Shown here piece after piece: positions 1-56,370 of a stretch of DNA of 56,370 nt. The stretch is from assembly GCA_964492235.1 (NCBI GenBank), contig CAZBJQ010000002.1:1-56370 (forward strand), in the 5' to 3' direction. Numbering within the stretch: position 1 is the stretch's first letter; the number at the start of each line of letters is the position of its first letter. The notes beneath the pieces are model-generated. The model did not search any database. It was not told the origin of the DNA and saw only the letters and a program-made list of their open reading frames with translations. The DNA comes from an uncultured Anaerolineaceae bacterium (GTDB lineage Bacteria > Chloroflexota > Anaerolineae > Anaerolineales > E44-bin32). The translations under genes were made by a program, and so were the position numbers.

Positions 1-454
1 CGAGTTCGTGCACTGGTCTTATCTCGATCGAGGCAGTGATGAGCGACAGTACTGCAGCCCGGGAGTCGATCTCCCCGTGGCCAGCGTGATGCGGAGCAAG
101 TACGGGTCCTATCCGGAATACCATAGCTCACTGGACAACCTGGACTTCGTGACGCCGGCAGGGCTGCAGGGGAGCTACGACGTCCTGCAAAGGTGTATTC
201 TCGTGCTGGAAGCGAACCGGGTGTACCGGGCAACCTGCCTGGGCGAGCCGCAGCTCGGCAAGCGTGGACTGTATCCAACTCTGGGCACCAGGGACACCAA
301 GCAGCAGGTGCGTAGGATGATGGATCTCCTGGCCTATGCCGATGGCGAGCACGATTTGATCGATATCGGCACCCTGACCGGCGTCCCGGCCTGGGAGCTC
401 GAACCGGTTGCCGAGAGGTTGACGGCCGCGGGCCTGCTCGCCGTGGTTCGGTGA
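1..454 (+). CDS. C-terminal part of a DUF4910/aminopeptidase-like domain protein (5' end lies outside the window)
   Basis: The reading frame is open to the left edge. The string [46 protein letters not shown] resembles aminopeptidase-like proteins of polysaccharide-biosynthesis loci. Recognised from memory only. Confidence 0.55.
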
Positions 455-707
455 CACGGCGAAATCCGATAGCGGCCGCTTCCGGGCCGGCGGCCGATCC
501 TGGGGCGTGGCGGGGGGGCAGGCCACGCTCGCCGTCGCAGGGCGGAGACAGGGCGGTCGCCTCCAGCCCGCATGTCCGGCGTGGCGAGGTGGGGGGTGGG
601 TGTCGGATGCAACCGATGGACCCCGCCGCGCAGAAGACCCACGCGGGAATCCGGGGATCGGGACTCTGTTGAGGCGGTCGGGGATGGGTCTTGGGTGAAC
701 GGCAGCC

Positions 708-2207
708 ATGACCATTGAGCGGCGGCGACCTTCGCGGTTGGCGATGAGGCTACCGCGTACAAGCGCGCTCTGGCTCGATCTGCTCCCGTATGTGCTGGTG
801 GCAGGATTCATCCTCGTCGTCCTCCTCTTCTATCCATTCCGCTTCGTCTTCGAGATCGACCCCGATGAAGGCATTCAGGTCATGAAGGCCTTTCTCTTCA
901 GCCGCGGTCACGGTCTGTACAGCGAAATCTACAGCGATCAGCCTCCGCTGCTTACGCTCATCCTGTCGGTCCTCTTCAAGGTCCTCGGTCCCAAGGTGCT
1001 GCCTGCCAGGCTGGCTGTCCTCGCCTTCTCGGCCCTGCTGATGACCTCCGCCGTCGTCTACCTGCATGTCTTCTGGTCCAGGTTGCATGCGATCCTGGGG
1101 CTGCTTCTGCTGGTCCTCCTGCCCTCATATGCCCAACTGAGTGTTTCGGTCATGGTCGGACTTCCGGCCATTGCTTTGGCGATGGCCTCCTTGCTGTTCC
1201 TGTGTTTGTGGCAGCGCGGCGAGCGCGTTGCGTGGCTTGTGCTCTCGGCCTGCCTGTTGTCCGCCTCGATCATGGTCAAGCTGTTCACGGTCATTCTTCT
1301 GCCAATCATCGTGGCTGGTCTGCTGCTAGCTCCTGGGCGGCAAGCGCTTCAGGGTCCCGGGAAATGGGGCCGGATTCGTCCGGCGCTGGTGTGGTCTGCG
1401 ACCTTCGGGCTGGTACTCGGGGCGGTCCTTTTGGGGCTTGTCGGCCCCACCAATGTGCCCCAGCTCTTCGAAACCCACCTGGGAGTACGTGGGATCGAGT
1501 ACTTCGAACGCGAAACTCTGGTCCGGCACGGCCGTGACCTTTGGCCGCTATTCCTGCTTGCCACGTTGGGAAGCGGATGGGTGATCTTGAAGCGCGCTTG
1601 GACGGGGACCTGCTTCCTCGCTTGGATGGTGGTTGGGGCCGCTTTTCTGACGGTCAATACGCCGGTTTGGTACCACCAGGTGATCTTGATCGCGTGCCCG
1701 GCATGCGTGCTCGGCGCCATCGGAGTGGCCGAGCCGCTGGCAGGGAAAACGTGGGGTGGCTGGGGGCGCCTGTGCCAGGCGGCCCTTGCCATTGCGGCTG
1801 GGGTGCTCTTGGTCGTATATGCCTTGTGGGCGATCCCAAGGGTCGTGGGCAAAATGGATTCCCGGCTGCCGAACCTGGTGGCGGGGGAAGCCCTGCGTGC
1901 GCGGGAGTACGACCTGTTGACACTCATCGACTACTTCGATCCCGGAGGCAAGGTCCTGGTCACAGATCGTCCGATGTTCGCCTTTCGAAGCCGCAGAGAA
2001 ACGCCGCCAGAACTGGCCAATCTCTCGCAGAAAGTCATGAGGGGCGGGATCGTCTCTGAACAGAGGATCATCGACTTGATTCATGCGACCGCTCCGCCTA
2101 TTGTGTTATTGGCGCGCTTCGATCTGCCTGAGGTGGAGAGCTATCTTGATTCGCGATACGACCAAGTGTACGGCTACGTCGACTTGAGGCTGTTCGTGAA
2201 GCCATGA
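708..2207 (+). CDS. GT-C fold membrane glycosyltransferase (GT39/GT83, ArnT/PMT-like)
   Basis: 499 aa with more than 10 predicted TM helices. An acidic first-loop motif (FEIDPDEGIQVMKAF) follows TM1. A soluble C-terminal domain is present. ATG start at 708. Confidence 0.75.
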   Translation: MTIERRRPSRLAMRLPRTSALWLDLLPYVLVAGFILVVLLFYPFRFVFEIDPDEGIQVMKAFLFSRGHGLYSEIYSDQPPLLTLILSVLFKVLGPKVLPARLAVLAFSALLMTSAVVYLHVFWSRLHAILGLLLLVLLPSYAQLSVSVMVGLPAIALAMASLLFLCLWQRGERVAWLVLSACLLSASIMVKLFTVILLPIIVAGLLLAPGRQALQGPGKWGRIRPALVWSATFGLVLGAVLLGLVGPTNVPQLFETHLGVRGIEYFERETLVRHGRDLWPLFLLATLGSGWVILKRAWTGTCFLAWMVVGAAFLTVNTPVWYHQVILIACPACVLGAIGVAEPLAGKTWGGWGRLCQAALAIAAGVLLVVYALWAIPRVVGKMDSRLPNLVAGEALRAREYDLLTLIDYFDPGGKVLVTDRPMFAFRSRRETPPELANLSQKVMRGGIVSEQRIIDLIHATAPPIVLLARFDLPEVESYLDSRYDQVYGYVDLRLFVKP

Positions 2208-2253
2208 AGTACATGTCAGTTCGAGAGGCGCAAGACCTCGGCGCCCGCAGGAG

Positions 2254-3909
2254 TTGGCGCAGGTGGGCAGGGTGAAATCGACGGAACCCGCTACGGGAAG
2301 ACAAGGGGCGCTCCGTTCCAACGAGGCGCCTCGAACCTGCGCCGCGCGCCGAGTCCCATCCCGAACCGTCGTTCTTCTGGCCGCGCTGTTGGTCCTGTTG
2401 TCGGCCTACGTGTTGGCGTCCCAGAATCACTATGTCGGGTTCGAGCCCGGCTACGACGAACGTCAGCCAAGACATCACGGGTGGGTATCATCGCACGCGC
2501 TGGCTATCATCAGCCATGCGACTGCGGAAAACTACTTCGTCGGCTATGCACAGGCTTTGGTGGAAGACAACCGCACCCAGTACGACTACTTCGACCGGTA
2601 TCCAGTGTTCTTCAGTGTGGCGATGAACCGGAGCCTCTCGATTGCCGACCGGCTGTCTTCCAAGGTGTATGTCGCCAAGCAGGTCATGAATTTGATCTTC
2701 CTAGCCACCCTGTTTGTGGGGTTCTTGATCGCTGACAAGTTGATCCAGAGCAAGTCGGCGGCTTTGGCTGCTGCCCTGTTGGCGATGAGTAGCGAGTACC
2801 TGCTCTTCTACAAGGACATGGTGCACTTCGACCAGCCCGCGCTGCTGGGCATGATGATCCTGATCTACACGATCGCGCTCTATCGGATCGACGGTCGCCG
2901 TCGCGCCCCATACCTGGGCGCGGTGGTGGCGGTCTCTATGGGGCGCGGCTATGCTTCCTTTGCGGTCCTGGTGACCTGGTTCGTTGCGGAAGCGGCTCTG
3001 GTGCTGCGGGCCAATCGACAGAACTGGCGGCAGAGCGCAAGGGTGATGATCGCCCATCCTGCAACCTTGTCGTGTGTGCTGGGCTTTGGCCTTGGCGCTT
3101 TGTTCTTGTCGTACAACATCGGTGTCGAGGCAGTGCGGACCGGGGTTCCGCCCCTGAAGACGAGCATCATCGAATCGGCCGAAAACCGCCTGGGACTGGA
3201 TGAGGCATTCAATCTCCGTCACCAGGCCGTGACTGGCTGGCCAAGTTTCGTATTCGATCAACTGGATCGGGCGGTTCGCTGGTCACTCCCATTTCGAAAA
3301 CCAGGTGGCGCCCTTGCCGGCAACATTGCGCTACTTGGTCTGATGCTCGCCGTGATTGCTGTTCAAGCTTTCCGCTGGGACCGCAATCGGAGGCTCTTGG
3401 TGGTAGTGCTTGTGGTATCTCCCTTCGTATGGATGTTCGCCATGCGCTATATGAGCGGCCCACACGACTACACCACCATGTACTACCTGGGATTCTCGTT
3501 GGCTTCCTACATCGGGCTCTTATCCCTGCTCGGAATTTCGTCGAGGCGAGCGGCGTCCTGGCTAATTCTCCTGGTCTCTCTCGGGAGCTTTGTCGTGGCC
3601 AACCAGCACACACAGGATCTTCACCGTGAGCTGGAGCTTCGCTCGGACAAGGTGGTCCGGCTCTCGGATTACACCTGGGACATGATGCGAATCCGGGAAC
3701 AGTTGGCTGGAGAGGGACTGCGCATCTACATGACGCAGGCAATTCCGAACGCTCCCTATGCCATGGGTTTCTACCTGCCGGAACATGACCTGTCGACCCT
3801 TGAGGATGCGGACTATGTCATCGCCCGTATCCCGGATCTTCTTCCGGGGAACCTGACTCCGGAGAATAAACGCCTATTCCTGTTTCGCGGGCCGGCATCG
3901 GGGCAGTGA
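2254..3909 (+). CDS. Large polytopic membrane protein, probable GT-C/GT39-like glycosyltransferase paralogue
   Basis: 551 aa and multi-TM, with the loop motif GFEPGYDERQPRHHGW after TM1 and a C-terminal soluble tail. It follows the previous GT-C gene by 47 nt. The start is uncertain: TTG 2254, or GTG 2263/2272 after GCAGGAG. Confidence 0.6.
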   Translation: MAQVGRVKSTEPATGRQGALRSNEAPRTCAARRVPSRTVVLLAALLVLLSAYVLASQNHYVGFEPGYDERQPRHHGWVSSHALAIISHATAENYFVGYAQALVEDNRTQYDYFDRYPVFFSVAMNRSLSIADRLSSKVYVAKQVMNLIFLATLFVGFLIADKLIQSKSAALAAALLAMSSEYLLFYKDMVHFDQPALLGMMILIYTIALYRIDGRRRAPYLGAVVAVSMGRGYASFAVLVTWFVAEAALVLRANRQNWRQSARVMIAHPATLSCVLGFGLGALFLSYNIGVEAVRTGVPPLKTSIIESAENRLGLDEAFNLRHQAVTGWPSFVFDQLDRAVRWSLPFRKPGGALAGNIALLGLMLAVIAVQAFRWDRNRRLLVVVLVVSPFVWMFAMRYMSGPHDYTTMYYLGFSLASYIGLLSLLGISSRRAASWLILLVSLGSFVVANQHTQDLHRELELRSDKVVRLSDYTWDMMRIREQLAGEGLRIYMTQAIPNAPYAMGFYLPEHDLSTLEDADYVIARIPDLLPGNLTPENKRLFLFRGPASGQ

Positions 3910-3921
3910 ACGTCCGAAAGA

Positions 3922-5700
3922 CTAGGAGCCGCCGAACATCGAGAGGATGCGGTGCGTGGTCACTGCCCGGATGTCCAGGACGACCACTGCGAGGAAGAGT
4001 GCGTACAGCAGATTGAGCAGGCTGACTCTTCGGCCGAGACACTCGAGGTTGCGGCCGTGAAGCGCGAAGCGTATGGCGTAAGTGAGGCTGAGCAGCAGCG
4101 GCACAAGTTGCGCCAAGACCAGGCGGTTCCCCTCCGCAATCTGGGCGAACCAAGCGTACAGGACGGCGTAGGCGAGAAAATACACGACCAGGAATACGGC
4201 CACTTGCGGGTACCCGCGGAGGGCGTCACCCAGGGACCTCCAATTCAGACACAAGGCGACGACGCACGCCAGGCTGAACAGTACGACGTACTTGGCGTAT
4301 CCAAAGGAGTCCGCCGCTTCTTGGGCGGTCAGGGAGGCGCCACGTAGGATGCGCCCCACCATGTCTCCTGGGGTGTGCTCTCGGATGTACTTTCGGTAGG
4401 AGGGGATTTCGCTCGCGGGCATGTCCGGCCAGCCGCTACGGTCCCCATGCGCCTTGGTCCCTCGTTCTGCCTCTTCCCATGTGTCATACCAGACATAAAA
4501 CGTTGAGTTGACATTGTAGAAGGGCTTGCCAAACCTATACCAGCTGGTCTTGATGTACGGGAACACCGTCAGAAGAAAGAAAGCCGCTACCAGTGCCAGG
4601 TTGACTGTGTGGGAAAAGGACTCGATTGGGACACCCCTGGTGCCGGTGCGTCTCGCATTCCGGAGGGCGCGGCTCACACTCCAGCCGAAGGCGACCAACA
4701 GGAAGACCCCCAATCCAGGCAGCACAGACGCCTTGGTCAGGTGTGCCAGCCCCGCGAGAACCCCGATGGCCACTGCCAGTGCTATCGATGGCCTGATCAA
4801 GTATCTGAGCATCCACACAAACAGGAACGCAACGAGCGTGTAGTACAGCAGCTCGGGCTGGACGTAGGCGGCCCTGAAGATGTAGAGGGCAAAGGCCGTA
4901 ATGAGCAAGAGCGTGCTCGCCTCAAGGGGGGAAAACGATCGGAAGAAGAGCGCTCCGATCGCTACCAAGAGCGCCAGGGACAGCGCTAGGCTGAAGTACT
5001 TGGCGCGGACGAACGCGACCTCGCGAGGTTCCGCCGGGTTCAAAGCGAACGAGAGCAGGAACGAATAGACCGGCATCCGATTGCGGTTACCCACATGCGA
5101 GTACTCCTCATTCAAGAGATCTTCTGCGTAGCCGATGTATGCGTTCTGGTCTCGCCGCCTCGGATCGGTGTTGACTCGGATCAGATTCTGTTGGGCACCA
5201 AGCCAGTAGAGGATCGCCAGGAACACTCCCACTGCGATCGCAAGGATAACCCAAACCGACTTTCGAATGGACCTCCGATGGAGCGATAGCATGGGTAGGG
5301 CTGGCGCGCCCCGCGGCTGGGCTGCAGCGAACTCGCTTTCTCGACTGAGGGCAGCTTCCGTCGGGCGCTCCACTGATGGGCGAGGGGGTCCGGAAGCGTC
5401 AGGCCGATGCTCTCTTCGGTCTTGCCGTATGGCGACGATCCACGGTCGCAGGCATACAAGCGCGATCGCGCACACCAAGACCATCATCGTCCATGTGAGA
5501 GAGAAATCCCTCGACCAGAACGGCATCTTCGTGATGGGCAATTCCAGAGTCGCCACGAACAAGATGCAGCCATAGACAAGAGAGAGAACGGGCAACTTGA
5601 CCCAGCGCGGTTTGCCCCGCAATGCGACCAGTACTGCGGCCGTGAAGACGACCGCTGAGGCGAGGTACACCAGGCCGGAGAGCGCTTGAGGCAGATGCAT
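3922..5700 (-). CDS. GT39-like membrane glycosyltransferase with an extra N-terminal 4-TM segment
   Basis: The long ORF is trimmed to ATG 5700 (MHLPQALSG), which has AGAGG upstream. The motif RRRDQNAYIGYAEDLL precedes about 10 further TM helices. It converges on the previous gene with a 12-nt gap. Confidence 0.65.
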   Translation of the reverse strand: MHLPQALSGLVYLASAVVFTAAVLVALRGKPRWVKLPVLSLVYGCILFVATLELPITKMPFWSRDFSLTWTMMVLVCAIALVCLRPWIVAIRQDRREHRPDASGPPRPSVERPTEAALSRESEFAAAQPRGAPALPMLSLHRRSIRKSVWVILAIAVGVFLAILYWLGAQQNLIRVNTDPRRRDQNAYIGYAEDLLNEEYSHVGNRNRMPVYSFLLSFALNPAEPREVAFVRAKYFSLALSLALLVAIGALFFRSFSPLEASTLLLITAFALYIFRAAYVQPELLYYTLVAFLFVWMLRYLIRPSIALAVAIGVLAGLAHLTKASVLPGLGVFLLVAFGWSVSRALRNARRTGTRGVPIESFSHTVNLALVAAFFLLTVFPYIKTSWYRFGKPFYNVNSTFYVWYDTWEEAERGTKAHGDRSGWPDMPASEIPSYRKYIREHTPGDMVGRILRGASLTAQEAADSFGYAKYVVLFSLACVVALCLNWRSLGDALRGYPQVAVFLVVYFLAYAVLYAWFAQIAEGNRLVLAQLVPLLLSLTYAIRFALHGRNLECLGRRVSLLNLLYALFLAVVVLDIRAVTTHRILSMFGGS

Positions 5701-6098
5701 CTTGGCCTCTGCTATTATCGTCTTTGGCTGCCCTCGCCGCCAGGGGCGCGGTTGGTGGCAGAAGCCGGTGGATTGTCTTTTCAGCCGCACTCTGGCGAGT
5801 CTGTCCGCCCCGGCCCCGGCTGTGTCCCCCGCGCCCGAGTCCACGCGCTCTTTGATGCGGCGCAACCTTCCGCCGCCAACCCCCTTAGAAGCCTTGGCTT
5901 TCATTTCTATGGAGCGGAGCCCCTCTCGACACGCTCCCATATCCTGAGCTTGGGCGGGAGGAGATCGCGCAGCAACCAGGCAGCATTGGCAGTGTTGGCG
6001 TGATTGCCAAGGCGCCTTGTGCCGGGATCAGGATTGCACCCAAGAGAGTCTGATGGCGCTGCAAGCAGCAGACCACGCGATCTCGCCGGACCGCGACG

Positions 6099-6400
6099 AT
6101 GATTTTGGAAACCTGCCCCGCACGCCGGTCGCGCAAGGCGCTCCATCTGGCCGGGAATCCGAAGATGGTGATTCATAGCGAGAGCGGGGATGAAGTCGTG
6201 GCGATCGAGGGGGTGGCCAGGGAGGTGGCGGACCGCTCGGTGCCGCACGAATATGCAGATGCTTACCTGGCCGAGTATGGCTTCAAGCCGGATGTGGACA
6301 AGGCATGGACTGTCAACTTCGAAGTGCATCCGAGGGCCCATTCGGGGGTTCGGAGGCGGACTACCCGGCCACGCCCACCCGATGGGAGTTTGCAGCCTGA
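6099..6400 (+). pseudogene. Decayed pyridoxamine-5'-phosphate-oxidase (PPOX)-family gene with a frameshift near its 3' end
   Basis: The frame starting at 6099 reads SRKALHLAGNPKMVIHSESGDEVVAIEGVAREVADR...YGFKPDVDKAWTVNFEVHPRA. The family-typical ending FGGSEADYPATPTRWEFAA-stop continues in a different frame and ends at TGA 6398-6400. No intact N-terminal half is visible upstream. Confidence 0.4.
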
Positions 6401-6495
6401 AAGGAACGAGGCGCCTCCACCAGCGGTGCAGATGGCCTACAATTGGGCGGAACCCCCGAGATCAGCCGGAAGGGGGCAATGGAAGGAGCCGCGCA

Positions 6496-7272
6496 GTGGA
6501 CCGCACAACTCTCAGGCAGATCGTGACGATCCTGGCGGTCGGGGTGACCATCGTCTTCAATGTCCTGGCCAATGCCCTGCCCTTGAACGGTTTGAATACA
6601 GGGGAGATCTCCGACCGGTTTCGTGTCTTGTTTGTCCCGGCCGGATACGTCTTCTCGATTTGGGGCTTGATCTACATAGGTATGGTCGTGTTCGCCGTAT
6701 TCCAGGCCCTGCCATCACAGCGAGGAAACCCCCGGCTGGAACGCATCGGATACCTGTTCGTCCTCAGCGGCCTGGCCAACATCACCTGGCTGCTCCTCTG
6801 GCATTATGAGCGGTTCCTGCCGGCGCCCTTAGCGCTCATCGCCTTGGTCTTGCTGCTGGCGGGCGTCTACCTGCGGCTGGAGATCGGGCGGGCGCCCGTC
6901 TCGCGCAGTGAACGATGGTGCCTGCAGATTCCGACCAGCGTCTACCTGGGGTGGGCGACCGTGGCAACCATCGCCAATGTCTCAACGACGCTGTACTTCG
7001 TTGGTTGGAACGGATGGGGCGTGTCGCCACAAGGGTGGGCAGCGATCATGTTGCTGGCGGCGACGGTGATCGGTGTGTTGGTGTTCGCTACGCGCCGCGA
7101 CTTCGCCTTCGTGCTTGTGCTGATCTGGGCCTTTGTTGGGATCGCCATCAAGCATGCCGCGGCTCCTGCGGTGTCGATCACGGCCTGGGCGACGGCGCTG
7201 GCTTTGGCGATCCTTCTGATGGTAGGGGCATTTGCCCGCCGGCGGATGACACCCGACATCAAGCCAGCATGA
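6496..7272 (+). CDS. TspO/MBR-related tryptophan-rich membrane protein (long form)
   Basis: GTG 6496 is preceded by GGAAGGAG. The string NALPLNGLNTGEISDRFRVLFVPAGYVFSIWGLIY is followed by several Trp-rich TM helices. Confidence 0.7.
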   Translation: MDRTTLRQIVTILAVGVTIVFNVLANALPLNGLNTGEISDRFRVLFVPAGYVFSIWGLIYIGMVVFAVFQALPSQRGNPRLERIGYLFVLSGLANITWLLLWHYERFLPAPLALIALVLLLAGVYLRLEIGRAPVSRSERWCLQIPTSVYLGWATVATIANVSTTLYFVGWNGWGVSPQGWAAIMLLAATVIGVLVFATRRDFAFVLVLIWAFVGIAIKHAAAPAVSITAWATALALAILLMVGAFARRRMTPDIKPA

Positions 7273-7428
7273 CACCGCGACACCACGCACCGCCGAACTG
7301 CAAGCGCCGGCGAAGCTAGCACTCTGGTCGCTCGTGTCCGGTGGCGAGTGCCGCATTCCGATGTGGGCAAGGCATTCGCGCGGCACGCCTCTCGGGTTGC
7401 GGCCCGTTGGCCTTCTTCGGAGGCGGAC

Positions 7429-7539
7429 ATGTATCTGGATCTTGAAGACCTGGTGAAGCTGGGACTGGGTGTTTTGCCCGGCAGCTTGCTCGGAATCGGG
7501 CGGGAAAATCGGGACAAGGACCCGGCTTTCGGACCTTGA
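7429..7539 (+). CDS. Possible 36-aa small ORF translationally coupled to the downstream DUF385 gene
   Basis: ATG 7429 lies 5 nt after GGAGG. Its stop TGA (7537-7539) shares a base with the downstream ATG (TGATG). The peptide is MYLDLEDLVKLGLGVLPGSLLGIGRENRDKDPAFGP. No family was recognised. Confidence 0.35.
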   Translation: MYLDLEDLVKLGLGVLPGSLLGIGRENRDKDPAFGP

Positions 7540-8045
7540 TGCCTAGGAACGGGACCAGGATACCCACGATCTGGCGTCTGATCCGCCGCAACAACCCGCG
7601 GGCACTACGCAGGTTCGAGTCAGGCCTCGGAAAGGGACTCGTGCTTGTGCTCACGACGACCGGCAGGAAGTCCGGGCTTCCCCGCAAGACGCCACTGCAA
7701 TATGAGGAGATCGGTGGCGTGTTATATGTGGGCTCTGCCCGAGGAACCCAGGCGGACTGGTACCGCAACCTGCTAGCCAACCCCCGCGTGCAGGTGCAGA
7801 TCGGCAAGGAAGCCTACGCCGCCGTCGCCGATCCACTGCGGACAAGACAGGAGGCGCTCGACTTCCTGCGCGAGCGGCTTCGGCGACGTCCGCTGATGAT
7901 CCGGTCGATGTTCCTCCTCCACGGCATGGCGCCATGGGGAGGGGAGGGGACCCTTGCCCAATTGGCCGATAAGGTGGCGGTCATCGCCCTTCATGACTGC
8001 AGGCGTGTGGAGGAGACCTGCCGCGAAGAGGAACTGCCCTCATAG
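7539..8045 (+). CDS. Deazaflavin (F420)-dependent nitroreductase family protein (DUF385/Ddn-like)
   Basis: The string LVLTTTGRKSGLPRKTPLQYEEIGGVLYVGSARGTQADWYRNLLANPRVQVQIG is a typical PF04075-type core. Confidence 0.8.
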   Translation: MPRNGTRIPTIWRLIRRNNPRALRRFESGLGKGLVLVLTTTGRKSGLPRKTPLQYEEIGGVLYVGSARGTQADWYRNLLANPRVQVQIGKEAYAAVADPLRTRQEALDFLRERLRRRPLMIRSMFLLHGMAPWGGEGTLAQLADKVAVIALHDCRRVEETCREEELPS

Positions 8046-8323
8046 AGCGCGTGTCGTGGCGGGGAGCCTCGCCGAAAAGTCGGGAAGGTAGTGAGCGGCC
8101 GGCGCAAGGAGGATCAGGAATCGGCCCATCGGGATTCGTCGTCGAGAGCGTGGCCGGGGCCAGGGTGATCGCCGGGTTGGTGTGAGCCAGGCCACCATGG
8201 CGGGGCGACTCGGCGGGATGTTTCCGGGAGCGCCTTCCGCAACAAGGATCGAAGCGATGCGTCCGACATCGGGCTGCCGCCCGCGAAGCCCCGAGAACAG
8301 AGGTCGGGCGCACGAGGATCATC

Positions 8324-8866
8324 ATGGCCAATCTGCTAGAGCACCTTCTGGTTCATGACATTCGGCTGAGTCCACCGGAGATCATCGACCTGGCCGAGCC
8401 CATCCTTACGGTAGGAATGGCCGTCAAGACGAGCATCCGCACCGTATACCGAGATGTTCCCCGCCTGGGGAAGGCCTTCAATCGGGCGAAAAGGGCCTGG
8501 GCCATCCCGGACCGGCGGCTGCCCTGGGGCTTCGTGGCGGTGAGCGAGGATCACGATGTGGAGGCCGGCAGCTTTGTATACCTGATGGGCGAGATCGTGA
8601 CCAGGATCGGAGACCTCCCCGAGGGATGGCTACGGTGTGTCATCCCGGCCTCGAAGTATGCTGTCTTTACGATCCGTCCGAAACGCCAGTTCGCCTGGCC
8701 ACTGGCCATCGGGTCCGCCAAGCGCTACATCTTCCTTGAGTGGCTCCCTGCTTCCGGGTACGATGCCGGCGGCGAGATCGATGACTTCGAGTACCATGAC
8801 GAACGTAGCCTGCGCAAGCGCGATCCATCGATCGATTTGTATGTGGCGATCCGGGCCAGGGCATAG
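8324..8866 (+). CDS. GyrI-like / AraC effector-binding small-molecule binding domain protein
   Basis: 180 aa. The pattern ..VGMAVKTS..YLMGEIV..IPASKYAVFT..WLPASGY..FEYHDER matches the GyrI-like fold. Confidence 0.65.
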   Translation: MANLLEHLLVHDIRLSPPEIIDLAEPILTVGMAVKTSIRTVYRDVPRLGKAFNRAKRAWAIPDRRLPWGFVAVSEDHDVEAGSFVYLMGEIVTRIGDLPEGWLRCVIPASKYAVFTIRPKRQFAWPLAIGSAKRYIFLEWLPASGYDAGGEIDDFEYHDERSLRKRDPSIDLYVAIRARA

Positions 8867-9077
8867 GCACCGTCTCCAGGCATAGGTCGCCGCCAGTGCT
8901 CGAATTCCGACCCGGGCAGCGAATAGGCACCGGGCGAGAGTTCCCGCAGTCTTATGGCCAGTATGGCATCCGGCGCACCAATGGAACCCGACCGAGTGGA
9001 GCCGGCCAAGCTCCGGGTATCCGCCAAGGAAGGCGACCGTAGAGCGAATCGAGCGGCGTGCTTCCAGGAGATGAGGG

Positions 9078-9608
9078 TTGAAAGAGGAATTGTTCTCCAT
9101 CTCCAAGGCCGGGCTCCAAGACGTTACCTTCCTCCAGGAGATGCTGTTCGAGGCAGCCTACTGGCGGCCGGACCGTCCCCGCCCGTCCATGGCAGAGGGT
9201 TTGTCTCGCCCGGACCTTGTGTATCTGCTGGACGGATGGGGGAGGCAGGGAGACCTCGCTGGCCTGGCCGTGTCGCAGGCCAGGGAGCGACTGGGTGCTG
9301 CCTGGATTCGCCGATGGACTGCCGCTCGTCACTCCTACGGCTTTCTCGACGAGTCAACGCCGGAGCTGGGAATCGGTGTACGGCGCGAGGCCCGAGGCCG
9401 GGGTGTGGGAACGGCGCTGGTGACAACGCTCCTGGCGGAGGCCTACTCGCAAGGCGTGGACCAAGTAAGCCTGAGCGTTGAGAAGGAGAATCCGGCACTT
9501 CGCCTGTACTCGCGCCCGGGCTTCGTCGTTTCTTGTGATACAGGCGGCGCCTATACTATGGTGGCCCCGGCGGGCTTGAGGCGAGGCCGGGCTCGGGTTT
9601 GCACGTAG
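9078..9608 (+). CDS. GNAT family N-acetyltransferase
   Basis: Motif A (GIGVRREARGRGVGTALVTTLLAEA) and the ending ENPALRLYSRPGF are present. TTG start after GGAG. Confidence 0.8.
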   Translation: MKEELFSISKAGLQDVTFLQEMLFEAAYWRPDRPRPSMAEGLSRPDLVYLLDGWGRQGDLAGLAVSQARERLGAAWIRRWTAARHSYGFLDESTPELGIGVRREARGRGVGTALVTTLLAEAYSQGVDQVSLSVEKENPALRLYSRPGFVVSCDTGGAYTMVAPAGLRRGRARVCT

Positions 9609-9761
9609 GCGGGATGGGGAAAAGCAGGTTGCAGGTGCCTCGCCGAACCACGGGTTGTCCGACCCAGCCGTCGAGCTGCTGCCGCATGAACCGACTTACC
9701 GGGGGCATGCACCCTGAAGACCGAGAACGTAGAACGCCGCTTGACGTCAGGAGAAAGTAAG

Positions 9762-10241
9762 TTGGAGGTATCGCTGACCCCCAATGCCCAGCGTGTGCAG
9801 GATGCCCTGCGTGCCGGCGGTCTGACCTGCCGCGTGCAGGAGCTGCCGGCGAGCACACGTAGCGCCAAGGAGGCTGCCCAGGCCGTCGGATGCCGGGTGG
9901 GGCAGATCGCCAAGTCGCTGATCTTCCGAGGCAAGGAAAGCGGCAGACCGTACCTGGTGATCACCAGCGGCGCCAATCGGGTAAGCGAGACCCGCCTGGA
10001 GAGTCTGGTTTCCGAGCCAGTGGAGAAGGCTGACGCCGCCTTCGTGCGCCAGGCCACCGGGTTCCCTATCGGAGGCGTTCCACCTGTCGGCCACGCTCAC
10101 CCGATCGAGACGTTCGTTGACGAGGACTTGTTGCAGTATGACCAGATCTGGGCAGCAGCCGGAACGCCCAACGCGGTCTTCGAGTTGACTCCCGGAGATC
10201 TTGTCCGGGTCACAGCTGGGAAAGCGATTTCTGTAGTGTAA
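9762..10241 (+). CDS. YbaK/EbsC-type aminoacyl-tRNA deacylase domain protein
   Basis: SAKEAAQAVGCRVGQIAKSLIF..YLVITSGANRV and GFPIGGVPPVGH are present. Start taken as TTG 9762, 8 nt after AGGAG. The ORF is open from 9741. Confidence 0.8.
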   Translation: MEVSLTPNAQRVQDALRAGGLTCRVQELPASTRSAKEAAQAVGCRVGQIAKSLIFRGKESGRPYLVITSGANRVSETRLESLVSEPVEKADAAFVRQATGFPIGGVPPVGHAHPIETFVDEDLLQYDQIWAAAGTPNAVFELTPGDLVRVTAGKAISVV

Positions 10242-10343
10242 TTGCCGCGGTCTGGCCGGGTCATGCTTGCGTCCCGACCTGCGCATTGCGGATCAATCAC
10301 GAGCCGGGCCGTTCCGGTCCCGGCCGCGCTGAGGAGGGATCAC

Positions 10344-11183
10344 ATGCGGAGATTCAAGCGGATCCTGGCGGTCCTGGCGGTTGTGCTGTGCGTGGTCGGC
10401 ATTCTGCTGGCGGCCGCTGCAGTCATCGGTGTCTGGCGTGCAAACGGACCGTTGACGGATACGCTGGTCAAGACGGTCAGCGGGTTGGAGAAAGTGGTCG
10501 AAGGCATCGGCGCCGGTGTTGAGCGCCTGACCACCGGCCTGAACGCGGCGGAGGATGCGGTTCTGTACGTGGAGGACACGGTGACTGTTGCGGGGGAAAC
10601 GCTGGCCAAGACCAGTCCGGTCTTGGACCTGCTCTCCAAGGTCATCAGTGAGCAGCTCGTGCCGTCGGTCGCTTCCGCCCGCGAGACGGCGCGTTCCATC
10701 GGCGAGAGCACGTTGGCGGTGAACAGCGCCCTGGATGCGATGAACACGCTGCCCTTCGTTTCCGTCCCGACGCTTCCGCCCGAATTGATGTCCTTGGCGC
10801 AGACCATGACCGATCTCGAGAGTGAGGCGATGCGCGCGGCGCAGGAAGTCAAGGATATGAAGCTGTCTGCAGTCGAGAGTGTTGTGACTCTGGTGACTGA
10901 ACGCACCGGACGCATGCTGGCCCGGTTGAACACGGCGGAGGAAAAGGCCGACTCGGCTGCCGCCCGCCTGTCCGCCACCCAATCGGCGTTGGCCGAACTG
11001 CGCGCGCGGCTCCCGTTCTATCTCGACCTGGCCAGCGTGATCCTGACATTGGTGCTGGCCTGGTTGATCCTGGCCCAGGCCTGCCTGTTCTCACGGGCGT
11101 TGGCAACCTATCGATCCGCCGGTCCTGCTCTGGCTCCACCCCAGACCGAAGCCGCGCCTGTATCAGGTGAAACGAAGTCTTAG
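10344..11183 (+). CDS. Hypothetical membrane protein (N- and C-terminal TM helices, Ala/Leu/Glu-rich helical ectodomain)
   Basis: ATG 10344 (MRRFKRILAVLAVVLCVV) follows GAGGAGGG. No family was recognised. Confidence 0.55.
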   Translation: MRRFKRILAVLAVVLCVVGILLAAAAVIGVWRANGPLTDTLVKTVSGLEKVVEGIGAGVERLTTGLNAAEDAVLYVEDTVTVAGETLAKTSPVLDLLSKVISEQLVPSVASARETARSIGESTLAVNSALDAMNTLPFVSVPTLPPELMSLAQTMTDLESEAMRAAQEVKDMKLSAVESVVTLVTERTGRMLARLNTAEEKADSAAARLSATQSALAELRARLPFYLDLASVILTLVLAWLILAQACLFSRALATYRSAGPALAPPQTEAAPVSGETKS

Positions 11184-11700
11184 GCTTCCCCTGGGACGGC
11201 GGTGTCTGGCCTGCGTCGTGCTGCCTTCCGGCTGTGCTTAAATCGAGGAGGTCCAGCCAGATGCGGCCCCCCGGACACCTACTCTAGCAGGAGCGGACTG
11301 CCCTCCCCCCGGAGGCAGCGGTCGAGGCGAGGCGCTTCGATGTGTCCAAACAGTGCCTTGCGGCCGAGGTCACGCAGGAGCAGCGAACCCCGACGAGAGG
11401 CAACCAGGTCCCGATCTCTCTTAAACTGACCTTCGACCCGAGCTCCGCCGATTCCCGGAACACGACCTTCGTGCAAGCGTGCGTGGCGGGGGGACCGGGG
11501 TGACCACTGCCGATCAATCCCCTCGCGAATCTGGATGTCATCGGCGGGTGGCCGACCTCCGGGATGGAAGGGCTGGTCGGCGAGGTAGGATAGACCGGGC
11601 TAGCGAGACGGGAGCGTGCAAGGTGACATCCTCCGTGCGCGCTACCTGCCTGCCGGAGCCACGCATCCAGCCGCCCGAGGGATCCTGCCGCGAGGGATCA

Positions 11701-12381
11701 ATGGAAACAAGATCGGATTCGTTCTACCGCGATTGGATCGGTGCCAATGCCCTGGGCGAGATGTTTGGCCTTGGATTGACCTTTACCATCGGCTTCGTAA
11801 TCTTGAGCCGGGTGGGCGATCCGATCAGCTCTCCAGGCTGGCTTGCGCTACTGGGGGTCATGACGGCGACGGGAGCGGTCGAGGGAACCATCGTGGGGGT
11901 CGCCCAGTGGCGGGTCCTGCGGCGGAGGCTAGACGGCATCCGGCAGCGCGCATGGGTGGGTGCGACGATTGCCGGCGCGCTGCTGGCCTGGTTGATGGGT
12001 TCTCTGCCGAGCACCCTGCTGCAGGCCGGCGCCAGCCAGGCAGGGCAAACGGTCCCGGAGCCGGCGGCGTGGATGGTACTGCTGTTGGCTGCGGGCCTGG
12101 GCGCGGTGGCGGGCTTGGTGCTGGCATCTATCCAAGCCCTGGCGTTGCGCCCGCATGTCCTGCGCGCCTGGCTGTGGCTTCCGGCCAACGCCTTGGCATG
12201 GGCGATTGGCATGCCGACCATCTTCCTCGCCATCGACCCGGCACAGAGGGCGGGCCGAGGTCCGCTGGTTGTGGTCGTGATGGCCCTCGGGCTGGTTGCG
12301 GCCGGTGCGGCGGTGGGTGCAGTCCACGGCTGGATTCTGGTCCGCCTGGAGCTCAAGAGTGCAGCGAGGGGACGCCCGTAG
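11701..12381 (+). CDS. Hypothetical polytopic membrane protein with an internal duplication
   Basis: Starts METRSDSFYRDWIGANALGEMFGLGL. There are two similar halves (GAVEGTIVGVAQWRVLRRRL / GAVAGLVLASIQALALRPHVL). Third-codon-position GC looks high by eye. Confidence 0.55.
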   Translation: METRSDSFYRDWIGANALGEMFGLGLTFTIGFVILSRVGDPISSPGWLALLGVMTATGAVEGTIVGVAQWRVLRRRLDGIRQRAWVGATIAGALLAWLMGSLPSTLLQAGASQAGQTVPEPAAWMVLLLAAGLGAVAGLVLASIQALALRPHVLRAWLWLPANALAWAIGMPTIFLAIDPAQRAGRGPLVVVVMALGLVAAGAAVGAVHGWILVRLELKSAARGRP

Positions 12382-12474
12382 CCCGGGCCTTGTCCACCCC
12401 ACATCGTGATCTCTCCCATCGCCAGGGAGCCTTCGTGACGGCCTCGAGGCCCTACCCTCGCAGCCGACGCTGCG

Positions 12475-12699
12475 CTAGAACAGGCCTCGCATTACAAGCA
12501 GGAAGCCGAGGATCACCATCGGGATTCCCAGGATGGCGCCGATGATGGTGAAGCTCAGGATGACCCCCAGGGTCAAGAGAAGCACGCCGAGAAGCACGGC
12601 CAACAACCTGCCGGTTAATCTGACTACCCAGGCGATGAGATACCAGAAGGCAACAAACGGCCAGAGGATCCACGGTATGCTTCGGGTATCTGCTGTCAT
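12475..12699 (-). CDS. Small (74 aa) two-TM membrane protein
   Basis: ATG 12699 lies 6 nt after GGAGGG on the minus strand. The peptide MTADTRSIPWILWPFVAFWYLIAWVV...GFLLVMRGLF is strongly hydrophobic. Confidence 0.55.
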   Translation of the reverse strand: MTADTRSIPWILWPFVAFWYLIAWVVRLTGRLLAVLLGVLLLTLGVILSFTIIGAILGIPMVILGFLLVMRGLF

Positions 12700-13011
12700 G
12701 GTTCCCTCCTCGAACCTGTACGGATTCATACCACCATTCGTTGCACACATCCACCCTTCGGTCTGACGATGGGCTGACAGGCGGGCACTGGCCACGACGC
12801 CCGCCAGCGCGGTCCGCCGTGGCGCTTTCCTTCGACGAACGGCCCGGAAGGGGCGCCGCCGCTGAGCCGTCCCCGCGCCGCTCGCATGCCCCTGTCGTTT
12901 CTGCCGGACAAGTCGACGGGTTGACCTACAATGGTGGCGGAAGGAATCCAGGCCGGCGAGCGCAAGATGGGCCGCGCCTGGAGTGAGGGTTGTCAGATGG
13001 GTGGGACACGT

Positions 13012-13959
13012 ATGAAGGCCCCGGTAACGGCCCACATCTTCCTGCTGCGGGGAGGCCAGGTGCTGCTGCTCCGAAGATTCAACACTGGCTATGAGGATGG
13101 GAGGTACAGCGTCGTCGCCGGGCATTTGGATGTTGGCGAGACAGTCATCGAGGCGGCCATCCGAGAAGCGCGGGAGGAGGTGGGCGTGGAAATCCACCCC
13201 GATGACCTACGCCTCGTCGGTGTCATGCAGCGCAAGTCCAACGATGAGCGGATCGACTTCTTCCTGGCCGCCAGCGCCTGGTCCGGAGAGGCCGTGAATC
13301 AGGAGCCCGACAAGTGCGACGATCTCCGTTGGTGCCAGCTCGAGAGTCTGCCAGACAACACAATCCCGTATGTCCGCAAGGCGCTGGGCAACTTCCAGGC
13401 CGGCCGCTGGTTTGAGGTGTTCGGGTGGGAGAGGCCCGCGCTCGCCAGATATGACTCGCCCCGGAAGTCGAAATCCCGCCCGGTAGGTGTCGAGGTCGCT
13501 AGAGTCGATTCATCCGGGGCACAAGCGGAGGATCACTCCCTTGCCGAATGGACGCGGCTGCGGGCAGCTCTCTGGCCGGACTGCCCGGGACACCTACACG
13601 CCAAGGAAATCTCGGACCTCCTTGCCGATGCGGGCGAGAACGTCTGTTTCCTGGCCTGGTCGGTAGGAGGCGAGGCCGTCGGATTCGTCGAGGTCAGCCT
13701 GCGGCGCGACGCGCCCGGGTGCACCACCGGTCCGGTGGGGTATCTTGAGGGCTGGTACGTCTCACCCGGCTGGCGCAGGCAGGGTGTAGGGACGGCCCTG
13801 GTGGAGGCGGCGGAATCCTGGGCCCGATCCAGAGCAGCCCGGGAGATGGCCTCCGATACCCAGGTTGACAACACGACCAGCTGGCTGTCTCACCGACAGC
13901 TCGGCTATCAGGAAGTCGAGAGGGCCGTCCACTTCTGCAAGCGCCTCAATCCTACTTGA
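13012..13959 (+). CDS. Fusion protein: N-terminal Nudix hydrolase plus C-terminal AAC(6')-I-type aminoglycoside N-acetyltransferase (GNAT)
   Basis: A perfect Nudix box is present (GHLDVGETVIEAAIREAREEVGV). The C-terminal half carries the AAC(6')-I pattern EWTRLRAALWP..GFVEVSLRRD..GYLEGWYVSPGWRRQGVGTALV..EMASDTQVDNTTSWLSHRQLGY..FCKRL. There is no stop between the halves and no in-frame ATG/GTG/TTG in the roughly 40-codon linker. The start is uncertain (ATG 13012, 12997 or 12967). Confidence 0.8.
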   Translation: MKAPVTAHIFLLRGGQVLLLRRFNTGYEDGRYSVVAGHLDVGETVIEAAIREAREEVGVEIHPDDLRLVGVMQRKSNDERIDFFLAASAWSGEAVNQEPDKCDDLRWCQLESLPDNTIPYVRKALGNFQAGRWFEVFGWERPALARYDSPRKSKSRPVGVEVARVDSSGAQAEDHSLAEWTRLRAALWPDCPGHLHAKEISDLLADAGENVCFLAWSVGGEAVGFVEVSLRRDAPGCTTGPVGYLEGWYVSPGWRRQGVGTALVEAAESWARSRAAREMASDTQVDNTTSWLSHRQLGYQEVERAVHFCKRLNPT

Positions 13960-14580
13960 CTGATCCGGACCTTTGGCCAGGAGAAGGCCGTTGGTGTCGC
14001 AAAGGGGGGAGCGCAACTCGGGCCTGAGGCGCTGCACCAGGAGGCTGACAGACAAGCCATGCCGCCTGAAAGCAACTGGGACATGAGGTGGTTGGGGGGT
14101 AGTGCCAACCCCTCATGCGCGGTCCTCCTCTCTGAGAAAGGCAATCCTCATCAGCCTGCTAGGCTTGGCCACCCTCTCGCCTGCGAGACGGCGTGATCGA
14201 TCGCTTCATCCCCGGAGCGATGATCCGGCTGGGCGGGTTCTTGCCAGATGTGGCCCGCCAACACACGGTTGACGGTCGATGTCGGGAAGGTGCTGACTTC
14301 GAGCCCGCCGGCAAAAGCCCCGAGTCAGGTGACTTTCCCGCCCCGGGCAGGAGCGGCCCCCAGGTGATGCGGTCCCTGCCACAAAGGGAAAGGGCCTCAG
14401 GCAGCATGTCGCCGAGCTCCTTGCGGACATGTCATTTGCGCCAGTGGAGGAGCGTGCGCCGACCCGGCGGCGGTCCCGGGCCGCCTCGACCAAGCGGACC
14501 GGTCGCAAACGCCGGTCTTGCGCGACAATGGACCCGTCATCTTGAGCTCAAACCGGACCCCGTGCAAGGAGCCCTGCAGC

Positions 14581-15147
14581 GTGAAGATCGGTAAGAGCAT
14601 TGCCCCGAGGGGGCGCACGTCCTGGCGCAGGTGGTTGGAGAAGAACCATGCGTCCCGGTCCGAGATTTGGGTCGTTTTCTTCAGGATGGGCTCGGGCAAG
14701 CAGGGCCTGGCATTGGATGCCGCCGTAGAAGAAGCCCTTTGCTTCGGCTGGATCGACGGCATCCTGAAGAAGCTGGATGACGAGAGATACGCCCTTCGGT
14801 TTTCTCCCAGGCGCCCCGGCAGCAACTGGGCGGCGAGCAACATCCAGCGGGCAAGGAGACTGACCGCCGAGGGCCGGATGACCGAAGCCGGTTTGGCCAT
14901 GATGGACCCGCGAATCCTGCAGGACGAGTCATCATCCCGCCAGTACCAGACCAAACTGTCGCCCAATCTCGAGAGCGATCTCAAGCGGAATAAGCCGGCG
15001 TGGGAGACGTTCCAGCGCCTGGCTCCGTCGCACCAGCGCCAGTACATCGGCTGGATCATGGATGCCAAGAGAGAAGAGACACGTCGGCGGCGGCTGCAGG
15101 AAGCGATCTCGAAGCTCGAGAAGGGTAAGCCGCTTGGGGTGAAGTAG
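14581..15147 (+). CDS. YdeI/OmpD-associated family protein
   Basis: WRRWLEKNH..EIWVVFF..EEALCFGWIDGILKKLDDERYALRFSPRRPGSNW and the C-terminal SHQRQYIGWIMDAKREETRRRRL are present. The start is uncertain (GTG 14581 or TTG 14518). Confidence 0.75.
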   Translation: MKIGKSIAPRGRTSWRRWLEKNHASRSEIWVVFFRMGSGKQGLALDAAVEEALCFGWIDGILKKLDDERYALRFSPRRPGSNWAASNIQRARRLTAEGRMTEAGLAMMDPRILQDESSSRQYQTKLSPNLESDLKRNKPAWETFQRLAPSHQRQYIGWIMDAKREETRRRRLQEAISKLEKGKPLGVK

Positions 15148-15226
15148 GGCGAAACCTGGGCGATGCAGCCGGCCGGGCGCCGGAGTGGGTGAGAGCACAG
15201 GCAGCTGTGATCGAGGAGGGCGGGGG

Positions 15227-15526
15227 ATGAAGTGGATCGCGCTGGAAACGGAAGTTCCGCAAGCAGGGGAGGTGGTGTCCGAGGCGGTGTTGCAGGCGGA
15301 GGCCCGATTTGTGTGGGACCTGTACCTGGCCGGGATTGTGCGCGAGGCCTACTTCGACGCCAACCGGCACACGGCTGTCCTCGTGCTCGAGTGCAAAGAC
15401 GAGGTGGAGGCGAGCGATCACCTTTCGAGGCTGCCGCTCGTCTCGGCGGGCCACATCCGTTTCGAGCTATTGCCTGTGGTCCCCTATCCTGGGTTTGGGC
15501 GCCTGTTCTCGGAAGAATGGCGCTGA
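15227..15526 (+). CDS. Muconolactone-isomerase-like (dimeric alpha/beta-barrel) family protein
   Basis: ATG 15227 follows GAGGAGGG. The protein is 99 aa with the pattern VWDLYLAGIVREAYF..AVLVLEC..EVEA..LSRLPLVSAGHIRFELLPVVPY. Confidence 0.6.
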   Translation: MKWIALETEVPQAGEVVSEAVLQAEARFVWDLYLAGIVREAYFDANRHTAVLVLECKDEVEASDHLSRLPLVSAGHIRFELLPVVPYPGFGRLFSEEWR

Positions 15527-15674
15527 GGCAAGGGGGGTCGATTGCCGACGTCATCCGTCCAACCCGGCCTTGCCCCCCCCGCAACCATTGACGGACTGAC
15601 AGAATGAGGAGGAAACCGCGGTTGGCGGTTCCCAAGCCGAGCGAGGGAAGGCAGATGCGCATCGAGGGAAAGAG

Positions 15675-16166
15675 ATGGATGAGCGTTTGATTCGGGCTGA
15701 GGTGACACTCGAAGCCCCGATCCTCGACGTTTGGAAGGCGTGGACAACGAAGGAGGGAGTGACCTCGTTCTTTGGCCCGGCATGCAATCTAGATCTTCGC
15801 CCGGGTGGCAAGTACGAGGTCTTGTTCGACCTGGATGTGCCGGCGGGGGATCGGGGAGGGGAAGGGGTGATCGTGCTGGCCGTCCAGGAGCCGACCCTGC
15901 TCTCGCTCACCTGGAATGCGCCGCCTGAGCTGCCCGAAGTGCGTGGGCAGAAGACCCACATCGTCGTCAGACTACGGGAACTGCAGCCAGAGCGAACGCA
16001 AGTCAGTCTCACGCATGACGGCTGGGGGCAGGGCGGAGAGTGGGACGAAGCCTTCGCTTACTTTAAGCGGGCATGGAGGAGAGTCGTTCTCCCATGCCTG
16101 AAGTACCGCTTCGCTGTCGGCCCGGTGGACTGGGCGCATCGCCCGGACCTCGCCGCCTATCAATGA
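15675..16166 (+). CDS. SRPBCC superfamily protein (AHSA1/START-like)
   Basis: The string IRAEVTLEAPILDVWKAWTTKEGVTSFFG..PGGKYEV..THDGWG..W resembles AHSA1-domain proteins. Confidence 0.75.
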   Translation: MDERLIRAEVTLEAPILDVWKAWTTKEGVTSFFGPACNLDLRPGGKYEVLFDLDVPAGDRGGEGVIVLAVQEPTLLSLTWNAPPELPEVRGQKTHIVVRLRELQPERTQVSLTHDGWGQGGEWDEAFAYFKRAWRRVVLPCLKYRFAVGPVDWAHRPDLAAYQ

Positions 16167-16212
16167 CCGCGGCTGTGGACGGGTCCGAGGGCTGGGCCAT
16201 CCCGATAGGATC

Positions 16213-17475
16213 ATGAGTCCGGCCAAGCGTATCGTCTTACTGACCTACGGGACACGGGGCGACGTGGAGCCGTTCCTTGCGCTCGCCGGTGGATTGCTGC
16301 GGGAGGGCTTTCGGGTGCGCCTCGCCGGCCCGGCGCGCTACGAATCGCTGGCGGCCTCGCGTGGTGTGGAATACGCCGGGCTGGTGGGCGATCCGCAGGC
16401 CATCGCCGTCGGCCTCTCCCAGCGTGCCGGGCTGAACGGGATTCGTATGTTCCGGTTCATGTCCTCATACTTGTACCCGCTCGCGTATTCCGTGTTTCAG
16501 CAATGCATCGAGGCTGCCGGCGACGCTTCGGCGATCGTGCATTCCTTCCTGATGACCTACGCCGGGCATCATATCGCCGCCGATCTCGGGATCCCTGACA
16601 TCTCGGCCCAGTTCTTCCCGGCCTTCTGGCCAACGGCAAAGTACCCGGCACCCGTCTTCCCTGACTGGCGTCTCGGGCCTGCCTACCGACGGCTGACGCA
16701 TCACGTCGTTACGCAAGCCTTCCGCTGGGGGAGCCGGGTGATGTACTGGCGCCTGCGACGAGCCCATCCGGACTTGCCCCGCCTGAACGAGTGGTCGTTG
16801 GACCCGTCGGGGCGGACGCGACTGCCGCTGCTTATGGCCTATAGTCGGCACGTCCTGCCGCCTCCCGAAGCCTGCCCCGAAGCGCGCGTGACGGGCTACT
16901 GGTTTCTGGACCATCCCGACGACTTGGCGCCTCCCATCGGGCTGCGCCAATTCCTGGACTCGGGACCGCCGCCGGTGTTCATCGGCTTCGGCAGCATGAC
17001 GACCACCAGGCAGCAACAAGTGCTCCGGGCTTGCCTGCAGGCTGTGGAGATGTCAGGCGTGCGGGCGGTCCTCAGCCTGGACGGTCTTTCCAGGTCGCAG
17101 GATGATCTGCCGAGGTCCGTGCTTCCGATCGGCGATGTGCCGCACAGTTGGACGTTCCCCCGGATGGCCGCCATCGTCCACCACGGTGGCGCCGGGACAA
17201 CCGGCAACGCTCTGCGCGCCGGCCTCCCAAGCGTCGTCGTACCCTTCACGGCTGACCAGGCTTTCTGGGGGAGACGGGTCGCGCTGCTGGGTGCTGGACC
17301 GCCGCCTATAGGCGTGGGTGAGTTGCGGGCAGAGAACCTAGCGCAGGCACTGCGCCAGGCCCTAACGGATCCCGCGATGCGGGCGCGGGCGGCGGACCTC
17401 GGGGAGCGAATCCGCCTCGAGCGTGGCGTTGAACAGGCGGTTCTGCAGATCTGTGAAGTGGCCGGGCCCCGCTGA
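16213..17475 (+). CDS. GT1 family UDP-glycosyltransferase (MGT/sterol-glucosyltransferase-like)
   Basis: The N-terminus is IVLLTYGTRGDVEPFLALAGGL. The C-terminal donor motif is HHGGAGTTGNALRAGLPSVVVPFTADQAFWG. Confidence 0.85.
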   Translation: MSPAKRIVLLTYGTRGDVEPFLALAGGLLREGFRVRLAGPARYESLAASRGVEYAGLVGDPQAIAVGLSQRAGLNGIRMFRFMSSYLYPLAYSVFQQCIEAAGDASAIVHSFLMTYAGHHIAADLGIPDISAQFFPAFWPTAKYPAPVFPDWRLGPAYRRLTHHVVTQAFRWGSRVMYWRLRRAHPDLPRLNEWSLDPSGRTRLPLLMAYSRHVLPPPEACPEARVTGYWFLDHPDDLAPPIGLRQFLDSGPPPVFIGFGSMTTTRQQQVLRACLQAVEMSGVRAVLSLDGLSRSQDDLPRSVLPIGDVPHSWTFPRMAAIVHHGGAGTTGNALRAGLPSVVVPFTADQAFWGRRVALLGAGPPPIGVGELRAENLAQALRQALTDPAMRARAADLGERIRLERGVEQAVLQICEVAGPR

Positions 17476-17511
17476 CCAGCGCCTGAGTCCCACTGGGACA
17501 AGCTCAGCTCA

Positions 17512-17535
17512 CCCTGGGGAGAGTTTCCCCCAGGG
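17512..17535 (+). terminator. Stem-loop downstream of the GT1 gene (possible terminator, no U-tract)
   Basis: CCCTGGGG (17512-17519) pairs with CCCCAGGG (17528-17535) across an 8-nt loop. Confidence 0.3.
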
Positions 17536-17604
17536 GCTTGGCGGAGGCTCACATGACCCTGAGCCGCTGATGTGACAAACTCCTTCCGTGTAGCGAGGCG
17601 GGTG

Positions 17605-18066
17605 ATGATGACGACGAAGAAGGCAATCGACGAGTTTCTCAAGCAGCCGGCGCTGGCGGTTGTTGGCGTGTCTCGAGGAGGCAAGAAGTTTGGCAGCGTC
17701 GCCTATCGGGAGCTCAAGTCGAAGGGATACCGGGTCTACCCCGTGCATCCCCAGGCGGCGACGATCGATGGCGACAAGGCCTACCCCAACCTCGGCGCCT
17801 TGCCGGAACCTGTGGGCGGCGTGCTCATCGTAGTGCCGCCGACAGAGACTGAGAAGGTTGTGCGTGACATCGAGCGCGCGCACATTGGCCGGGTGTGGAT
17901 GCAGCCGGGTGCCCAATCGGAGGAAGCCGTCCGCTTCTGCGAGGTGCACGGGATCGAACACGTAGAGGGTGAGTGCATCCTGATGCACGCCAGCCCCCTT
18001 GGCTTCGCGCATCGCCTGCACCACTGGGTGTGGGGTGCGTTGGGCAGGTTGCCAGGGGAGGTCTAA
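17605..18066 (+). CDS. CoA-binding domain protein (YccU/YneT family)
   Basis: LAVVGVSRGGKKFGSVAYRELKSKGYRVYPVHP...AYPNLGALPEPVGGVLIVVPP..VWMQPGAQSEEA are present. Start taken as ATG 17605. Confidence 0.85.
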   Translation: MMTTKKAIDEFLKQPALAVVGVSRGGKKFGSVAYRELKSKGYRVYPVHPQAATIDGDKAYPNLGALPEPVGGVLIVVPPTETEKVVRDIERAHIGRVWMQPGAQSEEAVRFCEVHGIEHVEGECILMHASPLGFAHRLHHWVWGALGRLPGEV

Positions 18067-18672
18067 CCGGGCCGCGGCCAGCATCGGCTTGAGCCGGGCT
18101 GTCATCTGCCGGAAAGGATCCGTGGTTCTGTCCTGGGTCCACCCGGGCGACCAAGCATCAGAATCCTACGGTCCAGGCTGGATGAGGCGGCCCATCCGAT
18201 GGCGATGACGAACGTCATCGTGCGTTTCGATCTCGACTCCTCCAGCACCCCGGATCCTGCGCGGCAGGCCTTCAGGGCTGTCGGTTCCATGTTGGGTGGG
18301 CGTGCCAGGCTGGATACGCAAGTATCTCCTGCTTGCGGCGGTAGGCCGCTCGGCCGGCAGGGTCCATCTCTGGCAGGACTGGGGGACGACGGAGGCCCCT
18401 TTCATAGAGCCGTGGATTGAATCCGTCCTCGGTGAAGGCGGCACCGGCCGTTGGTACCCTGCTTCGCGTGCGGGGGGGGTGGACGACAGCCACAGCATTG
18501 AGATCCTGCGCCACGGTGGAACCGTCGGGGTTCCACAGGGGAGCGCCACCTTGACTCCGACCGGAATGGGCCCGGATCCTCCTCCGGCGGCTCGTTTTCG
18601 GATAGACTTCATCCTAGATGGTCGGCGGGCCAGCGACGGGGAGGTCCGGCCGGGGCCGACAGGGAGGATTGG

Positions 18673-19347
18673 GTGGGGACCGAGACGGAGTTCTTCGAGT
18701 GCATCCAGCTTGGCGACAGGTCGGCAATGGAAAAGATGCTCGAGGCCGACCCTAGCCTGGCGCGCTTTCGGAACGCGTCCGGCCTCTCGCCCTTGATGCT
18801 GGCCCTGTACTACCGCCGGCCCGCGATCGCCGATCTGCTCCGGCATTGTGTGAGCGACCTCGACATCTTTGAGGCCAGTGCCTCGGGAGATAGCGAGCGA
18901 GTGCGGCATCTCCTCCAACAGGACCCTGATCTGACGAATGCCACCGCAGCCGACGGCTTCCAGCCGCTGGGTCTGGCGTGTTTCTTCGGCCGGGAGCAGG
19001 TGGTCGAAGTGCTGCTGGCCGGCGGGGCGCAGGTGAACAGTCCGTCGCGCAATATGCAGCAGGTGATGCCGCTGCATTCCGCCGTCGCCTCCCGTCAGTT
19101 CAGAATCGCCCGGAAGCTGATAGCTGCCGGCGCCAATGTGAACGCGGCTCAGGCGGATGGCTTCACTCCGTTGCATGGTGCGGCCCAACATGGCGATCGT
19201 GAGCTGGTCGAGCTACTTCTGGCCGGGGGCGCGGATCGTTCGGTTGCTGCGGCAGATGGGCAGACGGCAGAAGCGATTGCGTCGGCGTGCGGCCACACGG
19301 CCATCGCCCAGATGCTCGCGCCAACCGCCGGGAGACAAGAAGCTTGA
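18673..19347 (+). CDS. Ankyrin-repeat protein
   Basis: Repeated G-(F)TPLH..A...G...v..LL..GA modules are present, for example DGFTPLHGAAQHGDRELVELLLAGGAD. GTG start. Confidence 0.85.
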   Translation: MGTETEFFECIQLGDRSAMEKMLEADPSLARFRNASGLSPLMLALYYRRPAIADLLRHCVSDLDIFEASASGDSERVRHLLQQDPDLTNATAADGFQPLGLACFFGREQVVEVLLAGGAQVNSPSRNMQQVMPLHSAVASRQFRIARKLIAAGANVNAAQADGFTPLHGAAQHGDRELVELLLAGGADRSVAAADGQTAEAIASACGHTAIAQMLAPTAGRQEA

Positions 19348-19670
19348 GGCCAGTGTCGACGGAGCGGGGCCAGCTTCAGAGCATGCTCGCCGATTCGGAG
19401 GCCTTCAAACAGCGACCATTGCGGAGGCACATAGTAGAGACGACGAGCGGAAGCGGGAAGCACCGACGATTCGGCACTGGCCCCTCATCGGATGGGCGCA
19501 TCGCCGATGGCCCGCCGAAGGCCGGCGATCCTGGGGCTGGAGGCTATGCCCTTCCTCCATTATGATGCAGGCACAGCCCAATGACCAAGTATGCCAGCTG
19601 CTCCTGTCCAGGCTCTCCACAGCGCTAGGACATGGCGGTCCGATTCTCCTGGAGGCGATCACCAGCACCC

Positions 19671-20345
19671 ATGCTGCGGAATTCCTACGATCAAGCCTAC
19701 TTCGAATCGGTGCTGTTCCGTACGACGGCCGACTCACCGCGCACCCGGAAGCGCATTGACCTGATCCTTTCACACAAGACCGGGGGTGAGCTGCTGGAGA
19801 TCGGGTGCGCCAAAGGCCATCTGCTGCAGCTCGCTGCATCTCACTTCTCGGTCTCGGGTGTAGAAGTCTCGGAGTACGCCACCCAAACTGGGGCGGAAGA
19901 ACAACGCGACAAGATCACTATTGCCGATGTCCAGCATTTCGAGATCCCGTCGGGTCGGTATGATGTAGTTGTGGCCTTCAATGTGCTGGAGCATCTGCAG
20001 GATCCGGCGGTGGTGCTGCGGGGGATCGGCGAGGGCTTGAAGCCGGATGGTGTGTTTATCGGGTCGGTCCCGCTGAACCACAGCCTGGTCGGCGGAGTCC
20101 ATACCGGGATCACGAACGTGCTCGATCGGACTCATCGATCCACCTTCAGCCTCAAGCGGTGGCGTCGAGAGTTCACTGCAGCCGGTTTCCTGGGTCAGGA
20201 CGTATTTGGTGAGATTCAGATCGGCCCGAATCGGTCGCTGTATGTGCGCACGCCGCTCTGGGAGCATCTGAGCTTGAACCTGATGTTTGTCCTGGTCAAG
20301 GTGGATGCGTCGGCCTCGCCACCGGACTCGCCCGCCCGATGGTAG
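19671..20345 (+). CDS. Class I SAM-dependent methyltransferase
   Basis: Motif I (LLEIGCAKGHLL) and post-I/II elements (YDVVVAFNVLEHLQDP, LKPDGVFIGSVP) are present. Confidence 0.8.
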   Translation: MLRNSYDQAYFESVLFRTTADSPRTRKRIDLILSHKTGGELLEIGCAKGHLLQLAASHFSVSGVEVSEYATQTGAEEQRDKITIADVQHFEIPSGRYDVVVAFNVLEHLQDPAVVLRGIGEGLKPDGVFIGSVPLNHSLVGGVHTGITNVLDRTHRSTFSLKRWRREFTAAGFLGQDVFGEIQIGPNRSLYVRTPLWEHLSLNLMFVLVKVDASASPPDSPARW

Positions 20346-20478
20346 CCAAACCTCCCTGAGGTGTGCGGTGAGGGGGGCTTTCGACTTCGATCGTTTGCGG
20401 CCCGGCCAGAAGAAGTTCGCGGGCTGTTGTTGAGATCATGCGGACGGAGCCTGGCGCACGACCGGTAAGAGGCGCGCA

Positions 20479-21618
20479 GTGACGCAGCGGACGAAGTTCA
20501 TCCCCTACCGGCCGAAGACGATTCTTAACAAGAGTAGCCGGCCCGACCACTGGTTCTGGGCGCGCTACAGTGCCTATCCCTACATTGGCTGCCAGCATGG
20601 TTGTGCGTTCTGCTACTGTCGCGAGCGCAAGTACGCGCCGTACGATGACCCGCAGGATTTTGCCCACGTTATCAAAGTCAAGCTGAACGCGGCGGAGCTG
20701 CTGCGAAAGTCGCTGGGGCGCGTGCCCGTCGACCTGGTGTTCACCGGGGACTACCAGCCGGCGGAACGCAAGTTCGGGCTTTCGCGCAAGATGCTCGAGG
20801 TCTGTTGCGAACTTGCCTTTCCGGTCTTTGTGCTCGAGCGCTCGCCGCTTGTCCTGCGCGACCTGGACGTGCTGCAGTCCATCCAGGCCAAGGCGCCTTC
20901 CGTCGTCGCCTTCAGCATGATCGCTGCGCCGGACACGCCATCCGAGGCGAACGTTCGCCAGCTCGAGCGTCTCGCACCCCGGGCCGCTCCGCGCCTTGCC
21001 GCCATGGAGAAGATCGCACAAGCCGGTATTGTGACCGGCACCTGCGCCATGCCGCTCCTGCCTGGCCTGGCTGACGACCAGGCGAACCTGGAGGCGCTGG
21101 TTCGCTGCACAGCGGATCACGGCGGTACGTTCGTTCTTGCCGGCAGCCTGACGCTGTCTGACGTGCAGCGCGACTTCTTTCTCGATGCATTGAAAGGGCG
21201 TCATCCGGAACTGCTTGGCCTCTACGACACGCTCTACCCTCCCGGAAGCTACGCCCCGGCCGGAGATCGCGGCCGTCATGTGGCGAGAATGGTTCGTGAG
21301 CTGTGTACCCGCCACGGGATCTCCGATCGAATTCCTCGCCCGGTCATTCCAGGCGACAAACGGGAACGAAACCGGCGTCTGGCGGAGTGGCTTGCCAACC
21401 AGGCATACGCTCTCGAGCTCGACTCTGCATCCGCTCGGGACTCTTGGGTCTACCGAAGAGCTTCCTGGGCGGTCGAAGACCTGCAGCAAGACATCCTTAT
21501 GGTCTACCAAGCGATGGGGGTGCGCGGGCTGGAAAGTCTGCGCGATCTCGGGCAGGGAATGGCACCGATAGTCGAGCGTTGGCTTGCGGATCTGCCTCCT
21601 CCGGTCCTTCGTGCGTGA
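20479..21618 (+). CDS. Radical SAM protein, SplB/COG1533 (spore-photoproduct-lyase-like) family
   Basis: The string ILNKSSRPDHWFWARYSAYPYIGCQHGCAFCYCRE carries the CxxxCxxC cluster. The size and pattern fit the family often annotated as DNA repair photolyase. Confidence 0.85.
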   Translation: MTQRTKFIPYRPKTILNKSSRPDHWFWARYSAYPYIGCQHGCAFCYCRERKYAPYDDPQDFAHVIKVKLNAAELLRKSLGRVPVDLVFTGDYQPAERKFGLSRKMLEVCCELAFPVFVLERSPLVLRDLDVLQSIQAKAPSVVAFSMIAAPDTPSEANVRQLERLAPRAAPRLAAMEKIAQAGIVTGTCAMPLLPGLADDQANLEALVRCTADHGGTFVLAGSLTLSDVQRDFFLDALKGRHPELLGLYDTLYPPGSYAPAGDRGRHVARMVRELCTRHGISDRIPRPVIPGDKRERNRRLAEWLANQAYALELDSASARDSWVYRRASWAVEDLQQDILMVYQAMGVRGLESLRDLGQGMAPIVERWLADLPPPVLRA

Positions 21619-21925
21619 CGAGCATCGACGCCTGCCTCGGCAGTGCGATGGATGAGGCGGTCTCCCGGCGGGGAATCTCCAGTGCAGCCTCGATTGGGCC
21701 TGGAAGAGCCAGGGCAAGCCGGCCGGTGGCATGGGTCCCGCCTTGGGTGCCGCCGGGAGGCAGGGTGGGTCGTTTGGCACAACGCTGCCATTCACGCTAT
21801 GCTCGGTAGATACTCCGTCGATAAGGCAAGGGGCGTCGATCCCGGGATGGTCCGCTGACCGGAATGTCCCTGATGGCAGCGGGTGGTCTGGCTCGCATTC
21901 CATGCCCCTTGCAGGGGGGTGCTCG

Positions 21926-22138
21926 GTGAGTGACTTCAAAATCCAGGCCCGATTGAACGGCCCGTACCTTGTCCCCGGACCGCTGACGGTGAAGTACGAA
22001 TCGGGGGAGGAGCGGAAGGTCGAGCAGGAGAAAGTCTCCCTTTGCCGTTGCGGAGGCTCGAAGGACAAGCCCTTCTGCGACGGAACCCATCGGACGAACG
22101 GCTTCGCGGCTGCGGCCGTGACCCTGGAGGCGGACTAA
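21926..22138 (+). CDS. CDGSH-type iron-sulfur domain protein
   Basis: CRCGGSKDKPFCDGTH is a canonical CDGSH [2Fe-2S] motif. GTG 21926 lies 7 nt after AGGGGGG. An alternative start is ATG 21902. Confidence 0.8.
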   Translation: MSDFKIQARLNGPYLVPGPLTVKYESGEERKVEQEKVSLCRCGGSKDKPFCDGTHRTNGFAAAAVTLEAD

Positions 22139-22281
22139 AGGGCATTCCCCTCCCATCGCCAAGAGAGGATCATCTGGTCTGAAACCCTGGACGACCATGT
22201 CGCCCGGCAGACGCCGCCGAAGGGCACGGTTTAGCCGGCCGGCGACATAGGACGGCAATCCCGACGTAGTGAGGAGAACGC

Positions 22282-22773
22282 ATGCCGGTACCCTCGGTGC
22301 AAGAGCTGATCCCGGTCCTGCAGACGGCCATCGGCCCGGTGATCTTGATCTCCGGGATCGGCCTTCTCTTGCTTACGATGACCAACCGCCTTGGCCGGGC
22401 CATCGACCGCGCCCGGAGCTTGTCGGCCGAGCTGCCGTCGGCGGATGATCAGGGCCGGGCGCGCATCGCCCGCCAGCTGAGCATCTTGTGGATGCGCGCC
22501 CGCATGATCCGCCTGGCGATCTCCCTGGCGACGATCAGCGCACTGACCGCTGCCATCCTGGTAATCGTTCTCTTTGTGACCGCGTTGCTGTCGGCCGAAT
22601 CGGCGTGGCTGATCGCGGCGCTGTTCACCGCCTGTATGCTGAGCCTGATCGCCTCGCTGTTCGTTTTCCTGCGTGACATCAACCAGGCGCTGGCCGCCTT
22701 GAGGCTGGAGCTGCATGGGGCGGCAGCAGGGTCATCGGGTTCCGACATCATGGATGGGCGGGTGCGGGAATAG
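22282..22773 (+). CDS. DUF2721 family membrane protein
   Basis: LQTAIGPVILISGIGLLLLTMTNRLGRAIDRAR is followed by two further TM helices and ..FLRDINQAL. This is the typical DUF2721 layout. Confidence 0.75.
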   Translation: MPVPSVQELIPVLQTAIGPVILISGIGLLLLTMTNRLGRAIDRARSLSAELPSADDQGRARIARQLSILWMRARMIRLAISLATISALTAAILVIVLFVTALLSAESAWLIAALFTACMLSLIASLFVFLRDINQALAALRLELHGAAAGSSGSDIMDGRVRE

Positions 22774-23265
22774 GCGGCTTGCCGGGCGTCGGCTCGGCGC
22801 TGTCAGAAAACCTGCCTGGCCGGCCAGGAGTGGGAGAGTGAACGGGAATCCGGGCAAACGACCATCCCTTGGCCGCGAGGTGAGGCTGTGAAACTGAGCC
22901 TCGGCACCACCGTCGTGAGCATGATCCTTGGCTCCCGGCTGCATCCTTTGCTTGGCTCCAGCCTGGGGCGGCTTGGGTCCTCCAGGCGAGAGAGTGGGAG
23001 GCGGTACACCACGCCGGTCAACATTCATCGCAAGCCCATCCACCTAACGGGGAGCTGGCTTTCCACCACACCACTTGGCGGTGATGAACCGAGAGCAAGG
23101 GCGGGCGAGCGCCGGGAGTTCTTCGGCGCCCGCCGGTACGACGGCCCTCTGTCAAGGGTGACGGGCGGGGCGGATGGGGAGGGACTTGTTCTTCTTTGCG
23201 GAGAACCAGCGAAGGTCCGTCCTGGGGGGTCCAGCTCAGCATGCATGACGACAAGGAGGTCGATC

Positions 23266-24036
23266 GTGGACAGACGGCTCGGGACACGACCGCAAGATAG
23301 CTGTGCATGGGTGTCCCTTGCCCTGGCGCTGCTTCTCGTTGGCTGCCGGGGGAGTATGGATCGAGGGGCCGGGCCGGGGGAACCATCGGCGTCGCAGGGT
23401 GCCGTGACGGCGCAGGACTCACCCTCTCTGACCCCTGGCGCCTTGGGAGTAACCACGCCTGAACCGGAGACGTGCTTGAAGCGAGACGAGCTTGCCCAAC
23501 TGTCGTTGAGCGAGCGCGCCGGCCTGGCGGAGATCTGCTTTCTCTCCGACGATGGTCTGCCCACCATCGTTGACCAGACCCGGCACATCGAAGGGATTCG
23601 AGCCTTCCTCGGGGATCCCGCTCGCCTGATTGCATTCCGCGAAGTCACATCGATGCCCAACTCGCCCAATGGCGATCTGCGCACGGCACTGTACGAAGAC
23701 GAACGCGGCCTACAGTACTACTACGCCGACGCGGCCAACAAAGTCGTGGAGATGTCGCCCGCCTCCTACAACCCCGTTCCATCCTCGCCATCCCTGCCTG
23801 AAGACGAACTGCGGGCTCGGGCGGAAGCCCTGATCGCCAGGGAGCTTCCCGAATTCGAATCCATGAGAAGCCGACTGACAGCCTCGGGTGGCCGCAAGGG
23901 CACAGATCTGCACTTCTTTCGCTGGGAAGACCCGACGGGGATGGCATGGACCTCTATGCCACCCCTGGCGCAGGTGGGGATCACCGGCTCTGGCGAGGTG
24001 TTCTCCTACATCAACACCCTGTTCTACTTAAAGTGA
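23266..24036 (+). CDS. Hypothetical lipoprotein
   Basis: GTG 23266 lies 6 nt after AAGGAGG. The signal peptide has a lipobox (VSLALALLLVGC). No domain was recognised in the mature part. The ORF is open further upstream, from 22888. Confidence 0.5.
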   Translation: MDRRLGTRPQDSCAWVSLALALLLVGCRGSMDRGAGPGEPSASQGAVTAQDSPSLTPGALGVTTPEPETCLKRDELAQLSLSERAGLAEICFLSDDGLPTIVDQTRHIEGIRAFLGDPARLIAFREVTSMPNSPNGDLRTALYEDERGLQYYYADAANKVVEMSPASYNPVPSSPSLPEDELRARAEALIARELPEFESMRSRLTASGGRKGTDLHFFRWEDPTGMAWTSMPPLAQVGITGSGEVFSYINTLFYLK

Positions 24037-24544
24037 CCGCCCAGGCTGGCGTCCGCCTGCTGCGCTCCGACGGAGACAGAGGACATGTGGCGGGCGTGCA
24101 ACCAGTGCCGCCGGCGGGAGTCGATACGAGCGCGGCGTGAGAGCCGCCCGGCCGCCGAGGTGGATGCGTGGGGCGTCTTTGCGACGATGGGCCATCGTCG
24201 GGCTTGCCGCCGGCCACCTGGCTCCGGACCTCCTGGGAAGGAGCAGGTCGAAGGCCCATTTGGCCGGGTACGACGTGGCTTACCCTGTCGCCTTCGTCCT
24301 CTCCAGGATGGACAGGTTCCCGGCCGGGCATGGCGGCAAGCGTGTCCGGAAGGCGGTGCGGCCTGGCCTGGCGCTCGCCGGGGCCTCCCCAGGGAGGATT
24401 TGCCAGGCCTCCTCCCGGGCACAAAAGACAAGGGAACCAGCGTTCATTCACGTGCTGCGGCTGGGCGTGTAGACTCGCCTGGCGGACGCTGCGGCCATGA
24501 CAGCCTGAAGTGCGGACAGCGGGCATCACCGGAGGGCAACGGAC

Positions 24545-25045
24545 ATGGTCATTGAATTGCTCCAGCGCGATCGGCTTTCCGCCTCAACCCTTGACGAACT
24601 TCGTCGGCTGCTGCCGCACCTTACCACTCGCGAGGTAGACCCCGCTCAAACCGCGTCAGCCGTACTCCAGGATCCATCTGTGACGCTGCTTGTTGCCAGG
24701 GAACACTCCCCAGGGCCGATAGAAGGGATGGTGGCGCTGGTCGTGTATCAGGTCCTCACCGGCAGACGAGCGCGCATTGAAGACCTCGTCGTCGATCCGA
24801 GCGCCCGGGGCCGGGGCGTCGGGGAGGCGCTGATGGAGCAGGCGGTGCGCCTCGCCCGCCAGGCGCAAGCCGACGTCGTCGATCTCACCTCCAATCCCCG
24901 CCGGCAGGCCGCCCACCGGCTGTACCTGCGGCTCGGCTTCGTGCATTGGGAGACGAATGTCTTCCGCCTGGTGCTCGACGGGCCCCCCATGGATGCGTTG
25001 CAGTCCAAAGACTCCTCGGCCTCTCCGCAATCGGACGGATGCTGA
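24545..25045 (+). CDS. GNAT family N-acetyltransferase
   Basis: IEDLVVDPSARGRGVGEALMEQAVRLA and NPRRQAAHRLYLRLGF are present. Confidence 0.85.
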   Translation: MVIELLQRDRLSASTLDELRRLLPHLTTREVDPAQTASAVLQDPSVTLLVAREHSPGPIEGMVALVVYQVLTGRRARIEDLVVDPSARGRGVGEALMEQAVRLARQAQADVVDLTSNPRRQAAHRLYLRLGFVHWETNVFRLVLDGPPMDALQSKDSSASPQSDGC

Positions 25046-25276
25046 GCTCGGCCCGGATCGGCCGACCGAAGGGATCGTGCCCGCCCGGCGGCGTCGAACC
25101 CACCTACTGCGAAGGAGCGGCGATCCGGATCGCGACACAACGACGACCAGGTGAGTTTGATGTTCGGCGTGGTATGATTTCGCGGTGGCGGACAAGCTGG
25201 GACCAGGGGCAGGCCTCCCGCCGCCACCCTGCGCGAAGCTCTCGAACACCTGCTGGCCTGTTTGAGGAGGGGAGAC

Positions 25277-25681
25277 GTGACCAAGCTGATCGACATCGAG
25301 GGAGTCGGTCCGATTTATGCTGCCAAGTTGCAGAAGGCCGGCGTGCGTTCGGCCAATGGGCTGCTGGAGCGAGGCGCCACGCCCACAGGCCGCAAGGAGA
25401 TCGCGGCCAAATCAGGCATCATGGACTCATTGATACTTGAGTGGGTGAACCACGTTGATTTGTTCCGCATCAAGGGTGTGGGCAGCGAATACGCGGACTT
25501 GCTGGAGGCAGCCGGCGTCGACACGGTCGTCGAACTGGCGCAGCGCAACGCGGAAAACCTGCACCCGAAGCTGATCGCCTCCAACCAGCCGAAGAAGCTG
25601 GTCCGGCGCCCTCCGGGCGCGGACCAGGTGCGCAACTGGATCCAACAGGCGAAGAAGCTCCCGCGCAAGATCAGCTACTAG
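25277..25681 (+). CDS. DUF4332 domain protein (tandem helix-hairpin-helix-like)
   Basis: GTG 25277 follows GAGGAGGGGAG. The strings LIDIEGVGPIYAAKLQKAGV and LFRIKGVGSEYADLLEAAGVDTV are present. Confidence 0.8.
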   Translation: MTKLIDIEGVGPIYAAKLQKAGVRSANGLLERGATPTGRKEIAAKSGIMDSLILEWVNHVDLFRIKGVGSEYADLLEAAGVDTVVELAQRNAENLHPKLIASNQPKKLVRRPPGADQVRNWIQQAKKLPRKISY

Positions 25682-26036
25682 GCCGGGTCCCGCCGCGATC
25701 CACCCGGGTCCAGGGATCCGAGCCAGATGGTGAGTGCAATCCGGGCAGGGAGGGGCATGACCCCCGACCTGCCCGCGTGCGTCCAGTAACCTGCCGCTCG
25801 GCTGCCCAGACGCTCGCCTCGAGGCCGGGCCCGGGTACGTGACCAGCCATGGTGAGGGGCGCAGGACCTCGTCCACGGCGGGATCGCATCAGGTACTGAT
25901 TGCAGGGCCCTCCGATGCCCGGTTCGGCCAGGTAACGCGCCACTTGGGCTTGTTCGACCGCGGCTGGCAGATCCATCTCCGCCTGCAGTAGCCGGATCAG
26001 CTCACACGCCGCCCGGGCATCGGAGGGCTGGTCGCA

Positions 26037-26435
26037 TTGGCAGGGCAGGCCGTCGTGGGATGGCTGATCAGCGGGCGGACTGTGTCCCGGGCTTCTCATG
26101 GCGGGAGATCGCTGCGAACAGGGGACCTCATCGGCCATCCGGGGCACCGCCAGCAGGGAGTTGGCCGGGCGCCGCTGCAGCAAGTAGTCAGCGAAGCCCA
26201 CCGGGCCGGCTGCGTTGAAATCGAAGTCTCGACGCTGGAAGGAAATCTGCCCGCGCAGGCCTTCTACTTGTCCCTGGGATTCGCAGGTGGGGCCATTGAT
26301 ATGGAGGGCCATTTGTCCCAGCCGAGGCTCTGTGGGACTGCCCCAGGGCGCGGATCGGCCAGCGGCAGGTGCAGCCAACCGGGCTGGACCCAAGCCTGTC
26401 GCCTTCACGCCCAACTCTCCCCGCTCCTCTCTTAG
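26037..26435 (+). pseudogene. Probable remnant of a GNAT acetyltransferase (C-terminal half only)
   Basis: GQAVVGWLISG..GDLIGHPGHRQQGVGRAPLQQVVSEAHRAGCVEIEVSTLEGNLPAQAFYLSLGF matches the GNAT beta4-alpha3 and NxxAxxFYxxxGF motifs. The N-terminal helices are missing, and an in-frame TAG lies at about 25990. A 263-aa ORF occupies the opposite strand, so the call is uncertain. Confidence 0.3.
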
Positions 26436-26674
26436 AACTCTCCCGCCAGCTCGGGGTGCCACAGCTCAGCCGGCCTGCTCGCAGGGTGTGTGCTCCGTCT
26501 GTCTCAGCCTGCTGCCGCCAGGGCCGAGGTCCGGAGGGGCACGCGCCAGCCGATGGGGATCTCCGAGAAGTGTCCAGCTTGCGGCCACGATTCGGGCGGT
26601 CTCACCTGTGAGACAATAGGCGGGCGCCCGAGGCGGGCTCGTTTGACCTCGGTGTCTGGCATGGGAGGCTGTCG

Positions 26675-27418
26675 ATGGACATCTCACACGGGGTTACCAG
26701 CTTCGGATCCTTGATCGCATTCCCGGTGCGGGGAGAGAAATGGGCCGAGAAGATGCTCGTCGGGTCTGGGATCGTCCTGGTGGGATGCATCATCCCGATC
26801 CTGCCGCTGATCTTTGTCTACGGCTACGCGGTTCGCATCATGCTTCAGGCCATCGGGGGGGACGCTCTCGAGCTCCCTGGCTGGCGAGATTGGGAGAAGC
26901 TGGCGAGCTACGGCGTGCGGGCCATGGTGATCGGTTTGGTCTTCTCGCTGCCGGCGATACTCGTGTTCACGGTCGGATTCGGGCTGTACATGATGTCCAC
27001 CCTGGCCCTGTCGGCGGGGGACACGGGCTCGGGGTGGCCGTTCGGGCTGTGGTTCATCGGGTTCGGGGCATGGATGCTCTCCATGCCGGTCGGCAGCGTC
27101 CTCATGCTGTTGGCCGCCGCCGTCACGCCGCCAGCTTTGTCCCACTTCGCCGTCAACGATCGATTGTCGGCAGCCTTCTACTTCAAGGAGTGGTGGCACG
27201 TCCTCGCCGGCAACAAGCTGGGCTATCTTGTCGCCTGGATCTTCCTCATGGGTGTCGGCGGGCTTGTCTACTGGGCGATCTTCATCCTGGGTTACTCGTT
27301 CATCCTGTGTTGGCTGGTACCCTTTCTTGCCGCGCCGTTGTACTACTACCTGCTGATCGTGGGCGCAGCCTTGTTCGGTGTCTGCTATCGGGATGGAATG
27401 ATCGCCCGCTACAGCTGA
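26675..27418 (+). CDS. DUF4013 family membrane protein
   Basis: FPVRGEKWAEKMLVGSGIVLVGCIIPILPLIFVYGYAVRIM......LPGWRDWEKLASYGV is followed by further TM helices. Confidence 0.75.
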   Translation: MDISHGVTSFGSLIAFPVRGEKWAEKMLVGSGIVLVGCIIPILPLIFVYGYAVRIMLQAIGGDALELPGWRDWEKLASYGVRAMVIGLVFSLPAILVFTVGFGLYMMSTLALSAGDTGSGWPFGLWFIGFGAWMLSMPVGSVLMLLAAAVTPPALSHFAVNDRLSAAFYFKEWWHVLAGNKLGYLVAWIFLMGVGGLVYWAIFILGYSFILCWLVPFLAAPLYYYLLIVGAALFGVCYRDGMIARYS

Positions 27419-27687
27419 GTTCCGCTTCTGACGGCCGGGACTGCTGGATGTCGAACGGCTGGACTCCAGGAGGCGCGTGCTGTGTGGCTCCGACCGTGGA
27501 CGGCGCAGCGGTCGCTCGTCTGTCTCACAACCGGCAACGATCAACACCGCCCGGTCTGCCGGAGCGAAGTCGCATTCCCTGGGAATGCTAAAAGGCCATC
27601 AAACCGCGGAAGCGGTACCTGCCTTCGGCCCCTTGGCGCGAAGTGCGAAGGACCCCTGCTGTGCGCGGCCATTCCGTGAACGCGGTG

Positions 27688-28521
27688 ATGGACTACTACG
27701 ATCGGAACACGTCACGCTTCCTTCGATTCGGAGGCGGGCGCCGCGCCGGGGCCATCCACCGCAAACTGTGGGGCCCGGGGGTCGAGACCGAAGAGCAAGC
27801 GCTGCAGTACATTCATCGGCTGCTGGCCGATTGGCTCCGTCCGTGCATCGGCGCCGATTCCGGCCAGGGCTTGATTCTGGATCTGGGGTGCGGCGCGGGC
27901 GGTACGGCACTCAGCCTGGCGCGGGGCCTGGGCGCCCGGACCGTGGGCCTGACCCTGAGCCGCACCCAGGCACAAGCCGCGCTGAGGCGGGCCCAGGCCG
28001 ATGGACTGGGAGACCGCTGCCGGTTCCTGGCAGGGGACTTCCACCACCTACCCCTGTCGACCCAGGCGCTGGCGGCGTACGCCATCGAGTCCTTCGTGCA
28101 CAGTCCAGATGCCGGACGGTTCTTCGCCCAGGTGCGTACCTATCTCCGACCTGGGGGTCGACTGGTCGTGGTCGATGACTTCCTGGCGGACGGGAGTTCG
28201 CCGCGTGACCGGCTCTGGCCATGGTCACGAGTCCAGTGGGTCAACCGCTTCGCCGAGGGATGGCGGCTGGGATCCCTGATGACCAGTTCCGAAGCCGTGC
28301 GCCTGGCGGCGGACGAAGGCCTGGATCTGATCATGGAAGAAGACCTGAGCGGGTTGGTCCGCCTTCCCCGGCGCTGGATGCAGATGGCGCTGCGCCTGCA
28401 GGCGTTGGTCCGTCTCCCCAACGGGTACTGGGAAAGCCTGGCGGGCGGCGCGGCGCTGCAGATGTGTGAGCAAGAAAGGTGGGTGCGGTACAAGGCGCTG
28501 GCCTGGACCGCAGCCGTCTGA
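27688..28521 (+). CDS. Class I SAM-dependent methyltransferase
   Basis: Motif I (ILDLGCGAGGTAL), ..DRCRFLAGDF and YLRPGGRLVVVD are present. Start taken as ATG 27688 (MDYYDRNT). Confidence 0.8.
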   Translation: MDYYDRNTSRFLRFGGGRRAGAIHRKLWGPGVETEEQALQYIHRLLADWLRPCIGADSGQGLILDLGCGAGGTALSLARGLGARTVGLTLSRTQAQAALRRAQADGLGDRCRFLAGDFHHLPLSTQALAAYAIESFVHSPDAGRFFAQVRTYLRPGGRLVVVDDFLADGSSPRDRLWPWSRVQWVNRFAEGWRLGSLMTSSEAVRLAADEGLDLIMEEDLSGLVRLPRRWMQMALRLQALVRLPNGYWESLAGGAALQMCEQERWVRYKALAWTAAV

Positions 28522-28576
28522 CCCGGAGGCGCCGACACCTCCGCAGCCCGCTTCCCTGCGATGCGGTGCTTCTTCT

Positions 28577-29209
28577 TCACGCCCGCACGCCGGCGAGCGT
28601 GGCGTGACTCAGGATCCAGAAGAGAAGAATGGCCAGGTTGACCCCGGTGAGATACAGGCCGAAAGCTGGGTGCAGGGCGGATCCCCGGTCCAGTTGATCG
28701 AGCTCAGCCAACAGCAGGACACCGAGAGCGAGAAACAGGCTCAGGCCGAATGCGGCCAAGGATGCCTGCACAACCAGCGGCAGCTCCAGAGTGGCCTGCA
28801 TCGCCCAGCCTGCAGCGTATAAGACCGTCAACCCCCACACAATCCGCAGAATCCATCGACTGTCGCTGTGATGCGGCCGCGCCGAGGGAATCCAGCGTTG
28901 AATGGCGCGCAAGGCGGCGGCGACCATTGCCAAGACCAACAATGAGAATGCGGCGAGAAGGAGAGCCCGGTTCCAGGAATCGGAATCGCCTTCGGTCACC
29001 AACTGCCGGAGCAAGACGCCACAGCCTGCGGCGCCCATAAGAATGAGTGGTCCATAAGCATAAGGGCTTTCCTGGGTGGCGAATGCCAGAACGAAGGCGA
29101 TGGCCGTGATGCAGGCCACGGGGATCAAGGACCCGGGGGGGAGGCGCGGTGCGGCGAAGGAGGTGCCGGCACTGGCACTCCAGGCTGCGCACACCAAGAC
29201 CACAGTCAA
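28577..29209 (-). CDS. Hypothetical 6-TM membrane protein, last gene of the Tad-like operon
   Basis: 210 aa on the same strand, 33 nt after the TadG-like gene. No family was recognised, and there is no A24 peptidase GxGD motif. Confidence 0.5.
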   Translation of the reverse strand: MTVVLVCAAWSASAGTSFAAPRLPPGSLIPVACITAIAFVLAFATQESPYAYGPLILMGAAGCGVLLRQLVTEGDSDSWNRALLLAAFSLLVLAMVAAALRAIQRWIPSARPHHSDSRWILRIVWGLTVLYAAGWAMQATLELPLVVQASLAAFGLSLFLALGVLLLAELDQLDRGSALHPAFGLYLTGVNLAILLFWILSHATLAGVRA

Positions 29210-29242
29210 GATCCCTTGAGGCTGGATAATGGAAAGAGGCCT

Positions 29243-29788
29243 CTAATGCTGCGGAACCTGAGAGACCGCAGAAACTCGCATGTGCACTAGGTCGGGGCTG
29301 AGCAGGCCTGCAAGGAGAACCGCGAGCTCCCGCTCCGTCTGGACACGGATGCGAACGTTCGAGTCTTCGGCAGCAAAGTCATGCGGATACTCTACCAGTG
29401 TGTCTTCCCTGGTCAGCCCGTTGTGCAGGGCATAGGCCAGTGCGGCCTCGGCGGCTTCGGTCTGGACCGGCGCCGACACCAAGGTAGCCCGGTCTTCGTC
29501 GGTCAACCAGGCTGCGGGCTGCCCGGGCGGAGGCGTGGGGGTGCAGGCGCCGGCTGGCGCGGTTGAACACAGGGTATCTTCGGCGGCCTGAGTCTGATGT
29601 ATGGCGGCCAACGTGACAACGTGCTCGGCGGCCACGCCGATGCCGGCATCGGCCGCGGCCTGAACCGCCCGCTTTGTCCGCCCGTGTTCGAGGTAGAGCC
29701 GCCCGCCATCGACAACCACGGCGAGCAGCAGCAGCGCCACGCTCAGCAGCACCGCCGCGATCACAAGAATCTGTCCGCGTGGCCTCAC
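29243..29788 (-). CDS. TadG/TadE-G-like putative pseudopilin (Tad_N domain)
   Basis: RGQILVIAAVLLSVALLLLAVVVDGGRLYLEHGRTKRAVQAAADAG is present. GTG 29788 overlaps the TGA of the upstream tadE-like gene (GTGA). Confidence 0.7.
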   Translation of the reverse strand: MRPRGQILVIAAVLLSVALLLLAVVVDGGRLYLEHGRTKRAVQAAADAGIGVAAEHVVTLAAIHQTQAAEDTLCSTAPAGACTPTPPPGQPAAWLTDEDRATLVSAPVQTEAAEAALAYALHNGLTREDTLVEYPHDFAAEDSNVRIRVQTERELAVLLAGLLSPDLVHMRVSAVSQVPQH

Positions 29789-30255
29789 GGGTTCTGGTAC
29801 TCCATCCGGCACACTGCCTCGGCGCGCAGCGGGACCGTCAGCTGCACCGGGAGGTACAGCGTGACCGGATACTGCAGGCGGACGGTCAGCGGATGACCGC
29901 GGGGCATCGGCCAGGGCTGATCACGCGGGTATTCGGTTTGCCGGGGCGCGATTTCGGTCACCAGCTTCGTCGTATCCAGCCCCGCTGCCGCCTGGTGGAC
30001 GGCGGCCACGATCTCCTCATCTCCGTGCTCGGGGTCCGAAAGCGTTGCACCGGCGCGCGCCCCCTCCCAGGCGGCCTGGGTAAGGATGATGTCGGATGTC
30101 ACCAGCCACCCGAAATTGACCGTTCCCAGGATCACCAGCAGCAAGATCGGCAGCACCAGCGCAAGCTCGACGATCGCCTGTGCCGGGTGGGCCCTTCGCT
30201 CCGTCTGCTTCGGCCGTCTGGCGTCCAAGGAATGCTTACAGGGCATCCAGCGCAC
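29785..30255 (-). CDS. TadE-like protein
   Basis: AQAIVELALVLPILLLVILGTVNFGW is a typical TadE N-terminal domain. Confidence 0.8.
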   Translation of the reverse strand: MRWMPCKHSLDARRPKQTERRAHPAQAIVELALVLPILLLVILGTVNFGWLVTSDIILTQAAWEGARAGATLSDPEHGDEEIVAAVHQAAAGLDTTKLVTEIAPRQTEYPRDQPWPMPRGHPLTVRLQYPVTLYLPVQLTVPLRAEAVCRMEYQNP

Positions 30256-30265
30256 GGGGATCGCC

Positions 30266-31147
30266 TCAGCGCATCAGGAAAAGGTGCAACAATGGAGGGG
30301 CGAGGTAGACGATCAAGAGGGCGGGCAGGAAGAAGAACACGAGCGGAAATAGGATCAGGATCGGTAGGCGTCGGCCGGCCTCCTGCGCCCTCCGCCTGCG
30401 GGCAGCCCTCAGGAGTTCATTCTGCACACGCAGGGCCTCCGCCAGTGGTGTTCCCAGGACTTCGGCCTGATGCACCGCAGCCACGAAAGCCCGCACCTCT
30501 TGTGAGCCCGTGCGTCTGGCGAAGGAGTCCATTGCCCGAGCATGGGGGAATCCGAGGTCGAGGTCGCGAATCACCCTCCGCAGCTCGTCGCCCAGGCAGC
30601 CGGGAAGCCCGGGGGCCAGTCGCCGGAGAGCGACCTCGAACCCCAGCCCGGCTTGCAGACCGAAAGCAAGCCGATCGAGCAGATCGGGGAGCGCCAGGGT
30701 AATGTCCTGCTGGCGCCGCTGGACACGAAGTCCCAGCCATAGGCGCGGAGTGAGCAGTCCTGCCGCCAAGAGCAGGCTGACCGTCGTCCAGCCCAGCAGG
30801 TCGAGGGGACGAGCCAGGACGACCAGGCAGGCGGCGGCGATCGAGGTCCACAAGCTCAGCCACTGAAGACTCACGAACTGCCTTCCGGTCAGCCGGACCT
30901 CCGCATAGCCGAGTTGCTGTCCCAGCATCGGCTGGTCGAAGCGACGAAGAACCCATGCCGGCGGAGGCAAGGCCTGCAGGATGGATATCAGTTTCTCGGC
31001 CCTCCTGGGGCCGGCGTTTGGCGGCGCAGGCTCCAGCGATCGGGCTTCCCCTCCCATCCAGGCAACGGCCGCGCGCGCACTGAGGAAGACTGCCAGCGCT
31101 ATCATGGCAGGGATGGCGAGGCTGAGGCATGGCGTGATCACGGTCAT
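30266..31147 (-). CDS. tadC: Type II secretion system F family protein, TadC-like
   Basis: The T2SSF domain reads LPDLLDRLAFGLQAGLGFEVALRRL..., with the C-terminal TM pair LPILILFPLVFFFLPALLIVYLAP. Confidence 0.85.
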   Translation of the reverse strand: MTVITPCLSLAIPAMIALAVFLSARAAVAWMGGEARSLEPAPPNAGPRRAEKLISILQALPPPAWVLRRFDQPMLGQQLGYAEVRLTGRQFVSLQWLSLWTSIAAACLVVLARPLDLLGWTTVSLLLAAGLLTPRLWLGLRVQRRQQDITLALPDLLDRLAFGLQAGLGFEVALRRLAPGLPGCLGDELRRVIRDLDLGFPHARAMDSFARRTGSQEVRAFVAAVHQAEVLGTPLAEALRVQNELLRAARRRRAQEAGRRLPILILFPLVFFFLPALLIVYLAPPLLHLFLMR

Positions 31148-31165
31148 GGCGCTTACCTGTAGTCC

Positions 31166-32239
31166 TCAGTAGCGGAGTCGCACAAGGCGCGAGATCGCCA
31201 GCCATCCCAGGATTTGCAGAATGATCGTCAGCACAAGCAAGGCCTGACCTACCAGGGTCCCAAACAGGACGTCGATGTATCGCGGGTTGGAGAAGAGCAG
31301 CACGGCGGCGGAAACGGGGACGAGCGCCGCGACGATCCACCCGGATAGCTTGCCCTGGGAGGTCACGGCCTGCACCTCACGCTCGATATCGGCGCGCTCC
31401 CTCAGCAAGGCGGAAGTCTGATGAAGCATCGCCACAAGGTCCCCGCCAAAGGACCTCTGCAAGTTGATGCCGTCGAGAGCGAACGCCAGAGACGGCTCGG
31501 GGAAGACATCAAGCACATCGCTGAGAGTCCGTTCGATCGGAAATCCCAGCTGCAACCTCAGGTTGAGCCAGGTCATGACCTGCGAAGCCGGGAAAGGAAG
31601 CTCCCCTGCGGAGAACGACACCGCCTGAGGGAACGAAAGGCCGGCGGCCAGGCCCGCCGCCATCGCGTCTAGCGCCTCGGGCAGTTGCTGCTCCAGCCGG
31701 CGGCGCGCGTTCCCCGCCCTGGCCCGGACCGACCGGACTAAGATGAAGGCAACGCCTCCTGCCATGGCTGCTGCCAGCAATGGGCCGGCAATGCGCAGTC
31801 CAATGCCACCTCCGATAGCCGCCGCCAGGCTGATCAGGAGCAGATACCTGGAAGCCTTGTCTCCGTATCCGGCGTCGGACCAATCCCTCGACAGCCGGCG
31901 AGCGGATGGCAGGTGCAGCAAGGGTGCAAGCAGCCATTCAAACGCATCTTGCTTCGGTTTGCGCCTTCGACCGGCGTCTCTCCCCGCGGCGATCGCCGGG
32001 AGTCCTGTCCTGACTGCGGCTCTCCCTCGCCACACAGCCTCACGCTTGCGCCGCTCCAGGATCAGGGAGATGAGCAAGAGCGCCGTCAGGACGGCCAGCC
32101 CGGTAGCGAGGCTAGGAAAGAGTGCAGGATGCCCTGCGAGGGTCAGGTGGAACCAAGGCGCAAACGGGAGCAGGAGCAGGACCAGCCCTGCAGTGGCGGC
32201 GACGAGCCCTGCCATCCGTTTCCAAGGGTGGATGCCCAT
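31166..32239 (-). CDS. tadB: Type II secretion system F family protein, TadB-like
   Basis: LPEALDAMAAGLAAGLSFPQAV and ..VQAVTSQGKLSGWIVAALVPV are present. ATG 32239 lies 4 nt after the tadA stop. Confidence 0.85.
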   Translation of the reverse strand: MGIHPWKRMAGLVAATAGLVLLLLPFAPWFHLTLAGHPALFPSLATGLAVLTALLLISLILERRKREAVWRGRAAVRTGLPAIAAGRDAGRRRKPKQDAFEWLLAPLLHLPSARRLSRDWSDAGYGDKASRYLLLISLAAAIGGGIGLRIAGPLLAAAMAGGVAFILVRSVRARAGNARRRLEQQLPEALDAMAAGLAAGLSFPQAVSFSAGELPFPASQVMTWLNLRLQLGFPIERTLSDVLDVFPEPSLAFALDGINLQRSFGGDLVAMLHQTSALLRERADIEREVQAVTSQGKLSGWIVAALVPVSAAVLLFSNPRYIDVLFGTLVGQALLVLTIILQILGWLAISRLVRLRY

Positions 32240-32243
32240 CTCT

Positions 32244-33446
32244 CTATCCCGGCATGAGCCGCGGGCTGCTCCACCCACCGCGCGAGTCGAAGACGAACGC
32301 CGGATCAAGATGCAGCAGGTCCTCCGCGCGCGGGCGCAGCGTGAAGATGTCCGTCAGCACGCGGCGGCCATCGGTCAGGCGGTCCTGCTGCACTATGACC
32401 TCGATGGCGCCGGCGATCATTCGACGAATCGCGGACAGCGGCAGATCGAAGCCGGCCATCAACACCATGGATTCGAGCCGCACCAGCGCATCCGCCGGGG
32501 AGTTGGCGTGGAGGGTCGTCATCGACCCACGGTGCCCGGTATTCATCGCTTGCAGCATGTCGAACGCCTCACCGCCCCTCACCTCCCCCACGATGATTCG
32601 ATCCGGACGCATGCGCAGTGCATTCCGGACAAGAGTCCGGATGCTGATTTCGCCCTGGCCCTCAATGTTGGGGGGCCGGGCCTCCAGGGAGACGAGGTGG
32701 GCATACTGCAGCCGCAGCTCGGCTGCGTCCTCGATTGTGATCAGGCGTTCCCCCGCCGGAATGCACAGGCTGAGGGCGTTGAGCGTACTGGTCTTACCCG
32801 ATCCCGTCCCGCCAGAGACCAGGATGCTGCGCCGGGCATGGACCGCTTCAGCCAGGAATTCGGCCATCTCCCGATTCAACGTCCGCAGTTCGACGAGCCG
32901 GGCGAGGGTAAAGGGGTCCCGCGAAAACTTGCGGATGGTCAGCACCGGACCACTGACTGCCAGTGGGGCGATGATGGCGTTCACGCGGGAGCCATCGGGC
33001 AGGCGCGCGTCCACTAGCGGACTGCTCTCATCGATCCTTCGCCCGATGGGCGCGACGATTCGATCAATGATGTGGCGCAGGTCGGCCTGATCACGGAAGG
33101 TTATGGCGGTCGGCTCGATGCGGCCATGGCGCTCGACAAACACGTGCGCCGGATCATTGACCATGATCTCGGTGACGTCCGGGTCATCCAGCAAGGGCTG
33201 GAGGGGGCCGATCCCCAGAACCCGATCGACCACGGTCCTGACCAGGCTGTCGTGCTGGGCCCGGCTGAGAAGCCACGGGCGTCGGCAGGCCAGCCTTTCG
33301 GTGCGCTCAGTCAGCACCTCCCAGTCTGGAATGGACGGCAGCTGTCCAGCTATTATGTCGGCGGCGATGCTCTCGGCCACCAGCGTGTGCAGTTCGTCTT
33401 CGAGCGCGATAAGGTCCGGCGATGAGCCCGATGGCGCAAGCGTCAA
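32244..33446 (-). CDS. tadA: CpaF/TadA family pilus-assembly ATPase
   Basis: Walker A (VSGGTGSGKTSTLNAL), the Asp box/Walker B region (RLITIEDAAEL), the His box (MNTGHRGSMTTLHAN) and RPDRIIVGEVRGGEAFD are present. TTG 33446 lies 7 nt after GGAAGGAGG and overlaps the upstream stop (TTGA). Confidence 0.95.
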   Translation of the reverse strand: MTLAPSGSSPDLIALEDELHTLVAESIAADIIAGQLPSIPDWEVLTERTERLACRRPWLLSRAQHDSLVRTVVDRVLGIGPLQPLLDDPDVTEIMVNDPAHVFVERHGRIEPTAITFRDQADLRHIIDRIVAPIGRRIDESSPLVDARLPDGSRVNAIIAPLAVSGPVLTIRKFSRDPFTLARLVELRTLNREMAEFLAEAVHARRSILVSGGTGSGKTSTLNALSLCIPAGERLITIEDAAELRLQYAHLVSLEARPPNIEGQGEISIRTLVRNALRMRPDRIIVGEVRGGEAFDMLQAMNTGHRGSMTTLHANSPADALVRLESMVLMAGFDLPLSAIRRMIAGAIEVIVQQDRLTDGRRVLTDIFTLRPRAEDLLHLDPAFVFDSRGGWSSPRLMPG

Positions 33447-34204
33447 CTGGCCGCCTCCTTCCTGGAAACCGATGGGCCGCTGTCGGGGCCCGGCCGTGCA
33501 TGCCGGGCCTGAGAGACCTCGAGCCGCTGGGCCAGAGAGCGGACGGAGGACCCATACTGGCTGCCCTTCATCAGGACGGCCGGAAGGCCCAGGTGAACCT
33601 GTTCCCCTATTGCCTGGGCATCCCTCGGCAAGGACGCCCACAGCGGGAGCCCGAGGGCGTGGGCCGCGCCTTCCGGCGAGAGCGGTTGCCCAGGGGTCAC
33701 CTGGTTGAGTGCGAGTGCGAATCTGCGGCGGTACGCGCTCGGGACGGCTGCCATCAGGCGCCGTCCGTTCCGCAGGCAGGGCGGGTCAGCCGTGATGAGG
33801 AGCAGCACGTGATCTGCCTCGCGAAGCAGAGCCTCATCAAACGGAAGCGAAGCAGAGACATCCAGGACAAGCCAGACGAAATGGGGCGCCAGCACCGAGA
33901 CCAGCGCCGGCAGCGAGTCGGTGACGGGTTGGCTTGAGGCCGGCGCGGCGAGCAGGAGCAAGCCGGAGGCATGTCGGCAGGTTGCCAGGGCGAGGTGATC
34001 GTCAGTCAACTCACCAGCGAGCCCCGTCAACTCCGCCCAGGATTGCTGGGGATCGAGGTCAAGCAGCACGTCGTCCACCCCAAACAAGGGGTGGACATCC
34101 ACCAGCAGCGTCGGCGAGCGGATGGACAGGGCAACGGCCAGATTGGCTGCCAGGAGCGACGCACCGGCGCCACCTTTGGGGGCAACAATCAGGATTGTGG
34201 GCAT
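33443..34204 (-). CDS. TadZ/CpaE-like ParA/MinD-fold protein (ATPase domain only)
   Basis: ILIVAPKGGAGASLLAANLAVAL is a deviant Walker A lacking the GK[ST] lysine, as I recall for the TadZ family. It sits between cpaB and tadA. No N-terminal receiver-like domain is present. Confidence 0.7.
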   Translation of the reverse strand: MPTILIVAPKGGAGASLLAANLAVALSIRSPTLLVDVHPLFGVDDVLLDLDPQQSWAELTGLAGELTDDHLALATCRHASGLLLLAAPASSQPVTDSLPALVSVLAPHFVWLVLDVSASLPFDEALLREADHVLLLITADPPCLRNGRRLMAAVPSAYRRRFALALNQVTPGQPLSPEGAAHALGLPLWASLPRDAQAIGEQVHLGLPAVLMKGSQYGSSVRSLAQRLEVSQARHARPGPDSGPSVSRKEAAS

Positions 34205-34206
34205 GC

Positions 34207-34947
34207 CTAAGGCGCGGCGGCCCGAGTCAGAAGAAGCATGTGAAAGCCGCTGGATCTGGCGACCAGGACCGCTTGCGCCTGGTCGAGGGAGACGGCGAGG
34301 TAGATCCGCTCTGGAACCTCCGGGGACCCGGCCGCTCCGAGGATCTCAACATTACTCAACACCAATCCAGTCGCGTCCTCCGCTGCGTCCGGGCGGGTGG
34401 CCAGCAGCTCGATTCGATCGCCGGCCGCCAAAGGCGGCGGCGGGCCAGCCAGCCACCCTGCAGGGAGGACCATCGCCAGCTGGCCGGCCGGGACTAGGTG
34501 GGCGATTCCCCCTTGCTCGCCTCGCCGTAGCTTGCTTGCCAGGAGGACTTCCCCCCTCTCGATTGGCACCTGGGCCGTGCGGCCCACGGCTTGCGAAGGA
34601 CGGTCCAGACTGCCGTCCGGCAGCAGGTCGGCTGGGTAGAGCCGGACCTCGACCATGTCTTGGGTGATCAGTGTGCCGGGGCGGATGGCGAGGCGTGCGG
34701 AGAGGGCGTCCCGCGACGGGAGGGCGGAGCGCCGCAGATCCTCCAGGTAGACAAAGACCAGGGCGCCCGCAAGGACAGCGAGGAGAATAGCAAGCAGCAG
34801 GTAGTAGACCGAGCGGCGTCGGGACCCGCCTCCCCAGGCCGGTGTCGTGGCCGGCGCAGGCGCCGCCCGGCCGCTCAACTGCGTGCCTCTCGCGGCTGGG
34901 GGGCAAGACTGGAGAGCACCCCCCGGCCGAGTGAGGCGACGCCCCAT
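34207..34947 (-). CDS. cpaB: Flp pilus assembly protein CpaB/RcpC-like (TM anchor plus SAF domain)
   Basis: The N-terminal TM helix is YYLLLAILLAVLAGALVFVY. It is followed by SAF-like LAIRPGTLITQDMV and C-terminal GDRIELL. This is the first gene of the operon. Confidence 0.8.
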   Translation of the reverse strand: MGRRLTRPGGALQSCPPAARGTQLSGRAAPAPATTPAWGGGSRRRSVYYLLLAILLAVLAGALVFVYLEDLRRSALPSRDALSARLAIRPGTLITQDMVEVRLYPADLLPDGSLDRPSQAVGRTAQVPIERGEVLLASKLRRGEQGGIAHLVPAGQLAMVLPAGWLAGPPPPLAAGDRIELLATRPDAAEDATGLVLSNVEILGAAGSPEVPERIYLAVSLDQAQAVLVARSSGFHMLLLTRAAAP

Positions 34948-35631
34948 GTGGCACAGCAGGCCCTCAGAGGCGTGGGCGCGGCGGATCCGTCAACGAAGCC
35001 AAGAGGAACGAAAGACAGGGGAAGACGCCGCATGCGCCAGCACCCCCTTCTGCATGCGCGGTGCGATGACGTCTGAAGTGACTTTAGCATGCGACTCCGT
35101 ACCGAGTCAACCTGGTGTATGGTTCAGGACATGCGAGACAGGCTGCAATCGCCACCTGCCGTGCAGGGGGTGGGGGTCAGACGGATGGAAGCAGGGCCGC
35201 CCACAGAAAGGCGAGCGCTCCCCTCATGGCCTCATATCTATGTGAACCTACTCACCTGGAGCCCGGCTCGGGCGCCCGAGGCTTCGATTTCGCCGGGGAC
35301 CCCCCTTCCTGCCCATAGGAGCGTCGGAATCTGAGCAGGACTGGCGGCGGAGGGCGCTCCTTCTCTCTCCTCCCTGTCTTGACCGGGCTCTCGACGGCCG
35401 GTGTCCCCGTAGGCCGGCCCACCGAGGTCGTTCAGGGTGTACCCTGTGCGTGGCGTGCAGGGCCCGAGCCATTCTCATCGGTCGAGGCCCAACGTCTGAG
35501 GCGGGCCGGGAGGCGGGGCGGCGTGGGGTGCTCTGCTCCCCACAGATAGGGGCTGCGGCCGCCGACACGGAGGGGGCGGCGAACGAGGTCCGCCTCAGCT
35601 TCAGCACGATCAGCCTCCAGGAGGTAAGCGA

Positions 35632-36093
35632 ATGGAGAGGTTCCGATTCTGGCAGCGCTGGTTGGTGGCGGTTACCTTGTTCGTCATCGCCTTCGGACTG
35701 GCTATGGCCGTGCTGGTCGGCACGCCGGCCTTCGCCCCGTTCCACAACCAGATCGACCCCGTGTTCTGGTCATCCGGCTGGATCCCTGAGTCGACAGTGC
35801 GGTTTCGGACCTGGATGCTGAGTGCCTGGGGGGCCACGGTCGCCGGCTGGGGCGTCAGCCTGTTCTTCCTGGCACGCTACCCCTTCCGCAGCCGGGACCC
35901 ATGGGCCTGGAAGGCCATCGCCTGGAGCGTCCTGTTGTGGTTCGTTCTCGACACCAGCGTGTCGCTGATGTACGGCGTGGTGTTCAACGCCGGGTTCAAC
36001 CTGTTGTTGATGATCCTGGCCGGTGTCCCGTTGCTCGCCACCCGTAAGGCCTTCGCCCGCAAGGGAGATGACCATTCCGGCCACCCAGCCTAG
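35632..36093 (+). CDS. Hypothetical 4-TM membrane protein
   Basis: ATG follows GGAGG. The peptide MERFRFWQRWLVAVTLFVIAFGLAMAVLV... was not assigned to any family. Confidence 0.5.
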   Translation: MERFRFWQRWLVAVTLFVIAFGLAMAVLVGTPAFAPFHNQIDPVFWSSGWIPESTVRFRTWMLSAWGATVAGWGVSLFFLARYPFRSRDPWAWKAIAWSVLLWFVLDTSVSLMYGVVFNAGFNLLLMILAGVPLLATRKAFARKGDDHSGHPA

Positions 36094-36354
36094 CTGGGAT
36101 CGCCGGGAGTCTCCCCTCGACGTGCCTGCGATCGGCCAGGCGCCGACCGGAACGGCCGAGGCGGCGTGCTGTGCGCCTCCAGCGAGGGCAGCAGGCCTGT
36201 GTCGGCTGGACCTCTGCGGTCGAGGCATGGGATACTCTCGGAGGCGAGGCGGACCTCCGCCCCGCCGCCAGGTCCGCAGTTGGAAGCGATGCCGGCCATC
36301 GGTTGGGCTGGCCGGGCTTAGGGTCCGAACATCGGGGAGGGAGGGGCAAGGAAG

Positions 36355-37074
36355 ATGTCGATGGAGCAGAGGATTCGCCAGGCGCTGGCGTTCGGGCGAA
36401 GGGAAGAAGACCGCCTGCTGGCGGCGGTTCCCGTGAGCCGGCGGACCGTCCCGAGCAAGCCGGACGACTGGTCGGCCAAGGACACGATCGTGCACTTCGC
36501 TGCCTGGAGGCTGGTCTTCACCCAGTCGCTCGAGATTCCGGCCGTCCCGCTGGACGACTACGGGCCGGATGAGACGGACCAGGTCAACCAGGTGATCTAC
36601 TCGAGCGCCAAGGACCTGACTTGGCTGCAGGCGGAGGCCGTCCTGCATCACGCCCAGCAGCGAATGCTGGATGCATTGGAGCGGTTGGACGAGGCGGCTC
36701 TCATCGACCCTCAGCGCTACGCTTGGCAGCGCGGGCAGCCGCTGTGGCGCCGCATTCTGGGCTCGGTCATCCTGCATCCAGCCATCCACTATTCCCTGGT
36801 CTACCGTTGGTTGGGAAAGAGGGACGAGTCGCTCCGGGCGCAGGAGCGCCTGCTGCATGCCATGCAGGCGGTCAGCGACAGCCCCGAGTGGCTGGGGGTA
36901 GGTCGGTACAACCTGGCGTGCACCTACGCGCAGGATGGCGAGAAAGGCCGAGCGCTTGCCCTCCTGGCAGAGGCGCTCAGGCTGCGCCCGGACCTGGCCG
37001 AATGGTCGAAGCAGGATCCGGACTTCGCTTCGCTCCGGGATGACCCCGATTACCTTGCCCTGTACCCGGTTTGA
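36355..37074 (+). CDS. DinB/ClbS-like helical-bundle domain protein with a C-terminal TPR-like segment
   Basis: WSAKDTIVHFAAWRLVF and ILHPAIHYSLVY are His-containing helices. The C-terminus reads GRYNLACTYAQDGEKGRALALLAEALRLRPDLAEWSKQDPDFASLRDDPDY. Confidence 0.5.
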   Translation: MSMEQRIRQALAFGRREEDRLLAAVPVSRRTVPSKPDDWSAKDTIVHFAAWRLVFTQSLEIPAVPLDDYGPDETDQVNQVIYSSAKDLTWLQAEAVLHHAQQRMLDALERLDEAALIDPQRYAWQRGQPLWRRILGSVILHPAIHYSLVYRWLGKRDESLRAQERLLHAMQAVSDSPEWLGVGRYNLACTYAQDGEKGRALALLAEALRLRPDLAEWSKQDPDFASLRDDPDYLALYPV

Positions 37075-37532
37075 TTTGCCTCCGGCACCGGAGAACCAGG
37101 ACAAACCGCCGGGGCCCCCACGTCCTGCACTCGATGGGCTCCCACGGCCGGGACGGACCAAGAGACGATCCGACGTACAAGGGGGAGACTTCTCACAGAA
37201 GGCCTGTGGCGCCACATTCGCCACCCGATCGAGTTCGGCGATGCCGTTGAGTGGGTGTGGTTGCTGTTTGGCCCGGCGCGGGCGGCGCATGCGCCCTGGA
37301 CGGTGTTGAGCCCGGTCCTGAGACGGGCGTGGGCGTGCGGAGATCCGGCGTCGCCAAGCTCGAGCGCATACTTGCCCACGGCCAGCCCGGCTCTGGGCGC
37401 TTAGCGGATAGCACCAACGCCTTCGTGATTCTGCCCTCCCGGCGGCTTGGATGAGGGTGCGGTGGTCGATGCCGGAGATCGGCGATCAAGGCGAGGCGGA
37501 CAACGTTGCGGGGAACCACACGGAGGCGGCAC

Positions 37533-37952
37533 ATGCGCAGCTATCGCAAGGAATTGTGGTTCAATGTCCCATCGAGGCGTGGCTTCATCAACATCACGCC
37601 GGAGGTGGACAGGTGCCTGGACGAAAGCGGGATCCAGGAAGGCCTGGTGTTGGTGAACGCCATGCACATCACGGCTTCGGTCTTCATCAATGACGATGAG
37701 GCCGGGCTTCATCACGACTACGAAATCTGGTTGGAGAAACTCGCCCCCCATGAACCGGTCAGCGGCTACCATCACAACCGCACGGGCGAAGACAACGCCG
37801 ACGCCCACATGAAGCGACAGGTGATGGGGCGCGAAGTTGTCGTCGCCGTCACGCAAGGCAAGCTGGACTTCGGCCCCTGGGAGCAGATCTTCTACGGGGA
37901 GTTTGACGGCCGCCGGCGCAAGCGCGTGCTGGTGAAGATTATTGGGGAGTAA
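37533..37952 (+). CDS. YjbQ/UPF0047 family protein (secondary thiamine-phosphate synthase-like)
   Basis: [30 protein letters not shown] and [44 protein letters not shown] are present. Confidence 0.9.
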
Positions 37953-37990
37953 GCGGCGGGCATCGAGCCGCGAAAACGAGGGAGGAGCAG

Positions 37991-38614
37991 ATGAGAATCG
38001 CCTGGCCGCTGCTGTTGATCGCCGGCCTTCTGGCGGCTTGCGGGTCCCCGGCCCCCGCTCCGACGAGCGACGGCCCTGTTGCGGCGGAGACTCCCGCGGA
38101 AGCGCCCACGGCGGCAGCCCCCGGGACCATGTTGGTGACGGCCACCGGGGCCGCCGTGGAACCCTTGGTCCTTCACAGCCTGGCCTTCGGTGAGGGCGAG
38201 GCCATTCCAGTCGTGCACACGTGCGACGGCGACGATACCTCGCCGCCGATGTCCTGGGAGCATGTGCCGAAGGGCACCGTAAGCCTGTCCTTGATCATGA
38301 ACGACCCGGACGCCGGCGGCTGGGTACATTGGGCGGTGTTCAACCTGCCTGCCGAGGCCGACGGGCTGCCGGGCGGCATCGCGCCCGGGCCTCAGGTGCA
38401 GGCCGGCGGGAGGCATGGATCGAACACCTGGGGTGAGTTGGCCTACGGCGGTCCGTGCCCGCCTGCCGGGAGGCACCGCTACGTGTTCACGCTGTATGCC
38501 CTCGACTCGTCCATAGACCTTGACCCGGGCGCGACGCGAGAGCAGATCCTCCAGGCCGCCGAGGGGCATATCCTTGCCTCCGCCGAAACCACGGGCACAT
38601 ACCAACGACCCTAG
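37991..38614 (+). CDS. YbhB/YbcL (PEBP/Raf-kinase-inhibitor-like) family lipoprotein
   Basis: The lipobox is LLIAGLLAAC. The PEBP core reads SPPMSWEHVPKGTVSLSLIMNDPDA..WVHWAVFNLP...YGGPCPPAGRHRYVFTLYALD. Confidence 0.9.
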   Translation: MRIAWPLLLIAGLLAACGSPAPAPTSDGPVAAETPAEAPTAAAPGTMLVTATGAAVEPLVLHSLAFGEGEAIPVVHTCDGDDTSPPMSWEHVPKGTVSLSLIMNDPDAGGWVHWAVFNLPAEADGLPGGIAPGPQVQAGGRHGSNTWGELAYGGPCPPAGRHRYVFTLYALDSSIDLDPGATREQILQAAEGHILASAETTGTYQRP

Positions 38615-38867
38615 CCGCTCCCCGAGGGAGCAGGCCGGGCGTCGTCGGCGAGGCCTGTATGCGTCCGGGATCGGCCTCGCAGCTGTCGAGGGCGCGCCGC
38701 ACCCATCATCCCCAGTCCAAGTCCACCAGGGTCTTGCGCTGCTGCCAGACGAAGACGCAGCAAGCAGTAGGAAGCCAACATGGAAGCCAGTGTCGGGGGG
38801 CGGCATTGTGTGCGCCATGAGACCGCGACTTTCGTCCGCGTGGCCCTGTATAGCCTGGTAGAGTGCG

Positions 38868-39425
38868 ATGGCCGACGCCTCGGAATTCGACCTGGTCCAG
38901 CAGACGCGCCAAGGCAATCTGGACGCCTACGGTGAGCTCGTCCGGCGGCATCAGAATGGGGTGTTCAGCGCCTGCTTTCGGGTGCTTGGCCATCGCCAGG
39001 AGGCAGAGGATGCCGCCCAGGAGGCCTTCCTGCGTGGTTTCCAGCGGCTGCATCAGTATGACGCCGAGCGGCCGTTCGGACCGTGGATCCGGCGGGTCGG
39101 AGCGAACCTGGCGCTCAACCGTTTGGCGCACAGCCGGGCGGCCGAACAGCCGGCCGTCGAGTTGGACGATGAGACCGACTGGCCGATGCAGGGGGAGACA
39201 GACCCACCGCACGCCGCCAGCGAGCGGTCGGAGGCGCTGGAACGGCTGCGAGAGGCGCTGATCGAGCTGCCGCTGCACTACCGGGCCGTCCTCGAACTCC
39301 GGCACTTTCAGGAAATGAGCTACCAGGAAATCGCCGGCTCCCTAGGAATCCCGCTGAGTGACGTCAAGAGTCACCTGTTTCGGGCGCGGCGGGCGCTGGC
39401 GAGGAGGTTGCGCGATGCGGAATAG
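38868..39425 (+). CDS. ECF-type RNA polymerase sigma-70 factor
   Basis: Region 2 (AYGELVRRHQNGVFSACFRVLGHRQEAEDAAQEAFLRGF) and region 4 (LPLHYRAVLELRHFQEMSYQEIAGSLGIPLSDVKSHLFRARRAL) are present. Confidence 0.9.
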   Translation: MADASEFDLVQQTRQGNLDAYGELVRRHQNGVFSACFRVLGHRQEAEDAAQEAFLRGFQRLHQYDAERPFGPWIRRVGANLALNRLAHSRAAEQPAVELDDETDWPMQGETDPPHAASERSEALERLREALIELPLHYRAVLELRHFQEMSYQEIAGSLGIPLSDVKSHLFRARRALARRLRDAE

Positions 39426-40008
39426 GCAGTTCGCCTCTCACCCGATGGAGATCGAGCTGCATGCCTACCTGGACGGGGAGCTAGAAGCTGACTCGCGCCG
39501 AGCGCTTGAAGAACACCTGGCCGTCTGCCCCGAGTGCGCCCGGCGGTTGAGCGCGGCCCGCGCCTTCTTTGCCCGGATCGAGTCCATGCCCGACCTGCGA
39601 CTCGAGCGTGATCTCTCGGGGCCCGTGATCCGCAAGCTGCGGGGCAGGCCACGATCGGTTCCCGTCCTCGGCCTGCTTGCGCTGCAGTCGGCCGCTGCCG
39701 TGGTTCTCTTGTGGGTTGCCGGTGAAAGGGTTGTGCACTTCGTCGCCCAGCTGCCGCCCTCGGCCTTCCGCCAATTGCTGGGACCCCTGCGGATGGCAGT
39801 TCTCGAATCGATGGCCACGATACGCCTGCCGACGACCGGTCTGCAATTCGGATTGGAGGCCTGGTTGCAGGGCATCCACCAGACGCTTCCCGATCTGGGG
39901 GTACAGGCCCACTGGGCGGTGTGGCTTGGCATCGGGCTTGTAGCCTGGCTCGGTGTCAACAGCCTGGCGCTGGTCGACGAGCGGCGGAGCGGGTCAAATG
40001 GTGGGTAG
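39415..40008 (+). CDS. Anti-sigma factor (zf-HC2) with TM segments
   Basis: HAYLDGELEADSRRALEEHLAVCPECARRL is present. ATG 39415 follows GAGGAGG and overlaps the sigma gene by 11 nt. Confidence 0.8.
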   Translation: MRNRQFASHPMEIELHAYLDGELEADSRRALEEHLAVCPECARRLSAARAFFARIESMPDLRLERDLSGPVIRKLRGRPRSVPVLGLLALQSAAAVVLLWVAGERVVHFVAQLPPSAFRQLLGPLRMAVLESMATIRLPTTGLQFGLEAWLQGIHQTLPDLGVQAHWAVWLGIGLVAWLGVNSLALVDERRSGSNGG

Positions 40009-40092
40009 ACCCTCATCCCAGCCTGTCGAAGTGCCCGGCCTTGCGTGCCGGGGCTTTGCTGAACATCTCACTTGCCCAAAGAGGAGGGTGCC

Positions 40093-40581
40093 ATGAATCC
40101 CCTGGTCTTGCTCACAGCCGTCTTTTTGTCTTCCGCCACTCTGGTGGCTCTGTTTATTTTGCTAGAAGCCCTATTCCCGGCACACGTTCAGCGTTCGAAC
40201 CAAACGGCCGCCGAGTCTCCTGGCCGCTCCTTCGCCGTTGGAGCGGTCAACGTGCTGTTCTTCGGCGCCGTGGCGCTGGCGCTGCTGAGCGCCGCCCTCC
40301 CCTTGTTGCAGGTCATCGGTGTGGTTGTGGCCGCTATCCTGCTGGTGGGCGTGGCCTTCGGTCTCAGTGGAATCGTCCAACTTGCCGGAGATCGGATCCT
40401 GCCGGCGGCCACCCCGCTGCGGCGCACGATCTGGGCCGCGATTCTCGTCATCATGGCCTGCCTGACGCCCTACCTGGGATGGTTTGTGCTGTTTCCCTAC
40501 CTGACGTTTCGGGGCTTCGGCGGCTGGATACTGGGGTGGATCCGCGATCGGCGGGCGAATGCGGCCCAGCGGGGATCCTGA
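40093..40581 (+). CDS. Hypothetical 4-TM membrane protein downstream of the sigma/anti-sigma pair
   Basis: ATG 40093 follows GAGGAGGG. The peptide starts MNPLVLLTAVFLSSATLVALFILLEALF. No family was recognised. Confidence 0.5.
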   Translation: MNPLVLLTAVFLSSATLVALFILLEALFPAHVQRSNQTAAESPGRSFAVGAVNVLFFGAVALALLSAALPLLQVIGVVVAAILLVGVAFGLSGIVQLAGDRILPAATPLRRTIWAAILVIMACLTPYLGWFVLFPYLTFRGFGGWILGWIRDRRANAAQRGS

Positions 40582-40602
40582 TCTCGGCGGGGCGAACCTC
40601 GT

Positions 40603-41451
40603 TCAGTTTTCGGCGAGCCCCAAGGGCGCCGGCCACGCCTCCCAGCGCAGGAAAGCGTCCATGAGGGCGAGGTTACGCTCCAACTCGAGGTCGCGGTGGG
40701 TCGAGAGCTCGACATCGACGGCGGCTATCCCGTTTGCCGCCGCCCAGTCCACCAACTGTCCGGTGTATTCACAGCCGGTGTCGATGGGAGGATAGAGGTA
40801 CCCGCTGGCTGCAGCCAGCGCCTCGGCCAGCAGGGCCGAGCGCGGTTCAGGTGGCTGACCTCCCGGGAAGAGGCCGAGGGCGGCGCTGTGATAGCTCACC
40901 AGCGCCTCGACATGCTCCCTCCACAGGAAGGACATCAGCGCCAGCGTTTCCGGCTCTGAGGCGGGGTCGTCCCCGGCTCCGATCGGCAGGCTGTCCCAGC
41001 AACCTTGCCGAGGCCAATCGGCCTTCCAGAAGGCGGGGAAGTTGCGATTCAGATCGACGCCGTTGGCGTTAGCTCGTCCGGGGTTTCCCCGCCCGAGGGC
41101 GAGACCGTCCGGATTCACCACGGGCACGATCCAAAGACTGACTTCCATCGGGACCTCTTGCGGGTTGTCGTGCAGGTGGGACACCAAGGCCTCGGCCAGT
41201 TCAACCGTGTTCCATTCGTATCCGCCGTGGATGCCGGCCAGGATGGCGCGGGACGATTCGCCGTTACCGTACCGATAGGCCTCGATCGGCCGGCCCTGTG
41301 TCGAAGTTCCCAGGATGACGGTGCTTTCCATCGGATCCTGGGTTTCGGGCTGGACGTGCCGTCGTCGCTGCAAACGGCGAAGAACCAAGTGGCTGCTTCG
41401 ACGGGGCGCGCCGGCGCGGCCAGCAACAAAAACAGACAGGCGCAGGCGCAC
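40603..41451 (-). CDS. M14 family zinc carboxypeptidase (MpaA/gamma-D-glutamyl-DAP-peptidase-like)
   Basis: AGIHGGYEWNT, WIVPVVNPDG, ANANGVDLNRNFP, ASEPET and SYHS are present. The start is uncertain: GTG 41451 after GGTGGAGG, or ATG 41331. See the finding on a signal peptide in another frame. Confidence 0.8.
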   Translation of the reverse strand: MRLRLSVFVAGRAGAPRRSSHLVLRRLQRRRHVQPETQDPMESTVILGTSTQGRPIEAYRYGNGESSRAILAGIHGGYEWNTVELAEALVSHLHDNPQEVPMEVSLWIVPVVNPDGLALGRGNPGRANANGVDLNRNFPAFWKADWPRQGCWDSLPIGAGDDPASEPETLALMSFLWREHVEALVSYHSAALGLFPGGQPPEPRSALLAEALAAASGYLYPPIDTGCEYTGQLVDWAAANGIAAVDVELSTHRDLELERNLALMDAFLRWEAWPAPLGLAEN

Positions 41452-41687
41452 TTCAGCCCGCCTCCACCGGGAGTGCGAGGCCTTCGGTGTGGTGGCCCGA
41501 TGCCAGGGGCCTCGATCTCCATATGGCCAGACATGTGCAGCCCGAATCGTAATGGCTATGCCGCACAAGACGGCCTTACAGTCTCCTAAGAAACTCGGTG
41601 TGCGCATGCCGGCTGCTTGTTGTGCGAGGCGGGCATGGGCTACAATCATCTGGTGAGTCGCTTCGATGATGGGCTGCCGGGTGGCCG

Positions 41688-43739
41688 ATGCCGCTGACGG
41701 TTGGAACCACATTGCATGAACGTTATCGGATCGAGAGCATCCTCGGCCAGGGCGGGATGGGCGCGGTCTACCGTGCCATAGACGTCAACCTCGGCGTCCC
41801 GGTAGCCGTCAAAGAGAATCTGTTCACCACGGATGATTACGCCCGCCAGTTCCGACGCGAGGCGACCATCCTGGCTGGCGTCCGGCACCATCACCTTCCG
41901 CGTGTCACCGATCACTTTGTCATCGAGAACGAAGGCCAGTACCTGGTGATGGACTTCATCCAGGGAGAGGACCTGCGCCAGATGCTGGAGCGGGGTGGTC
42001 CGATCTCGGAACAGCGGCTGCTGCCCTGGTTTCTTGAGATCTGCGACGCGCTGGCCTACCTGCATTCGCGCCGGCCGCCGATCGTTCACCGCGATGTCAA
42101 GCCGGGCAACATCAAGATCACGCCGGACGGCAGGGCGCTGCTTGTGGATTTTGGGCTGGCCAAGCTCGTGGAGGACAGCAGCTCAACGACCGTGGGCGCC
42201 AAGGCGATGACCCCTGGTTTCTCGCCCCCTGAGCAGTACGGGACCGGCCGGACCGACCTCAGGAGTGATGTGTACTCGTTGGGCGCCACGATGTACGCCG
42301 CCCTGACGCTGTCCATCCCGGAAGACGCCGTAGAGCGAATGCTCGGCCGGGCCAGGCTCACCCCCATCCAGAAGCGCAACCCGCGGGTCAGCACCTCGAT
42401 GGCCAAGGCGGTGGAAAAGGCACTGGAGGTCAAGCCCGAGGACCGCTATCAGTCGATGTCGGCCTTCGCCGCGGCGCTAAGCGCAGCTTCCGGCGCGACA
42501 CAGCCCACGGTGTCGGGCAACTATCCCCACCTGGATCGGACAGTACCAGCCCCGGCTCGGCCGCTGGCTTCCGGATCCGATGAGCTGGAACCGCTCCTAT
42601 CCAACCGCCGGCGCTGGCCGTACTTCGTCATCGGCGCGGTTGCCCTAGCGTTGGTTCTGCTGGGGAGCATCCTGGCGCTCAGTGACAACCGAGCCTCAAC
42701 TCGCGCCCCCGGACCTGGCGCGAACCCAACCGGGGTGGTCGCGGCGGTGGGCGTGCCGACCGATCGTCCCCCGTCCTCGGTTGTGGTGGATGCCACCACG
42801 GCCATGCCGTCCACAGCCGCCAGCGGGATACCGACACCCACGCCACGGACCGAATCCGTGGTCGCGCCGGCGCTGCTCGCGACGCCGATCGGAGGTGGGG
42901 TCGGCCAGATCGCCTTCGCCTCAGCACGCACAGGCATTCCACAGCTGTTCCTGATGAACGCCGATGGCACCGATCCGAAGCAGCTCACCACCCTCCAGGA
43001 TGGCGCCTGTCAGCCCGAGTGGTCACCGGACGGGGAGCGCCTGTTGTTCACGACGCCATGCCGTCAAAACCAGGAGGCGTATCCGGGATCGGGTATCGTC
43101 ATCCTGCGGCTCGACGACTTGACGACCCAGGCGCTGCCGACTGTTGCCGGCGGAGGGGATTTCGATCCGGCCTGGTCGTCGGATGGACAACGAGTCGCCT
43201 TCACCTCTCTGCGAGAGAAGGACCGGCCGCATGTCTTCGTCATGAACCTGGACGGCAGCGGCCTGTCCAACCTGAGCAGCTCGCTCGTCTACGAAGGCCA
43301 GCCATCCTGGTCTCCGGCCGGGAGCCAGCTGGCCATCTCGAGCAACCGCCTTGGCAACGTGCGCCTGTTCCTTCTGCCCGATCTCGGCGGCCAGGGTGTG
43401 CGCTTCTCCTGGGGTGCCAGTGACGGCGACACCTATCCGAGCTGGTCGGCTGATGGTCAGATGATCGTGTTCGAGCGCTCACTTGACGGGTTCCCGCGTT
43501 TGTTCATCGGCCCGTATGAGGAGCAGGGCAAGGTCAGCGCAGCGTTGTGCCCCGAAGGGCCGTTATCCGTCGTGCCCATGGCCGAGCCTGGATGGTCACC
43601 GGATGGAGAGTGGGTTGTGTTTGAGACCTGGCCGGACGGCAAGAACCACAATGTCGCCATCCTGACGGCCGGCTGCACCAACTACGCCGAGCTGACCAAC
43701 GACCCCGCGCTGGACTTCGACCCCGCCTGGCGGCCGTAA
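41688..43739 (+). CDS. Ser/Thr protein kinase with a TM helix and an extracytoplasmic PD40/TolB-like beta-propeller
   Basis: GQGGMGAVYRA..VAVKE, HRDVKPGNIKI, DFGLAK and GFSPPEQ mark the kinase domain. The TM helix is WPYFVIGAVALALVLLGSILAL. Six repeats of the P(E/A/S)WSPDG..(V/L)F type follow. Confidence 0.9.
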   Translation: MPLTVGTTLHERYRIESILGQGGMGAVYRAIDVNLGVPVAVKENLFTTDDYARQFRREATILAGVRHHHLPRVTDHFVIENEGQYLVMDFIQGEDLRQMLERGGPISEQRLLPWFLEICDALAYLHSRRPPIVHRDVKPGNIKITPDGRALLVDFGLAKLVEDSSSTTVGAKAMTPGFSPPEQYGTGRTDLRSDVYSLGATMYAALTLSIPEDAVERMLGRARLTPIQKRNPRVSTSMAKAVEKALEVKPEDRYQSMSAFAAALSAASGATQPTVSGNYPHLDRTVPAPARPLASGSDELEPLLSNRRRWPYFVIGAVALALVLLGSILALSDNRASTRAPGPGANPTGVVAAVGVPTDRPPSSVVVDATTAMPSTAASGIPTPTPRTESVVAPALLATPIGGGVGQIAFASARTGIPQLFLMNADGTDPKQLTTLQDGACQPEWSPDGERLLFTTPCRQNQEAYPGSGIVILRLDDLTTQALPTVAGGGDFDPAWSSDGQRVAFTSLREKDRPHVFVMNLDGSGLSNLSSSLVYEGQPSWSPAGSQLAISSNRLGNVRLFLLPDLGGQGVRFSWGASDGDTYPSWSADGQMIVFERSLDGFPRLFIGPYEEQGKVSAALCPEGPLSVVPMAEPGWSPDGEWVVFETWPDGKNHNVAILTAGCTNYAELTNDPALDFDPAWRP

Positions 43740-43894
43740 CCCGACGATTGTTGTAGCTACAGGAAGGGTATCAGGCGGGGCTGGGAACAACGTCCTTGTC
43801 CGGCCTTCGCCGCCCGACCGATAATGAATCCTGGGCGGAGGGCCAACGGGCCGGTCCGCCTGACGCGCAATCCACCGAGAGTGGGGAGTAGGCA

Positions 43895-44770
43895 ATGACC
43901 GCCAAAATCATCGACGGGAAGGCAATTGCTGACGAGATTCGGGAAGGCATCGCCAAGGGTGTGGAGAAACTGGTCAGCGGCGGGGGTCCAAAGCCCGGGC
44001 TGGCGACGGTTCTGGTCGGCGAGAACCCGGCCTCCCACACTTACGTTCGCATGAAGCGCAAAGCATGTGCCGACCTGGGGATCGACTCCTTCCCGCATGA
44101 GCTGCCGGCAACGGCCTCGCAGCTTGAGGTTGAGACGTTGGTCAAAGCCCTGAATGCCGATCCGAAGGTACATGGCATTCTCGTGCAGCTGCCCCTGCCA
44201 GCGGGATTGGATGACGAGGCCGTCCTCAAAGCGATCAGCATCGAGAAGGATGTGGATGGCTTCCACCCGATCAACATCGGACGCCTGGCCCAGAAGGGCC
44301 GCGAGCCGCTGTTCGTCCCCTGCACCCCGGCGGGATGCATGATCCTGCTCAAGAAGGCTGGGGCGATACTCTCGGGCGCCAGGGCCGTTGTGGTCGGCAG
44401 GTCGAATATTGTCGGAATGCCGGCGGCACTGCTGCTGGTTAAAGAGGATGCCACGGTCACGATCTGCCATTCGCGCACCAAGGACCTGCCCGGGGTTTGC
44501 CGGGAGGCGGACATTCTGATCGCCGCCATTGGGCGGGCGGAGATGATCCGCGGGGACTGGATCAAGCCCGGGGCGTACGTGATCGACGTCGGCACCAACC
44601 GCGTGGATGACCCTGCCGCCAAGAGCGGCTCCCGGCTGGTCGGGGACGTCGCCTTCGCCGAGGCGCTCGAAGTGGCAGGCGCGATCACGCCGGTGCCCGG
44701 CGGCGTCGGCCCGATGACGATCACCCTGCTGCTTCAGAACACGCTGCGCTCAGCCCAGCGGGTCGGCTGA
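43895..44770 (+). CDS. folD: Bifunctional methylenetetrahydrofolate dehydrogenase (NADP+)/methenyl-THF cyclohydrolase
   Basis: IIDGKAIA..., [56 protein letters not shown] and [10 protein letters not shown] are present. Confidence 0.95.
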
Positions 44771-44843
44771 GGGCGGAGACCCCTCGAAGCGACCGGGGCC
44801 GGCTCGAGCCGCTCCCTGGGAACCGCGTGCTTCGAATGCGTGG

Positions 44844-44876
44844 GGGGCTTGGGCTTGTACCCAGGCCCCGTTTCTT
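44844..44876 (+). terminator. Rho-independent terminator of folD
   Basis: GGGGCTTGGG (44844-44853) pairs with CCCAGGCCCC (44860-44869): 10 bp including one G-U pair, with a 6-nt loop. It is followed by GTTTCTT. Confidence 0.55.
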
Positions 44877-45005
44877 GCGTTGGCCCTAACCGCACAAGCG
44901 CTGTTGGTCCTCAAGGCAGGTCGATCGTCGGCCGGGCCGGGGAGGGCGGGCGGCCGACCTGCGCCTTCCATTGCCCCGAGGACGAGCATCACGCGGCCAG
45001 TCATG

Positions 45006-45045
45006 TTGTCTGACAATTGACCGCCTCAGGCGGCGATGCTACACT
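45006..45045 (+). promoter_or_regulatory. Sigma-70-type promoter with an abutting palindromic operator (candidate GntR/HutC site)
   Basis: TTGACC (45017-45022), a 17-nt spacer, then TACACT (45040-45045). The palindrome TTGTC-T-GACAA (45006-45016) sits directly upstream of the -35 box. The first gene starts at 45063. Confidence 0.4.
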
Positions 45046-45062
45046 GTCCGTACACGTTCCCT

Positions 45063-46442
45063 ATGCCCACAACTCTGATCCGGAACGCCAAGGTCCTGGT
45101 CACCATGGACGAGGCCCGACGGGAGATTCCCGGCGGCGGCTTGTTTGTCCGAGATGGCTGGATCGAGCAGGTCGGTCCGACCGCCGGGCTTCCGCAGCAA
45201 GCGGACAACGTGTACGACCTGGAGGGCCACCTCGTCCTGCCAGGGCTGGTCAATACCCACCACCACCTGTACCAGACGCTGACGCGCGCCGTGCCGAAAG
45301 CTCAGGACGCCGGCCTGTTCACCTGGCTGAAAACGCTGTACCCGATCTGGGCGCGGATGAAGCCAGAGGACATTCGAGTGTCCACCATGATCGGTCTGGC
45401 CGAGCTTGTGCTGAGTGGATGCACCACGGCCAGCGACCATCTCTACCTTTTCCCCAACGGGTGCCGCCTCGACGACGAGATCGAAGCCGGCCGCGCCGTG
45501 GGCATCCGGTTGCACGCCGCGCGTGGCTCGATGAGCCTGGGTGAGAGCCAGGGCGGGCTGCCCCCGGATCGGGTTGTAGAGGACGAGGATTTCATCCTCA
45601 AGGACACACAGCGGCTCATCGACGCCTACCACGACCCGGCGCCGGGATCGATGCTCCAGATCGTGGTCGCGCCCTGCTCGCCCTTCTCGGTGACGCCCGG
45701 GTTGATGCGCCAGGCGGCCGCCCTGGCGCGAGACAAGGGCGTTCGCCTGCACACGCATCTGGCCGAGACCCTCGACGAGGAATCATTCTGCCTGGAGCAG
45801 TTCGGCCAGCGTCCGCTAGCCTATGCCGAGCATCTCGACTGGACCGGGGACGACGTGTGGTTCGCCCACGCTGTCCACATGAGGAGTGATGAGGTCAAGC
45901 GCATGGGGCGCGCCGGCATCGGTGTGGCCCATTGCCCTTCTTCGAACATGCGCCTGGCGTCCGGGATCGCCCCGGTCCTGGCCTACCTGGCGGCCGGTGT
46001 GCGGGTCGGCCTGGGGGTGGACGGCTCGGCCAGCAACGACGGCTCTCACTTGCTGGGAGAAACCAGGCAGGCGCTTCTGATCTCCCGCCTGGGGTCGGCC
46101 CTCGGCCCGGCGGACGGGGAGCGGCAGCCCCTGATCACCGCCCGTCAGGTGCTCGAGCTGGCGACCCGCGGTGGGGCGGCCGTCCTCGGCCGCAGCGACA
46201 TCGGATCGCTCGAGGTGGGCAAGTGCGCCGACTTGATCGCCATCCGGCTCGACCGGCTGAGCTACGCCGGCGCGCTGCACGACCCGGTTGCCGCCATCGT
46301 CCTGTGTGCGCCGGTCCATGTCGACTTCGCCTTCGTGCACGCCCGGCCGGTCGTGGAACAAGGCCGTCTTTCATCGCTTGATCTGGGACCCGTGATCGAG
46401 GCCCACAACCGGGCGGCTCGCCGCATGGCTGCGGGTGACTAG
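45063..46442 (+). CDS. Amidohydrolase-superfamily deaminase, 8-oxoguanine-deaminase/guanine-deaminase-like (COG0402 group)
   Basis: The N-terminus reads MPTTLIRNAKVLVTMDE. LPGLVNTHHHLYQTLTRAV is the HxH metal site. HTHLAET, FAHAVH and GLGVDGSASND are also present. The specific substrate is not certain. Confidence 0.8.
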   Translation: MPTTLIRNAKVLVTMDEARREIPGGGLFVRDGWIEQVGPTAGLPQQADNVYDLEGHLVLPGLVNTHHHLYQTLTRAVPKAQDAGLFTWLKTLYPIWARMKPEDIRVSTMIGLAELVLSGCTTASDHLYLFPNGCRLDDEIEAGRAVGIRLHAARGSMSLGESQGGLPPDRVVEDEDFILKDTQRLIDAYHDPAPGSMLQIVVAPCSPFSVTPGLMRQAAALARDKGVRLHTHLAETLDEESFCLEQFGQRPLAYAEHLDWTGDDVWFAHAVHMRSDEVKRMGRAGIGVAHCPSSNMRLASGIAPVLAYLAAGVRVGLGVDGSASNDGSHLLGETRQALLISRLGSALGPADGERQPLITARQVLELATRGGAAVLGRSDIGSLEVGKCADLIAIRLDRLSYAGALHDPVAAIVLCAPVHVDFAFVHARPVVEQGRLSSLDLGPVIEAHNRAARRMAAGD

Positions 46443-46476
46443 ACTGCGCCGAGGGAGGGCGGGGGAGGAAGTGGAT

Positions 46477-48282
46477 ATGGCTGACCTGCTGTCCATTCGC
46501 TCCCGGGGGCTGGTGGATGTGGCCATGGGCCGCCGGCCGGCCGACCTTGTCATTCGACGTGGGCGATGGGTGTGTGTCCAGTCCCGGGAGGTCATCGAGC
46601 GGACCGATCTCGCCGTCTTGGGCGACCGGATCGCCTATGTGGGCCCGGACGCCCAACACACCATCGGCACCGGGACTCAAGTCATCGACGCTGAGGATCG
46701 CTACCTGGTCCCCGGCCTGCTTGATGGTCACATGCATGTCGAGTCAGGCATGTTGACCGTCACCGAGTTCGTCCGGGCGGTCATCCCGCACGGAACCACT
46801 GGCATGTTCATGGACCCGCACGAGATCGCCAACGTCCTCGGACTGGCAGGCGTCCGCTTGATGGTGGACGAGGCGGCGGTTCAGCCGATCCACGTGTGGG
46901 TGCAGGTCCCATCGTGCGTGCCTTCCGCCCCCGGCTTGGAAACCCCCGGGGCGGTCTTCGGACCGAAGGAGGTCGCCGAAGCGCTTTCATGGCCGGGCGT
47001 GATCGGGCTTGGGGAAGTCATGAACTACCTCGGGGTGTACGAGGGCGATCCGAAGATGCACGAGGAGATGGCGGCGACCCGCCAGGCGGGGAAGGTTATC
47101 GGCGGCCACTACGCATCGCCCGATCTGGGGCGGGCCTTCCACGGCTATGTCGCCGGCGGCCCGGAAGACGATCATGAGGGGACGCGGGCCGAAGACGCGG
47201 TGGCTCGTGTCCGCCAGGGGATGAAGGCCATGCTGCGCCAGGGTTCTGCCTGGCACGATGTGGCGGCGCAGGTGGCGGCGATCGTTGAGCGCGGCCTGGA
47301 TCCGCGGCACTTCCTGCTGGTGACGGACGATTCCCACTGCGAGACGCTGGTCGCCGAGGGTCATGTCAACCGGGCGCTCCAGGTGGCGGTCGAGCACGGG
47401 GTCGAGCCGATTACCGCCATTCAGATGGCGACGCTGAACACCGCCGAGCATTTCGGAGTCGCCCGCGACGTGGGGCAGCTCGCGCCGGGTCGCTATGCCG
47501 ACATCCTCCTGGCGCGGGACTTGCGGCTCATTCGCCCGGACATGGTGCTGGGCAGGGGGAAGATACTTGCGGAGCACGGACAGACGTGCGCGCCTCGCCC
47601 CTCGTTCTCCTACCCGCAGGAGGTCCGCCAATCGGTCCGACTGCTCGCGCCCCTCCGCCCTGAAGACTTCGTCCTCAAGGCCCCGGATGGCAAGACCGTG
47701 CGTGCCCATGTGATCGGTGTGATCGAGAACCAGGCTCCCACTCGCCACCTGGAGTTCACCCTGCAGCCGAAGGATGGCCAGGTGGCCGCCGACCTGGAGG
47801 CCGATCTGGCGCTGGTTGCCGTGATCGATCGACACCACCAATCCGGGCGGATCCAGCTCGGGCTGGTCCACGGGATCGGGTTCAAGACGCAGGCGGCCTT
47901 CGCCTCCACCGTCGTCCACGACTGCCACCAGCTGATCGTGGTGGGCACGCACACAGGCGACATGGCGCGTGCCGCCAACGAACTGGCGGCGCACGGCGGC
48001 GGGCAGATCGTTGTCCGCCAGGGGAAGGTGCTGGGCAAGGTCAACCTACCGATCGGAGGCCTGCTCTCCGATGCGCCGGCGGAGACGGTCGCGGCCGAGG
48101 CCAGGTCGGTGCTTGAGGGGTTGCGGGCATGCGGCTGCGAATTGAACAATGCCAACATGCAGCTCAGCCTGCTGGGGCTGGTGGTGATTCCCGAGTTGCG
48201 GATCTCCGACCTGGGTCTGGTCGATGTCACCCGTTTCGCCTTGATCCCGGCGTTGGAGCCAGTCGGCGAGGGCAGCGCCTAG
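46477..48282 (+). CDS. ade: Adenine deaminase
   Basis: LVPGLLDGHMHVESGMLTVTEFVRAVIPHGTTGMFMDPHEIANV, GLGEVMNY, DDHEG, LVTDDSH and the C-terminal ..VVHDCHQLIVVGT..GGG closely resemble AdeC. ATG 46477 follows GGGGGAGGAAG. Confidence 0.9.
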   Translation: MADLLSIRSRGLVDVAMGRRPADLVIRRGRWVCVQSREVIERTDLAVLGDRIAYVGPDAQHTIGTGTQVIDAEDRYLVPGLLDGHMHVESGMLTVTEFVRAVIPHGTTGMFMDPHEIANVLGLAGVRLMVDEAAVQPIHVWVQVPSCVPSAPGLETPGAVFGPKEVAEALSWPGVIGLGEVMNYLGVYEGDPKMHEEMAATRQAGKVIGGHYASPDLGRAFHGYVAGGPEDDHEGTRAEDAVARVRQGMKAMLRQGSAWHDVAAQVAAIVERGLDPRHFLLVTDDSHCETLVAEGHVNRALQVAVEHGVEPITAIQMATLNTAEHFGVARDVGQLAPGRYADILLARDLRLIRPDMVLGRGKILAEHGQTCAPRPSFSYPQEVRQSVRLLAPLRPEDFVLKAPDGKTVRAHVIGVIENQAPTRHLEFTLQPKDGQVAADLEADLALVAVIDRHHQSGRIQLGLVHGIGFKTQAAFASTVVHDCHQLIVVGTHTGDMARAANELAAHGGGQIVVRQGKVLGKVNLPIGGLLSDAPAETVAAEARSVLEGLRACGCELNNANMQLSLLGLVVIPELRISDLGLVDVTRFALIPALEPVGEGSA

Positions 48283-48285
48283 TCG

Positions 48286-49035
48286 ATGAGCCACAAGAAT
48301 GCGGCCTCCCATCGGCAGACCGATCAGTACTTGCGGACGCAGGTGGCGTTGGCGCAACTGCTCGAGCGGACCGCGCCAGGATCGTTCCTGCCTTCGGAGC
48401 CGCAGCTGGCCCGACAGCTCAGTGTCTCTCGCGCTACGCTGCGTGAGGCCATGCGCTCGTTCGAGGAAGACGGCCGAATCGTCCGCCGACAGGGCGTGGG
48501 CACGGTGGTCACACGCAAGCCCAGGGTTCTTGAGAGCGGCCTGGAAGTGCTGGAGAGCATTGACAGCATGGCTGCTCGGATCGGTCTGGAAGTCGAAGTC
48601 GGTTCGCTAGCCGTGCAGCTGGCGGAGGCCGAGGGCGGCGAGCGGGACATGATGGGGCTGGCGCCTGGAGAGCGCCTGACCGAGATCTCGAGGGGAATCC
48701 TGGCCGGCGGGCGGCCGGTGGCTTTCCTCATCGACCGGGTCCCGGCGACCGTGCTACACCCGAGTGCCCTGGAGGCAGGGTTCGGGGGATCGGTGCTGGA
48801 CCTATTCCTCGGTCGCGGCGCCCCGGTCCTCGACTATTCCCGCACGGAGATCAGCGCCGTCTCGGCCTCGCACGACGTGGCGCGCCAGCTGCGGATCCAG
48901 CGGGGGGACGTTCTGTTGCACCTCGAGGCGTATCTATACACCGCCTCGGGTGTGGCCGTGGATCACAGCCAGAGCTACTTCCTGCCGGGCACATTCTGTT
49001 TTCACGTCGTCCGACGCCTGAACCGGCACGCTTGA
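48286..49035 (+). CDS. GntR family transcriptional regulator, HutC/FarR subfamily (wHTH plus UTRA domain)
   Basis: LPSEPQLARQLSVSRATLREAMRSFEEDGRIVRRQGVGTVV is followed by a UTRA-like C-terminal half. The gene starts 3 nt after the ade stop. Confidence 0.9.
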   Translation: MSHKNAASHRQTDQYLRTQVALAQLLERTAPGSFLPSEPQLARQLSVSRATLREAMRSFEEDGRIVRRQGVGTVVTRKPRVLESGLEVLESIDSMAARIGLEVEVGSLAVQLAEAEGGERDMMGLAPGERLTEISRGILAGGRPVAFLIDRVPATVLHPSALEAGFGGSVLDLFLGRGAPVLDYSRTEISAVSASHDVARQLRIQRGDVLLHLEAYLYTASGVAVDHSQSYFLPGTFCFHVVRRLNRHA

Positions 49036-49128
49036 TCACGAAGGTGGGTATCCAGATCGACACGAACCGACCGTCCGAAGGTCCGAGGCCAGCCAGCTGG
49101 TCTCAGTCATGCACAAGGAGCAAAGAGA

Positions 49129-50079
49129 ATGCGCAGTTTCATGGGGAGGGATATCCTCTCGCTCAAGGGCTTCGAGCGCTCGGAGTACTTCCGTGTCTTC
49201 GAGGCAGCCGACCGCCTGGCGCCCTTCGCCCGAGACCGTAAGAACACCGACCTGCTCCGGGAGAAGATATTGGTCACCGCCTTCTACCAGCCGAGCACGC
49301 GCACCCGCCTGGCGCACGAGGCCGCCATGCTTCGGCTGGGCGGCAAGGTGACCGGCTTCTCCGACGCCAAGATGACCCGCGCCGGCGACTTCTACCAGGA
49401 GTCGATCAAGGACACGGTTCACATGCTTGAATACTACGGAGATGTGATCGTCATGCGTCACTTCCAGCAAGGCGCGCCGCACGAAGCCGCCCGCTGGTCG
49501 AGCGTTCCGGTCATCAACGCCGGTGACGGCTGGGGGGAGCATCCCACACAGGTTCTGACTGACATGTACACCATCTACAAGGAGAAGGGCCGGCTGGATG
49601 GACTCAACTTCCTGCTCATCGGCGACATGCGGATGCGGACCATGCATTCGATCAGTTACGCCATGAGCCAGTTCGATATCCAGGCTACATACATCGCTCC
49701 GCCCGAGATGTCGCTCACGCCGGAGTTCAAGAAGGAGCTGGACGGACTCAACCTGACTTACCGCGAGGTCGACCACGTCTCCAAGGCGATTGCTGACGCG
49801 GATGTAGTCTACATGGAGCCGGTCGTACAGCCGGACTACACCAAGTCGCGCGACGAGCGTAAAGGAGATGTTGGCTTGACGCCGGCCAACTACCAGGTGA
49901 CAAAGGCCCTGATGCGCAAAGCCAAGCCGGACTCGCTGATCCTGCACTCGCTACCGCGCATGGACGAGCTGCTGGAGGAGGTCGATGACACGCGCCACGC
50001 CCGCTACTGGGAAGAGGCCTTCAATGGCGTGGTTGTGCGCATGGCCCTGTTGGCCCTGGTGCTGGGTGCGATGGAGTAG
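49129..50079 (+). CDS. Aspartate-carbamoyltransferase-like carbamoyltransferase (PyrB-class fold, divergent second-substrate site)
   Basis: The carbamoyl-phosphate motifs PSTRTR, VMRH and HPTQ are present, together with HSLPR and the C-terminal NGVVVRMALLALVLG. Overall it is collinear with E. coli PyrB by eye. AAGGAG lies 8 nt before the ATG. Confidence 0.85.
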   Translation: MRSFMGRDILSLKGFERSEYFRVFEAADRLAPFARDRKNTDLLREKILVTAFYQPSTRTRLAHEAAMLRLGGKVTGFSDAKMTRAGDFYQESIKDTVHMLEYYGDVIVMRHFQQGAPHEAARWSSVPVINAGDGWGEHPTQVLTDMYTIYKEKGRLDGLNFLLIGDMRMRTMHSISYAMSQFDIQATYIAPPEMSLTPEFKKELDGLNLTYREVDHVSKAIADADVVYMEPVVQPDYTKSRDERKGDVGLTPANYQVTKALMRKAKPDSLILHSLPRMDELLEEVDDTRHARYWEEAFNGVVVRMALLALVLGAME

Positions 50080-50144
50080 AGTGGGCAAGGGGCGCGGGAA
50101 AACCCGCCGGGCGCAACCTCTCGCCCCGGACAAGGAGAGCACGA

Positions 50145-51128
50145 ATGCAGACGGACTTGCGCGGGCGCGATCTGATCGGCGACCTCGACTTCAGTCGAGA
50201 AGAAGTCGAGACCGTTCTGGATGTGGCCTTTGACCTCAAGCGCAAACGAGCGCTGGGCGAACCGCATGCCTACTTGCGGGACAAGGTGCTGGCCATGCTG
50301 TTTTTCTTCAGCAGCACCCGCACGCGGGGCTCGTTTGAAGCCGGTATGGCCCAACTGGGCGGCCACGCCGCGTTCATCGAGGCGAAGACCACCCAGATCG
50401 CACACGGGGACACCCCCAAGGAGATCGGCCAGATCTTCGGCCGCTACTTCGACGGCATCGCCATCCGCCACGTCGACTGGGGGATCGGCAACAAGTACCT
50501 CAATGACGTCGCTCAGCATTCACGCGTGCCCGTGTTGAATATGCAGTGTGAGGTCTACCACCCCTTCCAGATCCTGGCTGACCTGATGACAATCCTCGAG
50601 AAGAAGGGCCGCGATCTGCGTCGAAAGAAGATGGTCGTCTCCTGGGCCTATGCCGCCTCCTACCAGAAGCCGATGTCGGTCCCTCAATCGTTGGTGCTGC
50701 AAATGCCGCGCTTCGGGCTGGACGTCGTCCTGGCCCACCCGCCGGAGTTCAAGCTGATGCCCGAAGTGATGGAGCAGGCACGGGCCCAGGCCAAGCGCTA
50801 TGGCACGGGCTTCGATGTCACCGATGACATGGACCAGGCCTTCAAGGAGGCCGACATCGTTTACGCCAAGTCGTGGGGAGCCATGCTCACCACGACCGAT
50901 CAGGATCAGGGCTCGAAGATCATCAAGAAGTACGAGTCGTGGATCACCGATGAGCGGCGCATGAAGCTGGCCAAGGCCGACGCCATCTACATGCACCCGC
51001 TGCCGGCGGACCGGAACGTCGAAGTCACAGATGCCGTCCTTGACAGCGGGCAGAGCGTGGTCTACGACGAGGCCGAGAACCGCATGCACGCCCAGAAGGC
51101 GGTCATGGCGCTGACGATGCGGTCGTGA
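50145..51128 (+). CDS. YgeW-like (knotted AOTCase/SOTCase/YgeW clade) carbamoyltransferase
   Basis: SSTRTR, QIAHGDT, LNMQCEVYHPFQILADL, VVSWAYAASYQKPMSVPQS, RFGLDVVLAHPPEF, EADIVYAKSWG and YMHPLPADRN run parallel to the E. coli YgeW sequence as I recall it. Confidence 0.8.
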   Translation: MQTDLRGRDLIGDLDFSREEVETVLDVAFDLKRKRALGEPHAYLRDKVLAMLFFFSSTRTRGSFEAGMAQLGGHAAFIEAKTTQIAHGDTPKEIGQIFGRYFDGIAIRHVDWGIGNKYLNDVAQHSRVPVLNMQCEVYHPFQILADLMTILEKKGRDLRRKKMVVSWAYAASYQKPMSVPQSLVLQMPRFGLDVVLAHPPEFKLMPEVMEQARAQAKRYGTGFDVTDDMDQAFKEADIVYAKSWGAMLTTTDQDQGSKIIKKYESWITDERRMKLAKADAIYMHPLPADRNVEVTDAVLDSGQSVVYDEAENRMHAQKAVMALTMRS

Positions 51129-51153
51129 CAACTATGCGGGCTTCACTCCTAGC

Positions 51154-51249
51154 GGGTGGGGTTTCTGCCCCACCCCCTGACCCCCTCCCCGCAGACTTGC
51201 GGGGCACGCTGCCGACCGCTGGCAGCAGGGAGGGGTGAGGGGTGGGGGT
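51154..51249. repeat. G/C-tract imperfect palindromic (REP-like) element with nested hairpins and G-quadruplex motifs
   Basis: GGGTGGGG (51154-61) pairs with CCCCACCC (51168-75). Inner hairpins are CCCCGCA/TGCGGGG (51187-51204) and GCTGCC/GGCAGC (51208-51226). A C-tract arm (51168-51190) is complementary to a G-tract arm (51228-51248). The octamer GGGTGGGG recurs at 51240-47. Confidence 0.6.
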
Positions 51250-51291
51250 TCGTTTCACATGTCCAGCGTCGGTCGGGAGGCATGCGCCAGG

Positions 51292-52233
51292 ATGAGCAAA
51301 ATCGCAGTGATTGCCGTGGGGGGCAATTCGCTGATCAAAGACAAGCAGCATCAGACCATCCCCGACCAGTACCAGGCGGCCGTCGAGTCGATGGCGCACA
51401 TCGCCGGTATGATAGAAGCTGGGTGGGATGTACTGGTGACGCACGGGAATGGCCCCCAGGTCGGCTTCATCCTGCGGCGGGCCGAGCTGTCACTGCACGA
51501 ACTGCACATGGTGGGGCTGGACTACTGCGGGGCCGACTCGCAGGGCGCCATCGGCTACATGTTCCAACGCGCGCTGTACAATGAGTTCCGCCGGCGCGGG
51601 ATCAAGAAAGACGCGGCGACCATCGTCACCCAGACCCTGGTGGACAGGAAGGACCCTGCCTTTCAGAACCCCAGCAAGCCGATCGGTTCGTTTATGGACC
51701 AGGAGCAGGCTGCGAAACACCGCCAGACCGATGGCTGGGCGGTGGTCGAGGACGCCGGGCGCGGCTGGCGGCGCGTTGTGCCCTCCCCGGACCCGAAGCG
51801 AGTGATCGAAGGACCTGCCATCAAGCAGCTGGTCGACGCCGGCTTCGTCGTCATCTGCGTCGGCGGCGGCGGGATCCCGGTGATCGAGGATGAGAACGGC
51901 GACCTGCAGGGCGTGGAAGCCGTGATCGACAAGGACTTCGGCGGCGCCCTGCTGGCCAGCGCCGTCCAGGCTGATCTGTTTCTGATCACCACCGCCGTCG
52001 AGAAAGTCGCCCTCAACTTCAACAAGCCGGACCAGGTGTGGCTCGACCGGTTGACCCTGGCCGAAGCCCGTCAACACCTGGCGGATGGGCAGTTTGCCAA
52101 AGGGAGCATGGGGCCGAAAATAGAGGCCATCCTCCGCTACCTGGAAAGCGGTGGCAAGGAAGCCCTGATCACCGACCCGGCCAACATCGAGCGGGCCCTG
52201 CAGGGGATGACCGGCACACGCATCGTGCCGTGA
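51292..52233 (+). CDS. arcC: Carbamate kinase
   Basis: KIAVIAVGGNSL, VTHGNGPQVG, YCGADSQGAIGY, GWRRVVPSP.P, ICVGGGGIPV, EAVIDKD and GSMGPKIEA are present. Confidence 0.92.
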   Translation: MSKIAVIAVGGNSLIKDKQHQTIPDQYQAAVESMAHIAGMIEAGWDVLVTHGNGPQVGFILRRAELSLHELHMVGLDYCGADSQGAIGYMFQRALYNEFRRRGIKKDAATIVTQTLVDRKDPAFQNPSKPIGSFMDQEQAAKHRQTDGWAVVEDAGRGWRRVVPSPDPKRVIEGPAIKQLVDAGFVVICVGGGGIPVIEDENGDLQGVEAVIDKDFGGALLASAVQADLFLITTAVEKVALNFNKPDQVWLDRLTLAEARQHLADGQFAKGSMGPKIEAILRYLESGGKEALITDPANIERALQGMTGTRIVP

Positions 52234-52338
52234 GAACCGAGCGGACAGAGAGGGGGAGGAGGTGGACCGAAGCGAGCTCACAGCACCGCGCTAACATGGA
52301 AACGATTTCGGTTTTGTCAATCACAGGGAGGAGCTGAA

Positions 52339-53619
52339 ATGCATAAGCGATTCTGGACTCTGGCCAGCCTGCTGATCGTCGCGGCCATCGTGCTGGCGGC
52401 GTGTGGTGGTGGCGGCGAAACGCCGGCCGCCCCGGAACAGCCGGTGGAACCGGCCGCAACCGAGGTGCCGGCCGCACCGGCACCCGCCGAGGAGACAGGC
52501 GGCTTCGAGATCCCCGAGGTCGAGGAAGGCAAGTTCAACGTGGCCATGGTTTTGATTGGCCCGCACAATGATGGCGGCTGGTCGCAGGCCCATTTCGAGG
52601 GCCTGGAGTATGTTGCCGACAACGTCGTCAACACACACGTCGCCTACATCGAGAACGTGCCGGAGGGCACGGAGTCCGAGCAGGTGTTCCGCAGCCTGGC
52701 GCGCAAGGGCTTCGACCTGATCTTCGGGACCTCCTTCGGATTCATGGATCCGATGGAAATCGTCGCCGGGGAGTTTCCGGACACCACCTTCAGCCACATC
52801 AGCGGTTACAAGTCCAACATGACGAACTTCGGCAACTTGTTCGGAGCCATGGAGGACATGAAGTATCTGGCGGGCATGCTCGCCGGTGCCCGCGCCAAGG
52901 CCGACGGGAATCCCAAGATCGGCTATATGGCCACCTTCCCGATTCCCGAAGAAATCCGCTTGGGGAATGCCATCGCGTTGGGGATGAAGGAAACCTGCCC
53001 CGAGTGCACGATGGACGTGCGCTGGATCAACACCTGGCATGACCCGATCATCGAGAAGGATGCTGCCGCCTCACTCTTCGACGCCGGTGCCCAGGTGGTC
53101 TTCACTGGCGCCGACACGCCGGCCGTGGCCGATGTCGCCCAGGAGAAGGGCAAGTGGGGCATCACTTACGACTGGTCCGGTTCGTGCAAAGTCGATGCCT
53201 GCCTGACCGCGCCCTACTGGAATTGGGGCCCGGTGTACGCCGGCATCACCCAGGGCCTGATCGACGGCACCTATGAAGTCGGGTGGGATTACTTCGACGC
53301 CGACAGCGGCGGCCTAGGCCTGTACGGCTTCATGGAGGGTGAACAGCTCACCAAGGGCATGGCCGATCTGCCGCCCGAGGTCATCGCCATGGTCCAGGAC
53401 ACGCTGGCCAAGATGTTGGCGGGTGAGTTCAACCGCTTCGACGTCTTCGCTGGCGAGATCCTGGATAACCAGGGCACGGTGATTGTGCCGGCCGGCGAGA
53501 AGATGCAGCAGTCCGACCTCGACCAGTTCCCGCCAGGAGCCCCCGGCCTCGAGTGCCAGTACTGTATGTATTGGTGGGCCGACGGGATCGCCTCGGAGCT
53601 GCCGAGTCTGGGCGGATAA
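52339..53619 (+). CDS. BMP-family (PnrA/Med-like) ABC transporter substrate-binding lipoprotein
   Basis: The lipobox is LIVAAIVLAAC, followed by a Pro/Ala/Glu linker and then FNVAMVLIGPHNDGGWSQAHFEGL. GGGAGGAG precedes the ATG. Confidence 0.88.
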   Translation: MHKRFWTLASLLIVAAIVLAACGGGGETPAAPEQPVEPAATEVPAAPAPAEETGGFEIPEVEEGKFNVAMVLIGPHNDGGWSQAHFEGLEYVADNVVNTHVAYIENVPEGTESEQVFRSLARKGFDLIFGTSFGFMDPMEIVAGEFPDTTFSHISGYKSNMTNFGNLFGAMEDMKYLAGMLAGARAKADGNPKIGYMATFPIPEEIRLGNAIALGMKETCPECTMDVRWINTWHDPIIEKDAAASLFDAGAQVVFTGADTPAVADVAQEKGKWGITYDWSGSCKVDACLTAPYWNWGPVYAGITQGLIDGTYEVGWDYFDADSGGLGLYGFMEGEQLTKGMADLPPEVIAMVQDTLAKMLAGEFNRFDVFAGEILDNQGTVIVPAGEKMQQSDLDQFPPGAPGLECQYCMYWWADGIASELPSLGG

Positions 53620-53638
53620 GCACCACCGCCACCCATCA

Positions 53639-53665
53639 GGGGTCGGGGCACGTTGCCCCGGCCCC
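53639..53665 (+). promoter_or_regulatory. Intercistronic GC-rich stem-loop between the binding-protein and ATPase genes
   Basis: In GGGGTCGGGGCA-cgt-TGCCCCGGCCCC the arms form a 12-bp stem (one G-U pair). No U-tract follows. The position is typical of hairpins that raise the binding-protein to transporter ratio. Confidence 0.45.
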
Positions 53666-53688
53666 TGTCAACCTTCCAGGGCAGGCTG

Positions 53689-55269
53689 ATGACTTCCGAC
53701 GACAGGCAAGTTGCGGCCGTCGAGATGCGGGGGATCACAAAGCGTTTCCCCGGCGTCCTGGCCAACGACTCGGTCGACTTTACACTGCGGCAGGGCGAGA
53801 TCCATGCCCTGCTGGGTGAGAACGGCGCCGGCAAGAGCACCCTGGTGAATGTGCTCACTGGGCTGTACCAGCCCGACGCAGGTACCATCCTGGTCAACGG
53901 TCAGCCGGTGGCCTTCGGCTCGCCGGGAGATGCCATCCGAAACGGGATCGGAATGGTTCACCAGCACTTCATGCTGGTCCCCACCCAAACTGTCACTGAA
54001 AACATCCTTCTTGGCCTCGACAAGCCTCGCTTCATCATGCGGACGGCGGGTTTCGATCGGGAGATCGGCGCCCTGGGCGAGAGGTACGGATTGCGGGTCG
54101 ATCCGGGCGCCAAGATCTGGCAGATCTCGGTCGGCGAACAGCAGCGGGTCGAGATCTTGAAGATCCTCTACCGCGGGGTGCGCGTGCTGATCATGGATGA
54201 GCCGACAGCAGTCCTCGCACCGCAGGAGATCGATGAGCTGTTCCGCACGTTGCGGTCGATGGTCGCCGAGGGCAAGTCGGTCGTCTTCATCAGCCACAAG
54301 CTCAATGAGGTCACGCGGATCGCTGACCGAATCACCGTTCTTCGCAAAGGCAGAGTGATGGCAGCCGGACTGCGACCTTCGGAGACCGACACCAGCGAGC
54401 TGGCGCGCCTGATGGTCGGCCGGGAGGTCATTTTTCAGCTGGAACGCAAGCCCAGACAGGCGGGCGAGGTCGTGCTGGCTGTGGAAGAAGTCCATGCGCT
54501 GAACGATCGCGGACTGGCCGCGTTGCGCGGCCTGTCACTGAACGTCCGGGCAGGGGAGATCGTCGGGCTGGCCGGCGTGGCGGGTAATGGACAATCCGAG
54601 CTGGCCGAGGTGATCACCGGGCTGAGGGCTCCGACCCGCGGCAGAGTGCTGGTGGGCGGGGAAGTTGTCGTGGATGGCACGCAGGGTGGCGGGACCAAAG
54701 GGCGAGTCATCGAACGCCTGATCCGGGCCGGCGTGTCCCACATCCCCGAGGACCGGACGCACGTGGGAACGGCGCCCAACCTGTCCGTCACAGACAATCT
54801 GATCATGAAGGGCTACCGCAGCCCGCCGATCGGCCGGGGTTGGTCGGTGGATGGCACTGCCGCCCGGTCGCGGGCAGCCCAATTGCGCCGGGAGTATGAC
54901 ATCACCGCCCCGTCTGTGGATACGCCCGTCAGACTCCTCTCTGGCGGGAACCTGCAGCGGTTGATTCTTGCCAGAGAGATCTCCAGCAAGCCTAAACTGA
55001 TGATCGCCATGCAGCCGACACGCGGTCTGGACGTCGGAGCGATCGAAGGCGTGCAGCGATTGCTCCTCGAGCAGCGGGACGCTGGCGCGGCCGTCCTGCT
55101 GGTGTCTGAGGAATTGGACGAGCTGATGAGCCTGAGCGACAGAATCTACGTCATCTTCGCCGGGGAAATCATGGGCGAGGTGCGTCAGACCGATATCGCC
55201 TCCCTGGGCATGATGATGACCGGCCAGCGCCTGGAGACCATCGCCGCATTGGCAGGAGGCAAGCCGTGA
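53689..55269 (+). CDS. ABC transporter ATP-binding protein with two nucleotide-binding domains (CUT2/nucleoside type)
   Basis: The first NBD has GENGAGKST, LSVGEQQRVEI and LIMDEPT. The second NBD has GVAGNGQSEL, LSGGNLQRL and VSEELDE. Confidence 0.92.
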   Translation: MTSDDRQVAAVEMRGITKRFPGVLANDSVDFTLRQGEIHALLGENGAGKSTLVNVLTGLYQPDAGTILVNGQPVAFGSPGDAIRNGIGMVHQHFMLVPTQTVTENILLGLDKPRFIMRTAGFDREIGALGERYGLRVDPGAKIWQISVGEQQRVEILKILYRGVRVLIMDEPTAVLAPQEIDELFRTLRSMVAEGKSVVFISHKLNEVTRIADRITVLRKGRVMAAGLRPSETDTSELARLMVGREVIFQLERKPRQAGEVVLAVEEVHALNDRGLAALRGLSLNVRAGEIVGLAGVAGNGQSELAEVITGLRAPTRGRVLVGGEVVVDGTQGGGTKGRVIERLIRAGVSHIPEDRTHVGTAPNLSVTDNLIMKGYRSPPIGRGWSVDGTAARSRAAQLRREYDITAPSVDTPVRLLSGGNLQRLILAREISSKPKLMIAMQPTRGLDVGAIEGVQRLLLEQRDAGAAVLLVSEELDELMSLSDRIYVIFAGEIMGEVRQTDIASLGMMMTGQRLETIAALAGGKP

Positions 55270-56370
55270 GGGCGACCAGTGGCCATGTGCGACGCAAAGG
55301 GTCCTTTCCTATCGCGATCTGGGTCGAGCCGCGGATGGACCAGCCGGGCTGGCTGGGTCCGGCCGTCTCACTGGGAGCTGTTGGCGTTGCGCTACTGCTG
55401 GGAGCGATGGTCCTGGAGATCGTCGGCGGCAACTCCATCCGAGCCTATAGCTTCATGCTCAAAGCCTCCTTTGGCAACTTCGGCGTGATCTCGGATACGC
55501 TGGTCAAAGCGACACCCTTGATTCTGGTGGGGCTGGCCTGCACCGTGGCCTTCCGCATGCGCCTGTGGAACATCGGCGCCGAAGGCCAGTTCTTTATGGG
55601 CGCTTTCGGCGCCAGCGCCGTTGTGCTGGCTCCCCTGGTGCCACCCGAAACGCCGGCCTGGCTGACCATCCTGGCGATGATCGTCGCTGGATTCGCGGCC
55701 GGGGCGCTGTGGGGCTTCATCCCCGGCATCCTCAAGGCACGCCTGAACGTCAACGAAATCATCACCACGCTCATGCTGAATTACATCGCCATTGCCTGGG
55801 TCAACTTCTTCATCTTCGCTGTCTGGACCGAGGGCGGGTTCCAGATGACCCGCATGTTCCCCAAGACGGCCTGGCTGCCGCGCCTGGCGGACTATGCCAA
55901 GCAGATCACCGGCCTGCGGGGCATTACGCTCCATCTGGGCCTGCTCTTTGGCCTGGTGGCGGCGGTCGTCATCTGGTGGGTGTTGGATCGCAGCAAGTGG
56001 GGGTATGAGATCCGACTCACGGGCGACAACCCGCGCGCTGCGCGCTACGCCGGCATCCGAATCGCGCTGAACACCGTTCTGGTCATGATGCTTTCTGGCG
56101 GACTGGCCGGACTGGCGGGCATGTCGGAGATCTCCGGAGTCGTCCACCGGCTGCAGGGCGCCATCTCCCCGGGCTACGGCTTCACCGGCATCATTATCGC
56201 CTGGCTGGCCAAGCTCAATCCGCTGGCCGTCGTTCCAGTATCCATCCTATTCGGCGCACTCATCCTCGCCGGGCGGGAGATCCAACCGTCCGGAGTTCCC
56301 AAGATGATCCAGGGAATTGTGCTGGTCTGCCTGATCGCCAGCGACTTCCTGGTGCGGAACCGCATCCAGA
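55266..56370 (+). CDS. ABC transporter permease (BMP/CUT2 type), 3' end outside the window
   Basis: This frame is not in the supplied ORF track because no stop lies in the window. GTG 55266 overlaps the ATPase stop (GTGA). My translation gives ...TPLILVGLACTVAFRMRLWNIGAEGQFFMGAFGA...GDNPRAARYAGI...GFTGIIIAWLAKLNP. Confidence 0.85.
   Translation, partial: MRATSGHVRRKGSFPIAIWVEPRMDQPGWLGPAVSLGAVGVALLLGAMVLEIVGGNSIRAYSFMLKASFGNFGVISDTLVKATPLILVGLACTVAFRMRLWNIGAEGQFFMGAFGASAVVLAPLVPPETPAWLTILAMIVAGFAAGALWGFIPGILKARLNVNEIITTLMLNYIAIAWVNFFIFAVWTEGGFQMTRMFPKTAWLPRLADYAKQITGLRGITLHLGLLFGLVAAVVIWWVLDRSKWGYEIRLTGDNPRAARYAGIRIALNTVLVMMLSGGLAGLAGMSEISGVVHRLQGAISPGYGFTGIIIAWLAKLNPLAVVPVSILFGALILAGREIQPSGVPKMIQGIVLVCLIASDFLVRNRIQ

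What the first reader, a model, noticed from the sequence alone, without database searches (positions are those of the whole stretch)
45006..56370. Purine deaminases, two different carbamoyltransferases, carbamate kinase and a BMP-type ABC importer: candidate ATP-yielding carbamoyl-compound catabolic pathway with no assignable substrate
Nine co-directional genes follow one another with gaps of 34, 3, 93, 65, 163, 105 and 69 nt and one GTGA overlap. In order they are an 8-oxoguanine/guanine-deaminase-like amidohydrolase, adenine deaminase, a GntR/HutC regulator, an ATCase-like transferase, a YgeW-like knotted transferase, carbamate kinase, a BMP-family binding lipoprotein, a double-NBD ATPase and a permease. 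A carbamoyltransferase next to a carbamate kinase is the signature of substrate-level ATP formation from a carbamoylated compound, as in the arginine deiminase, agmatine deiminase and oxalurate routes. None of the feeder enzymes of those routes is in the window: no arginine or agmatine deiminase and no allantoin or ureidoglycolate enzymes. There are also no pyrI/pyrC partners of a biosynthetic ATCase and no xanthine dehydrogenase. Two transferases from different subfamilies in tandem is unusual. The arrangement recalls the E. coli ygeW-yqeA (transferase plus carbamate kinase) pair, which sits in a purine-associated cluster whose chemistry stayed unresolved for a long time. Hypothesis: an imported nucleobase- or nucleoside-derived ureido compound is cleaved phosphorolytically in one or two steps to carbamoyl phosphate, and the kinase converts that to ATP.
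Basis: partly seen in the sequence, partly recalled or inferred. Interest (0 to 1): 0.72.

Follow-up and report, generated by a model that had tools for sequence, protein, structure and literature searches.

The report
ATP-yielding purine breakdown operon, Anaerolineales variant
The gene row is real and is most likely the first part of a purine-base degradation operon of an Anaerolineales bacterium, whose two unusual carbamoyltransferases and carbamate kinase make ATP from the ureido intermediates of the anaerobic uric-acid pathway solved in 2025, here in an uncharacterised two-transferase form.

Summary
In detail: all nine co-directional genes, their gaps and the GTGA overlap reproduce. Homologues are named Anaerolineales (Chloroflexota). 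The ATCase-like enzyme (T1) is not PyrB. It keeps the carbamoyl-phosphate site but lacks RxQxER, S80 and K84, and has HSLP, so it is a 'pseudo-ATCase'. The second transferase (T2) fails every curated transferase model. It nevertheless shares YgeW's second-substrate residues and proline-rich loop (34% identity).

A species-genome scan found T1 at 66-84% identity in 41 species genomes of several phyla. The recurrent partners are T2, carbamate kinase and two PLP enzymes that lie just beyond the window edge. In 22 of the 41 loci, hallmark genes of the reductive uric-acid (2,8-dioxopurine) pathway sit within 10 kb: SsnA-like, HyuA-like, YgeY, D-aminoacylase-like and molybdenum hydroxylases. One locus also has an F420-type luciferase-like reductase.

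In the window, a purine-base-type ABC importer, an 8-oxoguanine deaminase homologue and an adenine deaminase feed the route. A GntR operator-like palindrome (TTGTCTGACAA) overlaps the promoter-like site.

Most likely the cluster is a new variant of a known pathway. T2 and T1 may release both ureido groups as carbamoyl phosphate (inferred). The window itself holds no ring-opening enzymes.

The parts
43895..44770 (+). folD (methylene-THF dehydrogenase/cyclohydrolase). A conserved upstream neighbour in Chloroflexota only, and probably a separate transcription unit.
   Evidence: NCBIfam NF010785 415.9 > 396. Present upstream of the amidohydrolase in 7 of the 41 genome loci, all Chloroflexota, and also in metagenome loci L001-L005. 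A terminator-like hairpin follows it.
44844..44869 (+). Terminator-like hairpin with a T tract after folD. Likely the 5' boundary of the operon.
   Evidence: 10-pair stem with 8 G-C pairs, then GTTTCTTGCG.
45006..45016 (.). Palindrome TTGTCTGACAA, the candidate operator of the GntR/HutC regulator.
   Evidence: Single match in the window. The 16 exact matches in 14 related loci were not positioned one by one. The 8-base core TGTCWGAC lies within about 110 nt of the start of the orthologous amidohydrolase gene (21 nt inside the called ORF in L013) in the 13 of those loci where the gene was called. A GntR homologue was detected by tblastn in 13 of the 14 loci; in the fourteenth (L002) only the collection's gene call with GntR and UTRA domains shows one.
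45017..45045 (+). Sigma-70-like promoter candidate (TTGACC, 17 nt, TG-TACACT) abutting the palindrome.
   Evidence: This is a consensus match only.
45063..46442 (+). 8-oxoguanine/guanine deaminase homologue (AH1). It deaminates the C2 amino group of a purine and so feeds urate or xanthine (inferred).
   Evidence: NF006055 676 > 532. 557 bits to PDB 3HPA and 532 bits to 7WW2, '8-oxoguanine deaminase'. Present in 14 of the 41 T1-family genome loci and in L001-L005.
46477..48282 (+). Adenine deaminase homologue (adenine to hypoxanthine).
   Evidence: Adenine_deam_C and Amidohydro_1 domains. TIGR01178 460.8 vs 472.5. In the alignment to A. tumefaciens adenine deaminase 3NQB the strings HMH.ES, E.MN, GH, DHE and TDD are identical in both proteins. 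That these are the metal and catalytic residues is from my own knowledge.
48286..49035 (+). GntR/HutC-type repressor (winged-helix plus UTRA effector domain).
   Evidence: Pfam GntR and UTRA. In 14 of the 41 genome loci by ORF clustering and in most of L001-L005.
49129..50079 (+). T1, a pseudo-ATCase carbamoyltransferase. The carbamoyl-phosphate site is intact and the aspartate site is replaced. Proposed to phosphorolyse one ureido group of 2,3-diureidopropionate or of its mono-ureido product.
   Evidence: STRTR, R105, HPTQ and R167 are kept. S80 becomes R, K84 becomes Y, P266 becomes S (HSLP), and RxQxER is absent. Family-invariant strings: KMTRAGD(F/Y)YQE, RMRTMHS, and E, P, Q, D, Y, T of EPVVQxDYT, HSLPR. 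The family has 66-84% identity in 41 species, and the next relatives are at 44%.
50145..51128 (+). T2, a compact YgeW-like (probably knotted) carbamoyltransferase. Proposed to phosphorolyse 2,3-diureidopropionate as YgeW does.
   Evidence: 34% identical to E. coli YgeW. It shares QIAHG(D/E)T, N(M/L)QC, the proline-rich loop WAYxxSYxKPxSVPQ and KSW, and lacks YgeW's three insertions and its termini. It is below every curated cut-off. There is no DxxxSMG, and it has HPLP.
51292..52233 (+). Carbamate kinase (carbamoyl phosphate + ADP gives ATP + carbamate).
   Evidence: TIGR00746 369.2 > 358.25 and NF009007 396.9 > 266. 50% identical to E. coli YqeA.
52339..53619 (+). Bmp/PnrA-family lipoprotein, the substrate-binding protein of an ABC importer. 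Probably binds free purine bases.
   Evidence: Pfam Bmp. Signal peptide with a lipobox-like LAAC. The closest solved relatives are AtzT 6PI5 (176 bits) and 3S99 (155 bits). AtzT binds guanine with Kd 0.11 uM and adenine with Kd 2.5 uM, and 3S99 holds adenine (PMC6834077).
53689..55269 (+). ABC ATPase with two nucleotide-binding domains.
   Evidence: Two ABC_tran stretches.
55266..56370 (+). ABC permease 1, cut by the window end. In relatives it is followed by permease 2, a ThrC-like PLP enzyme, a GT2 glycosyltransferase and a CysK-like PLP enzyme.
   Evidence: BPD_transp_2. Synteny in L001-L005, L086 and L087.

Best explanation
The 3' end of the window is the first two thirds of a purine-base catabolic operon of an Anaerolineales bacterium. 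The operon starts at a promoter-like site that abuts a GntR-type operator-like palindrome.

Proposed sequence of events:
1. Free purine bases are imported by the Bmp-type ABC system (inferred from the closest solved relatives).
2. They are deaminated by the adenine deaminase and the 8-oxoguanine/guanine deaminase homologue (inferred from family membership).
3. Molybdenum hydroxylase, reductase and ring-opening amidohydrolase steps follow. These are not encoded in the window. In relatives they lie a few kb beyond the operon's PLP genes or elsewhere. They turn the purine ring into 2,3-diureidopropionate, as in the reductive uric-acid (2,8-dioxopurine) pathway shown in E. coli and Clostridia in 2025.
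4. T2, a compact YgeW-like transferase, and T1, a pseudo-ATCase, split the ureido groups with phosphate to give carbamoyl phosphate.
5. The carbamate kinase converts carbamoyl phosphate to ATP.
6. The two PLP enzymes just beyond the window edge presumably dispose of the resulting diaminopropionate.

What is shown: the gene content, the motifs, the cross-phylum gene association and the operator conservation. What is inferred: the substrates, the order of T1 and T2, and the yield of up to two ATP per purine.
For: Gene identities.

T2:
- It shares YgeW's putative second-substrate residues and its proline-rich loop. The residue list comes from PMC4581275.
- YgeW with YqeA makes ATP from 2,3-diureidopropionate (bioRxiv 10.1101/2025.04.24.650524; PMC12507026).
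- The window's kinase is 50% identical to YqeA.

T1-family neighbourhoods, from 41 species genomes:
- T2 is within 10 kb in 31 loci by tblastn.
- By ORF clustering, carbamate kinase is present in 25 loci, the ThrC-like PLP enzyme in 23 and the CysK-like PLP enzyme in 18.
- 22 of the 41 loci carry at least one hallmark of the reductive urate pathway.

The hallmarks:
- YgeY (TIGR03526 476 > 321; 39% identical to E. coli YgeY).
- D-hydantoinase (TIGR02033 410 > 393; 38% identical to HyuA).
- SsnA-like (432 vs 444, just under the cut-off).
- D-aminoacylase-like protein.
- Mo-hydroxylase large, FAD and 2Fe-2S subunits.

Locus L037 reads Xdh-FAD, Mo, HyuA, Mo, SsnA, luciferase-like reductase, T1, T2, CK. 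This matches the F420-type variant that PMC12507026 predicted for Chloroflexota.

In two Anaerolineales contigs that carry the same PLP-gene block, a hydantoinase-like amidohydrolase lies 1-4 kb past the last PLP gene. In L086, where T1 is 88% identical to the window's, an Xdh-type enzyme lies about 7 kb past it.

The binding protein's closest solved relatives bind guanine and adenine.

The operator palindrome is conserved upstream of the first gene in 14 loci. No terminator-like site lies on the + strand between 45 kb and the window end.
Against: - The window itself has no SsnA, HyuA, YgeY, Mo-hydroxylase or reductase homologue. I could not see beyond the CysK-like gene in the closest relatives, L001/L002.
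- SsnA-like genes were seen in only 5 of the 41 loci, and in only one Chloroflexota locus.
- There is no YgeX orthologue. The two PLP enzymes are only 28-30% identical to YgeX, and only over short stretches, so the end of the pathway is a guess.
- Six loci hold T1 together with YgeY, five of them with T2 as well and one (L016) without T2. T1 is therefore not simply a YgeY replacement.
- The two 2025 papers disagree on which ureido group YgeW removes, so the regiochemistry of T1 and T2 cannot be assigned.
- No biochemical or expression data exist for any of these proteins.
Confidence: 0.6

Rival explanations
1. The T1-T2-kinase (plus PLP enzyme) module degrades some other ureido or N-carbamoyl amino compound. 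Candidates are hydantoin-derived N-carbamoyl amino acids, citrulline-like compounds, or products of pyrimidine or guanidino compounds. On this view its position beside purine deaminases and a purine importer in Anaerolineales reflects shared nitrogen scavenging rather than one pathway.
For: - The window has no ring-opening enzymes.
- 19 of the 41 loci show no purine-pathway hallmark within 10 kb.
- The PLP enzymes are threonine-synthase-like and cysteine-synthase-like, not YgeX-like.
- Actinomycetota loci also carry an aminotransferase, a glyoxylate-reductase-like dehydrogenase and a glutamate dehydrogenase.
Against: - The hallmark genes that recur are exactly the set of the reductive urate pathway, and they recur across several phyla.
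- T2 keeps YgeW's specific second-substrate residues.
- Many of the loci without hallmarks are short contigs.
Confidence: 0.17
2. An oxidative, allantoin-type route. T1 acts like the Rubrobacter ureidoglycine carbamoyltransferase on allantoate, and T2 acts on oxalurate or a related compound, each feeding the kinase.
For: - T1 belongs to the same pseudo-ATCase assemblage as UGTCase, which phosphorolyses allantoate next to a carbamate kinase (PMC4016543).
- The 8-oxoguanine deaminase product is urate.
Against: - T1 has HSLP and EPVVQxDYT, not the HPLA and AIA/SIA motifs of the UGTCase group.
- No uricase, HIU hydrolase, OHCU decarboxylase, allantoinase or ureidoglycolate enzyme recurred among the conserved neighbour families of the T1 loci or was found among the window ORFs tested. 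Single-locus ORFs were mostly not annotated.
- The recurrent cyclic amidohydrolase scores as D-hydantoinase (410) rather than allantoinase (217, cut-off 358).
- The organisms are mostly anaerobes (my own knowledge).
Confidence: 0.07
3. The classical clostridial xanthine fermentation. Xanthine goes to 4-ureido-5-imidazolecarboxylate and on to formiminoglycine. A transferase replaces the ureido hydrolase, and FolD handles the one-carbon unit.
For: - folD is a conserved upstream neighbour in Chloroflexota.
- Two amidohydrolases lead the operon.
- No reductase is visible in the window.
Against: - folD is separated from the operon by a terminator-like hairpin.
- folD is absent from the T1 loci outside Chloroflexota.
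- The two amidohydrolases are close homologues of true deaminases.
- No UbiD-type decarboxylase or formiminotransferase recurred near the module.
- The neighbours that do recur are SsnA-, HyuA- and YgeY-type.
Confidence: 0.05
4. Ordinary biosynthesis. T1 is PyrB, T2 is ArgF or ArgF', and the kinase supplies carbamoyl phosphate from the ammonia released by the deaminases.
For: - T1 passes the TIGR00670 ATCase cut-off (248.7 vs 236.95).
- Public annotations call T1 and T2 ATCase and OTCase/AOTCase.
Against: - T1 lacks RxQxER, S80, K84 and HP[LG]P.
- T2 lacks DxxxSMG and the AOTCase/SOTCase S[LM]RT motif and Trp, and fails all cut-offs.
- No pyrI, pyrC or arg genes are nearby in any locus.
- T1 is 66-84% identical across phyla and then drops to 44%. 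That is not the pattern of a vertically inherited housekeeping gene.
- Barba et al. state that pseudo-ATCases coexist with authentic ATCases in the same organism. This includes, by inference, the Nocardioides gene with the same context as L040.
Confidence: 0.03

Closest known systems
E. coli xdhD-ygfK-ssnA / ygeW-ygeX-ygeY-hyuA-yqeA cluster: the reductive uric-acid (2,8-dioxopurine) pathway (bioRxiv 10.1101/2025.04.24.650524; PMC12507026)
   Same: - A YgeW-type transferase next to a carbamate kinase (T2 is 34% identical to YgeW, the kinase 50% to YqeA).
- Association in related loci with YgeY (39%), HyuA (38%), SsnA-like and Mo-hydroxylase genes.
- A PALP-fold enzyme at the end of the route.
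- Substrate-level ATP formation from a purine-derived ureido compound.
   Different: - A second transferase of the ATCase branch (T1) sits in tandem.
- T2 lacks YgeW's insertions and termini and fails the YgeW models.
- There is no YgeX orthologue. A ThrC-like and a CysK-like PLP enzyme take its place.
- YgeY is usually absent.
- The reductase, where seen, is luciferase-like (F420-type) rather than YgfK or UacX.
- Here the operon also carries purine deaminases, a GntR regulator and a purine-base ABC importer.
- The ring-opening genes are not in the window.
Pseudo-ATCase subgroup 2 of Nocardioides sp. JS614 (Barba et al. 2013, PMC4016543)
   Same: - An ATCase-like gene with STRT, HPTQ and H[ST]LP and without RxQ, adjacent to a ygeW homologue and followed by xdh genes and hyuA.
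- Locus L040 (a Nocardioides MAG, T1 67% identical) has exactly this order.
   Different: - No function was assigned in 2013.
- Their motif column (GX[SC]) cannot be matched to T1 without their alignment.
- The Anaerolineales operon adds the kinase, the deaminases, the regulator and the transporter.
Ureidoglycine carbamoyltransferase (UGTCase, Rxyl_2847) plus carbamate kinase of Rubrobacter xylanophilus
   Same: - A pseudo-ATCase that phosphorolyses one ureido group of a diureido acid from purine breakdown (allantoate, which is diureidoacetate), next to a carbamate kinase.
- The substrate proposed for T1 is its one-carbon-longer analogue.
   Different: - Different subgroup motifs (HPLA and AIA/SIA versus HSLP and EPVVQxDYT).
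- An aerobic uricase/allantoinase context.
Arginine deiminase and agmatine deiminase pathways (deiminase, catabolic OTCase/PTCase, carbamate kinase)
   Same: The same logic: a hydrolytic deamination or ring step creates a ureido group, a transcarbamylase phosphorolyses it, and carbamate kinase makes ATP.
   Different: No arginine or agmatine deiminase is present. Neither transferase has OTCase or PTCase specificity motifs.
C. difficile variant of the reductive urate cluster (UacX, UacY)
   Same: It shows that the ureido-cleaving steps are modular. Some T1 loci carry a D-aminoacylase-like (UacY-like) gene beside T1.
   Different: C. difficile replaces the transferase and kinase with hydrolysis and gains no ATP. 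The present cluster appears to go the other way, with two transferases.

Membership tests
Aspartate carbamoyltransferase (PyrB), tested for T1 | Reaches the curated HMM cut-offs | tested here: inconclusive
   TIGR00670 248.7 vs 236.95 (passes). NF002032 234.5 vs 263 (fails).
Aspartate carbamoyltransferase (PyrB), tested for T1 | RxQxER motif of the 240s loop (R229 and Q231 bind the aspartate beta-carboxylate) | tested here: not met
   No alignment gives the motif. HMMER aligns EPVV(Q) to TRIQ. BLAST aligns TKSRDER after an 8-residue insertion. The K/Q at the R229 position varies within the family, while EPVVQxDYT is conserved (E, P, Q, D, Y and T invariant).
Aspartate carbamoyltransferase (PyrB), tested for T1 | S80 and K84 of the 80s loop, and HP[LG]P | tested here: not met
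   S80 becomes R, K84 becomes Y, and the motif is HSLP. Motif definitions from PMC4581275 and PMC4016543.
Aspartate carbamoyltransferase (PyrB), tested for T1 | It is the genome's ATCase, with a pyrI/pyrC context | not testable with these tools
   No pyr genes lie near T1 in the window or in the 46 loci. The whole source genome could not be read.
Pseudo-ATCase (Barba et al. 2013), subgroup 2, tested for T1 | STRT and HPTQ kept, H[ST]LP, RxQ lost | tested here: met
   against Table 1 of PMC4016543.
Pseudo-ATCase (Barba et al. 2013), subgroup 2, tested for T1 | Adjacent to a ygeW homologue, with xdh and hyuA nearby | tested here: met
   T2 is adjacent in the window. L040 (Nocardioides) reads T1, T2, Xdh-FAD, Mo, HyuA-like, Mo. 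The window itself lacks xdh and hyuA.
Pseudo-ATCase (Barba et al. 2013), subgroup 2, tested for T1 | GX[SC] at the R230-Q232 position | tested here: inconclusive
   The result depends on their alignment. T1 shows PVV or KSR at that position, depending on the aligner.
Ureidoglycine carbamoyltransferase (pseudo-ATCase subgroup 1), tested for T1 | HPLA, and AIA/AIS/SIA | tested here: not met
   T1 has HSLP.
YgeW transcarbamylase (YTCase), tested for T2 | Reaches the curated HMM cut-offs (NF005538, TIGR03316) | tested here: not met
   192.4 vs 453 and 186.2 vs 500.
YgeW transcarbamylase (YTCase), tested for T2 | Second-substrate residues Q98, Q160, S200, K203 and K270, and the proline-rich loop | tested here: met
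   QIAHGDT aligns with QIAHGET, NMQC with NLQC, WAYAASYQKPMSVPQ with WAYSPSYGKPLSVPQ, and YAKSW with YPKSW. These are conserved in 34 T2 orthologues. The D124 equivalent is not conserved.
YgeW transcarbamylase (YTCase), tested for T2 | [quoted passage not shown] | tested here: not met
   T2 has 327 aa against 396. The 120s, 240s and post-LPAD insertions are absent.
YgeW transcarbamylase (YTCase), tested for T2 | Trefoil-knotted fold | tested here: inconclusive
   The sequence has the proline-rich loop. The AlphaFold model was too poor to judge (mean pLDDT 53.8).
Ornithine carbamoyltransferase, tested for T2 | DxxxSMG and HCLP, and the HMM cut-offs | tested here: not met
   KSWGAM stands in place of DxxxSMG. 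The window protein has HPLP (some orthologues have HCLP). Scores are 260.6 vs 306 and 253.8 vs 280.85.
N-acetyl/N-succinyl-ornithine carbamoyltransferase (ArgF'), tested for T2 | S[LM]RT, Trp in a long 80s loop, Glu before HPxQ, an arginine-gene context, and the HMM cut-off | tested here: not met
   T2 has STRT, an 80s loop about 9 residues shorter with no Trp, and Q in place of E144. Its score is 255.8 vs 288. There are no arg genes nearby.
Carbamate kinase | Curated HMM cut-offs | tested here: met
   TIGR00746 369.2 > 358.25 and NF009007 396.9 > 266.
Reductive uric-acid (2,8-dioxopurine) pathway gene cluster | YgeW-type transferase together with carbamate kinase | tested here: met
Reductive uric-acid (2,8-dioxopurine) pathway gene cluster | SsnA, HyuA, an XdhD-type Mo enzyme and a reductase in the same cluster | tested here: not met
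   None of these is in the window. They are present in related T1 loci: Mo large subunit in 14, HyuA-like in 8, SsnA-like in 5 and a luciferase-like reductase in L037. They also lie downstream in L086 and L087. The cluster runs off the window.
Reductive uric-acid (2,8-dioxopurine) pathway gene cluster | YgeX diaminopropionate ammonia-lyase | tested here: not met
   There is no orthologue. The ThrC-like and CysK-like PALP enzymes match YgeX only weakly (28% over 110 aa and 30% over 46 aa).
Reductive uric-acid (2,8-dioxopurine) pathway gene cluster | Conversion of urate through 2,3-diureidopropionate, with ATP formation | not testable with these tools
   This needs enzymology.
Arginine/agmatine deiminase pathways | A deiminase gene and OTCase/PTCase specificity motifs | tested here: not met

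The most novel reading that the evidence does not exclude
T1 defines a new transcarbamylase specificity. Together with the compact YgeW-like T2 it releases both ureido groups of 2,3-diureidopropionate as carbamoyl phosphate. This widespread module (two transferases, a kinase and two PLP enzymes) in Chloroflexota, Actinomycetota and other phyla would then yield up to two ATP per purine by substrate-level phosphorylation, against one in E. coli and none in C. difficile. Diaminopropionate would be removed by PLP enzymes unrelated to YgeX.
Probability: 0.35. Interest if true: 0.65.

Novelty: new variant of a known kind. Interest (0 to 1): 0.52.

Why it matters
The anaerobic uric-acid pathway was solved only in 2025, in gut bacteria. 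This locus indicates that a differently built version is common in Anaerolineales and occurs in several other environmental phyla.

If correct, it would do four things.
- It would give a concrete, testable substrate to the 'pseudo-ATCase' family, which has been an orphan since 2013.
- It would do the same for a transferase family that databases label ornithine or N-acetylornithine carbamoyltransferase. T1 is likewise labelled aspartate carbamoyltransferase, so the finding would correct widespread misannotation.
- It would suggest a higher-yield way of conserving energy from purines.
- It would point to purine bases as a fermentable substrate for Anaerolineales.

It also supplies a candidate regulator-operator pair (GntR and TTGTCWGACAA) for experiments.

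Tried and rejected
- An exact-sequence look-up of the window's binding protein found no contig, so the true 3' continuation could not be read. I used relatives instead.
I spent the last homologue search on the CysK-like enzyme to walk downstream. No listed hit came from the contigs closest to the window.
- AlphaFold models of the CysK-like enzyme and of T2 were poor (mean pLDDT 60.4 and 53.8) because the permitted alignments were shallow. The fold search only confirmed a CysK/CBS-type fold at TM about 0.33. No fold search was run for T2.
- The closest relative outside the T1 family (P0249, 50% identical) sits in an unrelated context of LuxR regulators, an HMGL-like enzyme and an aminotransferase. 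It says nothing about T1.
- I first suspected that the PALP gene after the permeases was a YgeX-like diaminopropionate ammonia-lyase. It scores as threonine-synthase-like instead.
- I considered that the two leading amidohydrolases might be the ring-opening enzymes, as analogues of SsnA and HyuA. I rejected this as the main reading. They are close homologues of true deaminases, and the 8-oxoguanine deaminase homologue coexists with SsnA-like genes in L036 and L040.
- Literature searches for this cluster in Anaerolineae, and for later work on pseudo-ATCases, found nothing. The paper on clostridial purinolytic enzymes cited by PMC12507026 did not turn up in the library search.
- A per-genome test for a canonical pyrB or argF was not possible with one capped genome scan.
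- A palindrome like the operator was not found upstream of T1.

Full report
**1. Observation**

ORF listing, start-codon inspection and profile searches reproduce the finding. Nine + strand genes run from about 45.0 kb to the window end. Their gaps are 34, 3, 93, 65, 163, 105 and 69 nt, with one GTGA overlap.

The genes are:
- An amidohydrolase that passes the curated 8-oxoguanine deaminase model (676 vs 532).
- An adenine-deaminase-like protein (Adenine_deam_C; TIGR01178 460.8 vs 472.5).
- A GntR/UTRA regulator.
- Two OTCace_N/OTCace transferases (T1 and T2).
- A carbamate kinase that passes its cut-offs.
- A Bmp lipoprotein.
- A two-domain ABC ATPase.
- A truncated permease.

G+C is about 64% throughout, with GC3 about 0.8 in these genes. 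Close homologues are named Anaerolineales or Chloroflexi in public records.

**2. The two transferases are not PyrB and ArgF**

T1 barely passes one ATCase model (248.7 vs 236.95) and fails another (234.5 vs 263). Its best solved relative is Pyrococcus abyssi ATCase.

Compared with E. coli PyrB it is 37% identical.
- Kept: STRTR, R105, HPTQ and R167.
- Changed: R for S80, Y for K84, and HSLP for HPLP.
- No aligner recovers RxQxER.

These residues define aspartate binding in ATCase (PMC4581275). Their loss, together with H[ST]LP, defines the 'pseudo-ATCases' of Barba et al. 2013 (PMC4016543).

In a search of 1.84 billion cluster representatives, T1 has two full-length representatives at 76-78% identity. 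Identity then drops to 50% or less. Among those hits, a superclade shares the 80s loop TRAGD(F/Y)Y and a one-residue deletion before R167. Canonical ATCases show S..KGE and RxQxER instead.

T2 fails every curated model: OTCase 260.6/306, AOTCase 255.8/288, PTCase 212.8/500 and YgeW 192/453. It lacks DxxxSMG, and it has HPLP where OTCase has HCLP.

Aligned directly with E. coli YgeW it is 34% identical. It shares the residues proposed to bind YgeW's second substrate, and the proline-rich loop:
- QIAHG(D/E)T (Q98).
- N(M/L)QC (Q160).
- WAYxxSYxKPxSVPQ (S200, K203).
- KSW (K270).

It lacks YgeW's three insertions and its terminal extensions (residue list). So 'YgeW-like' is right in the sense of the active site, not in the sense of model membership.

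**3. What lies beyond the window**

Contigs carrying proteins 95% (T1) or 84-87% (T2) identical to the window's show the same order. After the first permease they continue with a second permease, a threonine-synthase-like PLP enzyme, a GT2 glycosyltransferase and a 489-aa cysteine-synthase-like PLP enzyme. folD lies upstream.

Two further Anaerolineales contigs carry a conserved small ORF and a hydantoinase-like amidohydrolase 1-4 kb beyond the last PLP gene. In L086 an Xdh FAD subunit and a fused Fe-S/Mo subunit follow about 7 kb beyond it.

**4. Cross-phylum association**

A scan of one genome per species found T1 at 66-84% identity in 41 genomes. The next hits are at 44%. The genomes are Anaerolineales and other Chloroflexota, Acidimicrobiia and other Actinomycetota (including a Nocardioides and a Streptosporangiaceae MAG), Phycisphaerae, Verrucomicrobiia and Eisenbacteria.

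I used tblastn and clustering of neighbouring ORFs.
- T2 is within 10 kb in 31 loci by tblastn.
- The kinase is present in 25 loci, the ThrC-like enzyme in 23 and the CysK-like enzyme in 18.
- These partners occur in both Chloroflexota and non-Chloroflexota.
- The Bmp binding protein, GT2 and folD were found only in Chloroflexota. One Acidimicrobiales locus has a distantly related ABC ATPase and permeases.

The other recurrent neighbours are:
- A YgeY-family hydrolase (476 > 321; 39% identical to E. coli YgeY; 6 loci, five of them immediately upstream of T1).
- A D-hydantoinase (410 > 393; 38% identical to HyuA; 8 loci).
- An SsnA-like amidohydrolase (432 vs 444; 5 loci).
- A D-aminoacylase-like amidohydrolase (3 loci).
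- Mo-hydroxylase large (14 loci), FAD and 2Fe-2S subunits.
- MobA/MocA, and an NCS1 nucleobase carrier.

Of the 41 loci, 22 have at least one of the hydrolase or Mo-hydroxylase markers.

L037 reads Xdh-FAD, Mo, HyuA-like, Mo, SsnA-like, luciferase-like oxidoreductase, T1, T2, kinase. L040 (Nocardioides) reads 8-oxoguanine-deaminase-like, CysK-like, ThrC-like, SsnA-like, T1, T2, Xdh-FAD, Mo, HyuA-like, Mo. This is the arrangement Barba et al. described for their subgroup 2.

This gene set is that of the reductive uric-acid (2,8-dioxopurine) pathway. There SsnA and HyuA open the rings to 2,3-diureidopropionate. YgeW phosphorolyses one ureido group, YqeA makes ATP, YgeY hydrolyses the other ureido group, and YgeX deaminates diaminopropionate.

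PMC12507026 noted SsnA clusters in Chloroflexota and Actinomycetota. It noted neighbours of the transferase and PALP Pfam families across the SsnA network in general. For Chloroflexota it proposed an F420-type luciferase-family reductase. It did not analyse these proteins. The MAG survey in the bioRxiv paper required at least 63% identity to YgeW and would miss this variant.

**5. The window-specific parts**

The first enzyme scores 557 bits to PDB 3HPA (deposited simply as 'amidohydrolase') and 532 bits to 7WW2, '8-oxoguanine deaminase'.

The second enzyme shares the strings HMH.ES, E.MN, GH, DHE and TDD with A. tumefaciens adenine deaminase. These include the metal ligands, to my knowledge.

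The binding protein's closest solved relatives are AtzT and 3S99. AtzT binds guanine at 0.11 uM and adenine at 2.5 uM, and 3S99 holds adenine. Import of free purine bases is therefore the likeliest role.

A terminator-like hairpin follows folD. A promoter-like site precedes the first gene, and no terminator-like site lies on the + strand inside the row.

Abutting the -35 hexamer is the palindrome TTGTCTGACAA, found once in the window. Exact copies occur in 14 related loci. In the 13 of them where the gene was called, the core lies within about 110 nt of the start of the orthologous first gene (in L013, 21 nt inside the called ORF). Nearly all of these loci have a detectable GntR gene. This is a candidate operator. 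It was not seen upstream of T1, which fits a single regulated unit.

The rest of the window holds no related gene: no Xdh, SsnA, HyuA, YgeY or further transferase.

**6. Mechanism and its limits**

The best reading has six steps.
1. Purine bases are imported.
2. They are deaminated.
3. They are converted to 2,3-diureidopropionate by Mo hydroxylase, reductase and ring-opening enzymes not encoded in the window.
4. T2 and T1 phosphorolyse the ureido groups.
5. The kinase makes ATP.
6. The PLP enzymes remove the diamino acid.

For T1 the argument is indirect.
- It keeps the alpha-carboxylate Arg (R167) but not the beta-carboxylate site.
- Its characterised cousin, UGTCase, cleaves one ureido group of allantoate, the one-carbon-shorter diureido acid.
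- YgeY is absent from most T1 loci.

Against a simple 'T1 replaces YgeY' reading:
- Six loci hold T1 together with YgeY (five of them with T2 as well), and a few hold T1 with only YgeY or only the D-aminoacylase-like enzyme.
- The 2025 papers disagree on YgeW's regiochemistry.
- The PLP enzymes are not YgeX-like.

All substrates are inferred.

**7. Verdict**

This is a new variant of a recently solved pathway, not a new kind of system. It is of moderate interest. It assigns a testable role to two misannotated transferase families and suggests a higher-yield form of purine fermentation in abundant environmental bacteria.

Noticed in passing
L001 19573-20595; L005 18359-19336; also L008, L011, L015, L023, L036, L041, L045: A GT2 glycosyltransferase sits between the two PLP-enzyme genes in Chloroflexota loci only. 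Its best matches, PgfS (258.7 bits) and ArnC (197 bits), are both below cut-off. It has no obvious role in purine breakdown.
   Followed up: partly
L011 16818-17429; L086 11526-11993; L087 11862-12413; L036, L041, L045: A conserved ORF of 155-220 aa directly follows the CysK-like PLP gene in Chloroflexota. The two members tested, from L011 and L086, have no Pfam match, and the L011 member has no NCBIfam match.
   Followed up: partly
L004 8329-9822; L006, between T1 and T2: A roughly 500-700 aa ORF is inserted between T1 and T2 in two Chloroflexota loci. It is hydrophobic by eye and has no Pfam hit on record in the collection. It moves the two transferase genes 2-3 kb apart.
   Followed up: no
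L046 4045-4968 and about 5083 onward: In an Anaerolineaceae MAG, a different ATCase-like transferase (44% identical to T1; motifs not checked) lies next to a carbamate kinase 75% identical to the window's. It may be another transferase-kinase pair with a different substrate.
   Followed up: no
window 51154-51175 (T2-kinase gap): A G+C-rich hairpin, GGGTGGGG-TTTCT-GCCCCACCC, lies in the 163-nt gap before the kinase gene. It has no T tract. Its function is unknown.
   Followed up: no
L087 19150-21249: A selB (selenocysteine elongation factor) gene lies 8 kb downstream of the CysK-like gene. In gut bacteria the pathway depends on selenium-dependent Mo hydroxylases.
   Followed up: no
L020, L028, L029, L062 (Actinomycetota loci): Next to the module are an aminotransferase (best match GntC-like or aspartate aminotransferase, below cut-off), a glyoxylate/hydroxypyruvate-reductase-like dehydrogenase, a glutamate dehydrogenase and a 129-aa unknown ORF. 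In these loci T2 and a distant GntR are divergently transcribed from T1. This hints at a different fate for the three-carbon product.
   Followed up: partly
L004, L005, L012, L023 versus the window, L001-L003, L006, L008, L013, L015: Two different Bmp-type ABC systems, whose binding proteins are only about 29% identical, occupy the same position between the kinase and the ThrC-like gene in different Anaerolineales.
   Followed up: partly
window 2254-3909 (+), 3922-5940 (-), 6190-7272 (+), 10242-11183 (+), 20479-21618 (+), 22888-24036 (+): Six long ORFs with high GC3 have no Pfam match at E <= 1e-5. The rest of the window holds, among others, a PMT_2-like membrane protein, a NUDIX-GNAT fusion, a GT28-type glycosyltransferase and a T2SSE secretion ATPase. 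None of these relates to the finding.
   Followed up: no
Logan SRR29199365 contig, gene at 5955-6917: The nearest relative outside the T1 family (50% identical, HSLPR, MESVVRPDY) sits between LuxR/AAA regulators and an HMGL-like enzyme plus an aminotransferase. This may be a biosynthetic use of a pseudo-ATCase.
   Followed up: no

What the first reader, a model, noticed from the sequence alone, without database searches (positions are those of the whole stretch)
49129..50079. ATCase-fold enzyme that keeps the carbamoyl-phosphate site but appears to lack the aspartate-binding motifs
By eye the protein is collinear with E. coli PyrB. The carbamoyl-phosphate elements are intact: STRTR, the MRH arginine, HPTQ and an H(S)LPR variant of HPLPR. 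The 80s-loop motif, (S)xxKGE(T/S) in PyrB (..TSLGKKGETLADT), reads ..MTRAGDFYQESIKDT, so the catalytic lysine position appears to be Tyr or Phe. The aspartate-binding RxQxER motif (YMTRVQKER) reads YMEPVVQPDYTKSRDER, so Arg229/Gln231 equivalents are not recognisable. No regulatory-chain or dihydroorotase gene is adjacent. This argues for a second substrate other than aspartate. One speculative possibility is a compound lacking one carboxylate, such as beta-alanine, which would make N-carbamoyl-beta-alanine the catabolic substrate.
Basis: partly seen in the sequence, partly recalled or inferred. Interest (0 to 1): 0.62.

Follow-up and report, generated by a model that had tools for sequence, protein, structure and literature searches.

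The report
ATCase look-alike for urate breakdown
This gene is labelled aspartate carbamoyltransferase (a pyrimidine-synthesis enzyme), but it is a catabolic relative that most likely uses phosphate to split a urea-like group off a uric-acid breakdown product so the neighbouring carbamate kinase can make ATP.

Summary
ORF 49129-50079 (+) encodes a 316-aa ATCase-fold protein. It keeps every carbamoyl-phosphate residue and Arg167. It has lost Lys83/Lys84, Arg229, Gln231, Glu233 and Arg234, and these changes are invariant in 132 orthologues.

It is not PyrB. All four genomes of its genus lack canonical pyrB, pyrE and pyrD. In related genomes the protein sits alongside a canonical pyr operon.

The gene forms a conserved triad with a second, OTC/YgeW-like transcarbamylase and carbamate kinase. 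The triad occurs in at least five phyla. There it is flanked by SsnA, D-hydantoinase and xanthine-dehydrogenase genes, the markers of the reductive uric-acid (2,8-dioxopurine) pathway described in 2025. The window's own genome carries those markers on other contigs.

In relatives without this gene, the hydrolase YgeY occupies the same slot upstream of the second transcarbamylase.

Best reading: the enzyme replaces YgeY and works by phosphorolysis. It removes the second ureido group, probably the 2-ureido group, of 2,3-diureidopropionate, giving a second carbamoyl phosphate and a second ATP.

It belongs to the uncharacterised "pseudo-ATCase group 2" of Barba et al. (2013). The function is inferred, not assayed.

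The parts
49129..50079 (+). pATC: ATCase-fold 'pseudo-ATCase' (316 aa), the finding itself
   Evidence: ORF. Pfam OTCace_N + OTCace. TIGR00670 scores 248.7 bits against a cut-off of 236.95, while canonical PyrB in relatives scores 350-379. AF2/Foldseek TM 0.88 to 1ml4.
49115..49120 (+). Shine-Dalgarno-like AAGGAG, 8 nt before the ATG of pATC
   Evidence: Read directly from the sequence. The MRSF N-terminus is conserved in orthologues.
49294..49308 (+). STRTR (residues 56-60), the carbamoyl-phosphate motif, intact
   Evidence: Invariant in 132 orthologues and in canonical ATCases.
49375..49404 (+). Remodelled 80s loop T83-R84-A85-G86-D87-F88-Y89-Q90-E91-S92. K83->F, K84->Y, S80->R, with D87 inserted.
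   Evidence: Alignments. R84, D87 and Y89 are invariant in the orthogroup. The AF2 model has pLDDT below 50 here.
49636..49638 (+). R170, equivalent to E. coli Arg167 (alpha-carboxylate binder), retained. The preceding Y165-G166 becomes M169 plus a one-residue deletion.
49816..49836 (+). E230-P231-V232-V233-Q234-P235-D236 in place of T-R229-x-Q231-x-E233-R234. The aspartate beta-carboxylate site is lost and two basic positions become acidic or neutral.
   Evidence: E230, P231, V233 and D236 in 132 of 132 orthologues.
49846..49860 (+). Family-specific 5-residue insertion S240-R241-D242-E243-R244 in the 240s loop (R241 invariant)
   Evidence: AF2 pLDDT is about 56-64 for this region.
49945..49959 (+). 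HSLPR (residues 273-277), a variant of HPLPR
   Evidence: S274 in 132 of 132 orthologues. Matches the H[ST]LP motif of pseudo-ATCase groups 2 and 3.
50145..51128 (+). TC2: second transcarbamylase of the OTC/AOTC/YgeW clade, below every NCBIfam cut-off. The constant partner of pATC.
   Evidence: Adjacent to pATC in nearly all loci from several phyla. Orthologues of at least 73% identity occur in 34 of 41 related genomes.
51235..52233 (+). Carbamate kinase. The likely true start is the MSKIAV Met near 51295.
   Evidence: TIGR00746 369 bits and NF009007 397 bits, both above cut-off. Follows TC2 in most loci.
48286..49035 (+). GntR/HutC-type regulator (GntR + UTRA domains)
   Evidence: Conserved upstream of pATC in Chloroflexota and some Actinomycetota loci.
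45036..46442 (+). Amidohydrolase matching the 8-oxoguanine deaminase model (purine funnelling)
   Evidence: NF006055 676 bits, above the cut-off of 532. Conserved in 12 or more related loci.
46435..48282 (+). Adenine-deaminase-like amidohydrolase
   Evidence: TIGR01178 460.8 bits, just under the cut-off of 472.5. Has the Adenine_deam_C domain.
52339..56370 (+). BMP/PnrA-type ABC importer: binding protein 52339-53619, ATPase 53653-55269, permease 55266 to the contig end
   Evidence: In close relatives the operon continues with permease 2, PALP_A, a glycosyltransferase and PALP_B. The own genome's contig C155 carries the same genes.
44844..45045 (+). Likely operon boundary: a terminator-like hairpin after folD (44844-44869) and a promoter-like site (45017-45045) before the first amidohydrolase
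   Evidence: These are consensus scans only and are weak evidence.

Best explanation
**What it is (shown by sequence and genomics).** pATC is a catabolic carbamoyltransferase of the ATCase lineage. It belongs to 'pseudo-ATCase group 2' of Barba et al. 2013. It works in the lower half of the reductive uric-acid (2,8-dioxopurine) pathway.

**The pathway upstream (taken from the 2025 papers).**
- Purines are funnelled to urate.
- Urate is reduced.
- SsnA and a D-hydantoinase open the two rings, giving 2,3-diureidopropionate (DUPA).

**The proposed step (inferred).**
- In E. coli and Clostridium, one ureido group of DUPA is removed with phosphate by YgeW. The other is hydrolysed by YgeY.
- In this lineage TC2 takes the YgeW role and pATC takes the YgeY step. 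pATC works by phosphorolysis: ureido acid + Pi -> amine + carbamoyl phosphate.
- The adjacent carbamate kinase converts the carbamoyl phosphate into ATP. Both ureido groups therefore yield ATP.

**Regiochemistry (less certain).**
- pATC keeps the alpha-carboxylate Arg (R167 equivalent). It has lost or reversed the charges that hold aspartate's beta-carboxylate.
- It therefore most likely acts on the 2-(alpha-)ureido group. The substrate would be 3-amino-2-ureidopropanoate, giving 2,3-diaminopropionate. Alternatively DUPA itself could be the substrate, giving albizziin.
- The OTC-like TC2 would handle the 3-(omega-)ureido group.
For: 1. **The aspartate site is gone and the carbamoyl-phosphate site is kept.** Both features are invariant in 132 orthologues.
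2. **It is not PyrB.**
   - The own genome has only three transcarbamylase-fold genes: pATC, TC2 and an OTC-like gene.
   - All four genomes of the genus lack canonical pyrB (the 350-379-bit tier), pyrE and true pyrD.
   - About 18 relatives carry pATC as well as a pyrB-pyrE-pyrD operon.
3. **The triad is conserved across phyla.** pATC-TC2-CK occurs in Chloroflexota, Actinomycetota (including a Nocardioides at 67% identity), Verrucomicrobiota, Eisenbacteria and Phycisphaerae. The orthogroup has SH-aLRT 99.
4. **Its neighbours are urate-pathway markers.** Recurrent neighbours are SsnA, D-hydantoinase, xanthine dehydrogenase and YgeY. The own genome has HyuA-like, XDH, SsnA and an F420-dependent oxidoreductase on contigs C148 and C170.
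5. **It occupies the YgeY slot.**
   - In genomes with TC2 but no pATC, YgeY lies just upstream of TC2 (G028, G036; nearby in G033, G038). In genomes with pATC, pATC lies there.
   - YgeY is present in 5 of 7 genomes with TC2 but no pATC, and in 4 of 27 genomes with both. Fisher p = 0.007, not corrected for phylogeny.
   - The own genus has no YgeY.
6. **The pathway chemistry is published.** It includes YgeW/YqeA-coupled ATP formation (10.1101/2025.04.24.650524; PMC12507026; PMC12990295).
7. **A relative has measured activity of this kind.** The group-1 relative Rxyl_2847 phosphorolyses allantoate (diureidoacetate), the C2 homologue of DUPA (PMC4016543).
Against: - No enzyme of this orthogroup has been assayed. 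Everything about the substrate is inferred.
- Four genomes carry YgeY, pATC and TC2 together (G026, G029, G032, G037). The replacement is therefore not strict, and pATC could have a different substrate.
- DUPA from a D-hydantoinase should have the D (R) configuration, whereas ATCases use L-aspartate.
- An invariant Arg (R241) in the 5-residue insertion could replace Arg229. The AF2 monomer gives low confidence for both specificity loops, so the pocket could not be listed.
- The E. coli-type diaminopropionate ammonia-lyase YgeX is absent from all 41 related genomes. The end product may therefore not be handled as in E. coli. Two uncharacterised PLP enzymes follow the kinase instead.
- The two experimental papers disagree on which ureido group YgeW cuts.
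- The co-occurrence statistic ignores shared ancestry, and many of the genomes are incomplete MAGs.
Confidence: 0.6

Rival explanations
1. Same pathway and same partners, but the regiochemistry or the order is reversed. pATC would cleave the 3-ureido group (albizziin -> diaminopropionate), or it would act first on DUPA, and TC2 would take the alpha-ureido group.
For: Li et al. report that YgeW cuts the 2-ureido group and yields albizziin, confirmed with a standard, so the YgeY-equivalent step would be the 3-ureido group. pATC sits in the YgeY slot.
Against: pATC keeps the alpha-carboxylate Arg167 equivalent and loses the beta-carboxylate binders. A 3-ureido substrate places its carboxylate where aspartate's beta-carboxylate lies, which predicts the opposite pattern. 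Liu et al. assign the 3-ureido group to YgeW.
Confidence: 0.2
2. It is a ureidoglycine carbamoyltransferase, like Rubrobacter Rxyl_2847. It would phosphorolyse allantoate from oxidative urate breakdown.
For: Rxyl_2847 is the only characterised pseudo-ATCase, and it also sits next to carbamate kinase. Allantoate and DUPA are close analogues.
Against: The group-1 motifs HPLA and AIA/AIS/SIA are absent; this protein has HSLP and P-V-V. No uricase or allantoinase turned up among the recurrent neighbour families. The hydantoinase matches TIGR02033 (468 bits, above cut-off) and not the allantoinase model (256 bits, below the 358 cut-off). SsnA is the hallmark of the reductive route.
Confidence: 0.07
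3. It acts on another carbamoyl compound outside urate degradation. One candidate is N-carbamoyl-beta-alanine or N-carbamoyl-beta-aminoisobutyrate from reductive pyrimidine breakdown. Another is an unknown product of the two upstream purine amidohydrolases.
For: A dihydropyrimidinase-type hydantoinase is a frequent neighbour. The two amidohydrolases in the window operon have no assigned role in the published pathway.
Against: The residue pattern is the reverse of what beta-alanine requires. SsnA, XDH and YgeY are frequent neighbours. Genomes without any pyrimidine synthesis genes still keep the module.
Confidence: 0.08
4. It is a genuine, divergent aspartate carbamoyltransferase serving pyrimidine synthesis, as all databases annotate it.
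For: TIGR00670 scores 248.7 bits, above its cut-off of 236.95. It is the only hit above cut-off in the genome. Public records name it ATCase.
Against: K84, R229 and Q231 are all lost. pyrE and true pyrD are absent from all four genomes of the genus. It coexists with a canonical pyrB that scores about 110 bits higher in roughly 18 relatives. It is operonic with carbamate kinase and never with pyr genes.
Confidence: 0.03

Closest known systems
Pseudo-ATCase subgroup 2 of Barba, Dutoit, Legrain & Labedan 2013 (PMC4016543), represented by Nocardioides sp. JS614; function left unknown
   Same: It is annotated as ATCase but lacks RxQ. It has STRT, HPTQ and H[ST]LP. It lies next to a ygeW-like transcarbamylase, with xanthine dehydrogenase and a hydantoinase nearby. 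A Nocardioides MAG orthologue (L042) is 67% identical and shows exactly that context.
   Different: I could not fetch the JS614 sequence itself. The printed motif GX[SC] at R230-Q232 is not reproduced in my alignment, where both the window protein and the Nocardioides orthologue read P-V/I-V. The 2013 paper proposed no substrate, and the reductive urate pathway was unknown at that time.
Ureidoglycine carbamoyltransferase Rxyl_2847 (pseudo-ATCase subgroup 1, Rubrobacter xylanophilus)
   Same: It is a catabolic enzyme of the ATCase lineage that phosphorolyses a diureido acid (allantoate). It is paired with carbamate kinase in purine catabolism.
   Different: It carries different signature motifs (HPLA; AIA/AIS/SIA). 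Its context is oxidative (uricase, allantoinase). No second transcarbamylase sits beside it.
YgeY (M20 hydrolase) of the E. coli / C. sporogenes 2,8-dioxopurine pathway
   Same: It occupies the same position immediately upstream of the YgeW-type transcarbamylase. Its distribution among SsnA-positive Anaerolineales is largely complementary to that of pATC. The proposed step is the same: removal of the second ureido group.
   Different: It has an unrelated fold and a different chemistry. YgeY hydrolyses irreversibly, whereas pATC would phosphorolyse and conserve energy. Four genomes carry both genes.
YgeW (knotted transcarbamylase; 2,3-diureidopropionate + Pi -> mono-ureido acid + carbamoyl phosphate)
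   Same: It has the same proposed reaction type and the same coupling to carbamate kinase for ATP.
   Different: pATC scores only 28 bits against the YgeW models and belongs to the ATCase branch. The partner TC2 is the YgeW-like enzyme here, and even TC2 is not a YgeW orthologue (192 bits against a cut-off of 453; 159 bits to 3q98).
Aspartate carbamoyltransferase catalytic chain (PyrB; e.g. P. abyssi 1ml4, E. coli 1d09)
   Same: The fold matches (TM 0.85-0.88). Identity is 36-41%. The carbamoyl-phosphate site and Arg167 are complete.
   Different: It lacks K84, R229, Q231, E233, R234 and E50. It has an inserted Asp in the 80s loop and a 5-residue insertion in the 240s loop. It has no pyr context and occurs in pyrimidine auxotrophs.

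Membership tests
Aspartate carbamoyltransferase (PyrB, TIGR00670) | Carbamoyl-phosphate site: S52-T53-R54-T55, R105, H134, Q137, L267-P268 | tested here: met
   All are present and invariant in 132 orthologues.
Aspartate carbamoyltransferase (PyrB, TIGR00670) | Aspartate-binding residues K84 (80s loop), R229 and Q231 (RxQxER) | tested here: not met
   K84->Y89, R229->P231 and Q231->V233 in 132 of 132 orthologues. All 45 canonical ATCases have K, R and Q at these positions. R167 is retained.
Aspartate carbamoyltransferase (PyrB, TIGR00670) | Profile score above the curated cut-off | tested here: met
   248.7 bits against a cut-off of 236.95. True PyrB in relatives forms a separate tier at 350-379 bits. 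The cut-off admits this family, which explains the public misannotation.
Aspartate carbamoyltransferase (PyrB, TIGR00670) | Works within de novo pyrimidine synthesis (pyrC/D/E/F present, often linked) | tested here: not met
   pyrE and true pyrD are absent from all four genomes of the genus. pATC is never linked to pyr genes. pyrC and pyrF were not searched.
Pseudo-ATCase subgroup 2 (Barba et al. 2013) | Motifs STRT, HPTQ and H[ST]LP | tested here: met
   STRT at residues 56-59, HPTQ at 138-141, HSLP at 273-276.
Pseudo-ATCase subgroup 2 (Barba et al. 2013) | GX[SC] in place of R230-x-Q232 | tested here: inconclusive
   My alignment gives P-V-V, and P-I-V in the Nocardioides orthologue. The published register could not be checked because the JS614 sequence was not obtainable here.
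Pseudo-ATCase subgroup 2 (Barba et al. 2013) | Adjacent ygeW-like transcarbamylase, with xanthine dehydrogenase and hydantoinase nearby | tested here: met
   TC2 lies 65 nt downstream in the window. The Nocardioides locus L042 reads SsnA ... pATC-TC2-XDH-HyuA-XDH. In the own genome XDH, HyuA and SsnA are on contigs C148 and C170.
Ureidoglycine carbamoyltransferase (pseudo-ATCase subgroup 1) | HPLA motif and AIA/AIS/SIA in place of RxQ; allantoinase in the cluster | tested here: not met
   The protein has HSLP and P-V-V. The neighbouring cyclic amidohydrolase matches the D-hydantoinase model and not the allantoinase model.
Pseudo-ATCase subgroup 3 (marine; Na+ symporter/asparaginase context) | HSLP plus VXP; syntenic Na+ symporter and asparaginase | tested here: not met
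   HSLP is present, and V233-Q234-P235 would fit VXP if the register is shifted by two. However, no symporter or asparaginase turned up among the recurrent neighbour families in 31 loci.
Reductive uric-acid (2,8-dioxopurine) pathway gene set | SsnA, HyuA-type hydantoinase and an XDH-type molybdoenzyme in the same genome or cluster | tested here: met
   The own genome has SsnA at 460 bits, above the cut-off (C170), a HyuA-like gene plus XDH subunits (C148/C170). These genes are clustered with pATC in other phyla.
Reductive uric-acid (2,8-dioxopurine) pathway gene set | Carbamoyltransferase plus carbamate kinase for ATP formation | tested here: met
   TC2 and CK lie directly downstream. No true YgeW orthologue is present.
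Reductive uric-acid (2,8-dioxopurine) pathway gene set | YgeY hydrolase and YgeX diaminopropionate ammonia-lyase | tested here: not met
   YgeY is absent from the genus. YgeX is absent from all 41 genomes. pATC and two PLP enzymes stand in their places, so this is a variant and not the E. coli set.
Reductive uric-acid (2,8-dioxopurine) pathway gene set | Enzymatic activity on 2,3-diureidopropionate or its mono-ureido product | not testable with these tools
   This needs a biochemical assay.

The most novel reading that the evidence does not exclude
Environmental anaerobes in Chloroflexota, Actinomycetota, Verrucomicrobiota and other phyla run a fully phosphorolytic version of the reductive urate pathway.
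- An ATCase descendant has been re-tooled, by charge reversal at the aspartate beta-carboxylate site, into a 2,3-diaminopropionate N2-carbamoyltransferase. This would be a new substrate specificity and a new EC activity.
- Together with the OTC-like TC2, it converts both ureido groups of 2,3-diureidopropionate into carbamoyl phosphate. That doubles the substrate-level ATP yield compared with the E. coli YgeW/YgeY route.
- The regiospecificity of the two enzymes (the ATC-like one for the alpha-ureido group, the OTC-like one for the omega-ureido group) would also bear on the open dispute over the order of ureido cleavage.
Probability: 0.45. Interest if true: 0.72.

Novelty: new variant of a known kind. 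Interest (0 to 1): 0.6.

Why it matters
1. **Annotation.** Thousands of public records call this family 'aspartate carbamoyltransferase'. The TIGR00670 cut-off admits it. Metabolic reconstructions therefore wrongly credit these organisms with a pyrimidine-synthesis step, including organisms that lack the rest of the pathway.
2. **Pathway biology.** The reductive urate pathway was only worked out in 2025. Two questions remain open: the order of ureido cleavage and how the pathway varies. A transcarbamylase of the ATCase lineage sitting in the YgeY slot gives a directly testable variant. It would conserve energy from both ureido groups.
3. **Enzyme evolution.** It would be a clean case of a biosynthetic enzyme recruited to catabolism. 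The change would come from remodelling two loops while keeping the carbamoyl-phosphate half-site.
4. **Application.** An ATP-yielding replacement for YgeY could matter for designing urate-degrading probiotic strains.

Tried and rejected
- **Downstream PLP gene as YgeX.** I guessed that the PLP enzyme after the permeases in close relatives was diaminopropionate ammonia-lyase. NCBIfam shows it is threonine-synthase-like (PDB). YgeX is absent from all 41 relatives. The guess was rejected.
- **Pocket listing from a model.**
  - The AF2 monomer has pLDDT below 50 for the 80s loop and about 56-64 for the 240s loop.
  - The tool returns no coordinates, and the active site is formed between the subunits of a trimer.
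  - No pocket list or PALA superposition was therefore possible. Foldseek only confirmed the ATCase fold.
- **Reference sequences.** Subgroup assignment rests on motifs, context and a different Nocardioides genome.
- **Barba's GX[SC] motif.** It could not be reproduced.
- **Expression.** Only DNA metagenome runs (freshwater sediment, soil) hold the locus, and no RNA run was listed.
- **Tree.** A regular expression failed to pull canonical PyrB of the relatives into the tree. Its residue numbering checked out at 11 landmark positions.
- **folD.** I considered folD upstream as part of the operon, as in the Rabinowitz purine fermentation. A terminator-like hairpin and a promoter-like site separate it from the operon, and it is missing from the non-Chloroflexota loci. 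It was rejected as a core part.
Full report
**1. The observation**

The ORF at 49129-50079 (+) is open and encodes 316 residues. AAGGAG lies 8 nt before its ATG. The MRSF N-terminus is conserved in homologues.

Pfam finds both halves of the Asp/Orn carbamoyltransferase fold. The nearest solved protein is Pyrococcus abyssi ATCase 1ml4, E = 1.2e-69. An AlphaFold2 model (mean pLDDT 87.7, pTM 0.89) matches PALA-bound ATCases with TM 0.85-0.88.

I aligned 132 orthologues (67-100% identical) with 45 canonical ATCases and with E. coli PyrB.

The orthogroup keeps:
- S52-T55
- R105
- H134 and Q137
- R167
- L267-P268
- R296

It has changed the following, and the changes are invariant or nearly so:
- E50->Q
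- S80->R, with an inserted Asp (D87)
- K83->F
- K84->Y
- G85->Q
- T228->E
- R229->P
- Q231->V
- E233->P
- R234->D
- P266->S

First, Arg167 is retained. Second, 'SRDER' is a conserved 5-residue insertion with R241 invariant, not a decayed RxQxER.

No pyrI or dihydroorotase gene is adjacent.

**2. It is not PyrB**

The protein scores 248.7 bits on TIGR00670, against a cut-off of 236.95. This is why every public record calls it aspartate carbamoyltransferase.

In 41 related Anaerolineales genomes the hits to this model fall into three tiers:
- canonical PyrB at 350-379 bits
- this family at 218-263 bits
- OTCases at 143-176 bits

The window's genome and the three other genomes of its genus (90-96% complete) have no canonical PyrB. 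They also have no pyrE and no true pyrD. In genomes that do have canonical pyrB, it lies in a pyrB-pyrE-pyrD cluster, and about 18 of those genomes also carry this family elsewhere. The gene is therefore kept with or without de novo pyrimidine synthesis. The genus looks like a pyrimidine auxotroph.

**3. Context in the window**

The window is the whole of contig C2 of a MAG. Homologues come from Anaerolineales, and the locus is found in freshwater-sediment and soil metagenomes.

After a terminator-like hairpin behind folD and a promoter-like site, the following genes run in the same direction:
- an amidohydrolase matching the 8-oxoguanine deaminase model (676 bits, cut-off 532)
- an adenine-deaminase-like protein
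- a GntR/HutC regulator
- pATC
- a second transcarbamylase, TC2
- carbamate kinase
- a BMP-type ABC importer

TC2 lies below every curated cut-off. Its best scores are OTC 261, AOTC 256 and YgeW 192 bits, and it scores 159 bits to the YgeW structure 3q98.

Close relatives show that the operon continues with a second permease, a threonine-synthase-like PLP enzyme (PALP_A), a glycosyltransferase and a CysK/CBS-like PLP enzyme (PALP_B). The own genome carries exactly these genes on contig C155.

**4. Context elsewhere**

A scan of one genome per species returned orthologues of 67-84% identity from several phyla:
- Chloroflexota: Anaerolineales, Chloroflexia, Limnocylindria
- Actinomycetota: Acidimicrobiales, Streptosporangiaceae, Nocardioides
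- Verrucomicrobiota
- Eisenbacteria
- Phycisphaerae

In a tree they form one clade (SH-aLRT 99) with short branches. This clade sits inside a larger assemblage of 'R-A-G-x loop' proteins that is separate from the K-G-E-loop ATCases.

In nearly every locus with enough flank, pATC is followed by TC2 and carbamate kinase. I clustered the remaining neighbours and scanned them against NCBIfam. The recurrent ones are:
- SsnA (425 bits)
- D-hydantoinase/dihydropyrimidinase (468 bits)
- the xanthine dehydrogenase molybdopterin subunit (900 bits)
- YgeY (443 bits)
- the two PLP enzymes

Typical gene orders are:
- HyuA-pATC-TC2-CK-PALP_A-PALP_B-SsnA
- XDH-HyuA-XDH-SsnA-x-pATC-TC2-CK
- in Nocardioides, SsnA ... 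pATC-TC2-XDH-HyuA-XDH

In the window's own genome, a HyuA-like amidohydrolase, XDH FAD and FeS/Mo subunits, SsnA (460 bits, above cut-off) and an F420-dependent oxidoreductase lie on contigs C148 and C170. The truncated XDH gene fragments at their ends suggest these two contigs abut.

**5. What these neighbours mean**

SsnA, HyuA, an XDH-type molybdoenzyme, YgeW, YgeY, YgeX and carbamate kinase are the genes of the reductive uric-acid (2,8-dioxopurine) pathway described in 2025. In that pathway:
- urate is reduced
- HyuA opens the hydantoin ring, giving 2,3-diureidopropionate
- YgeW removes one ureido group with phosphate; the carbamoyl phosphate goes via carbamate kinase to ATP
- YgeY hydrolyses the other ureido group
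- YgeX converts 2,3-diaminopropionate to pyruvate

The sources are 10.1101/2025.04.24.650524 and PMC12507026. The two papers disagree on which ureido group YgeW cuts (PMC12990295). Li et al. note SsnA clusters in Chloroflexota and Actinomycetota with an F420-type reductase. Neither paper mentions an ATCase-like enzyme.

**6. The YgeY slot**

TC2 orthologues (73% identity or more) occur in 34 of the 41 genomes.
- **Where pATC is present:** 28 genomes have pATC and 27 of them also have TC2. There pATC lies directly upstream of TC2.
- **Where TC2 is present but pATC is absent:** 7 genomes. Five of them have a high-scoring YgeY (458-491 bits). In G028 and G036 it lies immediately upstream of TC2. 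In G033 and G038 it lies within about 1.3 kb.
- **pATC genomes with YgeY:** only 4 of the 27 genomes with both pATC and TC2 have such a YgeY. In three of the four the order is YgeY-pATC-TC2.

The contrast of 4/27 against 5/7 gives Fisher p = 0.007. This is not corrected for shared ancestry. The window's genus has no YgeY.

A diureido acid needs two ureido-removing activities. The sets observed are {TC2, YgeY}, {TC2, pATC} and sometimes all three. This is the main evidence that pATC does the YgeY step.

**7. Mechanism proposed**

- **Shown:** an intact carbamoyl-phosphate half-site, loss of the aspartate beta-carboxylate binders, and linkage to carbamate kinase and to urate-pathway genes.
- **Inferred:** pATC runs in the catabolic direction (ureido acid + Pi -> amine + carbamoyl phosphate), as measured for its relative Rxyl_2847 with allantoate. 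The kinase then makes ATP.
- **Inferred, less certain:** the regiochemistry. The enzyme retains Arg167, the alpha-carboxylate binder. K83, K84, R229 and R234 are replaced by F, Y, P and D, with new invariant D87 and E230. This fits an alpha-ureido acid whose side chain is no longer anionic. The candidates are 3-amino-2-ureidopropanoate (cationic) and DUPA (neutral). The OTC-like TC2 would then take the omega (3-) ureido group, as OTC-type enzymes act on distal amines. This arrangement matches the order given by Liu et al.
- **Against beta-alanine:** beta-alanine is aspartate without the alpha-carboxylate, so it predicts the opposite residue pattern.

**8. Caveats**

- Nothing has been assayed.
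- Some genomes keep both YgeY and pATC.
- The substrate should have the D configuration, while ATCases use L-aspartate.
- Invariant R241 might substitute for R229. The AF2 monomer is unreliable in exactly the two specificity loops.
- YgeX is absent from all 41 genomes, so the fate of the product depends on uncharacterised PLP enzymes.
- The MAGs are incomplete.

**9. Comparison and novelty**

Barba et al. (2013, PMC4016543) named such proteins 'pseudo-ATCases'. Their subgroup 2 (Nocardioides sp. JS614) lies next to a ygeW homologue, xdhABC and hyuA, and carries H[ST]LP. It was left without a function. The window protein fits that subgroup in three ways:
- its motifs
- its context
- 67% identity to a Nocardioides orthologue

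Their GX[SC] motif could not be reproduced.

'Pseudo-ATCase' appears in no other paper of the held library. Linking the family to the 2025 pathway and to the YgeY step therefore appears to be unpublished.

Earlier AI notes from this scan on other genomes reach the same reading. They are not independent evidence.

I rate the finding a new variant of a known kind. The fold, the reaction type and the pathway are all known. The substrate specificity and a fully phosphorolytic route would be new.

Noticed in passing
window 50145-51128 (+): The partner transcarbamylase TC2 is itself uncharacterised. It has STRTR and HPFQ, but HPLP instead of the OTC motif HCLP, and YAKSWG instead of DxxxSMG. It scores below every NCBIfam cut-off and is not a YgeW orthologue, yet it is 73-92% conserved across Anaerolineales.
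   Followed up: partly
whole genome G000 and same-genus genomes G001-G003: Canonical pyrB, pyrE and true pyrD are absent from all four genomes of the genus, and from several other Anaerolineales. These organisms are probably pyrimidine auxotrophs that depend on salvage.
   Followed up: partly
G000 contig C155 (L101: 697-2100 and 3230-4495, minus strand); L016:18289-19548: Two uncharacterised PLP (PALP-fold) enzymes follow carbamate kinase in many phyla. One is threonine-synthase-like and the other is CysK/CBS-like. The E. coli-type diaminopropionate ammonia-lyase YgeX is absent from all 41 related genomes. These two enzymes are candidates for the last step or steps of the pathway.
   Followed up: partly
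G000 contigs C148 and C170 (L100, L099): The upstream half of the pathway sits at a second locus: a HyuA-like amidohydrolase, XDH FAD and FeS/Mo subunits, SsnA and an F420-dependent NADP oxidoreductase. This agrees with Li et al.'s remark that Chloroflexota use an F420-type reductase. The XDH gene appears to span the C148/C170 contig break.
   Followed up: partly
window 45036-48282 (+): An 8-oxoguanine-deaminase-model amidohydrolase and an adenine-deaminase-like protein (just under its cut-off) head the operon and overlap by 8 nt. They have no role in the published pathway. They may funnel other purines into it, or they may have new substrates.
   Followed up: no
G001:C7:355128-356106: In a same-genus genome the TC2 orthologue is found as two pieces (residues 1-259 and 257-326). 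This could be a frameshift or an assembly error.
   Followed up: no
loci L027, L029, L036, L038, L042: pATC is 67-77% identical between Chloroflexota, Actinomycetota, Verrucomicrobiota and Eisenbacteria. That is far closer than expected for vertical descent and suggests the pATC-TC2-CK module moves horizontally.
   Followed up: no
representative hits P0129-P0266: A large and diverse set of ATCase-lineage proteins shares the 'T-R-A-G-D-x-Y-x-E' 80s loop and lacks RxQxER. It contains several distinct 240s-loop and HxxP variants (for example the HPGPR and IETIGINHP types). These are probably several more unassigned substrate specificities.
   Followed up: no
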